DNA of 64,000 nucleotides from Nanobdellota archaeon (GTDB lineage: Archaea > Nanobdellota > Nanobdellia > Woesearchaeales > UBA10107), in contig JBHPFU010000001.1 of assembly GCA_042571125.1 (NCBI GenBank), positions 85,698 through 149,697 on the forward strand. Reading direction: 5' to 3'. This document shows positions 1 through 64,000 of the stretch, piece after piece (the stretch's first letter is position 1; every line of letters starts with the position of its first letter). Made by a program: the position numbers and the translations under genes. The notes under the pieces were generated by a model that saw nothing but the letters and a program-made list of their open reading frames with translations, was not told the origin of the DNA and did not search any database.

Positions 1-1674
1 AGAACACGTTAAGCTAACAGATCCATCGCATTCTTCGGCTCCGTTTACGATTCCATCTCCACAGTATGGTCCAAGTACATCTAGATTTTCTGTTCCTGAA
101 TATGAATCCAATGCTGAAACAACTTCAGCAGTTATTGGGTATAATCCAGGCTGATCAGGAACTATTATTTGATATGAAAAGTCTCCTGTTTGATTGTTGA
201 TTATAACTGTTGTGTTCTGAGTTATTAGGTATAGGTTAATTGTGTTTTCAGCGATTAATGAGCCGTCGTCCATTAGCACATTTCCTGTTATGTTTACAGT
301 ATTTGTTAGGTTTGCTGAGCTGTTAGAAGCTTGTACTGGATTTGGAGCTAAACTAAGCGTTATATCATAATTAAATCTTACTCTGAATTGAATTACTTCT
401 GTTGTTCCTTGTCCTAGAAGATCTTCAGCATAAACTCTTACTGTGTAATTTCCGGTTTGTGAACTTAGTGTTGTTTGATATGATTGAGTTTGAGTTATGT
501 TGCTGTTAGGGTCTATTACTTCAACAACTATGCTTGCCGGATCAACACCAACGCCTGCGTCTGTTGCAGCGTAAGTTATATTTACTAAAGCCCCTCTGTT
601 AACAACACCAATTGGATCTATGAAAATATTTGGTCCTTGTGTATCTACTAATAACGCTCTTGTTTCTGATGTTGCACTTAACGGAACCAAGTCATCACAG
701 GTTACGTTCCAATTGTATGTTCCATCCGGCAATGATGTTGAATATGTTTCCTCAACACCGCTTGTAGCAGTTATATTTGTTGGGTTATTGTTTAATAGTA
801 TTTGACAAGCTAATTGCGGAGCAAAATTATCGCTTGTGACGAATCTAAAGTCAATATTTGAATTACTTGTTAGATAATTTGTTGTTGGTGATGTAAGATT
901 TATGTTTGGAGGGGTTCTGTCTATTATGCTTGTCGCACTTTGATTAATAACCTCTCCTCCGTTATTGAAAACTTCAAAATAATAGCAAATATCTCCTTCT
1001 GCCCAACTAGCTAAGTCAAAGTTTTCAGAACAAAGATCGTTTTGGCAAGTTAATTCTGTTTGATTGTATATCCTGTAACTTGTATTTGTTTGATTATCGA
1101 ATATTAAATCACAATTTGATAAGTATAGATCTGCATTTGAAACTCCTGTTTCAGGATCTGTTGTATTAACTCCAAATAATTCTAATCCACCAAAGATGTA
1201 TGAGTTATCGGCAGGAACTAGGTAATTGATTATTGCAGGAGTATCGTCATTCATTACTAAGAGTTGTATTTGATTTACCTGAGAATCTCCATTTGTATCA
1301 ACTGTTTGAATTGTCCAGTTGTATAATTGATTGCTGTTAACATTATCTGCGCTAGCATCAAAACCAAAGTTTTGTGATCCCCAGTTGCTTATTGCTGCGA
1401 TGCTTGTGTAATAGTTTAAGGGATTAGCAATTATAGATGCCCAGTCCACAGGAGTTATTACAGATTGTAGATTAAATCCAGTGTATCCGATAGAAATATT
1501 GTTTATTGATTCAGTGCTTGACAAGTCATTTGCTATGTTTATTGTTATGTTTACAGAGTTTGTTTCGTAAACAGGAGAGTATCCAACAAAAGAAGTTGTG
1601 GTGATGTGAGCAGCAAAGCTTATCGGAACCAAGAATAAAGTCAATATCAAATATAGTAGTCCTCTTTTGCCCAT
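1..1674 (-). CDS. Secreted surface/adhesin-like protein, first 558 codons (3' end of gene lies beyond window start)
   Basis: Minus-strand frame open from ATG at 1674-1672 to the window edge by my own translation. It is absent from the ORF track because no stop lies inside the window. N-terminus MGKRGLLYLILTLFLVPISFAAH looks like a signal peptide. A long T/N/S-rich beta-type sequence with many N-x-S/T sequons follows. The last codons read GPYCGDGIVNGAEECDGSVSLTCS, a CGDG..EECD Cys-rich repeat. Confidence 0.7.
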   Translation of the reverse strand, partial: MGKRGLLYLILTLFLVPISFAAHITTTSFVGYSPVYETNSVNITINIANDLSSTESINNISIGYTGFNLQSVITPVDWASIIANPLNYYTSIAAISNWGSQNFGFDASADNVNSNQLYNWTIQTVDTNGDSQVNQIQLLVMNDDTPAIINYLVPADNSYIFGGLELFGVNTTDPETGVSNADLYLSNCDLIFDNQTNTSYRIYNQTELTCQNDLCSENFDLASWAEGDICYYFEVFNNGGEVINQSATSIIDRTPPNINLTSPTTNYLTSNSNIDFRFVTSDNFAPQLACQILLNNNPTNITATSGVEETYSTSLPDGTYNWNVTCDDLVPLSATSETRALLVDTQGPNIFIDPIGVVNRGALVNITYAATDAGVGVDPASIVVEVIDPNSNITQTQSYQTTLSSQTGNYTVRVYAEDLLGQGTTEVIQFRVRFNYDITLSLAPNPVQASNSSANLTNTVNITGNVLMDDGSLIAENTINLYLITQNTTVIINNQTGDFSYQIIVPDQPGLYPITAEVVSALDSYSGTENLDVLGPYCGDGIVNGAEECDGSVSLTCS

Positions 1675-1712
1675 GTTATACCCGCCGTCACTGAATAGTC
1701 ATATAATTTAAA

Positions 1713-1751
1713 ACTAGTATATAAATGTTACTATTTAGTATACTGGTATAT
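1713..1751 (-). promoter_or_regulatory. 39-bp promoter/operator element, copy 1 (identical to 24220-24258)
   Basis: ACTAGTATATAAATGTTACTATTTAGTATACTGGTATAT. On the minus strand it contains AACATTTATATA (BRE/TATA-like) about 43 nt upstream of the ATG at 1674. It also has the imperfect inverted repeat ACTAGTATA...TATACTGGT. Confidence 0.6.
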
Positions 1752-1837
1752 AAGAACTATACTGCAACGTCTTTCTTCTGTTTTGTAGGGCAATTAGGAT
1801 TTAAGAACAGCTGCTAATGTTAGAGATAGTAATTTCT

Positions 1838-4111
1838 TCATTTTTTCTTGGTTGTTTTTTTCTTGGTGACCTTTTTAGTTGTTTTCTTTTTTGCGGTCTT
1901 TTTCTTGGTGGGCGCTTTCCCTTCTCTTACTGTTCCATCTAATTTCATCATGAATCTACATTTAGGATAGTTTTCGCAACCGTAAAACTTGCCGTAAAAG
2001 CTCTGTTTCAATACGAACTTACCACCACAACTAGGACACGTCATTTTTGATTCCGGCAAAGCAGGAACTTCTTTCTCTAATTCCTTTTTAGTGGGACAGT
2101 CTTCATTGATACACATTTCCTGGGGCCTTCTCCGAGCTTTAATGATTTTAACTTTCGGGAAACCACACGTATCACATTCCTTTCGGGCAGGAACGACCAA
2201 CGCATTGGAAGGAAGCTTAAAAGTATTGTCGCAAGCAGGATATTTGTCGCATGCAATAAACATGCCATACTTTCCTCGTCTAATTTGTAAGTCGCCTTCT
2301 TTACATTTGTTGCACTTGCCAACAAAACTTAATTCATTACGCGTTTCAATTGTTGCTTTGTATAATTCTTCACCGATAACTTTTTCATTTTTCTTAAATT
2401 TTTCAAGAGTTTTCGTTAAAATTACTTTTGCTTCATCTAAAACTTCTTCTTCTTCCTTCTTTCCTTCTCTAATCTCTTCCATTTTGAGCTCAATGTCTCT
2501 TGTTAATTTTTCATCAAGAATTTCTGGAGCATATTTTTCAAGAGTTCCAACAACACGAATACCTAATTCAGTAGCTTCAATAGATCTTTCATTTACATAT
2601 CCTCTATGATATAGGGCATCAACAATAGCTGCTCTTGTTGATTTTGTTCCTAAACCGCGCTTTTCTAATTCTTTAATAATAGAAGCTTGTGTAAATCTTT
2701 TTGGAGGGGCGGTTTCTTTATCTAACATCTCTGTTTTCTTAACTTTAATTTCTTCTCCTTTTGAAACATTCGGAAGTTCTTCTTCTTTGAATGTAGCATA
2801 TGGCGAATAAAGATCGTGCCATCCTTTGATTAATGTAATTGTTCCTTTTGAGATAAAATTTTCATCATTAACATCAATTATTAATTTAGCAGTTTCTCTA
2901 ACTGCTTCTTCACCGAATGTAGCAACAAATCTTTTTACAATTAAATCAAATATTTTTTCTTCATCAGAATCTAATGATTTTGGAACTTGTCCTGTAGGAT
3001 AGATTGCAGGATGGGCAGGATCTGTTTTCTTTCCTTCATTAGGAATCATTTTTCCTGCTAAAACTTTGCTTGCGATTACAGAAAATTTGTCGGATTTTGC
3101 TAATTGTTGCATTATTTTATTTAAACCCAATTCTTTTGGAAGTTTTTGAGAACTTGTTCTAGGATATGAGATATAACCATCAGTGTAAAGACTTTGCGCA
3201 GCAGCTAACGTACCTTTAGGAGCAATTCCAAAAACTCTGTATGCTTCAATCTGCAAACTTGTTAAGTCAAATGGATAGGGTGGTTTCTGATTAAATTTTT
3301 TCTTATCAATATCTTTTACTTTTGCATCCTTCCCTTGAACTTTTTCATAAATCTTAGCAGCTTCATCTTTTTTCCAGAATTTTTCTGTTTCATGCATCGC
3401 ATTTATTATTTTTTTCTGAGCTTCGCCTTCTAAAGTTATCTGCCAGAACGGAACAGGTATAAACGCTTTGATTTCTCTTTCTCTATCAACAATTATTTTC
3501 AATGCAGGACCTTGAACTCTGCCAGAACTCATAACGCGAAAAGCGCCAGTAGATTTTATAGATAAAGTTAGTGCTCTGCTTAAATTAATTCCATACATCC
3601 AATCAAGAAAATGTCTTGTTTCTCCTGCAAAAGCCTGTCCCCAATCAAGTTCTTCTGATTTTCCTTCATATGCTTTGGTTAAATCGTCTTTTGTTAATGT
3701 TGAGAATTTCATTCTATGCGCTGTTTCTTTTCCACAAAGAAAACGAACAACATTCCACCCTATAACTTCTCCTTCGATATCATAGTCTGTTGCAACAGTA
3801 AACTCGTCTGCTCCTTTTGCTAATTTTTTTAGAACATTTGCATATTTTTTTGTAAATGCTGCTTTTTTTTCAGAATTTGGAACCCACATTATATCAAAAA
3901 TAGGGTAAGACCATCCTTTTTTCTTATCTTTTTCAGCAACAGTAAACAGATGACCGACAGCACATCCTACAATTATATCTCGGTTTCCATGTGTTATTTC
4001 ATAGTATGGAACTCCTTTCTCTCCTTTCTTTATAGCCTTTCCAGAGGCAAGAGCATCTGCTATTTTCTTTGCTGCATTTGGCTTTTCCGTTATAATTAGT
4101 TCATAGGGCAT
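1838..4111 (-). CDS. topA: Type IA DNA topoisomerase (archaeal topoisomerase I/III-like) with C-terminal zinc ribbons and Lys-rich tail
   Basis: Toprim N-terminus (LIITEKPNAAKKIA, DYDIEGE). Active-site Tyr motif GYISYPRTSS. Several Cys4 ribbons (CNKCKEG..CDKYPAC, CDTCGF, CPSCGG..CENYPKC). Tail KKKTAKKKTTKKVTKKKTTKKK. Confidence 0.9.
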   Translation of the reverse strand: MPYELIITEKPNAAKKIADALASGKAIKKGEKGVPYYEITHGNRDIIVGCAVGHLFTVAEKDKKKGWSYPIFDIMWVPNSEKKAAFTKKYANVLKKLAKGADEFTVATDYDIEGEVIGWNVVRFLCGKETAHRMKFSTLTKDDLTKAYEGKSEELDWGQAFAGETRHFLDWMYGINLSRALTLSIKSTGAFRVMSSGRVQGPALKIIVDREREIKAFIPVPFWQITLEGEAQKKIINAMHETEKFWKKDEAAKIYEKVQGKDAKVKDIDKKKFNQKPPYPFDLTSLQIEAYRVFGIAPKGTLAAAQSLYTDGYISYPRTSSQKLPKELGLNKIMQQLAKSDKFSVIASKVLAGKMIPNEGKKTDPAHPAIYPTGQVPKSLDSDEEKIFDLIVKRFVATFGEEAVRETAKLIIDVNDENFISKGTITLIKGWHDLYSPYATFKEEELPNVSKGEEIKVKKTEMLDKETAPPKRFTQASIIKELEKRGLGTKSTRAAIVDALYHRGYVNERSIEATELGIRVVGTLEKYAPEILDEKLTRDIELKMEEIREGKKEEEEVLDEAKVILTKTLEKFKKNEKVIGEELYKATIETRNELSFVGKCNKCKEGDLQIRRGKYGMFIACDKYPACDNTFKLPSNALVVPARKECDTCGFPKVKIIKARRRPQEMCINEDCPTKKELEKEVPALPESKMTCPSCGGKFVLKQSFYGKFYGCENYPKCRFMMKLDGTVREGKAPTKKKTAKKKTTKKVTKKKTTKKK

Positions 4112-4226
4112 GGGTGTGATAATATATATGCACTTTAAAAGTTTAGCTGTTTTTCACGAAAAGTTTAAATACGCTGTTTATTTAAATAGCTAAAAAGAGG
4201 TGCAAACCTTAAAAGGGGGTGTTAAC

Positions 4227-4592
4227 ATGGCTAAACAAGGTCAACTTACAAATTGGGCGTTTATCGTCGGTGCTTTGTTAGCAATTATCATGGGTCTAGG
4301 CGCAGCTGCAGGAGCAGGTTTCGCTAATAACGCATGGTTAATTCTACTATTGGTTGTTTTAGGACTTGTAGTTGGATTTGCTAATATAACAAAGAAAGAA
4401 GTAGGTGGCTTTTTACTTGCAGTAGTTGCATTAGTTCTTGTTGGTTCAGCAGGAATCGCTACAATAAACACACTAATTCCATTTGTTGGGAGTTTCTTAG
4501 CAGAAACAATCAATAGATTTATCGTGTTTGTAGCACCAGCAGCTTTAGTTGTTGCAGTAAGAAGTGCATGGAATTTAGCAGAGGCTAAATAA
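4227..4592 (+). CDS. Small integral membrane protein (about 4 TM)
   Basis: ATG at 4227 is preceded by AAAGGGGG. The sequence is hydrophobic and Gly/Ala/Val/Leu-rich throughout. No recognisable family. Confidence 0.55.
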   Translation: MAKQGQLTNWAFIVGALLAIIMGLGAAAGAGFANNAWLILLLVVLGLVVGFANITKKEVGGFLLAVVALVLVGSAGIATINTLIPFVGSFLAETINRFIVFVAPAALVVAVRSAWNLAEAK

Positions 4593-4617
4593 GAATTTTT
4601 TTATTTTTTTTATTTTT

Positions 4618-5238
4618 TTATCCTACGTTATTATATTCTGCAGGAAGTCTACAATTATTTACAGGAACAAAAGAAGCTCTTTGGTTTTCACATGCAACTT
4701 CACGACCGTCAACTTCTTCTATTGGTAGAACTTCAAACTTACTTACGTATCCTAGCTCTTTAACTAGGTCAGCGTAGATAAGTATATATGATCTTGCTGT
4801 GCCTTTAAGCAGACTGTCTGTTTTTTTGATGTATCTTGTTTCATTTACGCCATGTATTCTGAACCAAAGACCAGAGAGTGTGCCTGGAGCACCAGAACCA
4901 ATTGTTAGTTCAAATGATGCTTTTTCTTTGTTTAGCCAGTAGCATCCACCATATGCAATTGCAGAATATCTGCATTTTTTGTAGAGCTCTGGAATAGCTT
5001 CATCAACTTCAATTACTTCTTCTGTAACATTTTCTATTACTTCTTCTTCCACGGGTTCTTCAATAGGCATTTCTTCAATTTCTTCTTCACTAAGAATTTC
5101 TTCTACTCTTGGTAGCTCTTCTTCTTGAACATCTTCAGAATCAGTTTCGTTATTAGAAACCTCGTAAGAAACTTCAGTATTATTGCCACATCCTGCAATT
5201 AATATCAATGCTATCAATAAAAACAGTGATTTTTTCAT
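4618..5238 (-). CDS. Lipoprotein with acidic Glu-rich linker
   Basis: MKKSLFLLIALILIAGCGNN has a lipobox-like LIAGC. An E/V/I-rich acidic low-complexity stretch follows, then a globular C-terminal part. Confidence 0.55.
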   Translation of the reverse strand: MKKSLFLLIALILIAGCGNNTEVSYEVSNNETDSEDVQEEELPRVEEILSEEEIEEMPIEEPVEEEVIENVTEEVIEVDEAIPELYKKCRYSAIAYGGCYWLNKEKASFELTIGSGAPGTLSGLWFRIHGVNETRYIKKTDSLLKGTARSYILIYADLVKELGYVSKFEVLPIEEVDGREVACENQRASFVPVNNCRLPAEYNNVG

Positions 5239-5329
5239 AATAATTGGATTTATAATAAATAATATTTAAAGTTTTTGCTTCCAAAACCTTTAAATAGGAT
5301 GATTCACCAACTATTCATAGGCAAAAGAG

Positions 5330-7624
5330 GTGATTATTTTAGAACATATTAAATGGTTTAAGGATATTGGAAAAGAGGATATCCCTTCTGTAGGTGGCAA
5401 GGGGGCCAATCTTGGTGAGATGTATAACATAGGTTTGCCAGTTCCAGATGGTTTTTTTGTAACAGCGCAGACATACAAAGAATTTATTGAAAAAACAAAA
5501 ATTAAAGACAAAATAACAGAGATTCTTTCAGGTTTAGATGTTGAAAACACAGAAGAACTGCAAAAACGAGCAAATCAAGTTCAAAAATTAATTGTAGAAA
5601 CACCAATCCCTCAAGACATCCGAGAAGATATTATAGAAGCTTATGAAGTTATGGGCACACACCATGATGTTGAAGCCGAAGCTAATCTGCCTTTTGTTGC
5701 GATTAGATCATCTGCAACTGCCGAAGACTTACCGACTGCTTCTTTTGCAGGACAGCAGGCAACTTTTTTAAATATTAAAGGAATGAGTGAGATTGTTAGT
5801 TCTGTTAGATTATGTTGGGCTTCTTTGTTTACAGCGCGCGCTGTTTATTACAGAGTGAAAAATGATTTTGAACATATGAAAGTTTTTATTTCTGTTGTTG
5901 TACAGAGAATGGTTGACTCTGACAAATCAGGGATAATGTTCTCTGTTAATCCTTCTACAAATAATCTTAATGAAATTGTGGTTGAAGCAGGATGGGGGCT
6001 TGGAGAAGCAGTCGTTTCCGGATCAATAAATCCCGATCTTTACATTGTTGATAAAGATTCTATGGAAATAAAGAAAAAAGAATTAAAAAAACAAGTTTGG
6101 GGGTTATTTAGAGATCCCGATACTGGAAAAAATGTAAAGAAAAATATTTCTGAGGAAGTAGAAGCAAAACAAGTTATTTCTGATGAACAAATTGTTTCAT
6201 TAGCTGAACTAGCTAAAAAAATTGAAGAACATTATGGATCCCCTCAAGATATTGAATTTGCAGTTGAAAAAAATAAAATTTATATTGTACAATCAAGAGC
6301 AGTCACAACAATAAAAAAAGAAGAAAAGGTCGAGGATGTTGAAGAGCATGGCGAGGTTCTTGTGAAAGGAGAAACTGCTTCATCCGGCGTTGCATCTGGT
6401 CCTGTCAAATTAATAAAAGAAATGGAAGATTTGAAAAAGATAGAAAAAGGAGATGTGATGGTAACAAAGATGACAACTCCTGACATGGTTCCTATTATGC
6501 AGAAAGCAGCAGCAATTGTAACAGATGAAGGAGGAATGACCTGTCATGCTGCTATTGTTTCTCGTGAGCTGGGAATTCCGTGTATTGTTGGTACTGAAAA
6601 TGGTACTCAAATTTTGAAAGAAGGAGAGATTATTACTGTTAATGCTACTCATGGAACTGTATTGAGAGGTGCTGTAAAGATTGAAGTTCCAAAAGAAGAA
6701 GTTAAAGAAACATCTGTTTGCGAGCCAGTTACAGCAACACAAGTCAAAGTTATAATGGATATTCCTGATGTTGCAGAAAAAGCTGCTTCTACAGGTGCGG
6801 ATGGTGTTGGTTTAGTTAGATTAGAGATTATGATTGCAACAGGAGGAGTTCACCCTGCAGAATATATCAGACAAGACCGCGATGAAGATTATGTTAATCT
6901 ATTAGCAGATGGAATTAGAAAGATTGCCAATGCATTCAAGGGCAAACCTGTTTGGGTTCGATGTAGCGATCTTCGTACAGATGAATATCGTAATTTACAA
7001 GGTGCAGATCAAGAACCAAATGAAACAGATCCTATGCTTGGATGGCATGCTATTCGTCGTTTATTAGACGAACCTAGAATTTTGAAAGCTGAATTTAAAG
7101 CTATCAAAAAATTAAAAGATGAAGGCGTTGATAATATAGGGGTTATGCTTCCTTTTGTTATAAGAGCAAGGGAAGTATCAAAAGCCAAAGAAATAATGAA
7201 GGAAGTTGGATTAGAAGGCGTTGAATTTGGGGTTATGATTGAAACTCCTGCATCATGCTGGGTTATTGAAGAGATAATCAAAGAAGGAATTGATTTTGTG
7301 AGCTTTGGAACAAATGATTTGACACAATTAACATTAGGTATAGATAGAAATAATCAAAGGATTGCACATTTATTTGATGAAATGCATCCTTCTGTTCTTG
7401 GTGAGATCGAGAAAGTCGTTGAAGTTTGCAAGAGGAATAATGTTAAGACCTCAATCTGCGGTCAGGCGGGCTCAAGACCAGAAATGGCTGAGTTTTTAGT
7501 TAAGATTGGTATTGATTCTATATCAGCAAACCCTGATGCGGTTCATCAGATAAGAGAAGTTGTTGCTCGCGAGGAAAAAAAGTTATTATTAGAAGCAGAT
7601 AGAGAAGAACTAGGACAAAACTAA
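5330..7624 (+). CDS. ppsA: Phosphoenolpyruvate synthase (pyruvate, water dikinase), complete three-domain enzyme
   Basis: ATP-grasp/PPDK_N motifs [10 protein letters not shown] and [17 protein letters not shown]. Swivel domain [21 protein letters not shown] (His406, codon 6545-6547). C-terminal PEP-binding barrel motifs [15 protein letters not shown] and ICGQAG. GTG start. Confidence 0.9.
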   Translation: [764 protein letters not shown]

Positions 7625-8557
7625 GATTTTCTTGCTTAAACTTTTATGTAAATAGTAATCAAATTCTTTTTCTATCTTTAATTTAGTGTTTTTAATTAGT
7701 TTTTTGTAGTCGATAAAGTCTGGGAACATTACAACTGCTTTTTTTGTAAGTTTTTTCTCTAATAATTGTAAAAAATTAAGATAAAGCTCTTCCAGGTTCT
7801 GTTTTTTTGTGTTTTTTCCGTATGGCAAGTCTGTAACAACATAATCTAACTTTCTTTTCAGCTTCAAAGCATTTTCTTGCTTAACTTCTCCTTTGATTTT
7901 ATAATGTTTTAAGTTTATTTTAGTTCTGTTCACCATTATTCTATCTAAGTCATATCCAACCGGTTTTAATTTCATCAAACCAGCTTCAATTAAGATTCCA
8001 CCTGATCCGCAGAACGGATCTATAAGCGAACCTTTCTCAATCCCAGTCAAATTAATAACGGCTTTTGCAAGTTTTGGATTTAAAGAAGAAGGATGAAGCT
8101 CTGGTCTTAAGTGCGCCTTTCTTTCCTGCCAATCCTTTTTAATGCTATGTTCCAATAAACAACAATAAACTTTTTTCTTTGTTATAAAAAAATTAATGAA
8201 TGTTGTAGGATTTTTTAAGTAAACTTTAGGATTTTTTAGTTTATCATAAATTATTTCAGCAATTCTTTTTTCAAAAGACTGCGATCTCCAATTTCTGACA
8301 TTCACACGAACAGCAAAATTTTTCTTATACACTTTATTCCAATTAAACTTCTTAACAGCAGATTCCAATTGTTTTGAACCACATTCAAAAAGAAACTTGT
8401 AAATTCCGTTCGTGTAAGATAATCTTTTATCTAACTTCTTATTAGTTTTCAAAATAAGGATATTATCATCTATTTTATACTCCTTAGCCTTTGTCAGAGC
8501 CAAAACTTCTTCCTTAGCTAATTCAAGGTCTTGTTTGGATATATTAAACAGCTTCAT
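7610..8557 (-). CDS. THUMP-type tRNA/rRNA (guanine-N2) methyltransferase (Trm14/TrmG10-like)
   Basis: SAM motif I DPFCGSGGILIEAG and motif IV DLPYG. The N-terminal roughly 150 aa is consistent with a THUMP-like RNA-binding part. The 3' end overlaps ppsA by 15 nt (convergent). Confidence 0.6.
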   Translation of the reverse strand: MKLFNISKQDLELAKEEVLALTKAKEYKIDDNILILKTNKKLDKRLSYTNGIYKFLFECGSKQLESAVKKFNWNKVYKKNFAVRVNVRNWRSQSFEKRIAEIIYDKLKNPKVYLKNPTTFINFFITKKKVYCCLLEHSIKKDWQERKAHLRPELHPSSLNPKLAKAVINLTGIEKGSLIDPFCGSGGILIEAGLMKLKPVGYDLDRIMVNRTKINLKHYKIKGEVKQENALKLKRKLDYVVTDLPYGKNTKKQNLEELYLNFLQLLEKKLTKKAVVMFPDFIDYKKLIKNTKLKIEKEFDYYLHKSLSKKILVLS

Positions 8558-8630
8558 ACGGTTAAATTCACGTTAAGTATATATAATATTTTGCAAAAAT
8601 TTATATATTATTTTTGTTTTCTCTTCTTGA

Positions 8631-9002
8631 ATGGGGGAATTAGCAGTAGAAACAATAGAGATGACAGATTCACCTAAAGCTTCAATTGATGACACATTTA
8701 ATGATCCGGAATTAAAGATATTTGTACAGCCATTAATGTCTGGAGAAAAATGTGAAAGAGAAGTTAGACATGAAAAAGCATCAAGTCAACATTATTTAAT
8801 AAGATTTATAACCAAGGAAAAAATTAGCGACCCTAAGAAAGCAGTACCATTAGGAATTTCTGTGATTGAATATGAAGGTGGAAAATTTAAAGATGTAAAA
8901 CATAGCGAAGAGGTAGTAGGCACTTTAGAATGGGCATATGGTCGTTACTTAGAATTGGCAAAAGATTATCGTGAAAAATTGAATCCAGAAGAAGAAAAAT
9001 AG
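8631..9002 (+). CDS. Hypothetical protein
   Basis: ORF with plausible codon usage. No motif recognised. Confidence 0.4.
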   Translation: MGELAVETIEMTDSPKASIDDTFNDPELKIFVQPLMSGEKCEREVRHEKASSQHYLIRFITKEKISDPKKAVPLGISVIEYEGGKFKDVKHSEEVVGTLEWAYGRYLELAKDYREKLNPEEEK

Positions 9003-9057
9003 CTTATTTCTTTTCAGTATGGAAAGGTATTTAAAGAGTGATTTCATTTTTTAGGTT

Positions 9058-9372
9058 ATGAGGGGTAGACCAGTCAAATCACCGATAAGACAGAACATTA
9101 TTGAGATTCTACATTTTATCAAAAGAGGATATGGCTACGAGATATACAAAATTTATATTCAAGTCTTCCCAAAAGTTACAATGCGTTCTATTTACTATCA
9201 TCTGAAGAAAGGAACGTCCTTAGATGAATTTAAGATTGAAAAGATAGAAAAGACTAAAGGAGATTTTTCCTGGGGAAGCGAAGTAGAAAAAAAGATTTAT
9301 ACATTAGGACCAAACGCAAAACCAAAAGCTGACCCGAGAGTAAAAGAGGTACTAAAGAAAAATGCCTCATAG
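9058..9372 (+). CDS. Small winged-helix (PadR-like) transcriptional regulator
   Basis: IRQNIIEILHFIKRGYGYEIYKIY...MRSIYYHLKKG resembles the PadR/wHTH recognition region. Overlaps the downstream permease start by 11 nt. Confidence 0.5.
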   Translation: MRGRPVKSPIRQNIIEILHFIKRGYGYEIYKIYIQVFPKVTMRSIYYHLKKGTSLDEFKIEKIEKTKGDFSWGSEVEKKIYTLGPNAKPKADPRVKEVLKKNAS

Positions 9373-10663
9373 AAAATTAAAGCAAAGGAAACATCTCACA
9401 TTAAGAAGAGATCTTGGTTTGATCCATGCAACAGCAGCAGGAGTAGGAATAATTCTTGGAGCAGGAATATATGTTTTAATTGGAATCGCAGCAGGCATTG
9501 CAGGACCTGCTCTATGGATGTCTTTTTTATTGGCTGCACTAGTCGCTGTTTTTACTGGCCTAAGCTACGCAGAGCTTTGTTCGTTATTTCCAAAAGATGC
9601 AGGCGAATATGTTTATACAGAAAATGCATTTGGTAAAAAACTCGCGTTTATTATTGGATATGGAGTCGTAATTGGAGGAATTGTTACTGCTGCCGCAGTA
9701 TCTCTCGGGTTTGCGGGATATTTCTCACAGATGTTTGGAATTTCAAATACAGTTCTCATCGCGATAGGAATCATCGTTCTGTTTTCTATAATAAATTTCC
9801 GGGGAATAAAGCAATCTGCAGAATTAAATATTATTTTTACAGCAGCAGAAACATTCGGTCTTTTGATGATTATATTTTTAGCTCGTAAATTTATCGGTTC
9901 TGTTGATTATTTCGCAATGCCAAATGGTTTTGAAGGGATCATAAGTGCTGCCGCCCTGATATTTTTTGCGTTTATAGGTTTTGAAGCTGTTGTAAAGCTT
10001 TCAGAAGAGACAAAGAATCCAACAAAAACAATTCCAAGAGCGTTGATGTTATCAATCATAATTTCGACCATACTCTATTGTCTTGTTGCAGTTTCTGTTG
10101 TTAGTGTTTTGGACTGGCAGGTCATAGCACAGTCAAGTGCTCCTTTAGCGGATGTTGCAGCCGCGGTTCTTGGAAGCAAAGCATTTGTGATCCTTGCCGT
10201 AATTGCATTGATATCAACAGCGAATACGGTTTTGATTGACCTAATTGCAACATCAAGAACTCTTTATGGGATTTCTTTTAATTATCGTTTGTTAAGACCT
10301 TTCTCAATGGTGCATGAAAAGACAAGAACACCTTCAAATGCGATTTGGTTCATAATGGTTGCAGCAATCTTATTTACTTTTATTGGAGATATTGGAATGG
10401 TTGCAGGAATAACCAATTTCAGCATATTTATCACATTCATAATAATTAACGCAGCTTTGATACGTTTAAGATATTCAAAACCAAACCTAAAAAGACCATT
10501 TAGGGTTCCTTTAAATATCGGGAGGTTCCCAGTTCTACCTTTACTTGGAATTATTTATTCTGTTTTCTTAATGATTAATTTAGAATCGATAGCAATTCTT
10601 GGGGGATTAGGTTTATTCGGGTTAGGATTCGTAATTTATTATGTTTTGAATAAATTTAATTAA
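9362..10663 (+). CDS. APC-superfamily amino acid/polyamine permease
   Basis: About 12 predicted TM helices. N-terminal GVGIILGAGIYVLIG and FIGFEAV motifs are typical of APC transporters. Confidence 0.75.
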   Translation: MPHRKLKQRKHLTLRRDLGLIHATAAGVGIILGAGIYVLIGIAAGIAGPALWMSFLLAALVAVFTGLSYAELCSLFPKDAGEYVYTENAFGKKLAFIIGYGVVIGGIVTAAAVSLGFAGYFSQMFGISNTVLIAIGIIVLFSIINFRGIKQSAELNIIFTAAETFGLLMIIFLARKFIGSVDYFAMPNGFEGIISAAALIFFAFIGFEAVVKLSEETKNPTKTIPRALMLSIIISTILYCLVAVSVVSVLDWQVIAQSSAPLADVAAAVLGSKAFVILAVIALISTANTVLIDLIATSRTLYGISFNYRLLRPFSMVHEKTRTPSNAIWFIMVAAILFTFIGDIGMVAGITNFSIFITFIIINAALIRLRYSKPNLKRPFRVPLNIGRFPVLPLLGIIYSVFLMINLESIAILGGLGLFGLGFVIYYVLNKFN

Positions 10664-11328
10664 ATCTTCTTCATAAAACCGATCAGGGCCATTGCTTCTC
10701 TTTTTGTTAAGAATGATTTTCCAAGCAAACGTTTCCAGACCTTAATCTGGGTTTCTTTTTTCCCTTCTGTAGCAAATTCCATCTTCTTCATTTTCTCTTT
10801 AAGAACTTTCATAATCTGATCTTTTTCATTTTTTGTTGCGTATCGTATATGATCTACCTGAGATTTTCCTTTAAATATTTCATAGAACAGAATAGCACAG
10901 GATTGTGCAAGGTTTAATGTAGGATATTTTTTAGATGCAGGAATAGATACAATAAAATCACACATCCTAATCTCTTTATTAGTCAAACCTTTGTCTTCGC
11001 GACCTATCAATAGAGCCATCTTTGGTTTTACTTTTAATTCAGAAGGTATTATTGGGACCCGAGATATATTGTGGTCACGCCCAATCTTTGCAGTTGTTCC
11101 AACTAAATGATCAAATTTTTTTAAGTAGTCAAAATCTTTTATTTTTGCTTTTTTTAGTATATTTGAACCATGCTTAGACATTTTTATTGCATCAGAAGCA
11201 TGAATATCGCATTTTGGATTGATAATTACTAAATCCTTTAAATCAAAATTAGCCATAACTCTGCAAACAGAACCAATATTACCTGGATACGCAGGTTCGA
11301 TTAAAACTACTGAAACCATTTTATACAA
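10660..11328 (-). CDS. SpoU/TrmH-family RNA 2'-O-methyltransferase (TrmJ-like)
   Basis: VVLIEPAYPGNIGSVCRVMANF, LLIGREDKGLT and NLAQSCAILFYE match SPOUT motifs 1-3. Confidence 0.65.
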   Translation of the reverse strand: MYKMVSVVLIEPAYPGNIGSVCRVMANFDLKDLVIINPKCDIHASDAIKMSKHGSNILKKAKIKDFDYLKKFDHLVGTTAKIGRDHNISRVPIIPSELKVKPKMALLIGREDKGLTNKEIRMCDFIVSIPASKKYPTLNLAQSCAILFYEIFKGKSQVDHIRYATKNEKDQIMKVLKEKMKKMEFATEGKKETQIKVWKRLLGKSFLTKREAMALIGFMKKI

Positions 11329-12475
11329 AACCAGCTAATATATTTATTATAATCACAAGTAAAAAGAAGAAACTCACTCTTTTCCAGATCTTTTCAGCCT
11401 TTTTTTCATCTTTTGTTATTTTTTCTAGGGCTACTTTTAACATTCTTCCGCCATCAATCGGCCCTAAAGGGAGCAGATTAAACAAGCCAATACCTATGTT
11501 AAGAACATATAGCCAATAAAATAAGCCTACAACCCACATAAATACATTAGAGAAAACCCCGCTATAACTTTGCTTTATGCTTATACCAATATAGGGAATT
11601 GTTTTATTTTGAGGGGCAGTACCTAATGTCACAAAATATTCATTTTCTTCAGTTCCTACTTTTATCTGATCTCCAGGAGATTTATTAATGAGAATTTTTG
11701 TTAGACCAAAAGTATTTTCAATTTCAGCACCATCCAAACTATTAATCACTTCTCCGCTAATCATACCAGATTCTTCTGCAGGTGAACTTCCATTCACTTT
11801 TAAGAAATCAACAACTTCTACTCCATCAAAATTTACATACGCGTTCATTACAGGAGCAAAAATAACTAAAGATATCAATAGCGATAAAATCCCAAGAACA
11901 ATATTAGAGAAAGGACCTGCAGCAAAAACAGAAAGCTGCGCTTTCGCAGATTTTTTAACCATCTGTTTTTCATCAGGCTCAACAAATGCAGCAGGAAGAA
12001 CAGGAACTAACACCGCTAAGAATGCAAATCCGCTTGATTTAAGTTTAATGTCATTTAATCTTGCTAGGACTCCGTGAGAAAATTCGTGAACAACCGCCAA
12101 GATGAATATAGAGATAATCCAGTAAAAGAAAGGAACAAAGAAACCGCCTTTGACTTTGAAAGGGAGTACCAATGCAACGCCTGTTGCTGCATCAGGAATA
12201 AGAAATATTTTGAGTAGATTGTATACAAGCATTACAGAAATCAAGCCCATTCCTATGAATCCTACAACAATCCCAACATACCCCGCATATTTTGTAAAGC
12301 GAGGCCATCTTTTTGCGAAAGAATTCATCGCGTTTATGCCTAATTTTGTTTTGTACAGAACAAAATAAAGAATAGGGAAGATTATCTTCTGGATTTCTAT
12401 CTTTTTTCTGTTTTTTAATAGAAAAAGAGTAAGAGTAAAAAGAAAAATTATTGCAAATAATGATTCTAAGTCCAT
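11321..12475 (-). CDS. Site-2 protease family (M50) membrane metalloprotease with PDZ-like insert
   Basis: HEFSHGV (HExxH) lies in a TM segment. Distal NLLPLGPIDGG motif. Multiple TM helices. Confidence 0.8.
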   Translation of the reverse strand: MDLESLFAIIFLFTLTLFLLKNRKKIEIQKIIFPILYFVLYKTKLGINAMNSFAKRWPRFTKYAGYVGIVVGFIGMGLISVMLVYNLLKIFLIPDAATGVALVLPFKVKGGFFVPFFYWIISIFILAVVHEFSHGVLARLNDIKLKSSGFAFLAVLVPVLPAAFVEPDEKQMVKKSAKAQLSVFAAGPFSNIVLGILSLLISLVIFAPVMNAYVNFDGVEVVDFLKVNGSSPAEESGMISGEVINSLDGAEIENTFGLTKILINKSPGDQIKVGTEENEYFVTLGTAPQNKTIPYIGISIKQSYSGVFSNVFMWVVGLFYWLYVLNIGIGLFNLLPLGPIDGGRMLKVALEKITKDEKKAEKIWKRVSFFFLLVIIINILAGFV

Positions 12476-12476
12476 C

Positions 12477-12638
12477 TTATTTCTTTCTTACAGGTCTTAA
12501 TGCTTTAGATCCACATTTTCTGCAGCTGATTTTTCCTGCAATAACCATTAAATTTGTTGCTCGTATCTTGCTTTTGCATTTACGGCAAACAAAAATGTTT
12601 TTTAAGTTTCTTGCTTCAGCTTCTGGAAATCTTGCCAT
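12477..12638 (-). CDS. rpl40e: 50S ribosomal protein L40e (53 aa, below ORF-track cutoff)
   Basis: My translation is MARFPEAEARNLKNIFVCRKCKSKIRATNLMVIAGKISCRKCGSKALRPVRKK. It has the MARFPEAEAR start and a CxxC..CxxC ribbon. The ATG overlaps the aIF5A stop (TAATG). Confidence 0.8.
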   Translation of the reverse strand: MARFPEAEARNLKNIFVCRKCKSKIRATNLMVIAGKISCRKCGSKALRPVRKK

Positions 12639-13036
12639 TATTCTGCTCCTTTTATCTGCTTCATAATCCTCTGATCTAGGATTTCCCAGTACAGAGCAGT
12701 TGCCCCTTCAACAACCTCTCCTTTTAGTTCGTCAGGGATAGTAAGATCAAATGTCTCGTATGTTTCTGAGTCCATCACATTTGCAGTATTGCCCGAGATA
12801 GACAGTACTTGTGCAGTCTTTTTCTCTATTATTGGAACATCAACAGACCCGTGAGGCATTACAATGTCTCTCTTCTTTCCATCGATAAGACCCATTGCAA
12901 CGATTCTGAACTTTGCGTGACCGTGTTTTCCAGGCCTTGAAACGTCAACAGAGTTGACTCTACAGGCAGCACCATCAATCATCATATAACTGCCAGATTT
13001 TATTGAACTAACATCAGCAACTTTTGTATCAGCCAT
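12638..13036 (-). CDS. eif5a: Translation initiation factor 5A (aIF5A)
   Basis: Hypusine loop SRPGKHGHAKFRIVAMG. Size and OB-fold C-terminus fit. Likely start is MADTKV (ATG 13036). Confidence 0.9.
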   Translation of the reverse strand: MADTKVADVSSIKSGSYMMIDGAACRVNSVDVSRPGKHGHAKFRIVAMGLIDGKKRDIVMPHGSVDVPIIEKKTAQVLSISGNTANVMDSETYETFDLTIPDELKGEVVEGATALYWEILDQRIMKQIKGAE

Positions 13037-13186
13037 AATAAACAACCTCTTCTCATTGATTTTACGCTTTATAAGCAGTATTGAGCATAATTTATAAAGA
13101 TTTTGGTATATTTAACTAATGGCAACTTTAATAAACGATTAAATTGGAAATATGATAATAACGGGATTTTTACAGGTTGTATATCT

Positions 13187-14278
13187 ATGGATTATAAAGA
13201 AAAACTTAAACAAAACATAACAAACATCGATGAACTGAAAGAACATATTAAATTAACTAAGAAAGAGGAGAGCCTTCTTAAACAAGTAACAAAGATACAT
13301 CCTCTTAGCATTACCAGGCATTATCTTTCTTTAATAAATAAAGATTATAAAAAGGATCCAATAAGAAAGCTGATGATTCCTTCTAAAAAAGAGCTCGATG
13401 AAACAGGATTATACGACCCATGCGATGAAAAAAGAAACGTAAAAACCTCTGGATTGCAGCACAAATATAATCAAACAGCATTGATTCTATCTACTAATAG
13501 ATGTGCAGCCTACTGCAGATTCTGTTTTAGAAAAAGGCTTGTGGGAGTGCCTAATAAAGAAATATTAAATAGATTTGACAGTGCAGTTAAGTACATAAAA
13601 AAGCACAAAGAGATAAACAATGTTCTGATAAGTGGAGGAGACCCTTTAATTCTGCCCACAGAGATAATAGAAAAATTTCTGAAAAAACTTTCTTCAATAA
13701 GTCATTTAAATTTTATAAGATTTGGATCAAGAGTTCCTGTCACTTTCCCAGATCGAATAGTGGATGATCCTTCTTTGCTAAAGGTTTTTAAAAAATATTC
13801 CGTAAAGAATAAAAGAATACGTATTATAACTCATTTTAATCATCCTAGAGAAATTACTGAAAAATCAATCAAAGCAATAGATCAGCTTATGCACGCAAAT
13901 GTTATTGTTGGAAACCAAACAGTTCTCCTTAAAGGAGTTAATGATAGTTCTGTTGTTTTGGCAGAATTGCTTAACAAATTAACTTCGATTGGTGTGCGTC
14001 CTTATTATGTATTCCAATGCAGACCAGTCAAAAGAGTTAAAGGACATTTTCAAGTTCCATTACATAAAGGTTATAACATAGTTGAAAGTGCGAAAAAAAA
14101 ATTAAATGGTCTTGGTAAGGGATTTAGATTTATTATGTCCCATAAAACTGGAAAGATAGAAATTGTCGGAGTTCTTAATGATGAGATGTACTTCAAATAC
14201 CACCAGGCAAGAAGCAAAAAAGATCTTGGCAGATTATTTAAGAAGAAGATTGATAAAAAATTAACTTGGCTTAATTGA
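13187..14278 (+). CDS. KamA-family radical SAM protein (lysine 2,3-aminomutase / EpmB-like), about 363 aa
   Basis: CAAYCRFCFRK (CxxxCxxC), ISGGDPLILP, and a RPYYVFQCRP-type motif of the KamA family. Probable start is MDYKEKL at 13187; the ORF track begins at an upstream TTG at 13103. Confidence 0.8.
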   Translation: MDYKEKLKQNITNIDELKEHIKLTKKEESLLKQVTKIHPLSITRHYLSLINKDYKKDPIRKLMIPSKKELDETGLYDPCDEKRNVKTSGLQHKYNQTALILSTNRCAAYCRFCFRKRLVGVPNKEILNRFDSAVKYIKKHKEINNVLISGGDPLILPTEIIEKFLKKLSSISHLNFIRFGSRVPVTFPDRIVDDPSLLKVFKKYSVKNKRIRIITHFNHPREITEKSIKAIDQLMHANVIVGNQTVLLKGVNDSSVVLAELLNKLTSIGVRPYYVFQCRPVKRVKGHFQVPLHKGYNIVESAKKKLNGLGKGFRFIMSHKTGKIEIVGVLNDEMYFKYHQARSKKDLGRLFKKKIDKKLTWLN

Positions 14279-14280
14279 AA

Positions 14281-14928
14281 TTACCTGCTTTTCTTGACAC
14301 CAATTCTTGGACAATATTTAGATATGGGACATTTGCTACACCAAGGAGAGATTGGCTGGCAAGTTTCTCGTCCGAATTGAACAAATACCGCATTAAAATC
14401 CATTTTATATTTATCTGGGATAATCTTGTTTAGTTTTTCTTCTGTTTTTTCAGGAGTTTTTGTTCTTACCCATCCAAGTCTATTAGGTATTCGATGAACA
14501 TGAGTATCGACAGGTATAACACAATGACCAAACGCAAAACAAAGAACAATATTTGCTGTTTTAGGTCCGATTCCTTTTATGCTCATCAGTTCTTCTTTTT
14601 TATCAGGAACTTTTCCTTTGAATCTTTTAATTATTTCATTCGATACGTGCTGCAATGTCCTTGCTTTCTTTTTGTAGTGGCCTGAACTGAATATTATTTT
14701 TTCTAATTTTTTTATGGGAAGCGCAATAATTTCCTTAGGAGTTTTTGCAACTTTGAATAATGCTTTTGAAACCTTTTCTGTATTTTCATCTCGTGCTCTT
14801 AAACTTAATAAACACGAAATTAATATTTTAAAAGCTTCGGGATTTGATCTCATCCGGTTTAAAGTAGTCTTTGAAGTAGAAGGATACTCTTTCAGTAGAA
14901 TCTTGATTATTCTTTCTATTTTGTTCAT
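14281..14928 (-). CDS. nth: Endonuclease III (DNA glycosylase/AP lyase)
   Basis: HhH-GPD motif IKGIGPKTANIV, catalytic-region VDTHV, and the Fe-S cluster loop CQPISPWCSKCPISKYC. Confidence 0.85.
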   Translation of the reverse strand: MNKIERIIKILLKEYPSTSKTTLNRMRSNPEAFKILISCLLSLRARDENTEKVSKALFKVAKTPKEIIALPIKKLEKIIFSSGHYKKKARTLQHVSNEIIKRFKGKVPDKKEELMSIKGIGPKTANIVLCFAFGHCVIPVDTHVHRIPNRLGWVRTKTPEKTEEKLNKIIPDKYKMDFNAVFVQFGRETCQPISPWCSKCPISKYCPRIGVKKSR

Positions 14929-14946
14929 AGAACCCCCGAATTAAAA

Positions 14947-15020
14947 TGCGCCGACCGGGATTCGAACCCGGATAGTCGGCTTGGAAGGCCGAAGTCATAG
15001 CCATTAGACCATCGGCGCGC
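14947..15020 (-). tRNA. tRNA-Gly (UCC)
   Basis: Minus strand reads GCGCGCCGATGGTCTAATGG...TCGGC-CTTCCAA-GCCGA...GGTTCGAATCCCGGTCGGCGCA. It folds as a cloverleaf with anticodon loop CU-UCC-AA. No encoded CCA. Confidence 0.85.
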
Positions 15021-15044
15021 ATAAAAATATTACTTTTAAGACAT

Positions 15045-16079
15045 TTATATATTTAACTGTCTTTTCAAGTTATTTATAAACTGCTCGAAATCACGCTTTT
15101 TAATGACTGCTCCGCAAGCATATTCGTGTCCTCCTCCGCGTCCTTCAATACCTACCAGAGCATTTTTCAGCCGTCCAGATATCGGAACAGTCCCGGATCT
15201 TAGAGAACATTTCATCTCTCCTTCTTTTTCTCTTGCGATTATTATGATCTTGTCAGGATACTTATACAAAAATTCATTTGAGAGTTCACCAGAGAAACTC
15301 ATCCTTGATTCTTCGTATGGAAAAACAAATACCTTGTCATCTGTAACCTTTTTTTCTGCCTCTTGCAGCAATTCTTGATATTTTCTGTATACTTTCTTAT
15401 ACTTTTTATGGATAAAACTTCCTTGTGTTGTTGTTTGATCCAGAATTTCTTCGGGGCCATTAATTCGAGTCATAACTTTTACAGATCTCATAGCATCTTG
15501 AGTTTTCCCTTTCAAAATAAAATTGAAAATTCTTGCAAGCTCACCTATTTTTGTTTCAAACAGAGCTTTTTCTGGTTTTTTTACTGTTGGAGGTAATAAT
15601 GAAGGATATTTTTTAGAAAATTCCTCTGTTTCTTTTGACAGGTTCCAATCTCCTATAATTCCTGCAGCAGCAATCCATAAATCCTGCTTAACAACATTAT
15701 AGCAGATTGCAGAAACAGGAGAACCATCTTTTTCATTGTCCAATCTTGGATTAAACTGTTTTACATTATTAATTTTTTCAGAACCAGGGTGATGATCAAT
15801 CCAAATAATCGGCGTTTTAACAAGATCAACAAATTCCTGCGAGAGACCAGCCAGATCTAGAACGAATATTTTGTCTGGCTTATATTCTTCTACTTTTCTT
15901 ACAAATTTTTCATCAACACGAGGATCGGATTTTACTATTATTCCGTGTCCTTCCCGTACATATCTGTATAATAATAAAAAAGAAGCTAAACCGTCAGAAT
16001 CGTCATGAAAGAAAAACAAAGGATTTTTACAATTGTCCAATTCTTCCCTTATTTGTTTTATTTTATCTTCGCTTAACAT
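15045..16079 (-). CDS. DHH/DHHA1 phosphoesterase (RecJ/GAN-like nuclease)
   Basis: FFHDDSDGLAS, WIDHHP (the DHH motif), and GGGHEYACGA (the DHHA1 GGGH motif). Confidence 0.7.
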   Translation of the reverse strand: MLSEDKIKQIREELDNCKNPLFFFHDDSDGLASFLLLYRYVREGHGIIVKSDPRVDEKFVRKVEEYKPDKIFVLDLAGLSQEFVDLVKTPIIWIDHHPGSEKINNVKQFNPRLDNEKDGSPVSAICYNVVKQDLWIAAAGIIGDWNLSKETEEFSKKYPSLLPPTVKKPEKALFETKIGELARIFNFILKGKTQDAMRSVKVMTRINGPEEILDQTTTQGSFIHKKYKKVYRKYQELLQEAEKKVTDDKVFVFPYEESRMSFSGELSNEFLYKYPDKIIIIAREKEGEMKCSLRSGTVPISGRLKNALVGIEGRGGGHEYACGAVIKKRDFEQFINNLKRQLNI

Positions 16080-16192
16080 TTTAACCTAGATAAAAAAATA
16101 TGAATAAATTATATAAATTAATATTCATATAAAAAGCTTTCCACTAGACATGCCCACAAAAGCTTTATATTAAAGCTAGATATACTCATTAT

Positions 16193-17440
16193 ATGGCAAC
16201 AGGGGGAAAGTATTATGATTGTACACGCTGTAAGGGGGCAGATTTAGTGTGCGGCAGGCCTTTTTGCCCGATTCTGTTAAGAGTGAATAGTTATAGTAAA
16301 ACAAAGAAGAAGATTAAAGAGAATTTCCAAGGCTCTGCTCCATCCGTCTTTGTTGGAAGGTTTGGATATCCAAAAATAAACCTTGGATTATTAAGCCCAG
16401 GTGAGATTGTTGAAGACGCTTCTCTATATGATGATCCAAGAAGATGGGCAGAAGAAAAATTTGAGCTCCAGAAAGTTGTGGATATTAGAACTTCTTTATT
16501 GAATTCAAGAATCAAGGTTGGAGTAAAAGATCAAAAAGATAGATTCCTCCAGATGAGCCAGGAAGCTGCAATGACTATAAAGCCTGTTGATGCAGAGATT
16601 AATCTTAAGAAAGTACCTTCGTTCAATGTCTCTTTTGATTCTGTTGGTATGCCAATGGGCCCATCAGCAAGACTAAAAAAAGCAAAACTAACTTCAAATC
16701 CCAAGGTTCACACAAAAGTTGACAAGGTTGTGTCAGATACAGACTTAAAATCAGGAAAAGCAATGGAATATCTTTACAAAAATGAGTTTGATGAGAACTT
16801 TTTATCAAGAATACTTAGTGTTGGTACATTGGGTGTTAAGAAAGACAGAAAATTAGTTCCGACAAGATGGGCAATAACCGCTGTTGATGATAGTTTAGCA
16901 AAGCATAAGATAGACGAGATAAAAGATTTTCAAAGCATAGATGAATACCAGCTTTTTATTGGTTCGAACATGGGAAATATTTATTTTATAATGCTATTTC
17001 CAGATGTCTGGTCCCATGAATTGTTTGAGATCTACCTCCCAAAATCAGCCTGGAACCCTTCAGATAAGCCAAAATACTGCACAGACCATGAATTTTATGA
17101 AGGCAGAAAAACATATGCAGAAAATTGTGTTGGAGGATACTATGCTGCGCGCCTGCCAGTTTTAAATTATCTTAAAAAGATAAGAAAGCAAGCAACAATA
17201 TTATCTGTTCGATTCGAAACTCCAGAATACTGGGCAAGTCTGGGCGTTTGGGTTGTTAGAGAAGCAGCAAGAAGAACAATGAGCGCTCATCCAATGACTT
17301 TTGAGAGCAAAGAAAAGATGCTTGATTTTGTTAGTGATATTTGTTCAAAGAAATTTAAATACGATCTAAATCCTTTGTTTAAAGAAAGTAAATTGTTGGA
17401 TAGGATGAAGAATCAGTTTAAGCTAACAAAGTTTGTTTAA
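16193..17440 (+). CDS. nreA: Archaeal Nre-family DNA repair protein
   Basis: N-terminal Cys cluster CTRCKGADLVCGRPFCP, a size of about 415 aa, and a C-terminal PIP-box-like QFKLTKFV. Family assignment is from memory of Nre architecture. Confidence 0.55.
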   Translation: MATGGKYYDCTRCKGADLVCGRPFCPILLRVNSYSKTKKKIKENFQGSAPSVFVGRFGYPKINLGLLSPGEIVEDASLYDDPRRWAEEKFELQKVVDIRTSLLNSRIKVGVKDQKDRFLQMSQEAAMTIKPVDAEINLKKVPSFNVSFDSVGMPMGPSARLKKAKLTSNPKVHTKVDKVVSDTDLKSGKAMEYLYKNEFDENFLSRILSVGTLGVKKDRKLVPTRWAITAVDDSLAKHKIDEIKDFQSIDEYQLFIGSNMGNIYFIMLFPDVWSHELFEIYLPKSAWNPSDKPKYCTDHEFYEGRKTYAENCVGGYYAARLPVLNYLKKIRKQATILSVRFETPEYWASLGVWVVREAARRTMSAHPMTFESKEKMLDFVSDICSKKFKYDLNPLFKESKLLDRMKNQFKLTKFV

Positions 17441-18192
17441 CGATACTGCCCTTGCAGTTCTTTAGGAAGCCTTGCTCTGCATCTTTTGTCTAGGTCCAAA
17501 ACAACATTATTAAAACTTTTTTCAGGCGTCCTTTCTATTTCGTTTCTGTTTATCGCTAATAATGCTTTTTCTGACATAAAAGCCATCCCCAGGTATGCTA
17601 GACCTCTCGGATCTTTTGGTCCTTTCCATTCATACTTAACAAAATTTGAATCTTTTATTTCTTGGCGTCCTTCAATCATGTATTTGAAGAATTCAGAGCT
17701 ATCAGCATCAAGATTAGAATCATCTCCGCTCACTCTCATTGGAGCTGATTCAGATCCCATTAATTCTGCTCTTACTTTTGCCATATTTTCATAAAATTCA
17801 GGGTTTCTTCTTCTTGAATCTGATGCGAGATTGAATAGGAACTGCAAATAATTCTTTTGATCTGGGCTTAAGCCAGGACTTCTAAGATCTATATCTCCGC
17901 TGTTTAGTATAAAGAAAGGAGAATCTCGCATAAATACCATTCCAGAGTCAAATGATGAACCTGCACTTGTTGGCATGCAATACATCACAACACCCTTTAT
18001 CGCTCTTCTCATTCCTTCTCTGTTCTCAGTGCAGATCTCAAGACCGCCAGCTTTCTGGTTTGTATGGTCAAGAGGATAATGAGGAGAATAACCTTCTTTT
18101 TTAAGAAAACCGCCCCATTGTCTTAGAAAACCATCAATAGCGTCTGTAGTTTCTCTTACAGGACTTATCATAAATAAATCATTGTCTATCAT
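17437..18192 (-). CDS. Hypothetical protein
   Basis: 251-aa ORF. The 3' end overlaps the nre stop by 4 nt. No motif recognised. Confidence 0.45.
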   Translation of the reverse strand: MIDNDLFMISPVRETTDAIDGFLRQWGGFLKKEGYSPHYPLDHTNQKAGGLEICTENREGMRRAIKGVVMYCMPTSAGSSFDSGMVFMRDSPFFILNSGDIDLRSPGLSPDQKNYLQFLFNLASDSRRRNPEFYENMAKVRAELMGSESAPMRVSGDDSNLDADSSEFFKYMIEGRQEIKDSNFVKYEWKGPKDPRGLAYLGMAFMSEKALLAINRNEIERTPEKSFNNVVLDLDKRCRARLPKELQGQYR

Positions 18193-18242
18193 TCTGTCGT
18201 TTAGAAATAGGATTTATTTAAATAGTTTACTTTGTCATTTAT

Positions 18243-20750
18243 TTAGGACGATTTAAGTTCTCTTAAGAATCTCTCAATTGTTTTAGTGATGTGCTCTACT
18301 TGTGTTTTAAGAATTTTTGATGTTTCAAACAGAATATTTTCTGTTTCTCCTGTGTATTCTTCTGTTGAAGTTAGTTCTTTGCTCTCTATCTCCTTTTTCT
18401 TTTTAACGACTTGTTTCCATTTATCAAATAATTCTTTTACTCTCCCAGGAACTTGTTTTGGATTACAATTTAATAATTCAGTACACTTACCAAGAATATC
18501 TCCTTCTTTCTTATCAACAGCGTCTGTAGCCTTTCCAGCAGTAAATTCAATCCTCACAACTCCATCCTGAATTTTTGTTGTTCTTAGTATCTTGATTTCT
18601 TTGGCTTCTCCTGTTGCTTTTAAGTGTGTACCCCCGCAGGCCTCAACATCAAAGCCAGGAATGTTGATAACTCTTATTTGTTTTCCAGGAACAGCACCGC
18701 CTTGATATAATCTAAATCCGTATTCTGCTTCTGCTAGGTTCCTCTTCATAAACTCAGAATAGACCGGAAGATTCTCTTTTATTGTTTCGTTACAGACAGT
18801 TTCTATCTGTTCAATTTCTTCTTTGCTTAGATTATCGTAATGAGTTATGTCTAATCTGGCTTTTTTTAAGCTTTTAGAAGCGCCTGCCTGCCAGACATGC
18901 TCTCCAAGGACTTTTCTTGCGGATCCATTGATGATATGAGCTCCTGTGTGGTGCTGTGTTAATTGTAATCTTCTGTCAAAATCTATCTGCCCTTTAATCT
19001 TATCTCCTTCTTTGAATCCATTCTTAGGTACAGTATGAACAATAAATTCTCCTTGTTTGAAAACATCCTTGACTTCTTTTCCATTTAAAGAACCAGTGTC
19101 GTGAAGCTGACCTCCTGATGTAGGATAGAACGCTGTTTGGTCTAAGATTATGTGGTCTTTGTTAACTTTTTTAACTATGGCATCAAATTCCGTCAAACGA
19201 AAGTTATCAAAATAAAGAGCTTTTGTTCCCTCAACACCAGCAACATCCACGTCAACTTCTTTTTTTGTTGCTGTTTTCTGCTCAACCTGTTCGTGTCTTT
19301 CAGATACTAATCCGTAGAAATTATCTGGAACATTTATTTTTATTCCTTGTTTTTCAGCTTCTTCTTGAACATGTTCAGGAGTTATTCCCTGGCTGTCATA
19401 CAATTCTATTAATTTTTCTTGATTTACATCACTTTTCAGAACATTCTTCAGAACATTCTCTGCCTTTTTCTTGCTTTCATAGTATTTTTCTTTTTCAATA
19501 TCTAATATTTTTCCGACTCCTTCGATTGTTCCGATTAATTCAGGATATTGCGGTTTTAGGTATTCAGCATGCCACTTACAGACTTCTTTCAAATCAATAT
19601 CCCATCCATACTTATCAATAAAAGACATGATTCTTCTGAAAATTATTCTTAGATTATACCCCCCTCCGACATTTGAAGGGAGGCCGCCGTCAGCAATTGA
19701 AAATAATAGAGTTCTTGTGTGTTCTGCGATTGAATATAATGCTGCAAGTGGCTGCACTTCTGCTTTTAAGTTATCAACAGGCATTTCTAATTTTTCAGCA
19801 ACTCTTTCCCATGCTTTATTTATATCATCAACTTCATCCAGATTAAGCATAGGTGCGTAATGAACATACTTGTCCATCAGTTTTTCATTATATTTTATTT
19901 TTGTTAACTCTTTTAATTTTTTACAAACTGTTGGGAATATTGTTTCGTATATCTGTCCATGAGCATTTAGGAACCATGCAGCTCTTTCCTGGCCCATTCC
20001 CATATCAAGAACTTTTATGTCGAGTTCTTTGTTCCCTTTTTCTGTCTGCTCAAACATCATATAAACTTGATTTCCTATTTCACATCCTCTTGAGAAGTAT
20101 TCCATACAAGGTCCGAAGTTTCCTCCTCCAGCCCAAGCATCTTCGTGGAAGGTTACTTCTTCTTTTGGTATGCCCATCCCTTCTGTTAGCCATTCGTAAA
20201 TATCTGTGAAGTATTTTGCTTGGTCCCAATCTTTTGGAGGGACGAAAGCGTGCTGACCGATCATAACAAAACCAGTACAATGACTTCCTGTTATTCCTAC
20301 ATTGTCCAGGTCTGGGAATCTTATTGAGAATTGAGGAATTACTAATTCTTTTGCCGGAGGTTCAACCTCTCCTGAAATAACAAATGGCTGGAAAGCTGCA
20401 ATTGAAGCATTTGTGAAGAAAGTAGTTGGGTTCCATCTTGCTATAACTGGATATCTATTAACTACTTTGTATCCTTTCTTTTCAAACATGTCTGCGAATG
20501 CTTTCCATAAACCAACATAATCTGTTTTTAGTGTTGCTGGAGTGTCTCCTATGAACGAGAAGCCACCGACACATTCAGAGTCACCGCATACCTTTCTGTT
20601 TTTATCAGTATCCCAGAAGAATTTCTTGCATTTTTCACACTTATTTCTAAAGAATCCTTTTTCCTTTAGAACGCTTGTAGGATAGTATTTATCAGGCTCT
20701 TTAGACGCTTTAGCCTTAAAATCCTTCTTAAGCTCTTTATCTGTTTTCAT
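18243..20750 (-). CDS. alaS: Alanyl-tRNA synthetase
   Basis: Archaeal-type N-terminus with a Cys cluster (CEKCKKFFWD..C). Editing-domain motifs HHTGAHI and CGGTHL. Confidence 0.9.
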   Translation of the reverse strand: MKTDKELKKDFKAKASKEPDKYYPTSVLKEKGFFRNKCEKCKKFFWDTDKNRKVCGDSECVGGFSFIGDTPATLKTDYVGLWKAFADMFEKKGYKVVNRYPVIARWNPTTFFTNASIAAFQPFVISGEVEPPAKELVIPQFSIRFPDLDNVGITGSHCTGFVMIGQHAFVPPKDWDQAKYFTDIYEWLTEGMGIPKEEVTFHEDAWAGGGNFGPCMEYFSRGCEIGNQVYMMFEQTEKGNKELDIKVLDMGMGQERAAWFLNAHGQIYETIFPTVCKKLKELTKIKYNEKLMDKYVHYAPMLNLDEVDDINKAWERVAEKLEMPVDNLKAEVQPLAALYSIAEHTRTLLFSIADGGLPSNVGGGYNLRIIFRRIMSFIDKYGWDIDLKEVCKWHAEYLKPQYPELIGTIEGVGKILDIEKEKYYESKKKAENVLKNVLKSDVNQEKLIELYDSQGITPEHVQEEAEKQGIKINVPDNFYGLVSERHEQVEQKTATKKEVDVDVAGVEGTKALYFDNFRLTEFDAIVKKVNKDHIILDQTAFYPTSGGQLHDTGSLNGKEVKDVFKQGEFIVHTVPKNGFKEGDKIKGQIDFDRRLQLTQHHTGAHIINGSARKVLGEHVWQAGASKSLKKARLDITHYDNLSKEEIEQIETVCNETIKENLPVYSEFMKRNLAEAEYGFRLYQGGAVPGKQIRVINIPGFDVEACGGTHLKATGEAKEIKILRTTKIQDGVVRIEFTAGKATDAVDKKEGDILGKCTELLNCNPKQVPGRVKELFDKWKQVVKKKKEIESKELTSTEEYTGETENILFETSKILKTQVEHITKTIERFLRELKSS

Positions 20751-20789
20751 AGAAGTTATGATATATGGCTTTTTTATAAATTTAACTGC

Positions 20790-21842
20790 TTAATCGACCT
20801 TTTTTACAATCTTCTTATCAAGCCATTTTATCTCAAATAAAGTATTTAATAAACCCCATTCAATCTTAGAAAAAAGTTTATTCTTTTCTAATGTTCTTAA
20901 AAATCCTTCTTCAAGTTTTTTAACTTTTATCATATGTTTTATATATGGACAATTATATTTTTTATCGATTATTTTTTTTGCGATCTCCTCTCCAGATTTA
21001 ATCGCAAAATAAATCCCTTCCCCTGTTAATCCAGAAGCAAAACCTCCTGCATCACCAATTAAAAATTTATTTCCAAATTTATGACCTTTATAATCATAAT
21101 TTATCATTGCGGCTTGAAATTTTGCTTTTTTTGTATTAATTTTCTTTTTCTTACACCATCCATCGAGATTTTTTCTAATGTCACATATTTTAAGATTAAA
21201 TACGGGTTTATTTAATTTTTTAATTACATCTCCTCCTGTGCCTATTGAAGTTGTATTTTTATATGGGAACACCCACAGATAGCCTGGACCGAATTTATCA
21301 GGATCTACAATAATTTCAAAATCTTTTGTTTTTCTATTGCAAATATAGTGAAACGCTTCTAGAAATTTATCTGTTTTTACATTAAGATGTTTTCTTACAA
21401 TCGAATTAGCTCCGTCCGCCCCTATGAGATATTTGTATTTTATTTTTTTATCATTAACAACAATAAATTTATCATTAATTTTTGTAACGGCTGATTTTAT
21501 TCTTATTTCTGCTCCGGCTTTTTTTGTTTTATCAAACATCCATTTTCCCAAATCTTTCCTGTCAATTGTTGCTAAGAAAGATTTATCTAATTTTACTTCC
21601 GTATCTTTAAAAGGTGTACGTATTGTTATTTTTTTGTATTTCTTTTGAATTATTTTGTTCGGTATTCCTAATTCTAAATCATTTAAAGATAGCAATCCAC
21701 CACAAACCTTATCACCAATCACTTTACCTTTTTCAAGAACAAGAACTTCTTTGCCGTTCTGAGCTAGAATCTCTGCACAGCGCAAACCAGCAGGACCTGC
21801 TCCAACAATCACTGTTTCATATGATTCCATTTTAACCAGCAA
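20790..21842 (-). CDS. FAD-dependent geranylgeranyl reductase family oxidoreductase
   Basis: Dinucleotide fold VIVGAGPAGLRCAEILAQNGKEVLVLEK, GADGANS, and GDAGGF motifs. Confidence 0.7.
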   Translation of the reverse strand: MLVKMESYETVIVGAGPAGLRCAEILAQNGKEVLVLEKGKVIGDKVCGGLLSLNDLELGIPNKIIQKKYKKITIRTPFKDTEVKLDKSFLATIDRKDLGKWMFDKTKKAGAEIRIKSAVTKINDKFIVVNDKKIKYKYLIGADGANSIVRKHLNVKTDKFLEAFHYICNRKTKDFEIIVDPDKFGPGYLWVFPYKNTTSIGTGGDVIKKLNKPVFNLKICDIRKNLDGWCKKKKINTKKAKFQAAMINYDYKGHKFGNKFLIGDAGGFASGLTGEGIYFAIKSGEEIAKKIIDKKYNCPYIKHMIKVKKLEEGFLRTLEKNKLFSKIEWGLLNTLFEIKWLDKKIVKKVD

Positions 21843-22569
21843 TCAACTTAATTCCAAGCATTAAAGCAATACCAACTAAAAATGAGAATATAACATAAAG
21901 TGATGTCTTGAATTTTCCTTCATACAATTTATGCATCTCTGGAACAAGATCAGCAGCTGCGATATAGATAAAACCTCCTGCTGCGAAAGGAATAAGGAAT
22001 GTTGATAATGGTTGAATAATTGTTGATGCAAAATAACCAACCAGACCACCAAGAATACATATTGCCTGGACAATGAAACTAAGCAAAAGCGCTTTTTTCT
22101 TCTTATACTTTCCATGCAATAAAACACCAAACAATCCAAGCTCTTGTGGAGCTTCATGGCCAAGAACCATGAGTGTAGTCACAATACCTAATATCGGGCT
22201 CACTAAAAACGATGCAGCAATAACTAATCCGTCAATAAAATTGTGCACCGAATCACCGATAAGCATCATTCTTGTATATGGATGATGACAACTTTCGCAG
22301 TGATGCCAATGCAAGTAACTTTCTAATATTAAAAACAGAGCAAATCCGATGATGGCGCATATGAAAACATTCATTGAAGGTAAAATTTCTAGAGATTCAG
22401 ACAATAAGTGAAAAAATGCTCCACCAAGAAGGGCTCCGCCTGAAAATGCAATTAGTCCTGGTAGGAATACTTTCATTGCCTTTTCTTTGATAAACAATGT
22501 AAGGGCACCTATAAGACCGATTAGACTATTTACAATTGTAGCAAGCAAAATCCAGAGTAATACGTCCAT
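21832..22569 (-). CDS. ZIP-family divalent metal (zinc) transporter
   Basis: HNFIDGL and HEAPQELG signature motifs. About 8 TM helices. Confidence 0.8.
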   Translation of the reverse strand: MDVLLWILLATIVNSLIGLIGALTLFIKEKAMKVFLPGLIAFSGGALLGGAFFHLLSESLEILPSMNVFICAIIGFALFLILESYLHWHHCESCHHPYTRMMLIGDSVHNFIDGLVIAASFLVSPILGIVTTLMVLGHEAPQELGLFGVLLHGKYKKKKALLLSFIVQAICILGGLVGYFASTIIQPLSTFLIPFAAGGFIYIAAADLVPEMHKLYEGKFKTSLYVIFSFLVGIALMLGIKLIAG

Positions 22570-22584
22570 TTTATTGATTAAGAA

Positions 22585-23079
22585 CTAGCTTCTTTTAAAG
22601 ATTATGGTTACTTCAAGCCCTTTATCCATATTTATTGTATTACTCTTGAAGTTTTCTTTTACATAATCAAGATAATTCTGCACTTTTTCTTGGTGTGAAC
22701 CGACATTGTCAGCAACAACAGTACAGCCATCTTTTAATTTATCTAAGATAAGTTTTAGGTAATCAAGATACTGCTCTTTCATTGCATCAATAAACACAAA
22801 ATCAAACTCTCCCTCTAATTCAGGCAGGATATCCAAAGCATCGCCTTGAATTAAATTAACATTAGGGTAATCTTTTAGATTTTCTTTTGCCCACCCAGAT
22901 CTATCTGTGCTTAACTCGATTGTTGTTATTTTTGCTTTTGTGTGGGCTAGCCAGTATGCAGAATACCCATTTGATGTTCCAATTTCCAGAATATTTTTTG
23001 CATTGACTGATTCTGCTAAAGAATATATGAACTTGCCAGTATTTGGAGAGACATTACTGAACATCTTGTTTGATTCCAT
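22585..23079 (-). CDS. Class I SAM-dependent O-methyltransferase (caffeoyl-CoA/catechol OMT-like)
   Basis: ILEIGTSNGYSAYWLA (motif I) and FDFVFIDA acidic motifs. Confidence 0.7.
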   Translation of the reverse strand: MESNKMFSNVSPNTGKFIYSLAESVNAKNILEIGTSNGYSAYWLAHTKAKITTIELSTDRSGWAKENLKDYPNVNLIQGDALDILPELEGEFDFVFIDAMKEQYLDYLKLILDKLKDGCTVVADNVGSHQEKVQNYLDYVKENFKSNTINMDKGLEVTIIFKRS

Positions 23080-23123
23080 GAAAAATAATCTAAGAACTAT
23101 ACTTTTAAACCTTTCGTTAAGAA

Positions 23124-23711
23124 TTATCTGTGCCTTCCTGTAAGATACGAAGGAACACCAACCAGTATTCCTTTTTTTCTTTCTTCTCCTCTATCTTTAT
23201 CTATCATTTCCTGTCTTTTCTTCTCTTCTTTAAGTCTTTCAGATCTTCCTTTAAAATGAGATTTCACCCAAGGTCTTTCACCATTTAGTCTAGCAAGAGC
23301 AAAGGATGAATCATTGTTGTTATAGTCAGAACTTTTTGCTTTTTCTACTGTATCGCAGATTGATAAAAGAGCGTCTTCATCTTCTTTACGAATAAGTCTT
23401 TCTTGATGTTTGTCTACCAGATATTTAGCATCTTCGGATCTTACCCCTTCAAGATAAGCCTTTGTTACAGGATCCAGTTGAACAACAGCATTAGTTAATT
23501 CAACAAATCTTTTAGATGTAGCCAAGAAACGCTCTTTTAATTCGGAATCAACTTCTTTGATATTTGTTAATTTGAAAAGAATATCCAATACTTTATGTCC
23601 AGCTATAACCTGTTCTCCTCCGTAAGCAATATCTCCTAACTCTTGAACCCAGTCTTCTGTTATCCTGTCTTCGATTCCGAAAACAGTCCGTTCTTCGTAT
23701 AATTTGCTCAT
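23124..23711 (-). CDS. Hypothetical protein with basic C-terminal tail
   Basis: 195-aa ORF downstream of 23797-24198 on the same strand. No motif recognised. Confidence 0.45.
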   Translation of the reverse strand: MSKLYEERTVFGIEDRITEDWVQELGDIAYGGEQVIAGHKVLDILFKLTNIKEVDSELKERFLATSKRFVELTNAVVQLDPVTKAYLEGVRSEDAKYLVDKHQERLIRKEDEDALLSICDTVEKAKSSDYNNNDSSFALARLNGERPWVKSHFKGRSERLKEEKKRQEMIDKDRGEERKKGILVGVPSYLTGRHR

Positions 23712-23796
23712 TTTCTGTTGTTAAAAGCGTGGCCCCCTTCTTTTCTGTTGGGGGGTGGTTTGAAAAGAGAGAAATTGCTTAGGGAGCCACGAACGA

Positions 23797-24198
23797 TTAT
23801 GCTACTCTTTTTTCTAACTCTTGCCTCCACATCAGTCCGATGTTGCTTAATGCTTTTCCAAATTTATCACTTAACATATATTTTTTCTTGTACATATCAT
23901 AATCAACTAATCCCATTGATTTCAGGGGAGTAAGGATTCTATCGTAGAATTGTCTTTTATTATAGCTAACTTTTACTTTCTCTTTTTTGATAACAGGGCC
24001 AACCTTTACTGGTTTTTCAACAACAACTCCGCTGTGAAGATTGTTTGCAAATAAACTCATCTCTGTTTTCCCAATCTCGCCTCCTTGACTTTTTATTTCA
24101 TCTATCAGAAGCTTGGCTACCAGAACTTGCTGGTCTGTTGCGAATATCACTTCGAATACATCTTCGGGTAAGTGAAAGATGTCAAATAATAGCACCAT
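23797..24198 (-). CDS. Hypothetical protein, possible winged-helix C-terminal half
   Basis: 133-aa ORF. The ATG lies 21 nt downstream of copy 2 of the 39-bp element. FYDRILTPLKSMGLVDYDMYKKKYMLSDKFGKAL is wHTH wing-like (weak). Confidence 0.45.
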   Translation of the reverse strand: MVLLFDIFHLPEDVFEVIFATDQQVLVAKLLIDEIKSQGGEIGKTEMSLFANNLHSGVVVEKPVKVGPVIKKEKVKVSYNKRQFYDRILTPLKSMGLVDYDMYKKKYMLSDKFGKALSNIGLMWRQELEKRVA

Positions 24199-24219
24199 TG
24201 TTGGGTGATATTTAGTACT

Positions 24220-24258
24220 ACTAGTATATAAATGTTACTATTTAGTATACTGGTATAT
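24220..24258 (-). promoter_or_regulatory. 39-bp promoter/operator element, copy 2 (identical to 1713-1751)
   Basis: Exact 39/39 identity, while the flanking sequence diverges on both sides. The TATA-like TTTATATA sits about 26-30 nt upstream of the ATG at 24198, so the transcript is probably leaderless. Confidence 0.6.
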
Positions 24259-24321
24259 GTTATGATTTATATAGTCACCAGGCTCTAATCTGCCTGAAAA
24301 CAAGGTTTTGAGGACTTAAAC

Positions 24322-24927
24322 ATGGATGAAATTGATGTATGTAATGATAAGGAACAAGGATTATCTTGTGTGGCTTGTTGCTGCTCTAATAGTTTAATGA
24401 GTTTAGGTTTTGACGAATACAAAAAACTTCTAGAAAAACAAATAGGAAAAAATACAGAAGTTTTCAGAGGTAAGACAATTGAAGAAAAAATAGCGCTTGC
24501 AAAAGAAACACTGGTTGGAGCAGAAAATGTATGCAAAAATCTTGTTTACTTAACTGATGAAAATACAGAAGCAGGATGTGTTATTCATCCATCAATTGTG
24601 GGTCGGGAAGAAAGACCTTGCGAGATAGATACTTCTTACTGCGGGCTATACTTTAAAGTGAATAAGAATGAAGAATCGCAAGCAAGACACTTAGCAAAAA
24701 CAAAAGGAATGAGCTGGGCACAATACTCTGCCAGAAATCGTAAAGAAGGAGAACCTACTTCTCTTTCAATGGCTTATGTTCGAAGCATGATAAGAGAATA
24801 TGGGTATTCAGGCGCAATTAAAAAACACGCATCTTTTATACTGAGCGATATCAAAGATACAATAAATGAAAGAGACCCTTTAGGCATCATTAAAAAAGTT
24901 CTTAACCAAGTCTCTAGGCGAATTTGA
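24322..24927 (+). CDS. Cys-rich hypothetical protein (possible CxxCxxCC-type metal-binding domain)
   Basis: LSCVACCCSN cluster near the N-terminus, with further Cys residues downstream. The 3' end overlaps the XPD 3' end by 48 nt (convergent). Confidence 0.4.
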   Translation: MDEIDVCNDKEQGLSCVACCCSNSLMSLGFDEYKKLLEKQIGKNTEVFRGKTIEEKIALAKETLVGAENVCKNLVYLTDENTEAGCVIHPSIVGREERPCEIDTSYCGLYFKVNKNEESQARHLAKTKGMSWAQYSARNRKEGEPTSLSMAYVRSMIREYGYSGAIKKHASFILSDIKDTINERDPLGIIKKVLNQVSRRI

Positions 24928-26739
24928 AACTCTTATCTGTGAATCTTTCGGAAAACATTTTTTATAATTCGGCCAAGTATAACGATTGTCAAGAAAAGCA
25001 ACAACCCCTCTGTCTGTTTCTGATCTTATGCAACGTCCTGCAGATTGCAGTGCCTTGTTGAATGCAGGGAAAACATAACCATAGTCCCACCCCTTGCCGA
25101 ACTTCTTGTCATAATATTTTATCAGTTCTTGAGTCTCCAAGTTTGGCTGTTGTAATGGAAGCCCAACAATTACCACTCCTTTTAACAGATCCCCTGGCAA
25201 ATCAATCCCTTCACCAAAAGAACCTGCCACAGTACCTAGCAGAACTGCTCCGCTCTTTTCATATTCCTTGAATTTTTCCAATAACTCAAACCGTTCAGCT
25301 TTTGTTAACAGGGGATCTTCTTTGAAAACTGTTTTTTCTCCAAGCATTGCATAGTAATTGAATACTTTATCTCTTAGAAAATAACTTGGAAAGAATATTG
25401 CAGAATTTCCTGGGATTTCGTTGGTTATATCTGCGCAAATCTCTGCAATCCTCTTGAATTGCTTTTCATTTCTTAGATTATACTTTGTTGTTATTTCCGG
25501 AACAATAAAACTTAATTTATTTTCCTCAGGAAATGGGCTCGGGAATTCCATCTCAATAACATCTTCAAATCCAAGTAAATCTTTATACATTGAAGTCGGC
25601 GTTAATGTTCCAGACATTGCGATTGTCGAATATGTGTTAGCTATAACACCCTTAGAGGTTAGTGCTGGATCAAGACAGCGATAGCTTAGAATCGCAGTTT
25701 GCTCTCTTCCTCGTTTAATCTCTAAAATTCTCGCAAAACCTTCATCCTCCCCTCTCCAGACACTCAAGAAACTTCCTACAGATCCAATAAAACTCTGCTT
25801 ATGCTCTTCTCTTACTTCATCTCCTACGAATTCCAAGTCTGCTATTAATTGTTCATATTCTCTTACTTGTTCAATCCGGTCAATAAATTCTTTTTTGCTA
25901 ATCAGCTTTTCTTGACCAACATCAAGGTCTTTTGAGAGGTCTTCAAGGATCTCTTGAATCTTGGCTAAAGGTTCAATAATCTCTTCGTATTCATTCTTTT
26001 TGGCCTCTTGAATCGCTCTTTTAAGCATAAACAAAGATAGACGTTCAGTCTGCAGATCCCGTATTCTTTGCGGGAGGTTATGTGCCTCATCAACAATCAC
26101 AATACATTCTCCCGGTTCTTTCTGTATTTTATTGAAAAACGTACTGCTTATAGATGGATGGAAAATATAGTAGTAGTCAGCAACAATAATAGATGCTTCA
26201 GCTGCCAAGGCTGCAGAGATCTCATAAGGACAGAGCTTTTCTTCTGAACATATTTCATATATTTTTTCAGTGTGGCTTGGACTTATGGTTTTGAGCTCTT
26301 CTATCACTTTTTTTGCATTTGTGGTCAGCTTTCCATTATTTTTTGTTTTGTTATAGAATTCACAAGTCTTATCTTCAATCTGTTTTTTGCAGAATTCTGT
26401 AAATTCATTTGAGTATAACGTATCTGTTCCTGGCTGAGGACACATCCACTTCTTTCCGATTATATCTACTGCAACAAAGTTTAGATTAAACTTGTCTTTT
26501 ATCTCTTGAATGGTTTCAATCGCTATTTTGTGTTGGGTATGCCGTGAAGTTAAGAAGAAAATTGTTAATTTATTCTCAATAGCATGCTCTAATGCCGGAG
26601 CCAAGGTTGCCGCAGTCTTCCCGAGGCCAGTCGGAGCATGAACAATTAGGTTTTTCTTGTTTAGAAGTGCTGTTTGGACGTATTTAATTAAATCTTTTTG
26701 CGATTCTCTTACATTAGAATAAGGAAAAAGCTCCATCAT
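24880..26739 (-). CDS. xpd: XPD/Rad3-type Fe-S DNA helicase
   Basis: Walker A HAPTGLGKT and the DEAH box (VIVDEAHNL). Fe-S Cys residues occur in the insert (KWMCPQ, FCKK, KTCEFY, KLCPYE). Motif VI-like region QSAGRCIRS. Confidence 0.85.
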   Translation of the reverse strand: MMELFPYSNVRESQKDLIKYVQTALLNKKNLIVHAPTGLGKTAATLAPALEHAIENKLTIFFLTSRHTQHKIAIETIQEIKDKFNLNFVAVDIIGKKWMCPQPGTDTLYSNEFTEFCKKQIEDKTCEFYNKTKNNGKLTTNAKKVIEELKTISPSHTEKIYEICSEEKLCPYEISAALAAEASIIVADYYYIFHPSISSTFFNKIQKEPGECIVIVDEAHNLPQRIRDLQTERLSLFMLKRAIQEAKKNEYEEIIEPLAKIQEILEDLSKDLDVGQEKLISKKEFIDRIEQVREYEQLIADLEFVGDEVREEHKQSFIGSVGSFLSVWRGEDEGFARILEIKRGREQTAILSYRCLDPALTSKGVIANTYSTIAMSGTLTPTSMYKDLLGFEDVIEMEFPSPFPEENKLSFIVPEITTKYNLRNEKQFKRIAEICADITNEIPGNSAIFFPSYFLRDKVFNYYAMLGEKTVFKEDPLLTKAERFELLEKFKEYEKSGAVLLGTVAGSFGEGIDLPGDLLKGVVIVGLPLQQPNLETQELIKYYDKKFGKGWDYGYVFPAFNKALQSAGRCIRSETDRGVVAFLDNRYTWPNYKKCFPKDSQIRVSNSPRDLVKNFFNDA

Positions 26740-26804
26740 AGAAAAATAACCAAAAACTATTTAAAGATTAGCCTGTTTTACAATATGTGTTAGGTGAAAT
26801 ATAT

Positions 26805-26840
26805 ACCAGAGAATATAAATGTTTAAAAATAACCTCTGGT
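26805..26840. promoter_or_regulatory. Inverted repeat ACCAGAG-N22-CTCTGGT around a TATA-like box, related to the 39-bp element
   Basis: ACCAGAGAATATAAATGTTTAAAAATAACCTCTGGT. It shares ATATACCAG and TATAAATGTT strings with the 39-bp element. It lies between the divergent xpd and wHTH gene starts. Confidence 0.45.
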
Positions 26841-26894
26841 TTTCATCATATATAACGCAAAATAACTTTTAAAGAAGATAAGTGGGGTGTCCGT

Positions 26895-27164
26895 TTGAAA
26901 AACAAAGAAATTTTCAATGTATTTTTTCGTGAAAAACCAGCAATGATGTTGGTAGGTCTGAAAAATTCAAAGGGACCAATCTATGCTTCTTCTCTTGCAA
27001 AACAAATTGACTGTACATATTCTCATGTTGTTAAAATCCTTCAGCAAATGCAGACTGCTAAGCTGATTAATTTTGAAAAAACAGGAAGATTAAAGATATT
27101 AACATTAACAAAACCTGGCCAGGATGTTGCAGATCATATTGACAGAATCCGTGGCCTGTTATAG
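26895..27164 (+). CDS. Small winged-helix DNA-binding protein (MarR/ArsR-like)
   Basis: 89 aa with a TTG start. IYASSLAKQIDCTYSHVVKILQQMQTAKLINFEKTGRLKILTLTKPG shows a helix-turn-helix plus wing pattern. Confidence 0.55.
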   Translation: MKNKEIFNVFFREKPAMMLVGLKNSKGPIYASSLAKQIDCTYSHVVKILQQMQTAKLINFEKTGRLKILTLTKPGQDVADHIDRIRGLL

Positions 27165-27211
27165 AGTTCTACCAAAAAACATTTAAACTGAATATATGTT
27201 CTAATTTATAT

Positions 27212-27295
27212 GCCGCGGTCGCATAACCTGGTATTGCGCAGGATTGCTAATCCTGTTTCCTCACGGATATCTGGGTTCAAATCCCAGCCGCGGCG
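27212..27295 (+). tRNA. tRNA-Ser (GCU)
   Basis: GCCGCGG acceptor stem pairs with CCGCGGC. Anticodon arm is CAGGA-TTGCTAA-TCCTG. A long variable arm (TTTCCTCACGGATAT) precedes T-arm GGGTTCAAATCCC. Confidence 0.85.
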
Positions 27296-27341
27296 TTTCT
27301 TTTTAGAAAATTATTTATAGCTGCAAGAATAAGGTTTATTT

Positions 27342-27554
27342 ATGTTCAGAAAGATTAGCAAAATGAAATATCACCAGCAAACACTTTTTGCGATTCTTAT
27401 TGCTTTTGCTGTTGTTTCATTTTGGAGAGGAGTATGGGGATTGATGGATGAATATCTATTCCCTGGCAATTACGAGCTGAGTTTATGGACCTCTCTTATT
27501 CTGGGCGTTGTTATTTTGGTTGCCACTCATTATGTAACAAAAGAACTGATGTGA
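27342..27554 (+). CDS. Small membrane protein (2 TM)
   Basis: 70 aa with two hydrophobic helices. The stop lies 4 nt before the NUDIX gene start. Confidence 0.45.
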   Translation: MFRKISKMKYHQQTLFAILIAFAVVSFWRGVWGLMDEYLFPGNYELSLWTSLILGVVILVATHYVTKELM

Positions 27555-27558
27555 TTAT

Positions 27559-27996
27559 ATGGGGGATAAAAAAGTCGGTGCAGGATTCGGTGTAATGCTT
27601 CTGAAAGATGGAAAAATACTTCTAGGAAAAAGACACGAGGATCCTGAAAAAGCATCTAGTTTGCTAAATGGCGCAGGTACATGGACAATGCCCGGAGGCA
27701 AACTTGATTTTGGAGAATCTTTTGAAGAAGGAGCGATTAGAGAGGTTCTCGAAGAGACAGGGATTAATCTAAAAAACGTAAATGTAATCTGTGTTAACAA
27801 TGATTTGATTGAAACAGCCCACTTTATTACAATTGGTATGTTTTCTAAAGATTTTGAAGGAGAACCAAAAGTGATGGAGCCTGACGAGATTACAGAGTGG
27901 AATTGGTTCTCATTGGATGATCTGCCTTCTCCAATCTTTCCTCCCAGTGCGAAAGTACTAAAGAACTATAATGAGCAAGTTTTCTATAAAAAATGA
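27559..27996 (+). CDS. NUDIX hydrolase
   Basis: Nudix box GGKLDFGESFEEGAIREVLEETG. Confidence 0.85.
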   Translation: MGDKKVGAGFGVMLLKDGKILLGKRHEDPEKASSLLNGAGTWTMPGGKLDFGESFEEGAIREVLEETGINLKNVNVICVNNDLIETAHFITIGMFSKDFEGEPKVMEPDEITEWNWFSLDDLPSPIFPPSAKVLKNYNEQVFYKK

Positions 27997-28075
27997 AGGA
28001 TATGGCCCGATAGGCCATCTAAAGCTTGATTAGCGATTCAAAACACTTATAAATGCTCTATATTTCTTAAATCTC

Positions 28076-28150
28076 AGCGGAGTAGGGCAGTCAGGAGTGC
28101 CCGTCGGGCTCATAACCCGGAGGTCGAAGGTTCAAATCCTTCCTCCGCTA
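28076..28150 (+). tRNA. tRNA-Met (CAU), initiator type
   Basis: AGCGGAG...CTCCGCTA gives an A1:U72 pair. The anticodon stem has three consecutive G:C pairs (GGG/CCC) around loop CTCATAA. T-arm GGTTCAAATCC. Confidence 0.8.
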
Positions 28151-28489
28151 TTCATACGGTTTGTCCCATTGAGAATCAGAATGTAATTTATGTTTGATTT
28201 GACTTTCTAGGTCTTTGAATGCTTTATGAAGCGCAATCGGAAGTTCCCATTCTGCTGCTTTTGTGGATTCAAAAACATGACTTGGACTTTGAGCTCTTAC
28301 ACTCATAGACCATTTTGAACGGTGGCCTTCTTTTTCATATTGCTTTATATGAACAACAAGCTCCATTATATTCTTCAGAAAGATCTGTATTTTTGGGAAG
28401 TATTCTTCTGTTAATCTTATAACAAGTTCTTGGTCATCTTCTTCTAACTCTTTTAATCCTACATAACTGATTATATTTTTGTTAATCAT
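28148..28489 (-). CDS. HPF/RaiA (ribosome-associated inhibitor, S30AE family)-like protein
   Basis: 113 aa. The C-terminal helix ELPIALHKAFKDLESQIKHKLH parallels the bacterial HPF/YfiA ...[21 protein letters not shown]. The beta-alpha-beta3-alpha pattern is plausible. Recognition is from memory only. Confidence 0.45.
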   Translation of the reverse strand: MINKNIISYVGLKELEEDDQELVIRLTEEYFPKIQIFLKNIMELVVHIKQYEKEGHRSKWSMSVRAQSPSHVFESTKAAEWELPIALHKAFKDLESQIKHKLHSDSQWDKPYE

Positions 28490-28565
28490 GGTTCATTCTT
28501 TTGCTTTATACTATATAAACTTTTTTACTAAAAATTTAAATAGCTTATTCGTATGTTTAAATATA

Positions 28566-29573
28566 ATGAAGGAAGCAAAGTATTGGAAAAAGCTGAAAGA
28601 TACTACAGTCCAATGTATGCTCTGTCCTCGAGCTTGTGTAATTAAAGATGGAGACCGAGGAGACTGTAGAGTTAGAGAGAATCAGAAAGGAACTTTATTT
28701 TCTATGGTCTATGGCAAGCCATGCGCAATGGTGTTAGATCCTGTAGAGAAAAAACCGCAGTATCATTTCCTGCCTGGTTCATTCTCTTTTTCAATCGGAA
28801 CCGCAGGATGCAATCTTCACTGCAAATTCTGCCAGAACTGGGAGATGTCTCAGTCAACAGAGGAGGAACTTCAAAACTATTCTTTGAGCCCAGAGCAAGT
28901 TGTACAAGAGGCATTGAAAACAGATGCAAAATCAATAGCATACACATACAATGATCCGATTGTGTTTTTTGAGTATGCTCAGGATTGCGCAAAGATAGCA
29001 AAAAAGAAAGGCCTGAAAAATATTTTTGTTACAAACTTATTCATCAACGAAGAGCCATTAAGAGAGATATGCAAAGTAATGGACGCATTTCATGTTGACC
29101 TGAAAGGTTTCAATGATAAGTTTTACAGAGAGGTAACATTGGCTTGGTTAGAACCGATTCTAAATAACCTAAAAATATTAAAAGAAGAAGGAGTTTGGTT
29201 CGAAATAATTAACTTGGTTATTCCTGGGCATAATGACAATGAAGAAGATATAAAAGAAATGTGTAAATGGATTAAGGATAATTTAGGTGTTGATGTTCCT
29301 CTGCATTTCTCAAGATTCTTTCCGTATTACGAGATGATGGACGTAGATTCAACGCCACTGAAAACATTAGAAAAGTTTTACAATATTGCTAAAAAAGCAG
29401 GATTGAAATATGTTTACCTTGGTAATGTCCGGGAAAGAGAGGATAATACTCTCTGTCCAAAATGCTCCAAAACCTTAATAAAGAGAACTTCTTTCTTTGA
29501 AGTTACTAAGAACAATATTGAAAAAGGTAAGTGCAAGTTCTGCAAAGAACCTATCGCAGGAGTGTTCAAATGA
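28566..29573 (+). CDS. amrS: AmmeMemoRadiSam-system-type radical SAM enzyme
   Basis: CNLHCKFCQNWE (CxxxCxxC). N-terminal CMLCPRAC..GDRGDCRVR cluster. C-terminal CPKC...CKFC ribbon. Likely start is MKEAKYW at 28566. Confidence 0.7.
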   Translation: MKEAKYWKKLKDTTVQCMLCPRACVIKDGDRGDCRVRENQKGTLFSMVYGKPCAMVLDPVEKKPQYHFLPGSFSFSIGTAGCNLHCKFCQNWEMSQSTEEELQNYSLSPEQVVQEALKTDAKSIAYTYNDPIVFFEYAQDCAKIAKKKGLKNIFVTNLFINEEPLREICKVMDAFHVDLKGFNDKFYREVTLAWLEPILNNLKILKEEGVWFEIINLVIPGHNDNEEDIKEMCKWIKDNLGVDVPLHFSRFFPYYEMMDVDSTPLKTLEKFYNIAKKAGLKYVYLGNVREREDNTLCPKCSKTLIKRTSFFEVTKNNIEKGKCKFCKEPIAGVFK

Positions 29574-30223
29574 CAACAATATTAGGAGTTGAGGAAGCAG
29601 GGAGAGGTCCTGTAATCGGACCGTTAGTTATGGCGGGAGTTCTGATAGATCAAGAAACAGAAGAAAATCTAATTAACATCGGTGTTAAGGATTCCAAGAT
29701 GCTAACACCAAAACAAAGAGAAGCTATGTATGATAGAATTATAAGAGCTGTCAAAGAATACAAAATCATAATTGTCCAGCCAAATGAAATTGATGATGCG
29801 GTTGAAGATAAAGAAGGATTTAACTTGAATTGGTTAGAAGCTCAAAAATCTGCAGAACTCATAAACTTGCTAAAACCAGACAAGGCAATTTTAGACTGTC
29901 CATCAACAAATATAGAAGCATATTCAGATTATGTAAAAAATCATCTGGAAAATCCAACAGAAATAATATCCGAACACAAAGCAGATGAAAGGTATCCAGT
30001 TGTTTCTGCTGCTTCAATCATAGCAAAAGTAACAAGAGACCGGGAAATTGAACGACTAAAACAAGAACATGATGTTGATTTTGGTTCAGGGTATCCTTCT
30101 GATCCGAAAACAAAAGAGTTCATAGAAAAAAATTATAGTAAGTATCCTTTTTTCAGAAAGAGCTGGAAAACATACAAAAACCTTGCAAACAATAAGAACC
30201 AAAAAACGCTAAAAGGCTTCTAG
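29570..30223 (+). CDS. rnhB: Ribonuclease HII
   Basis: ILGVEEAGRGPVIGPLVMAG (catalytic D/E region), DSKMLTP, and SGYPSD. The ATG overlaps the upstream stop (ATGA). Confidence 0.85.
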   Translation: MTTILGVEEAGRGPVIGPLVMAGVLIDQETEENLINIGVKDSKMLTPKQREAMYDRIIRAVKEYKIIIVQPNEIDDAVEDKEGFNLNWLEAQKSAELINLLKPDKAILDCPSTNIEAYSDYVKNHLENPTEIISEHKADERYPVVSAASIIAKVTRDREIERLKQEHDVDFGSGYPSDPKTKEFIEKNYSKYPFFRKSWKTYKNLANNKNQKTLKGF

Positions 30224-30315
30224 AGACGCTAAAAAGCCCGATTTTGAGGGTTTCAATACCAAAAACTTTATATATTATTGATATATCAATTTTATATACA
30301 AACAGAGGCGTTTGA

Positions 30316-33300
30316 ATGACTAAGATAAATAAGCTAATTATGCACGGTTTTAAGTCCTTTGCCAAAAGGACAGAGCTTCTCTTTACAAATGATTTTAACT
30401 GCGTTCTAGGCCCTAATGGATCTGGAAAATCTAATATTCTTGATGCTCTTTGTTTTGTTCTCGGTAAAACTTCTGCAAAAGCAATGAGGTCTGAAAATTC
30501 TGCAAGTTTAATATACAATGGCGGCAAAGCTAAAACACCTGCAAAAAATGCAGAGGTTTCAATATTTTTCGACAATAAAAACAATACTTTTCCTACAGAA
30601 GATGAAGAAGTAAAAGTAACAAGAATTGTTACACAGAAAGGTGTCTCAAAATATAAGATCAATGACCAAACAAGAACAAGAGGACAGATAATTGAATTGT
30701 TGAATCTAGCAAAGATAGATCCTAATGGATATAATATTATTCTGCAGGGAGATATTGTGAGATTCTGTGAGATGGCATCTGAAACAAGACGTGAACTAAT
30801 TGAAGAGATCTCAGGAATCTCTGTTTATGAAGATAAAAAACAAAAAGCGATAAATGAGCTAGAGAAAGTAGAAGAAAAACTAAAAGAAGCAGAAGTTGTT
30901 CTGGCAGAACGTGGAACATACTTAAAAGAATTGAAAAAAGAAAAAGAGCAAGCAGAAAAATATAAAGACTTGGATAAAAAGATTAAAACAGGAAAAGCAT
31001 CAGTTCTAAATAATCAAATTACAAAGAAAAAAGAAACTATTGAAAAATTAGAAGAAAAAATAACAAAAATCAATGAAGTTCTTAATAAAATAAGGGGAGA
31101 AACAAAAGAACTTAAAGACACGATATCAGAAAAGAAAGAACAAATAGACGAAATAAACAAAGAGATTGAAACAAAAGGCGAAAAAGAGCAAGTTTCATTG
31201 CACAAGGAAGTAGAGGAGTTAAAAGTTGGAATCGCAACTTCTAAACACAAAATTGATTCATTAAAAAATGAGATAACACGAGTTGAGCAGAGAAAAGAAC
31301 AGCTTAATGAAAATATTCGCGATATTAAAGAGAAGGTTGACGAGTTAAATGAAGAAAAGAAAGGATTTCATGAAGAGATTTCCAAAAAAGATGAAGAATT
31401 AAAAGGTGTTGAGAGTAAAATAACCCAATTCAAAAAGAAGAATGAACTTGATTCTGTGGGGGATATCGAAAAAGATGTAGATAATCTGGATAAGCAGGCA
31501 GAAGACATGCAAAAAGAAATTTCCGATCTTAGACAAGAACAACAGGAATTGCTTAGGGAAAAAGACAAACTAGAGTTTGAAATAAATACGATAGACGAAA
31601 GGATTGCCAAGGTTTTGGCAGTTGAAAAAGAAAATAAAGCACAAATTGAAGAGTTAAAAGACAAACAAAAGAAGTTCAAAGAAGCAACATCAGAACTTAC
31701 TCGAGTAATAAATGAAAACTCTTCAATTTCTGCACAATTAGGAACTGCAAGAGGATCTCTTAACTCTGCAAATGAAGAAACTTCCAAATTAAAAGCAAAA
31801 TCATTAAGTTTTAAAGAAGCATTCGAGGCAAATGCCGCAATAAGAGAGATTACAAAGCAGAAATTTAAAGGAGTTTACGGAACTGTTTCTGAACTTGGAA
31901 AGGTAAGTTCAAAGTATGCTATGGCATTAGAAATTGCCGCAGGAAGTAAAATAAAAAGCATTGTTGTTGATACTGATAGTACAGCTGCTAAATGTATTAA
32001 GTTCTTAAAAGATAACAAGCATGGAACTGCTACTTTTATTCCATTGAATAAGATACACGGAAGATCAAAAGATCCGGCTGTTGCCAATATAGCAAAATCT
32101 GACGGTGTTCACGGATTTGCTATTGACTTAGTAGATCATGAAAATAAATTCTCAAAAGCATTCTCGCATGTATTCGGATCAACATTAGTTGTTGAAAATC
32201 TTGATGTTGCAAGACGTTTAGGCATTGGAAGTGCAAAGATGGTTTCTTTAGATGGCGACCTTGCAGAGAGATCAGGAGTAATGCATGGAGGATATAGGCA
32301 GAAACAGGCAAGAATAGGATTCCAAGAAAAAGAACTTGATAAAGACCTTGCAGAATCAGAAAAGAATCTAAGAGACGCCGAACTATTAGTTACTCGGCTT
32401 GAAAAGGAAAGAGATGAGACTGAGGGCAAGATTGCAGGATTAAGAGAAACGAAATCACACTTAGAAGGGGATGTAATCAAATTAGAAAAAGCATTACATC
32501 TTGATTCAGATGACCTGAACGCATCCAATAAAAAGAAAAAAGAATGCGAACAAGGAATAAAAGATACCGAAAACAAAATTGATGAGGTAGTAAATAAAAT
32601 ATCTGAGATTAATTCTTCATTAGCTGGATTAAAAACACAGAAACAAGATCTAAGAGAGAAGATAAGCGAGTTAAGAAATCCAGTACTATTAGCAGAACTA
32701 AACACATTCGAAGAGAAAAGAAATGAAATAAAAGACGAACTATTGAAATTAAATGGAGATATGCGCAATATCGATATACAGATTGAAACAATGTTTGGTC
32801 CTGAAAATGAGAATACATTAAAAATAATCAAACAGCACGAGAAGGAGAAAGAAGATTTCGAAATTCAAATTAATGAACTTAAAACAACCATCGAAACAAA
32901 AACAAAACAATTGGCAGCTAAAGAAGAAAAAGAAGAGAAATTCAGAAAGCAATTCAAAGGATTATTTGAAAAAAGAGGAAAATTAGATGAAGAAATTGAT
33001 GGAAAAGAAGAAAAGATTGAAGTAATCAGCGATAAGATAAGAAAAGAAGAATTAATCCTAAACTCTGCTAACCTTGAATCGGCGAGATTCAAAGGAGAAT
33101 TGGCAGGATTAGACAAAGAATTTGAACAGTACGAAGGTGTTGAGCTTGATAATCAAACTCCAGAGCCAGAACTTAAGAGAAGAGTAACTCACTATGAAAA
33201 CTTATTATTAAGAATGGATACAGTTAATATGAAAGCTCTTGAAGTATATGATGATGCTGAGAAAGAATTTAGTTCTTTATTAAGTAAGAAAGATACACTC

Positions 33301-33804
33301 TCTGTTGAAAAAGAAGACGTTCTTGTGATGATGAATGAGATTGAGACAAAGAAAAAAGACTTATTTATGAAATCATTTGATGTTGTTAATGATGAATTTA
33401 GAGGAATTTTCTCAGAGCTGACAACAAAAGGAGATGCTTCTCTTGTTTTAGAGAATGTTGAGAATCCATTTGAAGGTGGCGTTCTAATCAAAGTTAAAAT
33501 TACTGGAAAGAGATTTATGGATATTAGAAGCCTATCTGGCGGTGAAAAAACAATGACTGCTCTTGCATTCATATTTGCAATCCAGGAGAACGATCCTGCC
33601 TCATTCTACGTTTTAGACGAGGTTGATGCTGCTCTTGACAAGCACAATTCCGAGAAACTAGCTAAGTTGGTTAGAAAGTACGCAGAAAGAGCACAGTATA
33701 TCATGATATCTCACAATGATGGTATGATTGCAGAAGCAGATACTTTGTATGGTATTTCTATGAATGAACATGGAATATCTAATTCTGTGAGCCTGAAGAT
33801 TTAG
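30316..33804 (+). CDS. smc: Chromosome segregation protein SMC
   Basis: Walker A GPNGSGKSN, long K/E-rich coiled coils around a hinge (GVYGTVSELG...), signature LSGGEKTMTALAFIFA, and Walker B YVLDEVDAALD. Confidence 0.9.
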   Translation: MTKINKLIMHGFKSFAKRTELLFTNDFNCVLGPNGSGKSNILDALCFVLGKTSAKAMRSENSASLIYNGGKAKTPAKNAEVSIFFDNKNNTFPTEDEEVKVTRIVTQKGVSKYKINDQTRTRGQIIELLNLAKIDPNGYNIILQGDIVRFCEMASETRRELIEEISGISVYEDKKQKAINELEKVEEKLKEAEVVLAERGTYLKELKKEKEQAEKYKDLDKKIKTGKASVLNNQITKKKETIEKLEEKITKINEVLNKIRGETKELKDTISEKKEQIDEINKEIETKGEKEQVSLHKEVEELKVGIATSKHKIDSLKNEITRVEQRKEQLNENIRDIKEKVDELNEEKKGFHEEISKKDEELKGVESKITQFKKKNELDSVGDIEKDVDNLDKQAEDMQKEISDLRQEQQELLREKDKLEFEINTIDERIAKVLAVEKENKAQIEELKDKQKKFKEATSELTRVINENSSISAQLGTARGSLNSANEETSKLKAKSLSFKEAFEANAAIREITKQKFKGVYGTVSELGKVSSKYAMALEIAAGSKIKSIVVDTDSTAAKCIKFLKDNKHGTATFIPLNKIHGRSKDPAVANIAKSDGVHGFAIDLVDHENKFSKAFSHVFGSTLVVENLDVARRLGIGSAKMVSLDGDLAERSGVMHGGYRQKQARIGFQEKELDKDLAESEKNLRDAELLVTRLEKERDETEGKIAGLRETKSHLEGDVIKLEKALHLDSDDLNASNKKKKECEQGIKDTENKIDEVVNKISEINSSLAGLKTQKQDLREKISELRNPVLLAELNTFEEKRNEIKDELLKLNGDMRNIDIQIETMFGPENENTLKIIKQHEKEKEDFEIQINELKTTIETKTKQLAAKEEKEEKFRKQFKGLFEKRGKLDEEIDGKEEKIEVISDKIRKEELILNSANLESARFKGELAGLDKEFEQYEGVELDNQTPEPELKRRVTHYENLLLRMDTVNMKALEVYDDAEKEFSSLLSKKDTLSVEKEDVLVMMNEIETKKKDLFMKSFDVVNDEFRGIFSELTTKGDASLVLENVENPFEGGVLIKVKITGKRFMDIRSLSGGEKTMTALAFIFAIQENDPASFYVLDEVDAALDKHNSEKLAKLVRKYAERAQYIMISHNDGMIAEADTLYGISMNEHGISNSVSLKI

Positions 33805-34099
33805 TTTTTTCCCTTTCTTCCACTTTTTTATCTAAATAACTTTGAAACTTATCTGAAGGATTTCCATATATTTCTATGTATAAGTGATACCCGTGAAGTG
33901 GATCTGAATCTCCAGAATTGTGTTCTAATACCACTGTTGCATCCCCATTGTGATATGCTTTTTTGGAATATGCTTTGTTAACAGTTCGTTTTACTTCCCA
34001 TACAAGAGGGTCCCCTAATATTTTTTCAGCTTCTCTAACTATTGTTGTGATATCTCCTCTTTCTCTTCCCTCGAATACCCTTCTTTGATCATAGTCCAT
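33779..34099 (-). CDS. Small cytoplasmic hypothetical protein tightly coupled to the giant secreted protein gene
   Basis: The probable start MDYDQRRV (ATG 34099-34097) lies 1 nt after the upstream TAA (34103-34101). No signal peptide. The 3' end overlaps the smc 3' end by 26 nt. Confidence 0.45.
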   Translation of the reverse strand: MDYDQRRVFEGRERGDITTIVREAEKILGDPLVWEVKRTVNKAYSKKAYHNGDATVVLEHNSGDSDPLHGYHLYIEIYGNPSDKFQSYLDKKVEEREKTKSSGSQN

Positions 34100-34100
34100 T

Positions 34101-37100
34101 TTAACACTCCCTCGTTTCTGTCCATTCTCCGCCGCCACATTCCGTTTCAACGCAGGTTCTTGATTGTTTGTCGATTAATATCCCATTCATGAAAACAGGA
34201 CATGTTGAAGGCCCCCAAGCTGTACATTCCAGCTTTGGTTGGCATTCAACACATCCTCCATCCACACATTTGTATGGACAGGTTTCTTCTTCTCTTAACT
34301 CATAACCATTAAACGCAACACAATATCCGGAAGCGCATCCTTGAGGCTGCCAGTATCTGTACACTGTATTGCCACTACAAAAGCTAGTTCCTGGAAGGAA
34401 GTCCGTACTACAATATTCTATTATGTTTTCTCTGTTGCCGCAAGAATCAGACCAATAAGCATTTCCGTCATAACAAACACGCTGGCTTTGTGATTGACAT
34501 TCTATACAACTTCCATCTGAACATCCATCTGTGCAGCTTTCTTTTTCTTGATGCTCATTGTCATAAGTACAATACGAATCAATTGTTCCTGGATTTACAC
34601 AATCATACTCTCTGAATTGCTGCCATACTTCATCTCCATCACAGTAAGGAGAGTTAACCCAATCATCACTGCCGCAGTCAGAATTAAAACTACATTCAAA
34701 ATCAATACAAGATCCGTCTTGGCAGGCATCATCACAAGTTTCTTTTGTTACTGTTTCAACTTTACAGGAATGGAATACACATTTTCCCACATTATTAATT
34801 ACAGAATCCACTTCGCAATAATCTCCACTATCCAAATGAGAACAGTCATTATCTGTCATGCACTCTGAATGACCAGTATACAAGTAATTTAATTCATTAT
34901 ATCTATCTAAATTTTTAGCTCGGTTAGTATCCACAACTCCGAATAGATTGTTACTTCCTTTCCACCACACATCATTGTGCTCTAAAAAGAAGCCTCCGGC
35001 ATATTGCTGCGAAAGATTCCATTGTCCTTCTGCATCTTCTAAATCCTGTCCAAATTCTCCAAGTAAATACGCTCTTCCTTGCGGAGCAGAAATATTAAAT
35101 TCACCTTGCAGTTCCTGTGCAGAAGATGTGCGTGCATTTATTGCAATGATATCTGCATTAATGCTATTAAGATTTGCAGAAGAACCAGGATGTTTAGAGT
35201 ACATTATTGGTTTTGAAGATGAGTCAATACTCCTTACATAATCATTCAGACTGTTTAGATAATCTGCTATGTTAACGCCCCAGTTAAACCATGCATGATT
35301 CCAGCTTCCGTAAACTTCACTTCCAATCCCCCAGGCAATAACTGCAGGAGAATCTCCGTACCTTTCAACAATTTTTCTTATAGTATCTTTAGCAACATCT
35401 AGGTCATTCAAATCAGTAGTCCAAGGATAGTTTCCTGAGAAATCTTCTTCCTGCACCCAATAACCTATTATTAACTTCATATTGTTATTTTCGCTGAAGT
35501 TTATAATCCTGTCAAAAACCCATTCTTGTAGATCTCCTTGAATAATTTCATCTTCACTAACTCCATTAAGATTTCTGTCATGCCACCATCCAGAAGAATA
35601 AGTTCTTATTGTATTGACTCCAAGAGATTTCATAGTTTCTAGATCATACTGAATCATCTCCCAAGTTTGTATCTTTCCATCGCCATTATAATCTGTTATT
35701 TGCACTTCTCCGTTTTCTGTAACAAAGGAGGTTATATCTTCGTATTCTCCTGGGAATTGACTTTGCCCCGGAGAAGGACCGGTTGTAGATATCCACGGCG
35801 CATAACTTACCCCTTTAATTAAAAAAAGACTTTTATTGACATATATTTTTCCATCGACTATTCTGACAAATTCATCATCAGGATCGCAACTATCCCCAAT
35901 TCCGTCATTGTCCGTATCACTTTGATCAGGATTGTAATTATAAGGACAGTTATCGCAAGAGTCTCCAACCCCATCAAGTAATTCTTCTACATCAAAGTAA
36001 TATGTGTAGATACCATCCATATTTTGGAACCAGGTATCAATCTCAACATCCCCAGATCCGTTTGTTATAAAATAATTGCTAACCGTAAATGTATATTCGT
36101 GCCATTCACCATCCCATCCGTCATTCACAATATGTACAAGATCACAGTCTCTTAAACTTCCATAATCAGGACTAAACCTCCAGCATTCTACAAAGCCATT
36201 ATTTCCTGCAAACCTTATGTATGCTCCTGAGTTCCCGTCTCTTACCCCTGAAATATCTCCTTCTCCTTTAAGAGCCCAAGATATAGTTGATCCTTGTTTA
36301 AGATTAACTGTTTGTTTTATGTGTTCATAGCCCCAATGGGCTTGTCTTATTCTGGCTGAATGATTTCCCCAGTAACTTTCAGAATCAACAACATCAGAAT
36401 AACTATAGTAACTGCTTGTATCTGTGTATGAATCAGTTGCCCATCCTTGTTTATCTCCTGATTCAAATCCTATGTTGTGTCCAATAAGAGGATCAGAATC
36501 ATTTTGATCATAATTTGATATTAAAGGGCAGTTATCTTCATCGTCATAAAGTCCATCTGTATCAGCATCATCGCATACTTCATCAACTTCTCCATCACAG
36601 TCATTATCAATTCCATGGTCGCAAACTTCAGGACTAGGACCGGTTCCATTTTTTATGACATCTTTTAAATCAAATTCTTTTCTATAATAATCCAGCTTAA
36701 TCCTTCCTGTTGCTCCTGTTGTGAATGTCCAGTATTTTTTTACTCTTACATAAAGCCTGTACCATCCTTGGTCTAGGTTTCCGCTCCACGAACTTCCATC
36801 ATTACTATATTCAAATATTCTCCCCCCAGTATAACTTCCATCTCTATCTGCATGGTACATCTCAAATTCTGACCATGCTTCTTGTCGTGCTTCAAATTCA
36901 GCATGAGCAGGAGCGCCGTTATAATTAACATAAAACCATTCACTCTCTGATTTTGTTGGTTCTCCAAAAAGACCGCCACCTGTATTCACATCAACTCGTG
37001 TATGTTCTGGAAACAACCAAACACTATCTTCTACATATTCTAATTCTTGCGTACACGCACAGTTTGACAATCTATTATCAATCAGACCATCTCCGTCATC

Positions 37101-38288
37101 ATCCTGGTTGTTGCATATTTCTAATTGCTCGCAAACATCACCAAAACCGTTGTTATTCGAATCTAATTGATCTGAATTGGAATGTTCCGGACAATTATCA
37201 TCCTCATCTAGAATTCCATCGTCATCATTATCATCATCACAAACATCCCCGCAAAGATTTGTGAAAGGATTGCATCCTTCTATTGAACCATCACTGTCTT
37301 TTTGATCTGAATTTTTTATATCGGGGCAGTTATCGATTTTATCTCCTATTCCGTCAGCATCTTTATCTGTTCCATCAACTACTATTCCGAAATTCCACCG
37401 GGTCATGGATTCATCATTATACTTTACTCTTACATACCCGCCTTCGCCCCAACCAGAACCCCAGCTGTTTTTTATTATCCAATACTCTTCTGCGTCATCA
37501 TAACCAACAATAACCATTGCATGAAGTCCTGAAAGACCTCCTGTTGTATGAGAATAAATTCCTCCCCTATACGCATAAAAATCAGAATAAACATCAAAAT
37601 AAATAACAAGAGGTCCCCTTTCAATAAGATATTCTTTAATTTGATTAGAACTTATCCAGAGCTTGCCTGTAACTTTTTTTACTCTTCTTTCCCACCCAAT
37701 ACAAATATTACATCGGCCTCCGTAAATATCAGGAGTAGACTGGTGGTATGGTGCACAGGCTTCATCAACAACGCCTACATCTTTTATAAAATCAAGAGCA
37801 CGATAAGGATATCCTCCGCTACAACTCCCACAATCTACACAACAGTCAGATACTATGTGCTTCTCAGCTAAATCATAATCAAGATCAGGATTGTTTGAGT
37901 TTATATTAAACTGAGCTTCTACTGCGCTCAGAGTTGAAAAAGCCCAGCAACTTCCGCAATAGGCCTGGTTTTTTACAGAAGTCATCCAATCTTTTCCATC
38001 TTTATTTCTCCAGTTAAAAGAAGAAGGAACCGATGTAATGCTTTGGACACTAAAAAGTCTTGGCTGATCTAATTGCATTGTTGAAATTTCTTGTAATAAT
38101 TCAGATTCATCAATGCCGAAAAGTTTTTCTTTTTCTTCTTGCGATAAATCAAAAATATCGTTATGATCAGCAGTCCAGTCAGCACCTTTTTCATCTATTG
38201 CTTTCTTGATATCGTCTAATTCATCAGCAGATACAAAGCTAGCCAATAAAAGAAATACAAACACAATGGTTAGTTTATTGGCCCCCAT
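34101..38288 (-). CDS. Giant secreted multidomain protein: papain-like (C1) cysteine peptidase + thrombospondin type-3 Ca-binding repeats + TIM-barrel glycosidase-like domain + Cys-rich C-terminal modules
   Basis: Signal peptide MGANKLTIVFVFLLLASFVSA. C1 motifs QAYCGSCWAFS (Cys114, codon 37949-37947), HAMVIVGYD and NSWGSGWGEGGY. TSP3-like DxDxDGxxDxxDNCP repeats occur at least three times. GVNTIRTYS, WGIGSEV (Glu991) and LLGEFG (Glu1078) resemble a clan GH-A barrel. The last roughly 260 aa is rich in Cys repeats. Confidence 0.8.
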   Translation of the reverse strand: MGANKLTIVFVFLLLASFVSADELDDIKKAIDEKGADWTADHNDIFDLSQEEKEKLFGIDESELLQEISTMQLDQPRLFSVQSITSVPSSFNWRNKDGKDWMTSVKNQAYCGSCWAFSTLSAVEAQFNINSNNPDLDYDLAEKHIVSDCCVDCGSCSGGYPYRALDFIKDVGVVDEACAPYHQSTPDIYGGRCNICIGWERRVKKVTGKLWISSNQIKEYLIERGPLVIYFDVYSDFYAYRGGIYSHTTGGLSGLHAMVIVGYDDAEEYWIIKNSWGSGWGEGGYVRVKYNDESMTRWNFGIVVDGTDKDADGIGDKIDNCPDIKNSDQKDSDGSIEGCNPFTNLCGDVCDDDNDDDGILDEDDNCPEHSNSDQLDSNNNGFGDVCEQLEICNNQDDDGDGLIDNRLSNCACTQELEYVEDSVWLFPEHTRVDVNTGGGLFGEPTKSESEWFYVNYNGAPAHAEFEARQEAWSEFEMYHADRDGSYTGGRIFEYSNDGSSWSGNLDQGWYRLYVRVKKYWTFTTGATGRIKLDYYRKEFDLKDVIKNGTGPSPEVCDHGIDNDCDGEVDEVCDDADTDGLYDDEDNCPLISNYDQNDSDPLIGHNIGFESGDKQGWATDSYTDTSSYYSYSDVVDSESYWGNHSARIRQAHWGYEHIKQTVNLKQGSTISWALKGEGDISGVRDGNSGAYIRFAGNNGFVECWRFSPDYGSLRDCDLVHIVNDGWDGEWHEYTFTVSNYFITNGSGDVEIDTWFQNMDGIYTYYFDVEELLDGVGDSCDNCPYNYNPDQSDTDNDGIGDSCDPDDEFVRIVDGKIYVNKSLFLIKGVSYAPWISTTGPSPGQSQFPGEYEDITSFVTENGEVQITDYNGDGKIQTWEMIQYDLETMKSLGVNTIRTYSSGWWHDRNLNGVSEDEIIQGDLQEWVFDRIINFSENNNMKLIIGYWVQEEDFSGNYPWTTDLNDLDVAKDTIRKIVERYGDSPAVIAWGIGSEVYGSWNHAWFNWGVNIADYLNSLNDYVRSIDSSSKPIMYSKHPGSSANLNSINADIIAINARTSSAQELQGEFNISAPQGRAYLLGEFGQDLEDAEGQWNLSQQYAGGFFLEHNDVWWKGSNNLFGVVDTNRAKNLDRYNELNYLYTGHSECMTDNDCSHLDSGDYCEVDSVINNVGKCVFHSCKVETVTKETCDDACQDGSCIDFECSFNSDCGSDDWVNSPYCDGDEVWQQFREYDCVNPGTIDSYCTYDNEHQEKESCTDGCSDGSCIECQSQSQRVCYDGNAYWSDSCGNRENIIEYCSTDFLPGTSFCSGNTVYRYWQPQGCASGYCVAFNGYELREEETCPYKCVDGGCVECQPKLECTAWGPSTCPVFMNGILIDKQSRTCVETECGGGEWTETREC

Positions 38289-38401
38289 GAGTACAATTAT
38301 TGGTAAAATCAGTATATCTTTTTAGTCAATATATTTCTTAGTGCCACTATTTTGATAAAAAGAGATTATACTCAAATATTCAATATATAATTCACTATTG
38401 A

Positions 38402-38418
38402 GAATATACTATATATTC
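38402..38418. promoter_or_regulatory. Perfect palindrome GAATATA-CTA-TATATTC in a divergent intergenic region
   Basis: Seen directly in the sequence. It lies between the divergent starts at 38288 (-) and 38472 (+). The region also contains the 10-mer AGTATATCTT at 38311-38320 and 38431-38440. Confidence 0.4.
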
Positions 38419-38471
38419 AAAAATTATATAAGTATATCTTGCTTACTAAACCATATTGTCGTGGGGCTCAA

Positions 38472-39470
38472 ATGAAAAGAAAAATAATCAAACAAGGCCA
38501 TAATACGCTAACAATGACTCTTCCTTCTGATTGGGTTAAAAAACAGGGTCTTTCTGCAGGAGAAGAAGTAGATCTGATTGAAACAGACAATTCTTTGATT
38601 ATTAATGGAGATGGTGCAGGAGAGCCAAAAAAAGCTGAAATTAACATTAAAGATTTTACAATCCCTTTGTTATGGAGATATTTCCAGGCAGCATATAGGG
38701 CTGGCTGTGACGAAATAAAGATTGTTTTTGATACTAGCAAGAAAAAATACCAGGATGCTTATCATTATTATACAACTCAGTTTGATTATGCTAAGCTTGG
38801 AGAAAAATTACCCCCAAAACCTGGAAACGCAATGATCCAAGAAGTTGTTAACAGATTTATTGGTGTTGATATTCTGGAATCTGGTGAAAAATATTGTCTT
38901 GTTAAAGAGTTAGGAGGCGTTTCTCCAAAAGAATTTGAAACATCTTTGAGAAGAATATTCTTGGTTATTATTCAGATGTTTGACAGAGTTTACGAAGCAA
39001 TCGAGAAGAATCAAATTGGAGATCCAACTTTATGTAAAGAGATCCATACAATTGACTTGAATGTTGACAAATTTGTAGATTATTGTGCAAGAATTTTGAA
39101 TAAAACAAATACAAAATTTTCTGATAAGGAAAAGCAATTGATTTTTTCTAGTTTATTTTTGCTTGAATTAGTTGGAGATGAATTTAAGTATATTGGAAAG
39201 CATATTGCAACATCTGAGAAATCATTGAAGGATGTTTTACCAATGGTTACACTTGCAAAAGATCACTTTAATATGTATCACTCTCTTTATTATAAATTTG
39301 ATAGAGAACAATCTCTTAGATTTGGAGCGAAGGACGCTGAATTGTACGAAACTGGATACAAACTTAAATATCAATTAACAGGGGACAGTAAAAGTATCCA
39401 TAAACATCTTATGCTAGTCAGTAAATTTACACTTTCTTTGATGGAATTAAGAACTCAGATGGAGTTCTGA
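38472..39470 (+). CDS. AbrB/SpoVT-domain + PhoU-like regulator (archaeal phosphate uptake regulator family)
   Basis: N-terminus MKRKIIKQGHNTLTMTLPSDWVKKQGLSAGEEVDL is an AbrB-type swapped-hairpin motif. A roughly 230-aa helical repeat region follows, as in archaeal PhoU homologs. ATG at 38472. Confidence 0.6.
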   Translation: MKRKIIKQGHNTLTMTLPSDWVKKQGLSAGEEVDLIETDNSLIINGDGAGEPKKAEINIKDFTIPLLWRYFQAAYRAGCDEIKIVFDTSKKKYQDAYHYYTTQFDYAKLGEKLPPKPGNAMIQEVVNRFIGVDILESGEKYCLVKELGGVSPKEFETSLRRIFLVIIQMFDRVYEAIEKNQIGDPTLCKEIHTIDLNVDKFVDYCARILNKTNTKFSDKEKQLIFSSLFLLELVGDEFKYIGKHIATSEKSLKDVLPMVTLAKDHFNMYHSLYYKFDREQSLRFGAKDAELYETGYKLKYQLTGDSKSIHKHLMLVSKFTLSLMELRTQMEF

Positions 39471-39575
39471 GAGCCTATTCTTCTTGTTTTTAATAGGTTG
39501 AAATGCTAGAATTATGCAGTTATACGCTTTCTAAAGCTTATTTAAAACGAAAGCTTTATATATCTGTTATTACTT

Positions 39576-39773
39576 ATGAGTACTCAAATGAAGCGTAAAA
39601 TAACCCAAAATAAACACCAGTATAAGGTTAGCTTACCGGTTGAGTTACTTAGAAAGCTAGACTGGGATGGTTCTACTGAAATCAAATTCCATGAAGTTGA
39701 TACACCTCAAGGAAGAGGTCTTTTGATTCTTAAAAACAAAGATGAGGTTATGAAGTTAAACATTAGAAAATGA
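39576..39773 (+). CDS. Stand-alone AbrB/SpoVT-like small DNA-binding protein
   Basis: MKRKITQNKHQYKVSLPVELLRKLDWDGSTEIKF matches the N-termini of both PhoU-like genes. The stop overlaps the kinase ATG (ATGA at 39770-39773). The start may be the internal ATG at 39588. Confidence 0.55.
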   Translation: MSTQMKRKITQNKHQYKVSLPVELLRKLDWDGSTEIKFHEVDTPQGRGLLILKNKDEVMKLNIRK

Positions 39774-41431
39774 ATATAGAACATGAAAAGGATATAGAAT
39801 TCATCAAAGATATTCTTTCAGATAAATATCAGAATATTCAATACTTAAAAGAAGGTGGAACAAGAAGGACCTACCTTGCAGAATGGGGTCCTGGAAAAGA
39901 AAAAAGAGTTATTAAGATTGATAAAGATCCAGAAAGCCCAAGAGCAAAAAGGCACGTTGAAAGAGGATGTGTTACTGAGAGAGATATTGAATTCTTAGCG
40001 CAAATTAAAGATCCAGAACAGCATCGTCTAGTTAGACTTTGTGATTTTGAGGTAAAAGACGGAAGAACAATATCTGTAGAATCTCATTTTGAATCAAAAA
40101 CATTAGAAGAGACTGTTAAGGAAGAAGGAGTTCTTAATAGAAGAGAATTTGAAACAGCATTCTCTCATGTTATCGAAGGAACAAGATATCTTGATGAAAT
40201 TGGATTATATCATAGAGATGAAAAACCTTCCAATATACTTATCAAAAGAGATAAAGGAGGAATTGAAGCAAGAATTACTGATTTTGCAAATGCTTGTAAG
40301 AAATCACAGCCAAAGAGAAAGTATCTTCCGACAATGGGAGGTCATTTAATTACAGATCCTAATCTAATAGGAGAATTTACAGGAACAGAAACCAATTACA
40401 ATGAAACATCAGAGGTTTATGCTCTTGGTGTAGACATGTTCTACGCTTTAACAGGCAAGTATATCTTTGAGTATGATTACGATACTAGAACTGCAAGAGA
40501 TTTCAAAGGAAGAAATCTACTTAATGAGAATGGAAGACTTGACAAAGAGAAACATGAGAGAACATTAGAAGAAGCTTTAACGTTCTTACCTAGAGAATCA
40601 AGAAAGTATTCTGGAATAATCAAGAACTGTTTAACTCTTGATGATACGGTTAGATATGATTCAGTACATGAGCTTTCAAAAGATTTCAAAGATAAAAGCG
40701 ACCAGATAAAAGCAATGAAAAGAAAATATCTCGCAGGAGCAGGAGTAGCAGCTTCTATTTTAGTATTGCTTGCAACTCTTGGTACGGGCAAAGTAAAAAA
40801 TATAGAAAAATATGATGCTGTGAGACAAGAACAGGTAGATAGATGGTCTAGTTACAATTCAGATAGATATCAGGATATTTTTTCAGATGCATATGATCAT
40901 GCAATAAGAGCGTTCTCAGATGGAAAGCTGGACAATAAATTAAAATTTAATCAAAGAGATAAATTAATTGATGAAGTCTCTGAAAAATATGCTCTAGATT
41001 CAAGATTGATAAGAGATATTCTTGAAGTTAATAGACTTTACGCTGGAGAAGATACTAAATATGGTGGCAGAGGAAGAGCATCAGATGTTAATATATTTGA
41101 TCCATTCTTGACTCATCATTTTGGAGATGATCTTGGAGTAATTGACCCTGTTGAAAATCTAGAAAGAGGAGCAAAAAGATTATCAGAGTTACTTAAAAAA
41201 CATAAGGGAGATGAGAAGAAAGCACTTATCGAATTTTATTCGATTCAACCAAAAAAAAGTACGTTTGGTATGTCTTGGAGGTATGGTACTTTTAGTGATA
41301 GTGAAAGAGAAACCACAGAAAAAGAAGCAAAGATGTTAGCATGGAATGTTTTAAATGGTGGATGTAAATGGGAAGGGCACGGAACAATGCACCCGTATCC
41401 ATATCTCGATTTAACTCCTAAAGATTTCTAG
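39770..41431 (+). CDS. Membrane-anchored eukaryotic-type Ser/Thr protein kinase with extracytoplasmic C-terminal domain
   Basis: VIKIDK (beta3 Lys). Catalytic loop YHRDEKPSNILI (HRD codons 40211-40219). ITDFANA is a DFG-to-DFA variant. SEVYALGVDMFYALTG fits subdomain IX. One TM helix, YLAGAGVAASILVLLATLGTG. About 210 aa follow outside the membrane. Confidence 0.75.
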   Translation: MNIEHEKDIEFIKDILSDKYQNIQYLKEGGTRRTYLAEWGPGKEKRVIKIDKDPESPRAKRHVERGCVTERDIEFLAQIKDPEQHRLVRLCDFEVKDGRTISVESHFESKTLEETVKEEGVLNRREFETAFSHVIEGTRYLDEIGLYHRDEKPSNILIKRDKGGIEARITDFANACKKSQPKRKYLPTMGGHLITDPNLIGEFTGTETNYNETSEVYALGVDMFYALTGKYIFEYDYDTRTARDFKGRNLLNENGRLDKEKHERTLEEALTFLPRESRKYSGIIKNCLTLDDTVRYDSVHELSKDFKDKSDQIKAMKRKYLAGAGVAASILVLLATLGTGKVKNIEKYDAVRQEQVDRWSSYNSDRYQDIFSDAYDHAIRAFSDGKLDNKLKFNQRDKLIDEVSEKYALDSRLIRDILEVNRLYAGEDTKYGGRGRASDVNIFDPFLTHHFGDDLGVIDPVENLERGAKRLSELLKKHKGDEKKALIEFYSIQPKKSTFGMSWRYGTFSDSERETTEKEAKMLAWNVLNGGCKWEGHGTMHPYPYLDLTPKDF

Positions 41432-42337
41432 TTATAAAAACAAGCCCATCAAAGGACTATTTGCTAAGTAAATATTTCTGGCAGCGATTGTTAAGTGTCC
41501 AATAATAATATTTTCTTTTCCTTTTATTGTTGATAACAAATTATATGCTTTTTTGTATGTTAATTCCTTTTCTTTATCATGAATTTCTTCTAATAACTTA
41601 ATATCTTTCTTTAGGTATGCTTTTTTTAGCAATTCAAATAGATTATTTCCATCTTTTAGAAAATTTAATGTTGATTTTGAGATTTTTACCTTATTTTTAT
41701 CTAAAAATCGATTAATATGGTAGACTTCTCTCTGTGCGTGTATGATTAATGTAAGAAAAGCCCAGTATAACTGAGCATTTTTCTCTGTTATCTGTTTTTT
41801 TGCGATAACTCTCCTACAAAAGTTATCATACTGTTGTATTCTTGCTTCTGTTTCTTCATAATCTTCGATTGGAGCCTTATTTGTGAGTCTTTGCTCTGTT
41901 ATTTTGATTAATTCAGTTATATTGTATAGTATTTTTTGAAGTAAAACATTAAATTGATCTGAAGAAGGTTCGGTTATATTTTCTATTATGCAATTATTCT
42001 GCTCTTTTTTGATTATTTCAAAACCTAACAATCTAGTTTTTACAACATTATTTATTATCTTAAATTGTTTTTCTTTTTCAAAAGAAACTGTAACTTTGTC
42101 ATAACCTAATCTATACGTGTTTGTTAATATAGTTCTTATTGAAGATTCTGTTAGTCCTGTCACTTTTACTTCTGTGCTTGTTTTTGTTTTAATTTTTCTT
42201 GGAGAAATAACTAATTCATTTTCAGCTTGTTCTATGTTGATGAGGTTTCCTGCTTTTAGCTTCATTTCATCTACCCATTTTTTTGGAAGGTAGATAGTAT
42301 AACCTCCTCCGCCTTGTTTTATTAGCTTTCTTTCCAT
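41432..42337 (-). CDS. AbrB/SpoVT-domain + PhoU-like regulator, second copy
   Basis: MERKLIKQGGGGYTIYLPKKWVDEMKLKAGNLINI plus a helical PhoU-like remainder. The probable ATG is at 42337; the track ORF extends to 42400. The stop abuts the kinase stop with zero spacing. Confidence 0.6.
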   Translation of the reverse strand: MERKLIKQGGGGYTIYLPKKWVDEMKLKAGNLINIEQAENELVISPRKIKTKTSTEVKVTGLTESSIRTILTNTYRLGYDKVTVSFEKEKQFKIINNVVKTRLLGFEIIKKEQNNCIIENITEPSSDQFNVLLQKILYNITELIKITEQRLTNKAPIEDYEETEARIQQYDNFCRRVIAKKQITEKNAQLYWAFLTLIIHAQREVYHINRFLDKNKVKISKSTLNFLKDGNNLFELLKKAYLKKDIKLLEEIHDKEKELTYKKAYNLLSTIKGKENIIIGHLTIAARNIYLANSPLMGLFL

Positions 42338-42473
42338 AGATGAAATAGTGGTTTCTTTATATATAAATCTTTGGTTTTTGATATTAATGATATCAATCAT
42401 ATCAGAAAGATATTAATCTTAGTTATTGAAATAACTTCATAGTGACAAACGGGGGTTTGGTGGAGAAAAGAAA

Positions 42474-43313
42474 ATGACAAAGATACACGTAGCAACAGAT
42501 CAACATTATATTGATAGTATGGAAAGGATGCTTAAACAGTTTGGATTCAATAAGAGCTATCACTTTCTTGGGGATATAACTCCACATTATGAGACAAAGG
42601 ATGATGAGACTAACCTAAAAGCCAGAGTAAATGAAATCAAAGAAAAATATCCTCGTGCTTCTGGAAATCAAGTATATGATCACATGATCACAGATGATAT
42701 TGGAAGAGCTCTTGAAGATTATGAAAAAATTCCTAGAAACACTGCAAGAAGGATAGGATTTATCGAAGAAAATAAGTCTAATTCAGTAGTTTCAATTTCA
42801 GGCAATACAGATTTAATATTTCATGGTATGCTTGAAACATTGTCAGATGTAACTGGAATCGGGACCCCTACAAACCTTGATTTACTTAGAGGTACAAAAG
42901 CCATCAAGTTTCAATACAAAGAACCTCTTCATTGGGGATGGGATGAAAGCACAAATATTTATGAAATTCCGTTCTCTGAAGACGAGTTTAGTACAAAACG
43001 ATTAGCTGATTTATTTTCATCTTCTGTACATCGTTATAGAAATCATCTGATTCTAACGCATGAAAATCCACATCCAGAAGGTGTTGGAATAAAAAGAGAA
43101 GTAAAAATGCAGAAAACTTTAGATTCTTTTATTGATACAATACGTGATGCAAACAAAAATTCAAACATAGCTCTTGCATGCGGTCATCTGCATGTTTCTG
43201 GAGATCCTTACGAATACAGAGGGATAACAATCGTTCCAATTGCTCCAGACGAAGTCATGAAATATGATACTAAAAAAGGAGATTTCAAGGTCGTAAAAGC
43301 AGATAATATGTAA
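42474..43313 (+). CDS. Calcineurin-like metallophosphoesterase
   Basis: Five motifs occur in the canonical order: IHVATDQH (DxH), FLGDI (GD), ISGNTD (GNHD variant), LILTHENPH and ACGHLH (GHxH). Confidence 0.6.
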   Translation: MTKIHVATDQHYIDSMERMLKQFGFNKSYHFLGDITPHYETKDDETNLKARVNEIKEKYPRASGNQVYDHMITDDIGRALEDYEKIPRNTARRIGFIEENKSNSVVSISGNTDLIFHGMLETLSDVTGIGTPTNLDLLRGTKAIKFQYKEPLHWGWDESTNIYEIPFSEDEFSTKRLADLFSSSVHRYRNHLILTHENPHPEGVGIKREVKMQKTLDSFIDTIRDANKNSNIALACGHLHVSGDPYEYRGITIVPIAPDEVMKYDTKKGDFKVVKADNM

Positions 43314-43323
43314 GGAGAATAAA

Positions 43324-44829
43324 ATGAAAGAGGAATGGAAATACCTTTGGAAAGCAAGACCTTATGATATTATGCTGATGGGTTTAGCAAGCGATTCTGT
43401 TACTCAAGGTTTTAAAAAGACATTTGGGTATGAAATCACAGGACTGGCCGTACCTTTTGAGAAAGGAGTTTCAAGCTGGGCAATTAAAAAGAAAGAGTTA
43501 ATTGAAGCTTGCGATGTACTATTTAATAAACTAAAAACAAAAGATTTCTTTGAAAATAACAAAAAAGAAGTCATTGATTATTGCGAAAAGCTAAACAATT
43601 TATCTGAAAAAGCCAAAAGAACAAGTCTAAATGAGCTTTCAGATGAAGAACTTATTAACTTGTTCAAAGAATTCAAGATATTGTTCAAAGAATTTTATGT
43701 CAATGCATTCGTTCCAATCATATTAGAATATGGAGGAAACATTCTTTCTGATAAGTGTGAATTATTCATAAAAAAGAGATTAGAAGAAAAAGAAATCCAA
43801 GATAAGTTTGGGGATTATTTTATGGCATTGCTGACAAGCCCAGAGTTATCAGGAAATGCAAAAGAAGAACTAGGGTTTTTGAGAGTTGTTAAGGAGTTTA
43901 CAGATAATCCGGAACTTGTTGAGCTTTTCAAATCAGATGAAGAAACAATAAAAAACAATATAACTAATTTTGAACAGGCAAACCAAGCAATAAAACAGCA
44001 TATGAATGAATATGAAGTAACTTCTTTTGATCTTGTAGCAACAATTGTTTGGGATAAGAATTATTATCTTAACAGGGTAGCTGAGACTTTAAAAAACATC
44101 GATATTGATAAGAAAATTAACGAGATTGAAACAAAAGGAGAAGTTCTAACAAAAGAACAAGAAAGGATAACATCTGAACTTGATTTTTCTCCAGAAGAAA
44201 AAAGAATGCTAGAGATTACAAGAGGGTACATGGGATTAAAAGAGTACAGAAGATGGGTGATAACCGAGAGTTACTACAGAATTTTTAAGATTATGGAAGA
44301 GACTGGAAAAAGAGTTGGTATTGACAAAGAAAAGATTGGATACCTTACACCAGATGAGTTTGAACAAGTTTTTGAAAAGAAAGATGAATTCAAACAAATT
44401 GTTGATAAGAGAGCAGATAAGAGCGTTGCGATTAGTTCTGAAGGAAAAACCACGTTTTATTATGATTTTGAGCTTGGAGAAAAAGAAGAAAAAGTTTCTG
44501 AAGACATTTCTGAATTAAAAGGAACCCCTGCTTGCTCAGGTAATGAACGAGGAGTTGTTAGAGTTATTAATAATCTTGAAGAGGCAGAGAAGATGAACCA
44601 AGGAGATATTCTAGTTTCAGTAGCAACCTGCCCAGAACTTGTTCCAACAATGAAGAGGGCAGCAGCAATTGTCACAGACGAAGGCGGAGTAACATGTCAC
44701 GCTGCGATTGTTTCTAGAGAACTTGGAGTTCCATGCGTTATCGGAACAAAAATAGCTACAAAAGTCTTCAAAGACGGAGATTCTGTTGAAGTTGATGCAA
44801 AAGAAGGAGTTGTGAGGAAGTTAAAATGA
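43324..44829 (+). CDS. Orphan PEP-utilizing-enzyme swivel (phosphohistidine) domain protein, paralog 1, with novel helical N-terminal domain
   Basis: C-terminal LKGTPACSGNERGVVRVI...GDILVSVATCPELVPTMKRAAAIVTDEGGVTCHAAIVSRELGVPCVIG (His459, codon 44698-44700). No GGKGANL or RSSATAED ATP-grasp motifs. No C-terminal barrel. AAGGAG lies 6 nt upstream of the ATG. Confidence 0.8.
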   Translation: MKEEWKYLWKARPYDIMLMGLASDSVTQGFKKTFGYEITGLAVPFEKGVSSWAIKKKELIEACDVLFNKLKTKDFFENNKKEVIDYCEKLNNLSEKAKRTSLNELSDEELINLFKEFKILFKEFYVNAFVPIILEYGGNILSDKCELFIKKRLEEKEIQDKFGDYFMALLTSPELSGNAKEELGFLRVVKEFTDNPELVELFKSDEETIKNNITNFEQANQAIKQHMNEYEVTSFDLVATIVWDKNYYLNRVAETLKNIDIDKKINEIETKGEVLTKEQERITSELDFSPEEKRMLEITRGYMGLKEYRRWVITESYYRIFKIMEETGKRVGIDKEKIGYLTPDEFEQVFEKKDEFKQIVDKRADKSVAISSEGKTTFYYDFELGEKEEKVSEDISELKGTPACSGNERGVVRVINNLEEAEKMNQGDILVSVATCPELVPTMKRAAAIVTDEGGVTCHAAIVSRELGVPCVIGTKIATKVFKDGDSVEVDAKEGVVRKLK

Positions 44830-46340
44830 AAAAATGGACTAGAATAGCAGAGGATAGCGGAGATCTTTTCCCTGTTACATTCATGTATGAATGTTTAGTT
44901 GAAAGAGCAGAAGAGGTTCTTGGAGCGAAAGTTAATAACTGGATGCATGTCGGAAGAAATAGTATTTGGGAAGTTGCTGCAGATTTAGACAATTGGGACA
45001 TGGTCGGTTCAGCAGCATATAAAAAATTAAAACAAGATAAAGGATTCTTGAAACAAATTAGAGAAAATACTCTTAATGGCTGCAAATTAATGATAGAGAC
45101 TTCTGAAAAGATATACAAAACAGACCTATCAAAACTAGCCAATAAACAATTATGGGATTTATACCAAGAATACAGACAAAAAGACAAAGATATGTATATC
45201 TGGGGCATGGTCCCGGTTCTTATTGATTTCGAGGTTACTAGATTATCTGATGAGATAAGAAGCATAATTAAAAGTAAGCTAAACGAAAACGAACAAAATC
45301 TTTTGCCAGACTATTTTATCACATTAACAACATCAAAAGAAGATACGCTTATGAAACAGGAAAAATTATCTTTCCTAAATGTAGCAAAAGAAATATCAGA
45401 AAATCAAGAAGCAAAAGAGCTTTTCAAAAAATCAGTAGATGAAATAAAAGCAGAACTTTCCAATTTCAAAGAAATTGATGAAAAAATAGAAGAACACACA
45501 AAAAACTACTGTTTTTTCGGTTACGGATACTTAGGTCCTGCATGGAAGAAAGAATATTATCTTGAATTATTGTCAGGATTCATAAAAGTAGATAATCCTG
45601 AAGAAAAGATTAAAGAGATTGAAGAAGAAAAACAAGCAACCGATAGAAAAAGAGAAGAGGTAATCAGAAAATTAAAGCTTACAGAAGATGAGCTTTACTT
45701 AATGGATGCAGGTGCTGAATTTGGATTCCTAAAGGTAAACAGAAAAGATTTGCTCTATAAATCTTACTATCATATGAACAACTGGCTTGAAGAGGTTTCT
45801 AAAAGATTTGGGCTTACAATAACTCAACTAAGACATATGATTTCTGAAGAAGTAAAAGATATGATTCTTGATAACAAACTTCCAGATAAAAATGTATTAG
45901 ACCAGAGAATAGAGTTCTATCTTTTTATTTTGAAAGACCAGAAATTAACAATTCATCACGGAGATGAGGCAAAAAAACTTCATGAGGAGTTAATGGAGAA
46001 GCAAGAAGATATAGACTTGGATGAATTGAAAGGAGACTGCTCTTGCCAAGGTCAAGCAAGAGGAGAGATTAAGATAATTAAAACAGTCGAAGATATGGAA
46101 AAGATGAACCAAGGAGATATTCTGGTTAGTCCTGCTACAAATCCTAATCTTGTACCTGCAATGCAAAAAGCAGGAGCAATTATAACCGATGAAGGAGGAA
46201 TTACATGCCACGCCGCTATTGTTTCTAGAGAATTAGGAGTTCCATGTATTACTGGAACAAAGATTGTCACAAAAGCATTCAAAGACGGCGATTTGGTTGA
46301 AGTTGATGCAACAAATGGAATAGTACGGAGAGTAAAATGA
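44826..46340 (+). CDS. Orphan swivel (phosphohistidine) domain protein, paralog 2
   Basis: GDILVSPATNPNLVPAMQKAGAIITDEGGITCHAAIVSRELGVPCITG (His462, codon 46209-46211). The N-terminal domain aligns with paralog 1 (DYFITLTTSKE versus DYFMALLTSPE). ATGA overlap with the upstream gene. Confidence 0.8.
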   Translation: MKKWTRIAEDSGDLFPVTFMYECLVERAEEVLGAKVNNWMHVGRNSIWEVAADLDNWDMVGSAAYKKLKQDKGFLKQIRENTLNGCKLMIETSEKIYKTDLSKLANKQLWDLYQEYRQKDKDMYIWGMVPVLIDFEVTRLSDEIRSIIKSKLNENEQNLLPDYFITLTTSKEDTLMKQEKLSFLNVAKEISENQEAKELFKKSVDEIKAELSNFKEIDEKIEEHTKNYCFFGYGYLGPAWKKEYYLELLSGFIKVDNPEEKIKEIEEEKQATDRKREEVIRKLKLTEDELYLMDAGAEFGFLKVNRKDLLYKSYYHMNNWLEEVSKRFGLTITQLRHMISEEVKDMILDNKLPDKNVLDQRIEFYLFILKDQKLTIHHGDEAKKLHEELMEKQEDIDLDELKGDCSCQGQARGEIKIIKTVEDMEKMNQGDILVSPATNPNLVPAMQKAGAIITDEGGITCHAAIVSRELGVPCITGTKIVTKAFKDGDLVEVDATNGIVRRVK

Positions 46341-46834
46341 CTTCTAACCTTTTCATGGATTACCTTCCTGTTCTTCATCCTGGGAACACAAACGCTTTAG
46401 AATTAGTAAGAAATTCTGTGGATGTAACATATTCTGTTGGCGCCGAAAGAATACTCGAAGATAATACGTTGAAAAAAGAGATTTATTTTGCAAATATAGT
46501 CAATAACAACGTATATCAAAATTCAGAAAAAGCTTGGATTTGTGACGAGAAAAGGTTAGGCCAAGACAAGACTTTAAAGGGATTAGCGAAGTTAATATTA
46601 GACCACGCTGATCAAAAGACTTTTGAGATAGTAAGAAGACACTATGTTCAAAAAGATAAACGTATGTCTACAGATGCTATTTTTCATATTCATTCTTACA
46701 AATGGGGATTGCCTGAATTTAGAATACATTCAGCAAGAGATCTTTCTACAAAGGAAGTTAGAGAACTCGTAAACAATATCTACTCATCCATTCGAAAGCG
46801 CATGAAAAAAGACAAGGATTACGGAAAACGATAA
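46337..46834 (+). CDS. Hypothetical protein embedded in the swivel-domain operon
   Basis: 165 aa. ATGA overlap with paralog 2. No motif recognised. Confidence 0.5.
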   Translation: MTSNLFMDYLPVLHPGNTNALELVRNSVDVTYSVGAERILEDNTLKKEIYFANIVNNNVYQNSEKAWICDEKRLGQDKTLKGLAKLILDHADQKTFEIVRRHYVQKDKRMSTDAIFHIHSYKWGLPEFRIHSARDLSTKEVRELVNNIYSSIRKRMKKDKDYGKR

Positions 46835-46835
46835 A

Positions 46836-47180
46836 ATGACAGAAATCCTAACACTAGAAGAAATTGCCTTGCTGGCCAAGAAAGTTGAGAGGTGGAATAA
46901 TACCAAAACTTACGATGATGATTATTGTATTTTTGAAGGTTCTGTTGATCAATTTGCAATTCAAGTTAAAAGATACAGGATTGGTGTTAATTATGAAAGT
47001 GCAATGATATCCTTACATAAAGATTCTAGATTTGTTTGCAGTCAAGCATCACCAACCCTTTTTGAAATATATCAAAAAGCATTTGGGAGCTGGTTTATAC
47101 CAATAAAAACTAAAACTCCAAACATAATAAAACAAAGAAACCAAGCTATTGAGAGAGCAAGAGAGGTTCTAGCTGGATAA
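46836..47180 (+). CDS. Hypothetical protein embedded in the swivel-domain operon
   Basis: 114 aa. Starts 1 nt after the upstream stop. No motif recognised. Confidence 0.5.
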   Translation: MTEILTLEEIALLAKKVERWNNTKTYDDDYCIFEGSVDQFAIQVKRYRIGVNYESAMISLHKDSRFVCSQASPTLFEIYQKAFGSWFIPIKTKTPNIIKQRNQAIERAREVLAG

Positions 47181-47221
47181 AAACACTAAATTTTTAAAAT
47201 TAACTATATTCTTAATTTAGA

Positions 47222-48628
47222 ATGAGCGATGAATACATATTCATGTGGTGTCAAAAGCCTCTTTTGCCTAGTAATCATGGCACTGCGGTGGCATTAAAAG
47301 GAGGAGCAGAGGCCTTAGACGTGTTTGCGACAGCACATATTTTGCAGTATTATGATGGAAAACTTCTTTCAACATATATCATGAAAAAAGACATAAATGA
47401 TTGGAAAGCAAATAAAAGCATAAAATTCCTTGATCCTTCTTTTTACAAAAAATATTCTGAAAAATATGAACAAGAAAGCAAAAAATGGTGGGAATGGATA
47501 AGAGAGGTAGAAAAAAAGGATTATTCCAACTTAACAAAAAAGGAGTTAATAGAAGATCACGAACTCTTTTCAAGATTCATGGTAAACTCAATTTCTTTTT
47601 TTGGAAGCACAAGACCTGAATTTACATATGCTGTTGAGCAAAAATTAGAAGAACACCTAAAAAAATATTTCCGAGACGACTGGGGAGACGCATTTACTGT
47701 CCTAGCAACCTCTAGTGAGGAGGATGAAGTACAAAAAGAACAAAAAGATTGGAAAATACTTGTAGAATCAAACCCTTCAGACGAATCTTTGTTAAATCAT
47801 ACGTCCAAATACCCTTGGCTTGTTCTAGGAACATTTTCTGAGGAAGAAGCATTGAAGCATTTAAAAGAATTAATGAAAAATAATGAAGAAGAAGCCGTAA
47901 AAAAAGAAGATATAGTTCAGAAGAAAAAAGAGATTTTGGATAAAATGGAAGAAGACGTAAAATACTTATCAACTTTTTTACAAGAACAGTCAGTAAGAAG
48001 AATGCATATCAAAGCTTATTGGGCCGGTTGTTATTATCTTGCAAGAAACTTGCTAAATGCAATAGCAAAAGAAATTGGTCTAGAAGTATCAGAATTAATT
48101 GAATTCCTGCTTCCTCCAGAAGTGGATGAGATTCTAAAAGGAGAAAAAACAATAGATGATATCCCTCTTGAAAAAAGAAAAGAAAAATACATAACCTATT
48201 TTAATCCCGGAGAAGAGATAGAGATAACAGAAGGAGAAGAAGCTGAAGTGCTTTTCAAGCAAAAGATCAAGCCACCCGAAAAAAAACTAGAAATAAAAGG
48301 CCAGACCGCATCAGTAGGAAAATGCACAGGAAAAGTCAGAATAGTAATGCCAGGAGATACAAAGATGTTAATGAATGACATAAAAGAGTTTCAAAAAGGA
48401 GATGTTATGGTCACTTCAATGACTCAACCAAACATGATCCCCATAGTTAAGAAAGCAGCAGGAATTGTTGCCGATGAAGGAGGAATTACAAGTCATGCAG
48501 CGATTATTGCAAGAGAATTCGGAATTCCATGTATTGTTGGATGCCTTGAAGCAGCACAAATATTTAATAATGGAGATATTATCGAAGTAGATGCTGACAA
48601 CGGTGCTGTGAGGAAGATAAATGAATAA
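47222..48628 (+). CDS. Orphan swivel (phosphohistidine) domain protein, paralog 3
   Basis: GDVMVTSMTQPNMIPIVKKAAGIVADEGGITSHAAIIAREFGIPCIVG (His425, codon 48494-48496, with the T-S-H variant). The N-terminal domain is related to paralogs 1 and 2 (DAFTVLATSSE). Confidence 0.8.
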   Translation: MSDEYIFMWCQKPLLPSNHGTAVALKGGAEALDVFATAHILQYYDGKLLSTYIMKKDINDWKANKSIKFLDPSFYKKYSEKYEQESKKWWEWIREVEKKDYSNLTKKELIEDHELFSRFMVNSISFFGSTRPEFTYAVEQKLEEHLKKYFRDDWGDAFTVLATSSEEDEVQKEQKDWKILVESNPSDESLLNHTSKYPWLVLGTFSEEEALKHLKELMKNNEEEAVKKEDIVQKKKEILDKMEEDVKYLSTFLQEQSVRRMHIKAYWAGCYYLARNLLNAIAKEIGLEVSELIEFLLPPEVDEILKGEKTIDDIPLEKRKEKYITYFNPGEEIEITEGEEAEVLFKQKIKPPEKKLEIKGQTASVGKCTGKVRIVMPGDTKMLMNDIKEFQKGDVMVTSMTQPNMIPIVKKAAGIVADEGGITSHAAIIAREFGIPCIVGCLEAAQIFNNGDIIEVDADNGAVRKINE

Positions 48629-49718
48629 AAAATACGAGTTTCATGCAAGAGCAAGCGATATTCCTTTTGTTATATCCGATATTTTTTTTAGAGACGGCAG
48701 TTATGGTGATGCAGAATCAATCACCACTTTTGAAAAAGGGCTTCTTTCATTGTATTGGTCTGAAGATGGCTACAAACAAACAGCAAAAATAGGCGAACAA
48801 ATGCTTGATGAAACTTTTTTTGAAAATCTAATCAAGCAAATGGATGAAATAGAGAAAAAAGTAGATAACTTCTCTTTTACTCTTAAGGAAGACAAGATCA
48901 TTGACGAATGGAAACTATTTGATGAGATAATCTTTGAATATAGTATAGTATATAGATTTTGTGAAGAACCTTTCTTAAGATCTATAGAAAAAAAATTATT
49001 AGATAAGTATGATGCTGACATACTTAATGATGTGATGCAGAATCCTGAAAAGGCTAAAGATATTGGATTCAATGATCAAGAAAAAAAGATTATTAATATT
49101 CTAAGAACTGTTGGCGAGAAAAAACTGTCTTTGCATCTAAAAAATGAAAAATTCTTTGATGATCTCGCTTTATTTATAGAACATCTCTCTAAAAAAACAG
49201 AAATTTCAACAGAAGATCTATATTTCCTAAAATCAGATGAGATATCAAATCTTTTAGAAGGTAAAAAGATTGACTTAAGCCTAGCAAAGGATAGAAAGAA
49301 CGGCTGCGCATTTTCTAATGGGCCAGATTCAGAATATTTATGTGTTACTGGTAAAGAATTCCTAGAACTAAAAGAGCTAGTTGAACCAAAAATCAATGAA
49401 ATCAAAGGTTTTTCTGCAAACAAAGGAAAAGTTAAAGGAAAAGTAAGAGTTCACCTAAGCTGGATCAAGTCAGTTGATTTTGATCAAGGAGATATAATTG
49501 TTACTGGGATGACTAATCCTCAGATGTTCCCGTATCTTAAAAAAGCTGCTGCAATCGTCACAGATGAAGGCGGAATAACTTGCCATGCTGCTATTATTTC
49601 TAGAGAATTAGGAATTCCTTGCATAATCGGAACCAAAGTAGCAACCCAACTTCTTAATGATGGAGATAGGGTAGAAGTAGACGCAGATAAAGGAATTGTT
49701 AGAAAAATTATTGTTTAG
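48621..49718 (+). CDS. Orphan swivel (phosphohistidine) domain protein, paralog 4 (shortened N-terminal domain)
   Basis: GDIIVTGMTNPQMFPYLKKAAAIVTDEGGITCHAAIISRELGIPCIIG (His322, codon 49584-49586). Overlaps paralog 3 by 8 nt. Confidence 0.8.
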   Translation: MNKKYEFHARASDIPFVISDIFFRDGSYGDAESITTFEKGLLSLYWSEDGYKQTAKIGEQMLDETFFENLIKQMDEIEKKVDNFSFTLKEDKIIDEWKLFDEIIFEYSIVYRFCEEPFLRSIEKKLLDKYDADILNDVMQNPEKAKDIGFNDQEKKIINILRTVGEKKLSLHLKNEKFFDDLALFIEHLSKKTEISTEDLYFLKSDEISNLLEGKKIDLSLAKDRKNGCAFSNGPDSEYLCVTGKEFLELKELVEPKINEIKGFSANKGKVKGKVRVHLSWIKSVDFDQGDIIVTGMTNPQMFPYLKKAAAIVTDEGGITCHAAIISRELGIPCIIGTKVATQLLNDGDRVEVDADKGIVRKIIV

Positions 49719-49923
49719 CTGCTAACTTAACATCGCCAGCTTTTACTGTTTTTCTTCCAGCATGAATTGCCAGTCTAACAGCATTTGTTGCTATTTCTTC
49801 AGCAATATCTTCAACAACATCTTTTAAGGCAGCTTTCGCCTTGTCAGAAACACGATCAGCTCCAGAAGCTTTTAGAACTTTCTCCATTGCAGCTAATGGT
49901 AATAGTCTGTCTGTTTTCGCCAT
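49708..49923 (-). CDS. Archaeal histone (HMf family)
   Basis: 71 aa. LPLAAMEKVLKASGADRVSDKAKAALKDVVEDIAEEIATNAVRLAIHAGRKTVKAGDVKLA shows a histone-fold pattern. Confidence 0.85.
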   Translation of the reverse strand: MAKTDRLLPLAAMEKVLKASGADRVSDKAKAALKDVVEDIAEEIATNAVRLAIHAGRKTVKAGDVKLAAKQ

Positions 49924-49961
49924 AATTAATCATTAAAGAAACGAATATTTAAAGGTTTTGG

Positions 49962-50615
49962 TCAAAAGGGGAGCAATTTTCTTATATTTCGCCTTAAAGA
50001 GAGCCGTTTTAACCTCTGTTCAATATCAGAAGCGTTCTCAAATTCTTTTTCCGCTTTTCTGAACTTAGAAGAATGAAATAAATTCCTGCCTTTATTTGCA
50101 GAGAACTTGTGCTTCTTATGAAGCATTTCGTGATACATGACATAGTCGAGTAATTCTTCTTCTTGCAATGCGGATGAGATAGATATCCTATCTGTTTTGA
50201 AATCATAAGAACCTAGTTTTGATGTTGAATTAGCACCCCACTCAAGATTTGGAACATCTATTAAATCATCAAAATATCTTTCATTTACTCTATTGAATGA
50301 TTCCAGTAAATCTGGATTAATATTTGTTTTTGGAATAACTTGAGGGAGTTTTTTAACAAATGTGTTGTACAAGTCCATATTAAGAGTGTTTTTCTTTGCC
50401 TTGAAAACTTTAACTAATAATTCTTGGATTAAACCAATCTTTATTTCATTTGAAACACGATACCACTTTTTACTTAGTTTAACTTGAAGCGAATTGATAG
50501 AAACAGAAATATTTGCTCCGTAATCATTAAATTGATCAGAATATTTTACTTTTGTAGAATAATTGAATTGCCGATTAGGAAAAAGTTCCCTGAATGCTTT
50601 TTCTATGATGTCCAT
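49962..50615 (-). CDS. SprT-like / DUF45-type zinc metalloprotease
   Basis: YVMYHEMLHKKH (HExxH) lies in the C-terminal third. Size and context fit. Weak family call. Confidence 0.45.
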   Translation of the reverse strand: MDIIEKAFRELFPNRQFNYSTKVKYSDQFNDYGANISVSINSLQVKLSKKWYRVSNEIKIGLIQELLVKVFKAKKNTLNMDLYNTFVKKLPQVIPKTNINPDLLESFNRVNERYFDDLIDVPNLEWGANSTSKLGSYDFKTDRISISSALQEEELLDYVMYHEMLHKKHKFSANKGRNLFHSSKFRKAEKEFENASDIEQRLKRLSLRRNIRKLLPF

Positions 50616-50620
50616 GAATT

Positions 50621-51721
50621 TTATTCAACCGCATACCTTAAAATAGCAGCAACCTTGCCAAGTTCTTTTAACTGAACTCCTTCGCGAGTTTCAGTCGATA
50701 TAATCCTAACTTCTGTTGAGAATTGTTCAGCTATTTTCTCAAATTCTTCAATTACTTTATCATCCGATTCTTCAGAAATAAGCAAGATCTCAACAATCCC
50801 GTTGCTCAATTTGGCTTTAACAGCATCAAGCCCATACTCAACCTTGCCAGGAGTTTTAGCAAGCAAATCAAAGAACTTCTGCATGATTTTCTTTTCAGCA
50901 GAAACTTCTTCTGCAGCAAGTAAATCTTCTGATTTTTCAAGTAGTTCCTGCAGACCAAAGTCTCCAGTATAACTTAAATCTTTTGTTCCCATTATTTTTT
51001 TCTTTAGATCTCCCGTAATATAATCTTGATTCAAAAAATTAGTAACGGTTGTACCTGGACCGCCAATTATGATTCCCTTAAGATCAGCACCGAGAGATAA
51101 AAATTCATTCTTGATATGGCCTGCTATTTTCTTAAAATGAGCTTTAACAGCATCTTCTCTTAATCTTTCAAATCTCTGAGCTGACTGACCGCCTGCTCTC
51201 ATCTTTCCTGGAACTTCTGAATGCGTTGTTTTTAACGGGATGATTGATTTTCCTTTAAGCAAAGCAATTGCCGCATCTCTTCTATCTAAAACAACAAGAC
51301 CATAAACATCCTTAACTTCCATCATATCTCGGATAGGATCAAGAACAAATTCTTTGTCACACCTATAAAGACGAATCTTAATCGGGACAGGAGGTTCAAT
51401 AGACCATACTTGAACATTAGATTGACCCTCTTTTTCAGAAACATTTCCAGAGAAAACAGCAAGACCATGGTCCGGTGTTTTTGTATACATTTTTAAGTGC
51501 TGGATCATCCTTTCCAAAGAATCTATAACATTCTTTCTTGTAGATGTTGATTTAATATTAGAGGCTGTATCCTGCTCCTGACGCAGATGAGTCATAATCT
51601 TGTTCATATCATATCCTTGAGGGATATATACTGTAACCATCTCTGTATGGCGCCCTCTATACAACTCTAGCTCTTTCACGAACTTCTTCAGCTTAAATTG
51701 CTCTGTAGTGCTTACTGCCAT
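50621..51721 (-). CDS. prf1: Peptide chain release factor aRF1
   Basis: NIKS motif (TASNIKSTSTRKNV) and GGQ motif (RAGGQSAQRF). Confidence 0.9.
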   Translation of the reverse strand: MAVSTTEQFKLKKFVKELELYRGRHTEMVTVYIPQGYDMNKIMTHLRQEQDTASNIKSTSTRKNVIDSLERMIQHLKMYTKTPDHGLAVFSGNVSEKEGQSNVQVWSIEPPVPIKIRLYRCDKEFVLDPIRDMMEVKDVYGLVVLDRRDAAIALLKGKSIIPLKTTHSEVPGKMRAGGQSAQRFERLREDAVKAHFKKIAGHIKNEFLSLGADLKGIIIGGPGTTVTNFLNQDYITGDLKKKIMGTKDLSYTGDFGLQELLEKSEDLLAAEEVSAEKKIMQKFFDLLAKTPGKVEYGLDAVKAKLSNGIVEILLISEESDDKVIEEFEKIAEQFSTEVRIISTETREGVQLKELGKVAAILRYAVE

Positions 51722-51839
51722 GGTTCAAATGTATAATGGCGAGTTTATAAATTTTTAGGCTCATCAGACGCGCCTGTTCTGAAGGATTTAACGCGCCAAT
51801 TGCCAAAAAAATTAAATATCTTTTGGTATTACTCTATCC

Positions 51840-52214
51840 ATGGCGAATGTCCTTGAAAATACAGGCTGTATAGAAGACCTTTTATTTCTAAATGATGTGG
51901 CTGAAAGATTAGATGGGATTCTTTCACATATAGCGTTAGGAGGAGGAGCAGAGGATATTTCCTATATTGAATCTATGCAGAGATTTCTAAAAGGAAAATA
52001 TGCAGAAAGGCTTAAAAGATATTTGAATGATAGCGAATTGTCTAATATTGGATGTTTTGTGGGTAATGTCTTGTCAGCATACGGTGCTTTCCAAACGTTG
52101 ATTTCAGATGTAGGCAGAGAACCAGAAGCAATAGAGGAACAGGCTGCAGACATATTACATGAATATCTTATATTGCCCGAGCCAGAGCATGTAGGGGCCT
52201 TAGAACCAGTTTAG
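51840..52214 (+). CDS. Hypothetical protein
   Basis: 124-aa ORF. No motif recognised. Confidence 0.4.
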   Translation: MANVLENTGCIEDLLFLNDVAERLDGILSHIALGGGAEDISYIESMQRFLKGKYAERLKRYLNDSELSNIGCFVGNVLSAYGAFQTLISDVGREPEAIEEQAADILHEYLILPEPEHVGALEPV

Positions 52215-52284
52215 ATAGATTTCAGCCCATCGATACATTTAAAAAGGGAGTTGATTCCTAAAATTAAACGGATATTATTTATCC

Positions 52285-52359
52285 GGGGCTATGGGGTAGC
52301 TTGGTTTATCCTTTCTGGTTTGGGGCCAGATGACCCCGGTTCGAATCCGGGTAGCCCCA
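52285..52359 (+). tRNA. tRNA-Pro (UGG)
   Basis: GGGGCTA acceptor stem pairs with TAGCCCC. Anticodon arm is TCTGG-TTTGGGG-CCAGA. T-arm CCGGTTCGAATCCGG. Confidence 0.85.
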
Positions 52360-52369
52360 TATAACAAAA

Positions 52370-52621
52370 ATGCCAAAAAAAATCAAAAGCGCGGTTAAAA
52401 GGTTCGGAACAAGATATGGTCGAACTATCAGAGAAAAAGTAGCAAAAATAGAAGATAAGCTACGGGGAAAGCATAAATGCCCTTATTGTTCGGCTCTAAA
52501 AGCAAAAAGAATTGCAGCAGGTATTTGGGCATGCAAGAAATGCAAATCAAAATTTACAGGTGCAGCATATGCTGTTAAAAGAAATATAAAAGAAAGAGAG
52601 GTTGAAGAAAGTGCAGACTGA
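52370..52621 (+). CDS. rpl37ae: 50S ribosomal protein L37Ae (eL43)
   Basis: FGTRYGRTIREKV, plus the ribbon CPYC...GIWACKKCKSKFTGAAY. Confidence 0.85.
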   Translation: MPKKIKSAVKRFGTRYGRTIREKVAKIEDKLRGKHKCPYCSALKAKRIAAGIWACKKCKSKFTGAAYAVKRNIKEREVEESAD

Positions 52622-52751
52622 ATACAAATGTTTTGATTGTAACAAAACAGTAAGCATGGAATATTTAAGAAAGAAGATCAGATGCCCATACTGCGGCGGA
52701 AAGATGTTATTCAAACAAAAACAAGTCTCAACAAAAGTTCAAGCAAGATAA
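52611..52751 (+). CDS. rpoP: DNA-directed RNA polymerase subunit P (Rpo12), 46 aa, below ORF-track cutoff
   Basis: My translation from GTG 52611 is VQTEYKCFDCNKTVSMEYLRKKIRCPYCGGKMLFKQKQVSTKVQAR. The CxxC..IRCPYCG..LFK pattern is typical of RpoP. Its position after L37Ae is a conserved archaeal arrangement. Confidence 0.7.
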   Translation: MQTEYKCFDCNKTVSMEYLRKKIRCPYCGGKMLFKQKQVSTKVQAR

Positions 52752-52752
52752 A

Positions 52753-53070
52753 ATGGCAAAACAAGAAGATATCCAACAATTACAATTAATGGAACAGTCT
52801 TTGCAGCAATTTTTAATGCAAAAACAAACATTCCAGGCACAGTTAATGGAAATTGAAAGCGCATTATCTGAGCTTAGCAAGACAAAACAAGCATACAAGA
52901 TTATTGGCAATATAATGATTGCTTCATCTAACGAAGATCTTAAGAAAGACTTAGAGCAGAAAAAAGAAATTCTTAGCTTAAGAGTAAAAAATCTTGAAAA
53001 ACAAGAAGAAAAATTAAAAGAAAGCGCATCAAAATTACAATCCGAAGTTCTAAAAGAAATGAAGAAGTGA
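52753..53070 (+). CDS. pfdB: Prefoldin beta subunit
   Basis: 105 aa with two coiled-coil arms around a KIIGNIMI beta-hairpin region. Confidence 0.8.
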   Translation: MAKQEDIQQLQLMEQSLQQFLMQKQTFQAQLMEIESALSELSKTKQAYKIIGNIMIASSNEDLKKDLEQKKEILSLRVKNLEKQEEKLKESASKLQSEVLKEMKK

Positions 53071-53321
53071 TTAAAATGGGTACAGTTACAGAAATTATCG
53101 ACATAATAAAGGATATAAGCGAAGACACTACAGTTCCAAAGAATATAAAATCAAAATTATCAGAAATTGCAGTACTTTTAGAATCAGAAGAGGAAGAAAC
53201 TCCTCTAAAAGTTAACAGGGCTCTGAACGAACTTGATGATATTTCTTCTGATGTTAATATACAACCTTATACAAGAACTCAGCTGATGGGTATTGCTAGT
53301 GCTCTAGAAAGTGTTCAATAA
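53067..53321 (+). CDS. UPF0147-family small helical protein
   Basis: IIDIIKDISEDTTVPKNIKSKLSEI...LNELDDISSDVNIQPYTRTQL. This family is typically adjacent to prefoldin beta in archaea (from memory). Confidence 0.5.
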   Translation: MIKMGTVTEIIDIIKDISEDTTVPKNIKSKLSEIAVLLESEEEETPLKVNRALNELDDISSDVNIQPYTRTQLMGIASALESVQ

Positions 53322-54158
53322 GTCTTTCTTATATCTAAAACCTTTTTTCCTTGCTAATTTTTCAATTGCCTTTCCAAATCTTGAGCCGTATTGAGCTCCT
53401 AATTTCTTTCTCCAAGCAATTTCCTTTTTTAATCCAAGTTTTTGTGCAATCTCTCTTAGAACTATCTTGTTTTTAGAGCCTTTTAGTTTTCTGCTTGCTG
53501 GAAATTTCATCCCTTCTTTTATCACATCTTTATCTAGGAATGGTGTTTCAATTTTAATATTTAATTTCTTGGCGATTATCAGATCTCTCATTAAATCTCT
53601 GTGATACATCGCCCTTAAACCGCGCCAGCATTCCTTATCAACATCTTTTGCTTCTTTATGTCTTAAGTAACCCGCGAATACTTCTTCAGCTCCTAAACCT
53701 GAGAAAAATACTTTTTCTTTAGCAATCTGAGAGGCAGCAACCAAAACAGATCCAACACCAAGCTTAACAATGAAATCAATATCAATCTCTTTTGGTTTTC
53801 CTAGAATTTTAACCACTTTTTTAAATATTTTTTCTGTTTCTTTTAGATTAAAAGTCTTTTCTTTAAATTTAATATCAAGATCTTTAGCAACTTTTCTAGC
53901 ATAGATTAAATCAACCGGTTCTCCAGTACCTTTATCCTTAAAACCAACAGAATAGCAAGTAAAATTATTAGAATACTTCTTAGCTAATAAAGCAATTAAA
54001 GAAGAATCAATACCGCCAGAGAAAAACACCGCAAACTTTCCTTTTGGTACTCTTTTTTCAACAGCTTTGATAATCGCTTCTTCTAATTTTTTCTTATTTG
54101 GTTTATCTTTTGTTTTACAGCTATTAACAAACTTAATCCAGTCTTTTTCTTTAATCAT
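53304..54158 (-). CDS. PP-loop ATP pyrophosphatase, asparagine synthase C-terminal-domain-like
   Basis: PP-loop FFSGGIDSSLIALLA. No glutaminase domain. Confidence 0.6.
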   Translation of the reverse strand: MIKEKDWIKFVNSCKTKDKPNKKKLEEAIIKAVEKRVPKGKFAVFFSGGIDSSLIALLAKKYSNNFTCYSVGFKDKGTGEPVDLIYARKVAKDLDIKFKEKTFNLKETEKIFKKVVKILGKPKEIDIDFIVKLGVGSVLVAASQIAKEKVFFSGLGAEEVFAGYLRHKEAKDVDKECWRGLRAMYHRDLMRDLIIAKKLNIKIETPFLDKDVIKEGMKFPASRKLKGSKNKIVLREIAQKLGLKKEIAWRKKLGAQYGSRFGKAIEKLARKKGFRYKKDLLNTF

Positions 54159-54603
54159 TTGCTAAAATCCTTCTTGTTTTTGGAACAAAATTCATAATTC
54201 TGTTCTCTTTGAACTTTCCACAGCCCAAGTAATCTTTATTATTTTTAATTATCAAGAAACCTTTCATATCTGTTTTTACAGGAATATCATAACCTTTTAA
54301 CCATAATCTTGCTAATTTATCAGTTATTTCCAAAACATTCTTTTTAGCAAAAGGACCGATTAGCTGTGATCCTTCGACACTTAAACGCAATTCGTCATTT
54401 CTTAATTCTCCAAAATACATCCCCATAACATCGATATTTAATTTAGTTAGATCAATCTTTGAAACATCTCTGTTTATAAGATAAATCTTGTCTTTAGAAC
54501 TTTTCATAACAACTGGAAAATCAAATGAACAATCAAACTGATCTTTTAATAGTTTAGAAATCTCTTTTACTCCTCTTGTATTCAATATCTCTAGTTTTTG
54601 CAT
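54151..54603 (-). CDS. PUA-domain protein, archaeal Nip7-like
   Basis: 150 aa. The C-terminal GFLIIKNNKDYLGCGKFKENRIMNFVPKTRRI resembles a PUA motif. Weak call. Confidence 0.45.
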   Translation of the reverse strand: MQKLEILNTRGVKEISKLLKDQFDCSFDFPVVMKSSKDKIYLINRDVSKIDLTKLNIDVMGMYFGELRNDELRLSVEGSQLIGPFAKKNVLEITDKLARLWLKGYDIPVKTDMKGFLIIKNNKDYLGCGKFKENRIMNFVPKTRRILAND

Positions 54604-56349
54604 CTAAACGCCCCAAACAGGATTGTCTTTTCTCATAATTTCTGAAATCTCTTTGATCGCTACAACTTCTTTTGGTGTTAAGTATTGCTTTAACTTCTTC
54701 ATTTTCCTGAAATCATCTTCAGGAATTGCAGAATAAAGAATTTCATCCCCTTTTATCTGCCTACCAACTGTAACCTTATCCATAGAAACAGCAACTTGCT
54801 TTCCTTCTTCTGCTTCTGAAACAGTTTCTTGTTCAGCCTGCATAGATTTAACCTCTGTTAAAACTTTTCCATCGTCTTTCATTAAAGGAGTTCCTGATTT
54901 TAACTTACCATTTAAAACCTCAACACCAATAACCGCAGGTCCGCTCTGCCTGAATATATAATTCTTCATTAATTGTATTTTGCATGGTCTAATAAGCAGA
55001 TCGAGAGCCTTTCCTTCCTGTCTTTTCTTCTCGTCTTCCTGCCACTTCTCAAACTCTTCAATTAATTTATAGATAACATTATTGACAATAACTTTAGCTC
55101 TCCCAGCTCCTTCACTGGAAACATTAAATCCAAGAACAACCGCCTGCAGAGGATCTTTATTAGCTTCTGCGTCTGCCAGATCTTTTTTGCTAATCTCTCC
55201 TATAGATGCTCTGCTTACAGGAATTCCTTTATCTTTTAAGATCAACAATAAAGCTTCGAGACTTCCTAATGAATCTGCCTTAACAACGATTCCCTGGTCT
55301 GATGTTTCAATAACAACTTCATTAACTTCTTTTTGAACTTCTTGCTTTACAGATTCAACTTCAGAGGACGAACAACTCCTCAGAGGCATGCCTGAAATAA
55401 CCTCATTAACATCAGATGCAGATATTCTAACACCAATCGCAGCGTTTACTTCTTTTACTGAATTGAATTTAGCTCTTTTCTCGCGCATCTCTGCCATCTG
55501 TTCTGGTTCAAACAACGCTTTAACTTTTGTAACAATGGGTTTATCTAATCCTCCGATAACAATTGTATCGTTTACTTTCAAAGAACCATCATAGAGTATC
55601 GCATCAATAGTCATTCCTAATCCTTTTGTTTCTTTAACTTCTAGAACAGTTCCTTTGCCGTCTCCTTTTATTTCAATTTTTAATGAATCTTCTAAGTATT
55701 TTTGAGCTAGGCCCGCCAAAACCATAAGTAATTCAGGTAAACCCTCTCCAGTTTTTGCAGAACAAGGAACAATCGCAATTTGTTTTGTATAATCTGAGAC
55801 TCTATCAAATCTTTCAGCATCCATTCCCACAGTTTCATGAACTTTTGCAACTAATTCATACAGCTTTGTCTCTACTTCTGTTATTATTTTTGGATCTTGC
55901 TTTCCTATGTTCCCCAAAACACGTTCTCCAGAACGATAACCGCCAATCAAATCGATTTTATTTGCTGCAATAATAAATGGAGTCTTATAATCCCTTAATA
56001 TTTCAATAGCTTCGAATGTCTGAGGTTTAAATCCTTCGTTGATATCAACAACAAGAATAGCAATATCTGCTAGATTACCTCCTCTTTTTCTTAATGAAGT
56101 AAATGCAGCGTGACCTGGCGTGTCTATAAACAATAAACCAGGAATAGTGAAATCTAATTTCAATGCGTCAAGCATAGCACCACACTTTTCTTTTAAAACC
56201 TGTAAAGGAACAATTGATGCACCAATTGCCTGAGTAATTGCTCCAGCCTCACCAGAAACAACAGATGTGCCTCTAACCCAGTCTAATACAGATGATTTGC
56301 CATGGTCAACATGGCCTACTACAGTACATATTGGTGATCTGGTTGCCAT
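54604..56349 (-). CDS. infB: Translation initiation factor aIF5B (IF-2)
   Basis: G1 GHVDHGKSS, G3 DTPGHAAF, G4 NKID. Four-domain length. Confidence 0.9.
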   Translation of the reverse strand: MATRSPICTVVGHVDHGKSSVLDWVRGTSVVSGEAGAITQAIGASIVPLQVLKEKCGAMLDALKLDFTIPGLLFIDTPGHAAFTSLRKRGGNLADIAILVVDINEGFKPQTFEAIEILRDYKTPFIIAANKIDLIGGYRSGERVLGNIGKQDPKIITEVETKLYELVAKVHETVGMDAERFDRVSDYTKQIAIVPCSAKTGEGLPELLMVLAGLAQKYLEDSLKIEIKGDGKGTVLEVKETKGLGMTIDAILYDGSLKVNDTIVIGGLDKPIVTKVKALFEPEQMAEMREKRAKFNSVKEVNAAIGVRISASDVNEVISGMPLRSCSSSEVESVKQEVQKEVNEVVIETSDQGIVVKADSLGSLEALLLILKDKGIPVSRASIGEISKKDLADAEANKDPLQAVVLGFNVSSEGAGRAKVIVNNVIYKLIEEFEKWQEDEKKRQEGKALDLLIRPCKIQLMKNYIFRQSGPAVIGVEVLNGKLKSGTPLMKDDGKVLTEVKSMQAEQETVSEAEEGKQVAVSMDKVTVGRQIKGDEILYSAIPEDDFRKMKKLKQYLTPKEVVAIKEISEIMRKDNPVWGV

Positions 56350-56385
56350 AAGAAATACAGAGAATAAGTCAATTTTTAAATGTTT

Positions 56386-56985
56386 TTAATTCAATTGCTG
56401 AGAGATATTCTCAATAAGCTGCTCTTTAATGGTCCTTTTGCCAGGTACTGTTAAAGAAACAAAAGCAGAACGTCCTTTTTTCATCTTAGCCATAAGGTTC
56501 AATTTCTCCAACTTACCAATATGTTTGTATACAACATTGCTCTTCTTAGAATAATCATCATAAGGATACATCTCTTGTACAAGGTTCTTGAATGGGATTT
56601 CCTCTCCTAACTCGCGGCTCATCCTATACGTCATCATCAATGTTTTCTTTTCAGTATCTGTTAGATCATATTCAATCTTTGCAAACTTCTTCTCTTCTTT
56701 CTTCTCAATTTCTATTGTTGTCTTTAGCTTGTCAAATTGCTTAAAGAACTCTTTTCCTTTTTTTGTTAAACAGATAATCTTATCATTTTCAGCCTCATCC
56801 AAGTGTATTAACTTATCCTTAGCTAAAATAAGCGCAAAATACGCCGCTTTTCCATTTAACCCAAATAATTGGTCTACTACAGACAAAGACATAGTATAAC
56901 TCTTCTTTTCAGCTGTTTCTTGGTCATATAAGGCCTTAATAATCCAAACACAAGGTTTATTGACTAATATTTCGTACAATGCCAT
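56386..56985 (-). CDS. Tandem winged-helix protein, divergent from orc1/cdc6
   Basis: Two wHTH-like halves: ..AAYFALILAKDKLIHLDEAENDKIICLTKKGKEF and ..VYKHIGKLEKLNLMAKMKKGRSAFVSLTVPGKRT. Confidence 0.45.
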   Translation of the reverse strand: MALYEILVNKPCVWIIKALYDQETAEKKSYTMSLSVVDQLFGLNGKAAYFALILAKDKLIHLDEAENDKIICLTKKGKEFFKQFDKLKTTIEIEKKEEKKFAKIEYDLTDTEKKTLMMTYRMSRELGEEIPFKNLVQEMYPYDDYSKKSNVVYKHIGKLEKLNLMAKMKKGRSAFVSLTVPGKRTIKEQLIENISQQLN

Positions 56986-57028
56986 CTTAAATTAGCTTTA
57001 TTTCCAAATTTAAATAGTTTTTGCTCTT

Positions 57029-57103
57029 AAACGGAAAAAAGGAGGGTAATTAGCATAAACGGAAACAACGGAAATAACGGAAGCTTTATATACTAGTGGA
57101 ACC
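57029..57103. repeat. AACGGAA(A/G) repeat cluster (candidate Orc-binding / origin elements)
   Basis: AACGGAAA at 57030-57037. Three tandem 9-mers, AACGGAAAC, AACGGAAAT and AACGGAAGC, at 57058-57084. AGTGGAAC at 57095-57102. The cluster ends about 60 nt upstream of the orc1/cdc6 ATG. Confidence 0.4.
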
Positions 57104-57164
57104 TATCCTTACTACATGAGGTTTTGAACCTTAGAGAGAATCGTTGGGGGTGGCTTTATTCAAA

Positions 57165-58343
57165 ATGCCTGAAGAAATAACATTTGAAAACGTGCTGAAA
57201 AATCCGATATACAAGAACCGAGATGTATTGTACGCATTACATCCGCCTGAAGGATTATTGCACAGAACAGAACAGAAAAACGAGCTAATCATGGAGCTTG
57301 CTCCAATATTGATGAATAGTGCGGTATCAGGAGTGTTTGTTTATGGAAACCCTGGAACCGGGAAAACATCATTGGTATTAGAACTGTTAGATAAGCTTGA
57401 AAAAGAGGCAAAAAAGAACAAAGTTGAGCTCACCAGAGCTTATGTAAACTGTTCTGAGAACAGAACAGAAACCACAATATTAATAGAACTATTAAATCAG
57501 ATAAATCCAAAAAAAGAATACCCAAAGATTGGATGGACAAGAACAAAAGCAATATCAGAATTCAACAAACTGCTTAATGAAAAAGAAATTAATGTATTAG
57601 TTATACTGGACGAAGTAGATTACGTGCTTAAAGAAGCAGGAGACGATATCCTGTACAGATTAAGCAGAATCAATGATGGTATTAAGTCAAGAGTTAACAC
57701 AATTATAATATCGAACGATGTAAGAGTTGCTGATTACATTAAACCGCGAACACAATCAACATTCGGTCGCGTAAAAGTAATCTTTGCACCTTACAACGCA
57801 GAAGAGTTAGAAGACATAATGGCTAGTAGAGTGAAGTATGCTTTCAAAGCAAACTCAATCGGAGAACCGGTCATTAAAAAGATAAGTGAACTGGAATCAG
57901 ATCGGGGGGGAGATGCAAGAAAAGCGCTTGAACTTTTAGATTCGTGCGCAAAAATCGCAATCTCAAAAGGAAGAAAGAAAGTTTCGCTTGATCTTGTCGA
58001 TGAAGCACACGAAAACCTGGAAACTAACCACGTAATTAACGCAGTAGCTTCATTAACAAAACATCAAAAAATCTTGTTTTTGACAATGCTCAAAAACCAG
58101 AAAAAAATGATGATTGGAGGGGATGTGTACAAAGAATACATCCTGACGTGCGAGAAATACAATGTCAAACCTTTGACAGAGAGAATGATTAGATCATTCA
58201 TCGTCAACCTGGGAGAACTAGGATTGATAGATTCAGAGATTGGCTGGCTAGGGACATTAAAGAAAAAAGTTAGAAAAATCACATTCAACCTGGATAAGGC
58301 GTTGAAAAAGAAATCCGAGAAATTGCTTAGGGACACGATATAA
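57165..58343 (+). CDS. cdc6: Orc1/Cdc6 replication initiator
   Basis: Walker A GNPGTGKTS, Walker B VILDEVDY, sensor regions, and a C-terminal winged helix. Likely start is MPEEITF at 57165. Confidence 0.9.
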   Translation: MPEEITFENVLKNPIYKNRDVLYALHPPEGLLHRTEQKNELIMELAPILMNSAVSGVFVYGNPGTGKTSLVLELLDKLEKEAKKNKVELTRAYVNCSENRTETTILIELLNQINPKKEYPKIGWTRTKAISEFNKLLNEKEINVLVILDEVDYVLKEAGDDILYRLSRINDGIKSRVNTIIISNDVRVADYIKPRTQSTFGRVKVIFAPYNAEELEDIMASRVKYAFKANSIGEPVIKKISELESDRGGDARKALELLDSCAKIAISKGRKKVSLDLVDEAHENLETNHVINAVASLTKHQKILFLTMLKNQKKMMIGGDVYKEYILTCEKYNVKPLTERMIRSFIVNLGELGLIDSEIGWLGTLKKKVRKITFNLDKALKKKSEKLLRDTI

Positions 58344-58627
58344 GTACGGTTTCGCAAGAGACCGAGTAAAATACAATTTCGCAACACGAAATTTATTTCA
58401 AGTTTCGTGAAGAGAAACTATGAAAAGAGGTGGATAGATCTAGTTAATTCTATCCGTCTAAAAACCAAATAAACGGGGGTACACTAAACAATAAACATAG
58501 CGAAAGCTATAAAAAAATTGAAGTGGCATAAAAATGAATTCAATAATAATCGGAACAATGTTGCTTAGTTTCGTTGCAAAATGCATCGAGATTAGACTGC
58601 ACAATGTTATTAGTGGGGAGGAAGAAG

Positions 58628-59143
58628 ATGAACCCCATTAACAAAAGCCTAACAGTTCTACTTTACCGTGAAGATACACAAGAAATGTGCGAGATGAATT
58701 TATCTGTAGGCCGAGAAGATGCTTCAGAATACTTAAGAGAAAATCTTATCAGAGCAACTGCGCTTGGAATTGATAGCATTACGTATTCAATTGTTGAAAA
58801 TAATGCATATAATAGAGCGGTTCAACAAAGAACAGGAGATGTTGAAAAGATCCGTGCAATCTGCGAAGAAAAAGGAATCAAACAACATGAAAGTCCGATG
58901 CTTGCAGTCTATGGTTCATGGGACAAACCAATAAACCAACCTGTAACAGAAGGAGGAATTCAAGACGGAGATTTAGCTGCTTGTGTTGAAAAGGCAAGTA
59001 AAGAAGGAAAAAAAGAAGGAAACTTCATGTTAATGCACATAGATGATAAACAAGTCACTCTTGGAAACAAAAGTTTTGCTTACACAAGAGACATATATCC
59101 AAAAAGAGAGGTGAAATCAAACTCCTATTCCCCACAAATGTGA
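58628..59143 (+). CDS. Hypothetical protein
   Basis: The ATG at 58628 is preceded by GGGGAGGAAGAAG. No motif recognised. Confidence 0.45.
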   Translation: MNPINKSLTVLLYREDTQEMCEMNLSVGREDASEYLRENLIRATALGIDSITYSIVENNAYNRAVQQRTGDVEKIRAICEEKGIKQHESPMLAVYGSWDKPINQPVTEGGIQDGDLAACVEKASKEGKKEGNFMLMHIDDKQVTLGNKSFAYTRDIYPKREVKSNSYSPQM

Positions 59144-59182
59144 AAAATTCTGCCATCTTTTGCCTTTGTTTGTTGGGGGTGG

Positions 59183-59212
59183 ACCGTCCGCTTGCGGGCG
59201 GTTTATTTTTTT
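59183..59212 (+). terminator. GC-rich hairpin followed by a T-tract
   Basis: ACCGTCCG-CTTG-CGGGCGGT is an 8-bp stem including one G:U pair. TTATTTTTTT follows. It lies 40 nt after the stop at 59143. Confidence 0.5.
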
Positions 59213-59334
59213 CCAAAATGAAAATAAACTACATAAAACGGATGAATCGGAAACTGATCTGGAAACAGATAGAATATAGAGATAACAGAGTATTTATGAG
59301 ATTAGCTCAAAGAGCGATAATAACCGTAGAAAAA

Positions 59335-59613
59335 TTACCCAATTGCTCTTCTGACATCAATAACTTCTAAAGAACTAACTCCTTCCAATTCTTTAATCTG
59401 TTCTTCAAGATCGTCTGTTGAACCTTTATCTTCATCAGCAACAAAGATTATTTTTATGGCTTTCAAACCAAATGCCATAGGCTCAACTTCTATTTTCATG
59501 TCGCCTTCACCAACAAAATCAATGATCTTTTGTTTAGATTCTTCCTGTATCTTGTCTAGGTCGGATTCAGGTGATTCTGGCATTATCTTGAATGTTACAA
59601 TTACTTTTGCCAT
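59335..59613 (-). CDS. ef1b: Elongation factor 1-beta (aEF-1beta)
   Basis: MAKVIVTFKIMPESPE...PMAFGLKAIKIIFVADEDKGSTDDLEEQI...VIDVRRA is typical aEF-1beta sequence of about 90 aa. Confidence 0.85.
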   Translation of the reverse strand: MAKVIVTFKIMPESPESDLDKIQEESKQKIIDFVGEGDMKIEVEPMAFGLKAIKIIFVADEDKGSTDDLEEQIKELEGVSSLEVIDVRRAIG

Positions 59614-59615
59614 GC

Positions 59616-59834
59616 TTAATTAGGCCCCTCAAATCCACATTCCGGGCATTTATACTTTGCAGCAATCTTTCTGCAATGGATACAGCGCACAATTTCATAT
59701 TTATTGCAGCCAGGGCATTTAAACGTGGCTCCACCAGCATTAGCTGTACTCTGCTTACATGATGAGCATACAATTTCTTTTTTTACCATAACCCACCAAG
59801 CACCGAGCTTCTTTTTAAACTTTTCTGTATTCAT
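59616..59834 (-). CDS. Zn-ribbon protein (COG2888-type, usually upstream of aEF-1beta)
   Basis: CSSC...CPGC...CIHC...CPEC gives four CxxC pairs. Conserved adjacency to ef1b. Confidence 0.6.
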   Translation of the reverse strand: MNTEKFKKKLGAWWVMVKKEIVCSSCKQSTANAGGATFKCPGCNKYEIVRCIHCRKIAAKYKCPECGFEGPN

Positions 59835-59908
59835 TCTGGAATAGTCATAAAAATATATAAAGAAAATCCCTAATTTGTACTCATACAGGTGTGAAAAAAG
59901 GGGTGTGT

Positions 59909-61687
59909 ATGAGTAAAGTGTCTAAAACGTCCACAGAAATGGATAAAATACTAGGTACACCGCCTGGTTTAGCTTCTAAAAGTAAAGTAACTTTAGCTAA
60001 AGGAGAGGATGAATTTCTTAATCAAAGACTTAAATTACAGCAAAAAGAAAAAGAACTAAAATTAAAAGAATTAGAGCTCAAAGAGATTGACAAGGTATTG
60101 AGGAAAGGAAATGTTTCACTGAAAAAAGAGAGACTAAAACTTATAAGCGAAATTGAAAAGCTGAAAAAAGAGACGAAATCTCTCTGGCTACAGATTGAAT
60201 CTCAAAAAGCCGAACTAAAAGAATACAAGAAAAGATCAAGTGAAATTAAAAGATCAGAAAAAGGTTTTTCTAATCAAAAAGAAAGTTTAATTAAGAAAGA
60301 AGAAACGCTAGCAAAAAGAGAAAAACTGCTTGCAGGCGAACAAAAACAGCTGAAAAAACTTGAAGCAGAAATTTCATCAAAAGAAAACACAGTAAATCGA
60401 TTAACAGGAATGGTTTCAAGAGAAAAAGACCAATTTGAAACAGAAAAAGAAGCTCACCAAAAAGAAATCACAAGCCTAACCCAAAATCGGAATGTGCTTG
60501 AAAAAGAAGTTGGACAATTAAAACTGAGAATAAAAGATGAAACAAAAAGACTTGGAAATATGGAAAGAGATGTTGAAAGTACATTCAAATTAAGCTCAAG
60601 AAGACAAAATACAATAGAAAAACTTCAAACACAAACAAATAAACAGCAGTTAGAAGTAAAAAGAAAAGAGGCTCAGCTTAAAGAAAAAGAAAATATCTTA
60701 AAAGAAAGAGAGAGTGAATTAAAAAGAAAAGAATTTGCAGAACAAGCTGTAAGAAAGAAAATAATTAATCTAACAACAGACGAAAGAATTCTGGAACAAC
60801 AAGTTTTAGAAAAGAAAAATGAACTCCAAAAGGTTAACATGGAGTTTGATGAAAAATTATCCAAATTAAGAGCAGATGAGAATCTTTTAGATGAAAAAGA
60901 AGAAGAATTAGTCGCAAGAATAAAAGAACTGGAAGAAGACGAATCTCTGCTTAATGAAAGAGAAGACGAAATAATTGATAAAATAAAAGAGTTTGAAAAG
61001 GATAAGACGCTCCTAGAAAAGCAGGAAAATCAGATATCTAATGAAGTTATAAAACTTGAGAGCCTAAAAGGCAAAGAAAAAGACCTCAATTCCAGAGAAA
61101 AAGAGATAATAAAGAATGAGAATGTTCTTGAACAAGAACTTACAAAACTCGAGATACAAAAGAAAAAAGTAATGGATGTTAATGAATTAAGAGATACAAT
61201 CAAACAATTAACAAAAACAAAGAATGAAATGCAGAAAAAGATTTCAGACCTAATGCCAAAGCTTGTAGAAGCAGCTGAAAAAGAACGTATGCTTAAGAAT
61301 AAAGAGAAATTACTAGTCGAAAGAGAGAAAATGCTTGATAATAAAGAAGGAATGGTTAAATCAATGGTTCGTGAAGCAGAAAGCACAAAAGAAAAAGCAA
61401 AATCAGAAGAATTCCATGATTACTTAGAAAAAGAGCTTGAAGGATTCAAGGAATCAAGAGTTGCCGCAGAGGCATTGAAAGAGGAAGAACCAAGAAACTA
61501 TGAACTTCTTGTTATGATCCAAAATGCAAGAGACGCATTAAATCAAAAGAAAATAGATCAAGCAAAGAAATTATATTCGCAGATAGGTGGGCTTTATTCT
61601 CAACTTCCTATGACTGATGAGAAAAAAAGGATATATTATGAGATTTTAGAATTAAAGACAGATATAGAGCTTCATATGATTAGTTAA
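59909..61687 (+). CDS. Long coiled-coil protein (about 590 aa), K/E-rich
   Basis: Heptad-like K/E/L-rich sequence throughout. Short globular C-terminus ..LYSQIGGLYSQLPMTDEKKRIYYEILELK. Probable ATG at 59909. Confidence 0.55.
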   Translation: MSKVSKTSTEMDKILGTPPGLASKSKVTLAKGEDEFLNQRLKLQQKEKELKLKELELKEIDKVLRKGNVSLKKERLKLISEIEKLKKETKSLWLQIESQKAELKEYKKRSSEIKRSEKGFSNQKESLIKKEETLAKREKLLAGEQKQLKKLEAEISSKENTVNRLTGMVSREKDQFETEKEAHQKEITSLTQNRNVLEKEVGQLKLRIKDETKRLGNMERDVESTFKLSSRRQNTIEKLQTQTNKQQLEVKRKEAQLKEKENILKERESELKRKEFAEQAVRKKIINLTTDERILEQQVLEKKNELQKVNMEFDEKLSKLRADENLLDEKEEELVARIKELEEDESLLNEREDEIIDKIKEFEKDKTLLEKQENQISNEVIKLESLKGKEKDLNSREKEIIKNENVLEQELTKLEIQKKKVMDVNELRDTIKQLTKTKNEMQKKISDLMPKLVEAAEKERMLKNKEKLLVEREKMLDNKEGMVKSMVREAESTKEKAKSEEFHDYLEKELEGFKESRVAAEALKEEEPRNYELLVMIQNARDALNQKKIDQAKKLYSQIGGLYSQLPMTDEKKRIYYEILELKTDIELHMIS

Positions 61688-62736
61688 ATCGAAATTATTT
61701 TGTTTTCTTCATCGATTTTAAATTTAACATCCAGAAACTGCTCTACAACGTAGATATTTGTTCTTGTATGCTCAGAGATTTTTCCTACTTTCATCTTTTC
61801 TCCGTTTAAAACTAAGAATGGAATTAATTGATCCGCAAGGTGACCATCAACTGGAGCACCTCCTTTCATTTCTTCTAATAATCTTTCTCCTGCTTCCTGT
61901 CCAACAACTTCTGCTCGTTTTCCTTTTTCTCCCAATGAATCAGCGCCAATGCGAATAGGATTAATAGAATCTATTTCATTTTCATCTTTCGAATATACGG
62001 CCCATAATGTAATCCCTGAACCGGTTGATAATGAATCTGAGTATTCTGTTTCAATTCTTACCGGACAACCTAAGCCAGACAGGATGTGTCTTGCTGCACT
62101 CGCCTGTCTTTCAGCTACTTCTGCATTTTCTAGGTCTTTTGATGCATGAGAAACTCCCTTTACTTGGATTAGCTTTCCTTGTTCGGTTAAATTTATCTTT
62201 GGCATTTCTTTATCAAAAAAACTATGTTTTGGTTTTATTGTTATCTCAACTTCGCCAGCCCCTTTTGGGAAATAACCTCGCTTTAACAATTTACACTCAA
62301 TATCTGCATATTTTGCTAAGTGCGGAAGAAAAACCTCTTTGAAATAATCAAATGGCATAGACCAGTTTACATCTGTTCCGCCTTTTATAATATACTTTAC
62401 TTTTTTTTCTGAAAATATTGCGGGTAATAACAATGCCTGCATCATTAATGTTATAGAACCTGCCGTACCCACATCGATCGATAGTGTTTGAGATTTAAAT
62501 TTTCCAGGATCGTATCTTATATTGTGAGAACCAAGCTCAGCACCTTCTGTGTAAGAACTACAAAGTTCTTTTAGCGCTTTAATACAATGGAGATGCTGAT
62601 TTTTTATCCCTGTATCGCATTTCCCTCCGCGTATATTGTCCATCTCAAATGATTTTTGAGTTAATGTACTTAGAGCTAATGCTGTTCTAAGTATCTGGCC
62701 TCCGCCTTCCCCGTATGAACCATCTAATTTTATCAT
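61684..62736 (-). CDS. rtcA: RNA 3'-terminal phosphate cyclase
   Basis: LDGSYGEGGGQILRTALALS N-terminus. The region HLADQLIPFL contains the catalytic His. Confidence 0.85.
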   Translation of the reverse strand: MIKLDGSYGEGGGQILRTALALSTLTQKSFEMDNIRGGKCDTGIKNQHLHCIKALKELCSSYTEGAELGSHNIRYDPGKFKSQTLSIDVGTAGSITLMMQALLLPAIFSEKKVKYIIKGGTDVNWSMPFDYFKEVFLPHLAKYADIECKLLKRGYFPKGAGEVEITIKPKHSFFDKEMPKINLTEQGKLIQVKGVSHASKDLENAEVAERQASAARHILSGLGCPVRIETEYSDSLSTGSGITLWAVYSKDENEIDSINPIRIGADSLGEKGKRAEVVGQEAGERLLEEMKGGAPVDGHLADQLIPFLVLNGEKMKVGKISEHTRTNIYVVEQFLDVKFKIDEENKIISI

Positions 62737-62788
62737 AATATAAAGGATTGAGCAAAGTTTTATATATTTATCTGCATTATATTAATAT

Positions 62789-63640
62789 ATGAAATTGGGA
62801 CTTTTACTAATACCGTTGTTATTGATTAATATAGTTCTAGCCACAGAATACTCTGTAGATTTTGATATTGCTGAAGGAAAAGTCCTTGTTGATACTACAA
62901 TAAAATATGATTATCAGACAGATATTGATCTATTACTAGATGTCCTAGAAGATGCAAAAGCATTGTCCCTTTATTTGGATGGAGAATCAGTAACACCAAT
63001 TCTTGAAAATAATAAGTTAATTATTAAAAGATCCGTAAAAGAGGTAAATTTTAATTACCTAACAGAGCAGATATTAGAAGACAATGAATTTATTGTTAGC
63101 TTATCCTTATTAGAAGCAGATAAATTCTCTGCATCCTTATTCCTAGAAGAGAATTCTGTACTTGCAAAACCCATAGAAGAAAAGACATTGTCTGAAGGTT
63201 CTGTATATCCAACTCCTACAAGCTTGTCAACAGATGGACAAAGGATTAAGTTGATTTGGGAAAAAGATAATGTTGAGCAAGGAGATGATTTTTCAATTTT
63301 TGTCCAGCTTAAACAAAAAACAGATTATATAAAATTAATTGCTGGGCTATTGTTAATCGTTATTATCTTGATTGTTGTTGTTCGCAGATTAAGAGAAAAA
63401 CCAAAGAAAAAAGTTGAGATAAAAAAAGTTTCAGAAGATATAACAAAACACCTTAAAGAAGACGAAGAAACAGTTATCAATGTTCTAAAGCAAAGAGATG
63501 GCCAGTGTGAGCAAGGAACATTAAGAGTTGTTACAGGATTCCCAAAAGCGACGTTATCGCGGATATTAAAGGAATTAGAGGACAGAAAGGTAGTTTACAA
63601 GGAAAAAAGAGGCAAGAAAAACCTTGTTTTCTTAAAATAA
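62789..63640 (+). CDS. Membrane-anchored protein with extracytoplasmic domain and cytoplasmic winged-helix domain
   Basis: N-terminal signal/anchor LGLLLIPLLLINIVLA and a second TM helix LIAGLLLIVIILIVVV. The C-terminal wHTH is EETVINVLKQRDGQCEQGTLRVVTGFPKATLSRILKELEDRKVVYKEKRGKKNLVFL. Confidence 0.6.
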   Translation: MKLGLLLIPLLLINIVLATEYSVDFDIAEGKVLVDTTIKYDYQTDIDLLLDVLEDAKALSLYLDGESVTPILENNKLIIKRSVKEVNFNYLTEQILEDNEFIVSLSLLEADKFSASLFLEENSVLAKPIEEKTLSEGSVYPTPTSLSTDGQRIKLIWEKDNVEQGDDFSIFVQLKQKTDYIKLIAGLLLIVIILIVVVRRLREKPKKKVEIKKVSEDITKHLKEDEETVINVLKQRDGQCEQGTLRVVTGFPKATLSRILKELEDRKVVYKEKRGKKNLVFLK

Positions 63641-63782
63641 GCGTTCGGGAACAATCCGGAACTATTAACTCCCATATTCATTCTTTATTCTTGATTTAAA
63701 GACTCTGTTCCAGCGGTAGATTATAAGTAGTTTCTCGACCATACAATATTCATCATAATCAAACAATATGGAGGAATAAAAA

Positions 63783-64000
63783 ATGAAACAATTTATTGCA
63801 ATGTTTTTTGTTTTTTTAATGGTAGTTACAGCTGTACCGGTTGTAATTGCTGAAGAAGAAACAGCAGAACCAGTTTTAATTTCTGCTAATGAAGGTGAAG
63901 AATATGGCTGGGGCGCAAGGACAATGGACAGAATCAGATTGGCCTTTGCATTTAAAGAAGAAAGAAAGCTTGAAGTCATGAATAAAATACAGGAACGAAG
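63783..64000 (+). CDS. Secreted protein, N-terminal fragment (continues beyond window end)
   Basis: The ATG at 63783 is preceded by GGAGGAATAAAAA. MKQFIAMFFVFLMVVTAVPVVIAEEE is a signal peptide. The frame is open to the window end. Confidence 0.5.
   Translation, partial: MKQFIAMFFVFLMVVTAVPVVIAEEETAEPVLISANEGEEYGWGARTMDRIRLAFAFKEERKLEVMNKIQER

Follow-up and report, generated by a model that had tools for sequence, protein, structure and literature searches.

A putative array of acceptor subunits of a split RPH-family dikinase and a phosphatase-like partner in a Nanobdellota archaeon

A seven-gene operon in a 64-kb stretch of a Nanobdellota archaeon genome (hereafter the window, 64,000 nucleotides of a 323-kb contig) encodes four proteins that end in the phosphohistidine swivel domain of PEP-utilizing enzymes. 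This raises the question of where these domains acquire phosphate and to what they pass it. The sequence-only reading of the locus had regarded the four proteins as carriers without partner domains in an undescribed phosphotransfer system. With moderate confidence we instead interpret the operon as coding for four H-type (acceptor) subunits that belong to a split small-molecule dikinase of the rifampin-phosphotransferase (RPH) family, accompanied by a phosphatase-like partner.

Operon layout and swivel domains

All seven same-strand ORFs reported for positions 42474–49718 were found to be present (Table 1). The junctions from g1 to g7 measure, in order, 10, -4, -4, +1, +41 and -8 nt, and rechecking bore out both ATGA overlaps (44826, 46337), the gap of 1 nt (46836) and the overlap of 8 nt (48621). 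An AAGGAG string assigned to the 10-nt spacer between g1 and g2 was placed correctly in part, as GGAG lies inside the spacer while the full string shares bases with the g1 stop codon. The 41-nt spacer between g5 and g6, which is AT-rich, had not been listed. No match to g4, and no significant match to g5, was found in Pfam, NCBIfam, PHROGs, PADLOC, PDB or any of 94 fetched loci. PADLOC models of known anti-phage defence systems matched none of the seven operon proteins; the Ser/Thr kinase beside the operon matched generic kinase models in that collection.

Table 1. Genes of the operon and other features of the window considered here
Feature	Position	Strand	Length (aa)	Description
PpsA	5330..7624	+		Sole PPDK_N ATP-grasp in the window by sequence; fallback candidate donor for the modules
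AbrB/MazE-domain protein ("PhoU-like")	41432..42400	-	322	Divergently transcribed; PF04014 1.8e-6; possible regulator, weak link
g1	42474..43313	+	279	Member of a rare family whose invariant motifs resemble those of metallophosphoesterases; the array's probable phosphatase partner
g2	43324..44829	+	501	Canonical H-type module with an RPH-like domain for substrate binding (residues ~1-385) and a swivel, His459
g3	44826..46340	+	504	Canonical H-type module, His462
g4	46337..46834	+	165	ORF without detectable relatives; ATGA overlap couples translation to g3
g5	46836..47180	+	114	ORF without detectable relatives
g6	47222..48628	+	468	Divergent H-type module; swivel His425 intact
g7	48621..49718	+	365	H-type module, N-domain shortened (about 247 aa); swivel His322 intact

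Pfam analysis located PF00391 in g2, g3, g6 and g7 at the C-termini only (E = 2e-24, 1.5e-24, 1e-25 and 2e-26, respectively). The catalytic histidine codons at 44698, 46209, 48494 and 49584 (CAC, CAC, CAT and CAT) fall within GG[VI]T[CS]HAAI[VI][SA]RE[LF]G[VI]PC, and the residue is invariant in relatives across 77 aligned homologs. These swivel domains had been described as near-identical; the paralogs are in fact only 43–68% identical to one another in this region. PF01326 and PF02896 were absent from all four proteins at E values up to 1, in agreement with the earlier claim that they contain neither an ATP-grasp domain nor a PEP-binding barrel. As neither is present in cis, the histidine must be charged in trans.

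N-terminal domains and their characterised relatives

A profile built from the N-terminal domain alone matched residues 337–733 of P0066, a protein composed of PPDK_N, central and swivel domains, with a probability of 100% and E = 1e-42 (hhalign), the matched region being the central domain. The N-domain alone also matched the NCBIfam RPH model (E = 8e-4), and residues 134–361 of g7 aligned to positions 637–866 of the 869 in PRK06241 (NCBIfam). A sequence-only profile search of the PDB with the N-domain gave no match. The AlphaFold (AF2) model of g2 had a pLDDT of 94.6, and its six best PDB matches in Foldseek were all Listeria RPH (RPH-Lm), with E = 5e-15 to 4e-12 over 458–561 alignment columns and a sequence identity of about 16–22%. 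On the strength of these profile and model comparisons, the N-terminal 250–390 aa of g2, g3, g6 and g7 are identified as the substrate-binding domain of RPH-type dikinases. The view of the four proteins as carriers without partner domains is thus overturned by homology of their N-terminal regions to an already characterised enzyme family.

In the sequence alignment, upon which the residue mapping is based, K306-E307-Y-R309-R310 of g2 aligns with R666-E667-Y-P-K670 of RPH, and the near-invariant family motif K-x-x-R-K falls on the RPH phosphotransfer residues. Across the module family, K306 and R309 are each found in 70 of the 77 sequences in their alignment columns. The family residues K306, R309, K310, E326 and R330 are retained in g3, which in the alignment has K...K without the Glu at the equivalents of RPH R666/E667/K670; g6 and g7 deviate at these positions. 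While g2 and g3 are 37% identical across residues 67–501, the N-domains of the four modules are mutually only 14–24% identical, that of g6 being 16–19% identical to those of g2 and g3. Several near-invariant family residues (R309, E326 and R330) are missing from the g6 N-domain, which counts against the dikinase interpretation. Both g6 and g7 could be modules that have degenerated or taken on a specialised role.

Because an RPH-type substrate-binding domain precedes the swivel domain, the sequence and model comparisons indicate that the four proteins are counterparts of the H subunit in the two-component dikinases HpeHI (Rhodococcus), CreHI (Corynebacterium) and phenylphosphate synthase PpsAB (Thauera/Aromatoleum), in which an ATP-grasp I subunit charges H in trans (PMC12167813). 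The designation of the system as undescribed does not hold, each protein being the equivalent of a published H subunit. The split itself is the same, with an RPH-like substrate domain and a phospho-His swivel in one chain and, in relatives of the window array, a separate ATP-grasp. In contrast to the one H and one I of the published systems, the window array contains four tandem H modules (up to ten in relatives) whose N-domains have diverged to the extent given above, with a swivel of the PpsA type carrying the T-(C/S)-H motif. The window operon lacks an I gene, its partner gene is phosphatase-like and not one of the catabolic enzymes, and arrays of this kind are hosted by DPANN archaea and Patescibacteria as opposed to degraders of aromatic compounds.

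RPH-Lm (PDB 5FBS/5FBT/5FBU, 5HV1) and its fused relatives PigC, RedH and HapC share the substrate-binding and swivel fold of the g2 model (Foldseek E = 5e-15). In RPH, however, all three domains are joined in one chain that begins with an ATP-grasp, a domain that the window proteins lack, and nothing points to rifamycin as a substrate of the window modules. PEP synthase and pyruvate phosphate dikinase have a homologous swivel with the same catalytic His motif, whereas the window modules are without PPDK_N and PEP-utilizers_C and differ from them in the fold of the second, substrate domain.

According to the mechanism that we propose, the N-terminal helical domain of an H subunit, a homolog of the rifampin-binding domain, would bind the substrate while the C-terminal swivel His would carry the phosphoryl group. 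A separately encoded ATP-grasp (I) of the PPDK_N type would pyrophosphorylate and then phosphorylate this His from ATP. The swivel would then swing back to its own N-domain and hand the phosphate to the bound acceptor via the K306/R309/K310 site, the presumed equivalent of RPH R666/K670. Four very different N-domains would in turn mean four different acceptor specificities.

Phosphoryl donor and arrays in relatives

No stand-alone ATP-grasp was found in the 64-kb window, where a query with stand-alone I subunits matched PpsA as the only ORF. This PpsA was confirmed by Pfam as a genuine three-domain enzyme (PF01326, 7e-112; PF00391; PF02896, 5e-77). Tandem arrays of 2–10 modules each recur in the sampled DPANN and Patescibacteria loci, and in 22 of 79 GTDB loci, among them 5 of the 22 archaeal loci, a conserved stand-alone PF01326 (I) gene is found no more than 10 kb away. 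The other 57 have none within that distance, which, like the absence from the window, counts against the split-dikinase interpretation. Such genes stand beside or inside arrays of five H (L006), of six and four H on either side of I (L011), of nine H (L030, Woesearchaeota) and of seven H (L071). Single ORFs were also observed that fuse one I to 2–9 swivel domains, one ORF of 3,768 aa having one ATP-grasp and nine swivel domains. These I genes at multi-H arrays and the I-H fusions were taken to support the view that several H share a single I.

The modules could instead be phosphotransferases that operate independently of ATP-grasp, moving phosphate from small molecules bound by the N-domain to His and on to other acceptors, with g1 supplying or removing phosphate in a lineage devoid of an ATP-grasp partner. 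A precedent is HpeH, which by itself phosphorylates acetovanillone with 4-phosphoacetophenone as the donor (PMC12167813). Arrays are accompanied by several families of phosphohydrolases (MPE-like, His_Phos_1, HAD and HD), and no I gene was found in the window or in any other locus with a g1-family gene (L001, L002, L013–L015, L046 and L070). Most of these loci are short contigs, however, and the missing I gene there therefore means little. Moreover, I genes and I-H fusions exist in archaeal relatives, and the swivels of g2 and g3 share 59–67% identity with their counterparts in CPR modules located beside a dedicated, highly conserved I subunit. We accordingly regard this alternative as unlikely.

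A further possibility is that the ATP-grasp of PpsA charges the four modules in trans, so that the array draws on the PEP synthase of central metabolism. PpsA contains the only PPDK_N domain in the window, and the module swivels keep the PpsA-type motif GGxT(C/S)HAAI(V/I)(S/A)RE and are 50–54% identical to the swivel of this genome's PpsA. Against this, the identity of g2 and g3 to the CPR module swivels is higher, the tethered swivel of PpsA itself would compete, and the gene is unlinked at a distance of 35 kb. The PpsA grasp domain is furthermore just 38–39% identical to dedicated I subunits, as compared to 58–61% for the I domain of a three-domain relative. Charging by PpsA is consequently considered quite improbable. 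For the split dikinase, the I subunit would most likely be a dedicated protein of ~312 aa encoded elsewhere in the genome, with the PpsA ATP-grasp as the other option.

The g1 partner and flanking genes

The sequence-only reading had named g1 a five-motif metallophosphoesterase. The motifs are indeed present, in canonical order (D9-x-H11, G33-D34, G110-N111-x-D113, H196 and G237-H238-x-H240), and are invariant in four close homologs, but the protein is recognised by neither Pfam nor NCBIfam nor a PDB sequence search. Across 29 members of the g1 family D9, G33-D34, H196 and H238 are all invariant, while H11 is not conserved in this wider family. Six of the 29 matched Metallophos_2 below threshold, the best at E = 1.2e-4 with 22.6 bits where the cutoff is 27. 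Two matched Metallophos, likewise below threshold, one of them as a full-length match; the matches were co-linear. A profile search of the PDB with the g1 family returned 3rqz at E = 0.46, and the AF2 model of g1, with a pLDDT of 43.5, leaves the fold unconfirmed. Thus g1 has the same metal-ligand motifs in the same order (D-x-H, G-D, G-N-x-D, H and G-H-x-H) as calcineurin-like metallophosphoesterases (Metallophos, Metallophos_2), but it matches no curated model above threshold. Its placement in the superfamily rests on motif order and on the sub-threshold matches of distant relatives.

The g1 family is rare, with 33 representatives among 1.84 billion proteins. In 7 of 8 loci a g1-family gene adjoins swivel modules, and relatives keep the order of g1 with two or more swivel paralogs. 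His_Phos_1, the commonest Pfam family among 148 array neighbours, flanks the arrays of L006, L008, L010 and L012, and histidine-phosphatase-like ORFs number 5/242 near modules versus 0/243 far from them (p = 0.03). As g1 stands where other arrays have histidine phosphatases, it was likened to the occupant of a phosphatase slot and, from sequence and gene context, is the probable phosphatase partner of the array. In the proposed dikinase system this divergent metallophosphoesterase-like protein would probably act as a hydrolase on the phospho-His or on the products once phosphorylated. That a phosphatase should accompany a kinase has no ready explanation and speaks against the dikinase interpretation, as do the lack of a curated match above threshold for g1 and its poor structure model.

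The flanking genes that had been called PhoU-like carry a well-supported N-domain of the AbrB/MazE type (E = 2e-8 and 2e-6), whereas the PhoU match is weak and confined to one gene (E = 0.08). Their proposed functional link to the operon gained slight support from one other locus, L014, where a homolog of the 322-aa AbrB/MazE protein (E = 5e-24) adjoins a g1-family gene. The adjacent Ser/Thr kinase is genuine (Pkinase, 8e-20, Pfam), but the link proposed for it was not seen in any other locus. A different reading is that the modules are regulators or sensors, whose N-domains bind ligands and whose phospho-His state governs gene expression or partner proteins without phosphorylated products being made. 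AbrB/PhoU-like genes lie beside g1 in the window and beside its relative in L014, regulators of the TrmB and HTH_10 types are repeatedly found next to arrays, some homologs have N-terminal HTH domains (P0064, HTH_5; P0074), and P0086 is annotated by JGI as a predicted DNA-binding transcriptional regulator. This is nevertheless highly unlikely, given that Pfam finds no DNA-binding domain in the four window proteins, that residues aligning with the RPH phosphotransfer site are conserved across most of the family and that up to ten paralogs per array suit a battery of enzymes better than a set of regulators.

The original model of pure phospho-His carriers in a trans-acting relay to some target, with the metallophosphoesterase as terminal phosphatase, is barely credible and largely refuted already, for although it accords with the conserved His, the lack of a cis ATP-grasp or PEP-binding domain and a stand-alone double-swivel protein of 210 aa in L002, the N-terminal regions belong to a domain already known for substrate binding and phosphotransfer, and Pfam and NCBIfam reveal neither an HPr-like or receiver-type acceptor protein in the operon nor, for a PTS-type (EI/HPr) relay, the PEP-binding EI C-domain.

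Although the genomes of Patescibacteria and DPANN archaea are very small, many of them give 5–15 kb to tandem module arrays. These are evidently important, and no paper describing such arrays was found in the literature. Tentatively, the window array may be one case of a large "one charger, many acceptors" phosphorylation system common to Patescibacteria and DPANN, with a single highly conserved ATP-grasp subunit, up to ten rapidly diverging acceptor modules (sometimes fused, >3,700 aa) and a phosphatase partner. Here, a new metallophosphoesterase-like family would replace the usual histidine phosphatase and the charger would be unlinked or possibly dispensed with.

Identity as an H subunit turns the labels "PEP-utilizing enzyme" and "hypothetical protein" into a testable hypothesis, namely that ATP, I and an H module yield a phosphorylated acceptor. 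The g1 family, if a phosphoesterase, would add a new branch to these enzymes, one whose functional context is defined. A conserved charger, hypervariable acceptor domains and I-H poly-fusions would make up a natural system in which to study the diversification of a swivel-domain kinase's substrate range. If the wider system is real, genome-reduced episymbionts could phosphorylate a wide and shifting range of small molecules derived from hosts or competitors.

Swivel and substrate-binding domains of the four paralogs

Each of the four swivel proteins of the operon (g2, g3, g6 and g7) was found by Pfam to carry one PF00391 domain, located at the C-terminus (E = 2e-24 to 2e-26), with no signal for PF01326 or PF02896 up to E = 1. 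The sequence-only reading was right on the four His codons and on the GG[VI]T[CS]HAAI motif, and the ORF that it took for PEP synthase (PpsA) is a true three-domain enzyme according to Pfam. The swivel domains had been described as near-identical; however, identity among the four paralogs is 43–68%.

In NCBIfam, the N-terminal regions of the four proteins were co-linear with the C-terminal two-thirds of the models for rifampin phosphotransferase (RPH), PigC, RedH and PRK06241. As the swivel domain could have dragged this alignment, the N-domain was examined by itself. An N-domain-only sequence profile matched no PDB sequence, RPH included, and residues 1–384 of g2 alone gave a weak match to the RPH model (E = 8e-4). 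When the N-domain alignment was compared, profile to profile, with P0066, an 859-aa relative having PPDK_N at residues 17–323 and a swivel domain at 774–844, the match had a probability of 100%, an E of 1e-42 and spanned residues 337–733 of P0066. The AlphaFold model of g2, based on 77 homologs, reached a pLDDT of 94.6 and a pTM of 0.89, and its six best matches in a fold search of the PDB were all Listeria RPH (E = 5e-15 to 4e-12, 458–561 alignment columns), counter to the earlier view of these proteins as carriers without partner domains. Based on the profile-profile comparison and the fold matches, the N-terminal regions of g2, g3, g6 and g7 are assigned to the RPH-type substrate-binding domain at the level of sequence profiles and predicted structure.

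The second phosphotransfer in RPH-Lm is performed by Arg666 and Glu667, with Lys670 (PMC4844700). In a sequence alignment these residues align with a near-invariant K306-x-x-R309-K/R310 of the module family, which reads K-E-Y-R-R in g2. The near-invariant N-domain residues are all kept in g2 and g3; g6 is without R309, E326 and R330, and the N-domain of g7 is shortened.

RPH homologs split in two components are known, namely HpeHI, CreHI and phenylphosphate synthase PpsAB (a different enzyme from PpsA), whose H subunit combines a substrate-binding with a swivel domain, the ATP-grasp domain forming the I subunit (PMC12167813). The four proteins have the same architecture as these H subunits and on that account fall within a characterised family, so that the proposal of an undescribed system of orphan carriers did not hold; the module type itself is already known.

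Module arrays and their probable ATP-grasp partners

Homologs of g2 number in the thousands, are ~500 aa long, are annotated as "PEP-utilizing enzyme" or "phosphohistidine swiveling domain-containing protein" and originate from Micrarchaeota, Woesearchaeota, Nanoarchaeota and Patescibacteria. Among homologous loci fetched from other genomes (L-numbers), tandem arrays held five modules in L006 and L008, 5+1 in L009, ten in L011, nine in L030 and seven in L071. A stand-alone PF01326 gene of ~312 aa adjoins or lies within the array in L006, L011, L030 and L071, that of L030, an archaeal I subunit, being located at 16588–17520. In a scan of 79 GTDB loci, by which the archaeal I subunits were detected, 22 loci had a stand-alone PF01326 gene at most 10 kb from a module (5/22 under archaeal, 12/43 under bacterial and 5/14 under doubtful labels). 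Several arrays of typical CPR/DPANN type (L029, L031, L041, L042, L044 and others) sit on MAG contigs for which the given labels, 'uncultured Gammaproteobacteria' or 'uncultured Methanosarcinales', look doubtful.

A homology search with a stand-alone I subunit as query gave identities of 68–93% over the best 120 matches (P0156–P0275), all of them PF01326-only proteins of ~312 aa; those with a source name were bacterial, mostly Patescibacteria, and most carry none. The named sources include Moranbacteria, Falkowbacteria, Saccharimonadales and other bacterial lineages. This ATP-grasp protein is far more conserved than the modules it presumably serves. N-domains were 14–24% identical within the window and 20–28% identical in all pairs between loci; no orthologs were found between arrays, and none was clear even against L001 and L002, whose g1 is 44–48% identical.

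ATP-grasp and swivel domains also occur fused. The largest such ORF is that of L043 in the table below, and further ORFs join one ATP-grasp to two to four swivel domains; smaller fusions were seen in L084, L089, L020 and L064. From these fusions it is argued that one ATP-grasp may serve many modules. The L002 locus, which is of g1 type, contains a second gene group with a double swivel. The end of its 311-aa protein looks like the C-terminal helix found in module N-domains, a match that is not significant (E = 0.13), and the 311-aa and 353-aa proteins were rejected as split-off N-domains on the account of no detectable homology.

No stand-alone ATP-grasp was found within the 64-kb window, which belongs to a 323-kb contig. 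The modules might shuffle phosphoryl groups independently of ATP, and HpeH without its partner also shuttles phosphate from phospho-product to substrate (PMC12167813). Alternatively, the window's own PpsA could charge the modules in trans. Against this, the grasp domain of PpsA is 38–39% identical to I subunits, compared with 58–61% for P0066, and g2 and g3 have swivel domains nearer to those of CPR modules (59–67%) than to that of PpsA (50–54%). This pattern of sequence identities makes a dedicated I partner a likelier charger than PpsA.

Coordinates of features in the window and in homologous loci
Location	Strand	Feature
5330–7624		PEP synthase PpsA
34101–38288	-	1,395-aa protein, predicted secreted; by eye, papain-like cysteine-protease motif CGSCWAFS, many Asp-rich calcium-binding-type repeats, Cys-rich C-terminal repeats
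39576–39773	+	65-aa AbrB-like ORF, 4-nt overlap with start of kinase
39770–41431	+	553-aa Ser/Thr kinase; predicted membrane-spanning stretch, long C-terminal region
42474–49718	+	Operon g1–g7; junctions 10, -4, -4, +1, +41, -8 nt
44698, 46209, 48494, 49584	+	Swivel His codons of g2, g3, g6, g7
47181–47221		g5–g6 spacer, 41 nt, AT-rich, contains TTTTTAAAATTAACTATATTC
49962–50615	-	SprT-like zinc metalloprotease-domain protein (PF10263, E = 8e-7), directly downstream of histone gene
L002:4850–8649		391-aa uncharacterised protein; 210-aa tandem double swivel without N-domain; then uncharacterised 311-aa and 353-aa proteins
L014:7640–12036 (GCA_014729675.1)		360-aa g1-family gene, insertion-bearing subfamily, directly after 786-aa response-regulator receiver-domain protein; 318-aa AbrB/PhoU-like gene adjoins; no swivel module in examined locus DNA
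L043:6191–17494 (Candidatus Woesearchaeota JAFGGS010000004.1)	+	Uninterrupted 3,768-aa ORF: one PPDK_N ATP-grasp, then nine swivel domains, RPH-like N-domain segments interspersed

Gene 1, phosphohydrolases and genomic surroundings

The metallophosphoesterase motifs read in g1 (D-x-H, G-D, G-N-x-D, H, G-H-x-H) are present and invariant in four close homologs, but no library recognises the protein as a metallophosphoesterase. The family is rare, with 3 homologs in a word-indexed search of 5.8 billion proteins and 33 representatives among 1.84 billion by exhaustive search. In 29 family members D9, G33-D34, H196 and H238 are invariant and H11 is variable; Metallophos_2 matched 6/29 and Metallophos 2/29, all sub-threshold and co-linear, and no other Pfam family recurred. 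The family profile gave one metallophosphoesterase match among PDB sequences, which was non-significant, and the AF2 model of g1 (4-sequence alignment, pLDDT 43.5) was unusable. Taken together, g1 is probably a very divergent metallophosphoesterase.

A pattern search with a narrow alignment returned no g1 relatives in GTDB representative genomes, whereas scanning loci taken from the same collection with an HMM revealed divergent family members in L046, at 26% identity, and, weakly, in L070. Genomic linkage between g1 and modules is strong: a module abuts the g1-family gene in the window, L001, L002, L013, L015, L046 and L070, with L014 as the exception, and in L001 two g1-type genes are followed by eight modules. 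A test for relatedness to g1 was negative for a 286-aa protein of L009 and for the accessory proteins in L008 and in L012.

Where an array lacks g1, the position of that gene is often occupied by a member of the histidine-phosphatase superfamily. Such genes pass the Pfam threshold in L006, L008, L010 (which has two) and L012; a protein of L011 has the RHGER motif and no Pfam match. In an independent census, covering 148 ORFs no more than 1.5 kb from a module, the commonest family was His_Phos_1 (7), ahead of HAD (5) and HD (4) phosphohydrolases, and as an internal control histidine-phosphatase-like ORFs numbered 5/242 near, 0/157 at intermediate distance and 0/243 far (p = 0.03). Given the g1 linkage, the placement of histidine phosphatases, the census and the control, a phosphohydrolase partner is a recurrent, not universal, feature of the arrays. 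Other families recurring within 1.5 kb of modules in the 79 GTDB loci are phosphate acetyl/butyryl transferases (PTA_PTB), with five members and a best E of 7e-95, and, with three members each, APH-family kinases and NTP_transf_2/Polbeta nucleotidyltransferases. TrmB or HTH_10 regulators adjoin other arrays, and a regulatory role of the modules is a further alternative.

The seven same-strand ORFs were recovered at the coordinates first read. The g5–g6 spacer could contain an internal archaeal promoter; if one is present, two transcription units, g1–g5 and g6–g7, may exist. Genes for aRF1 (E = 3e-73 against archaeal release factor 1) and, with E = 7e-17, for a histone of HMfA type follow close downstream of the operon and identify the window, with a G+C of ~32–34%, as archaeal. 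The small proteins g4 and g5 are tightly coupled to g3, had no detectable relative in libraries, the PDB or 94 fetched loci, and are not conserved in relatives' arrays; in L046 the corresponding place is taken by four other genes, all unannotated. Both were negative when tested as ATP-grasp fragments. Neither PADLOC nor PHROGs placed the operon proteins in a defence system or among phage families.

The Ser/Thr kinase next to the operon is real by Pfam, and no linked kinase of this kind was seen in any other locus examined; its kinase domain gives generic matches to the defence-system models PD-T4-6, MAD6 and PglW. Of the neighbours called PhoU-like, the AbrB/MazE domain is solid in both, but the PhoU match is weak and confined to one gene (E = 0.08). 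A homolog of both genes (E = 2.5e-31 and 5e-24) adjoins the g1-family gene in L014, the single such case. Features like those of the 1,395-aa protein are typical of large DPANN surface proteins.

Proposed phosphotransfer

In the literature searched, no description was found of the tandem-array organisation, of a one-charger, many-acceptor logic, of a phosphatase partner, here from the new and rare g1 family, or of the module distribution across DPANN and CPR. The pure phospho-His relay first suggested is a further alternative, largely at odds with the RPH-type N-domains.

Module architecture and residue conservation are observed; the rest of the mechanism is inferred, as follows. The ATP-grasp subunit would charge the swivel His from ATP, and the swivel domain would then swing back to its own N-domain and phosphorylate the acceptor bound there, such that four different N-domains would provide four different specificities. 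Phosphate would be removed by g1 from phospho-His or from the products. The histidine-phosphatase and PPP-type metallophosphoesterase superfamilies both include reported phospho-His phosphatases (SixA, PGAM5, PP1/PP2A) and, by analogy, a role of the phosphatase partner in "reset" of the modules is therefore plausible.
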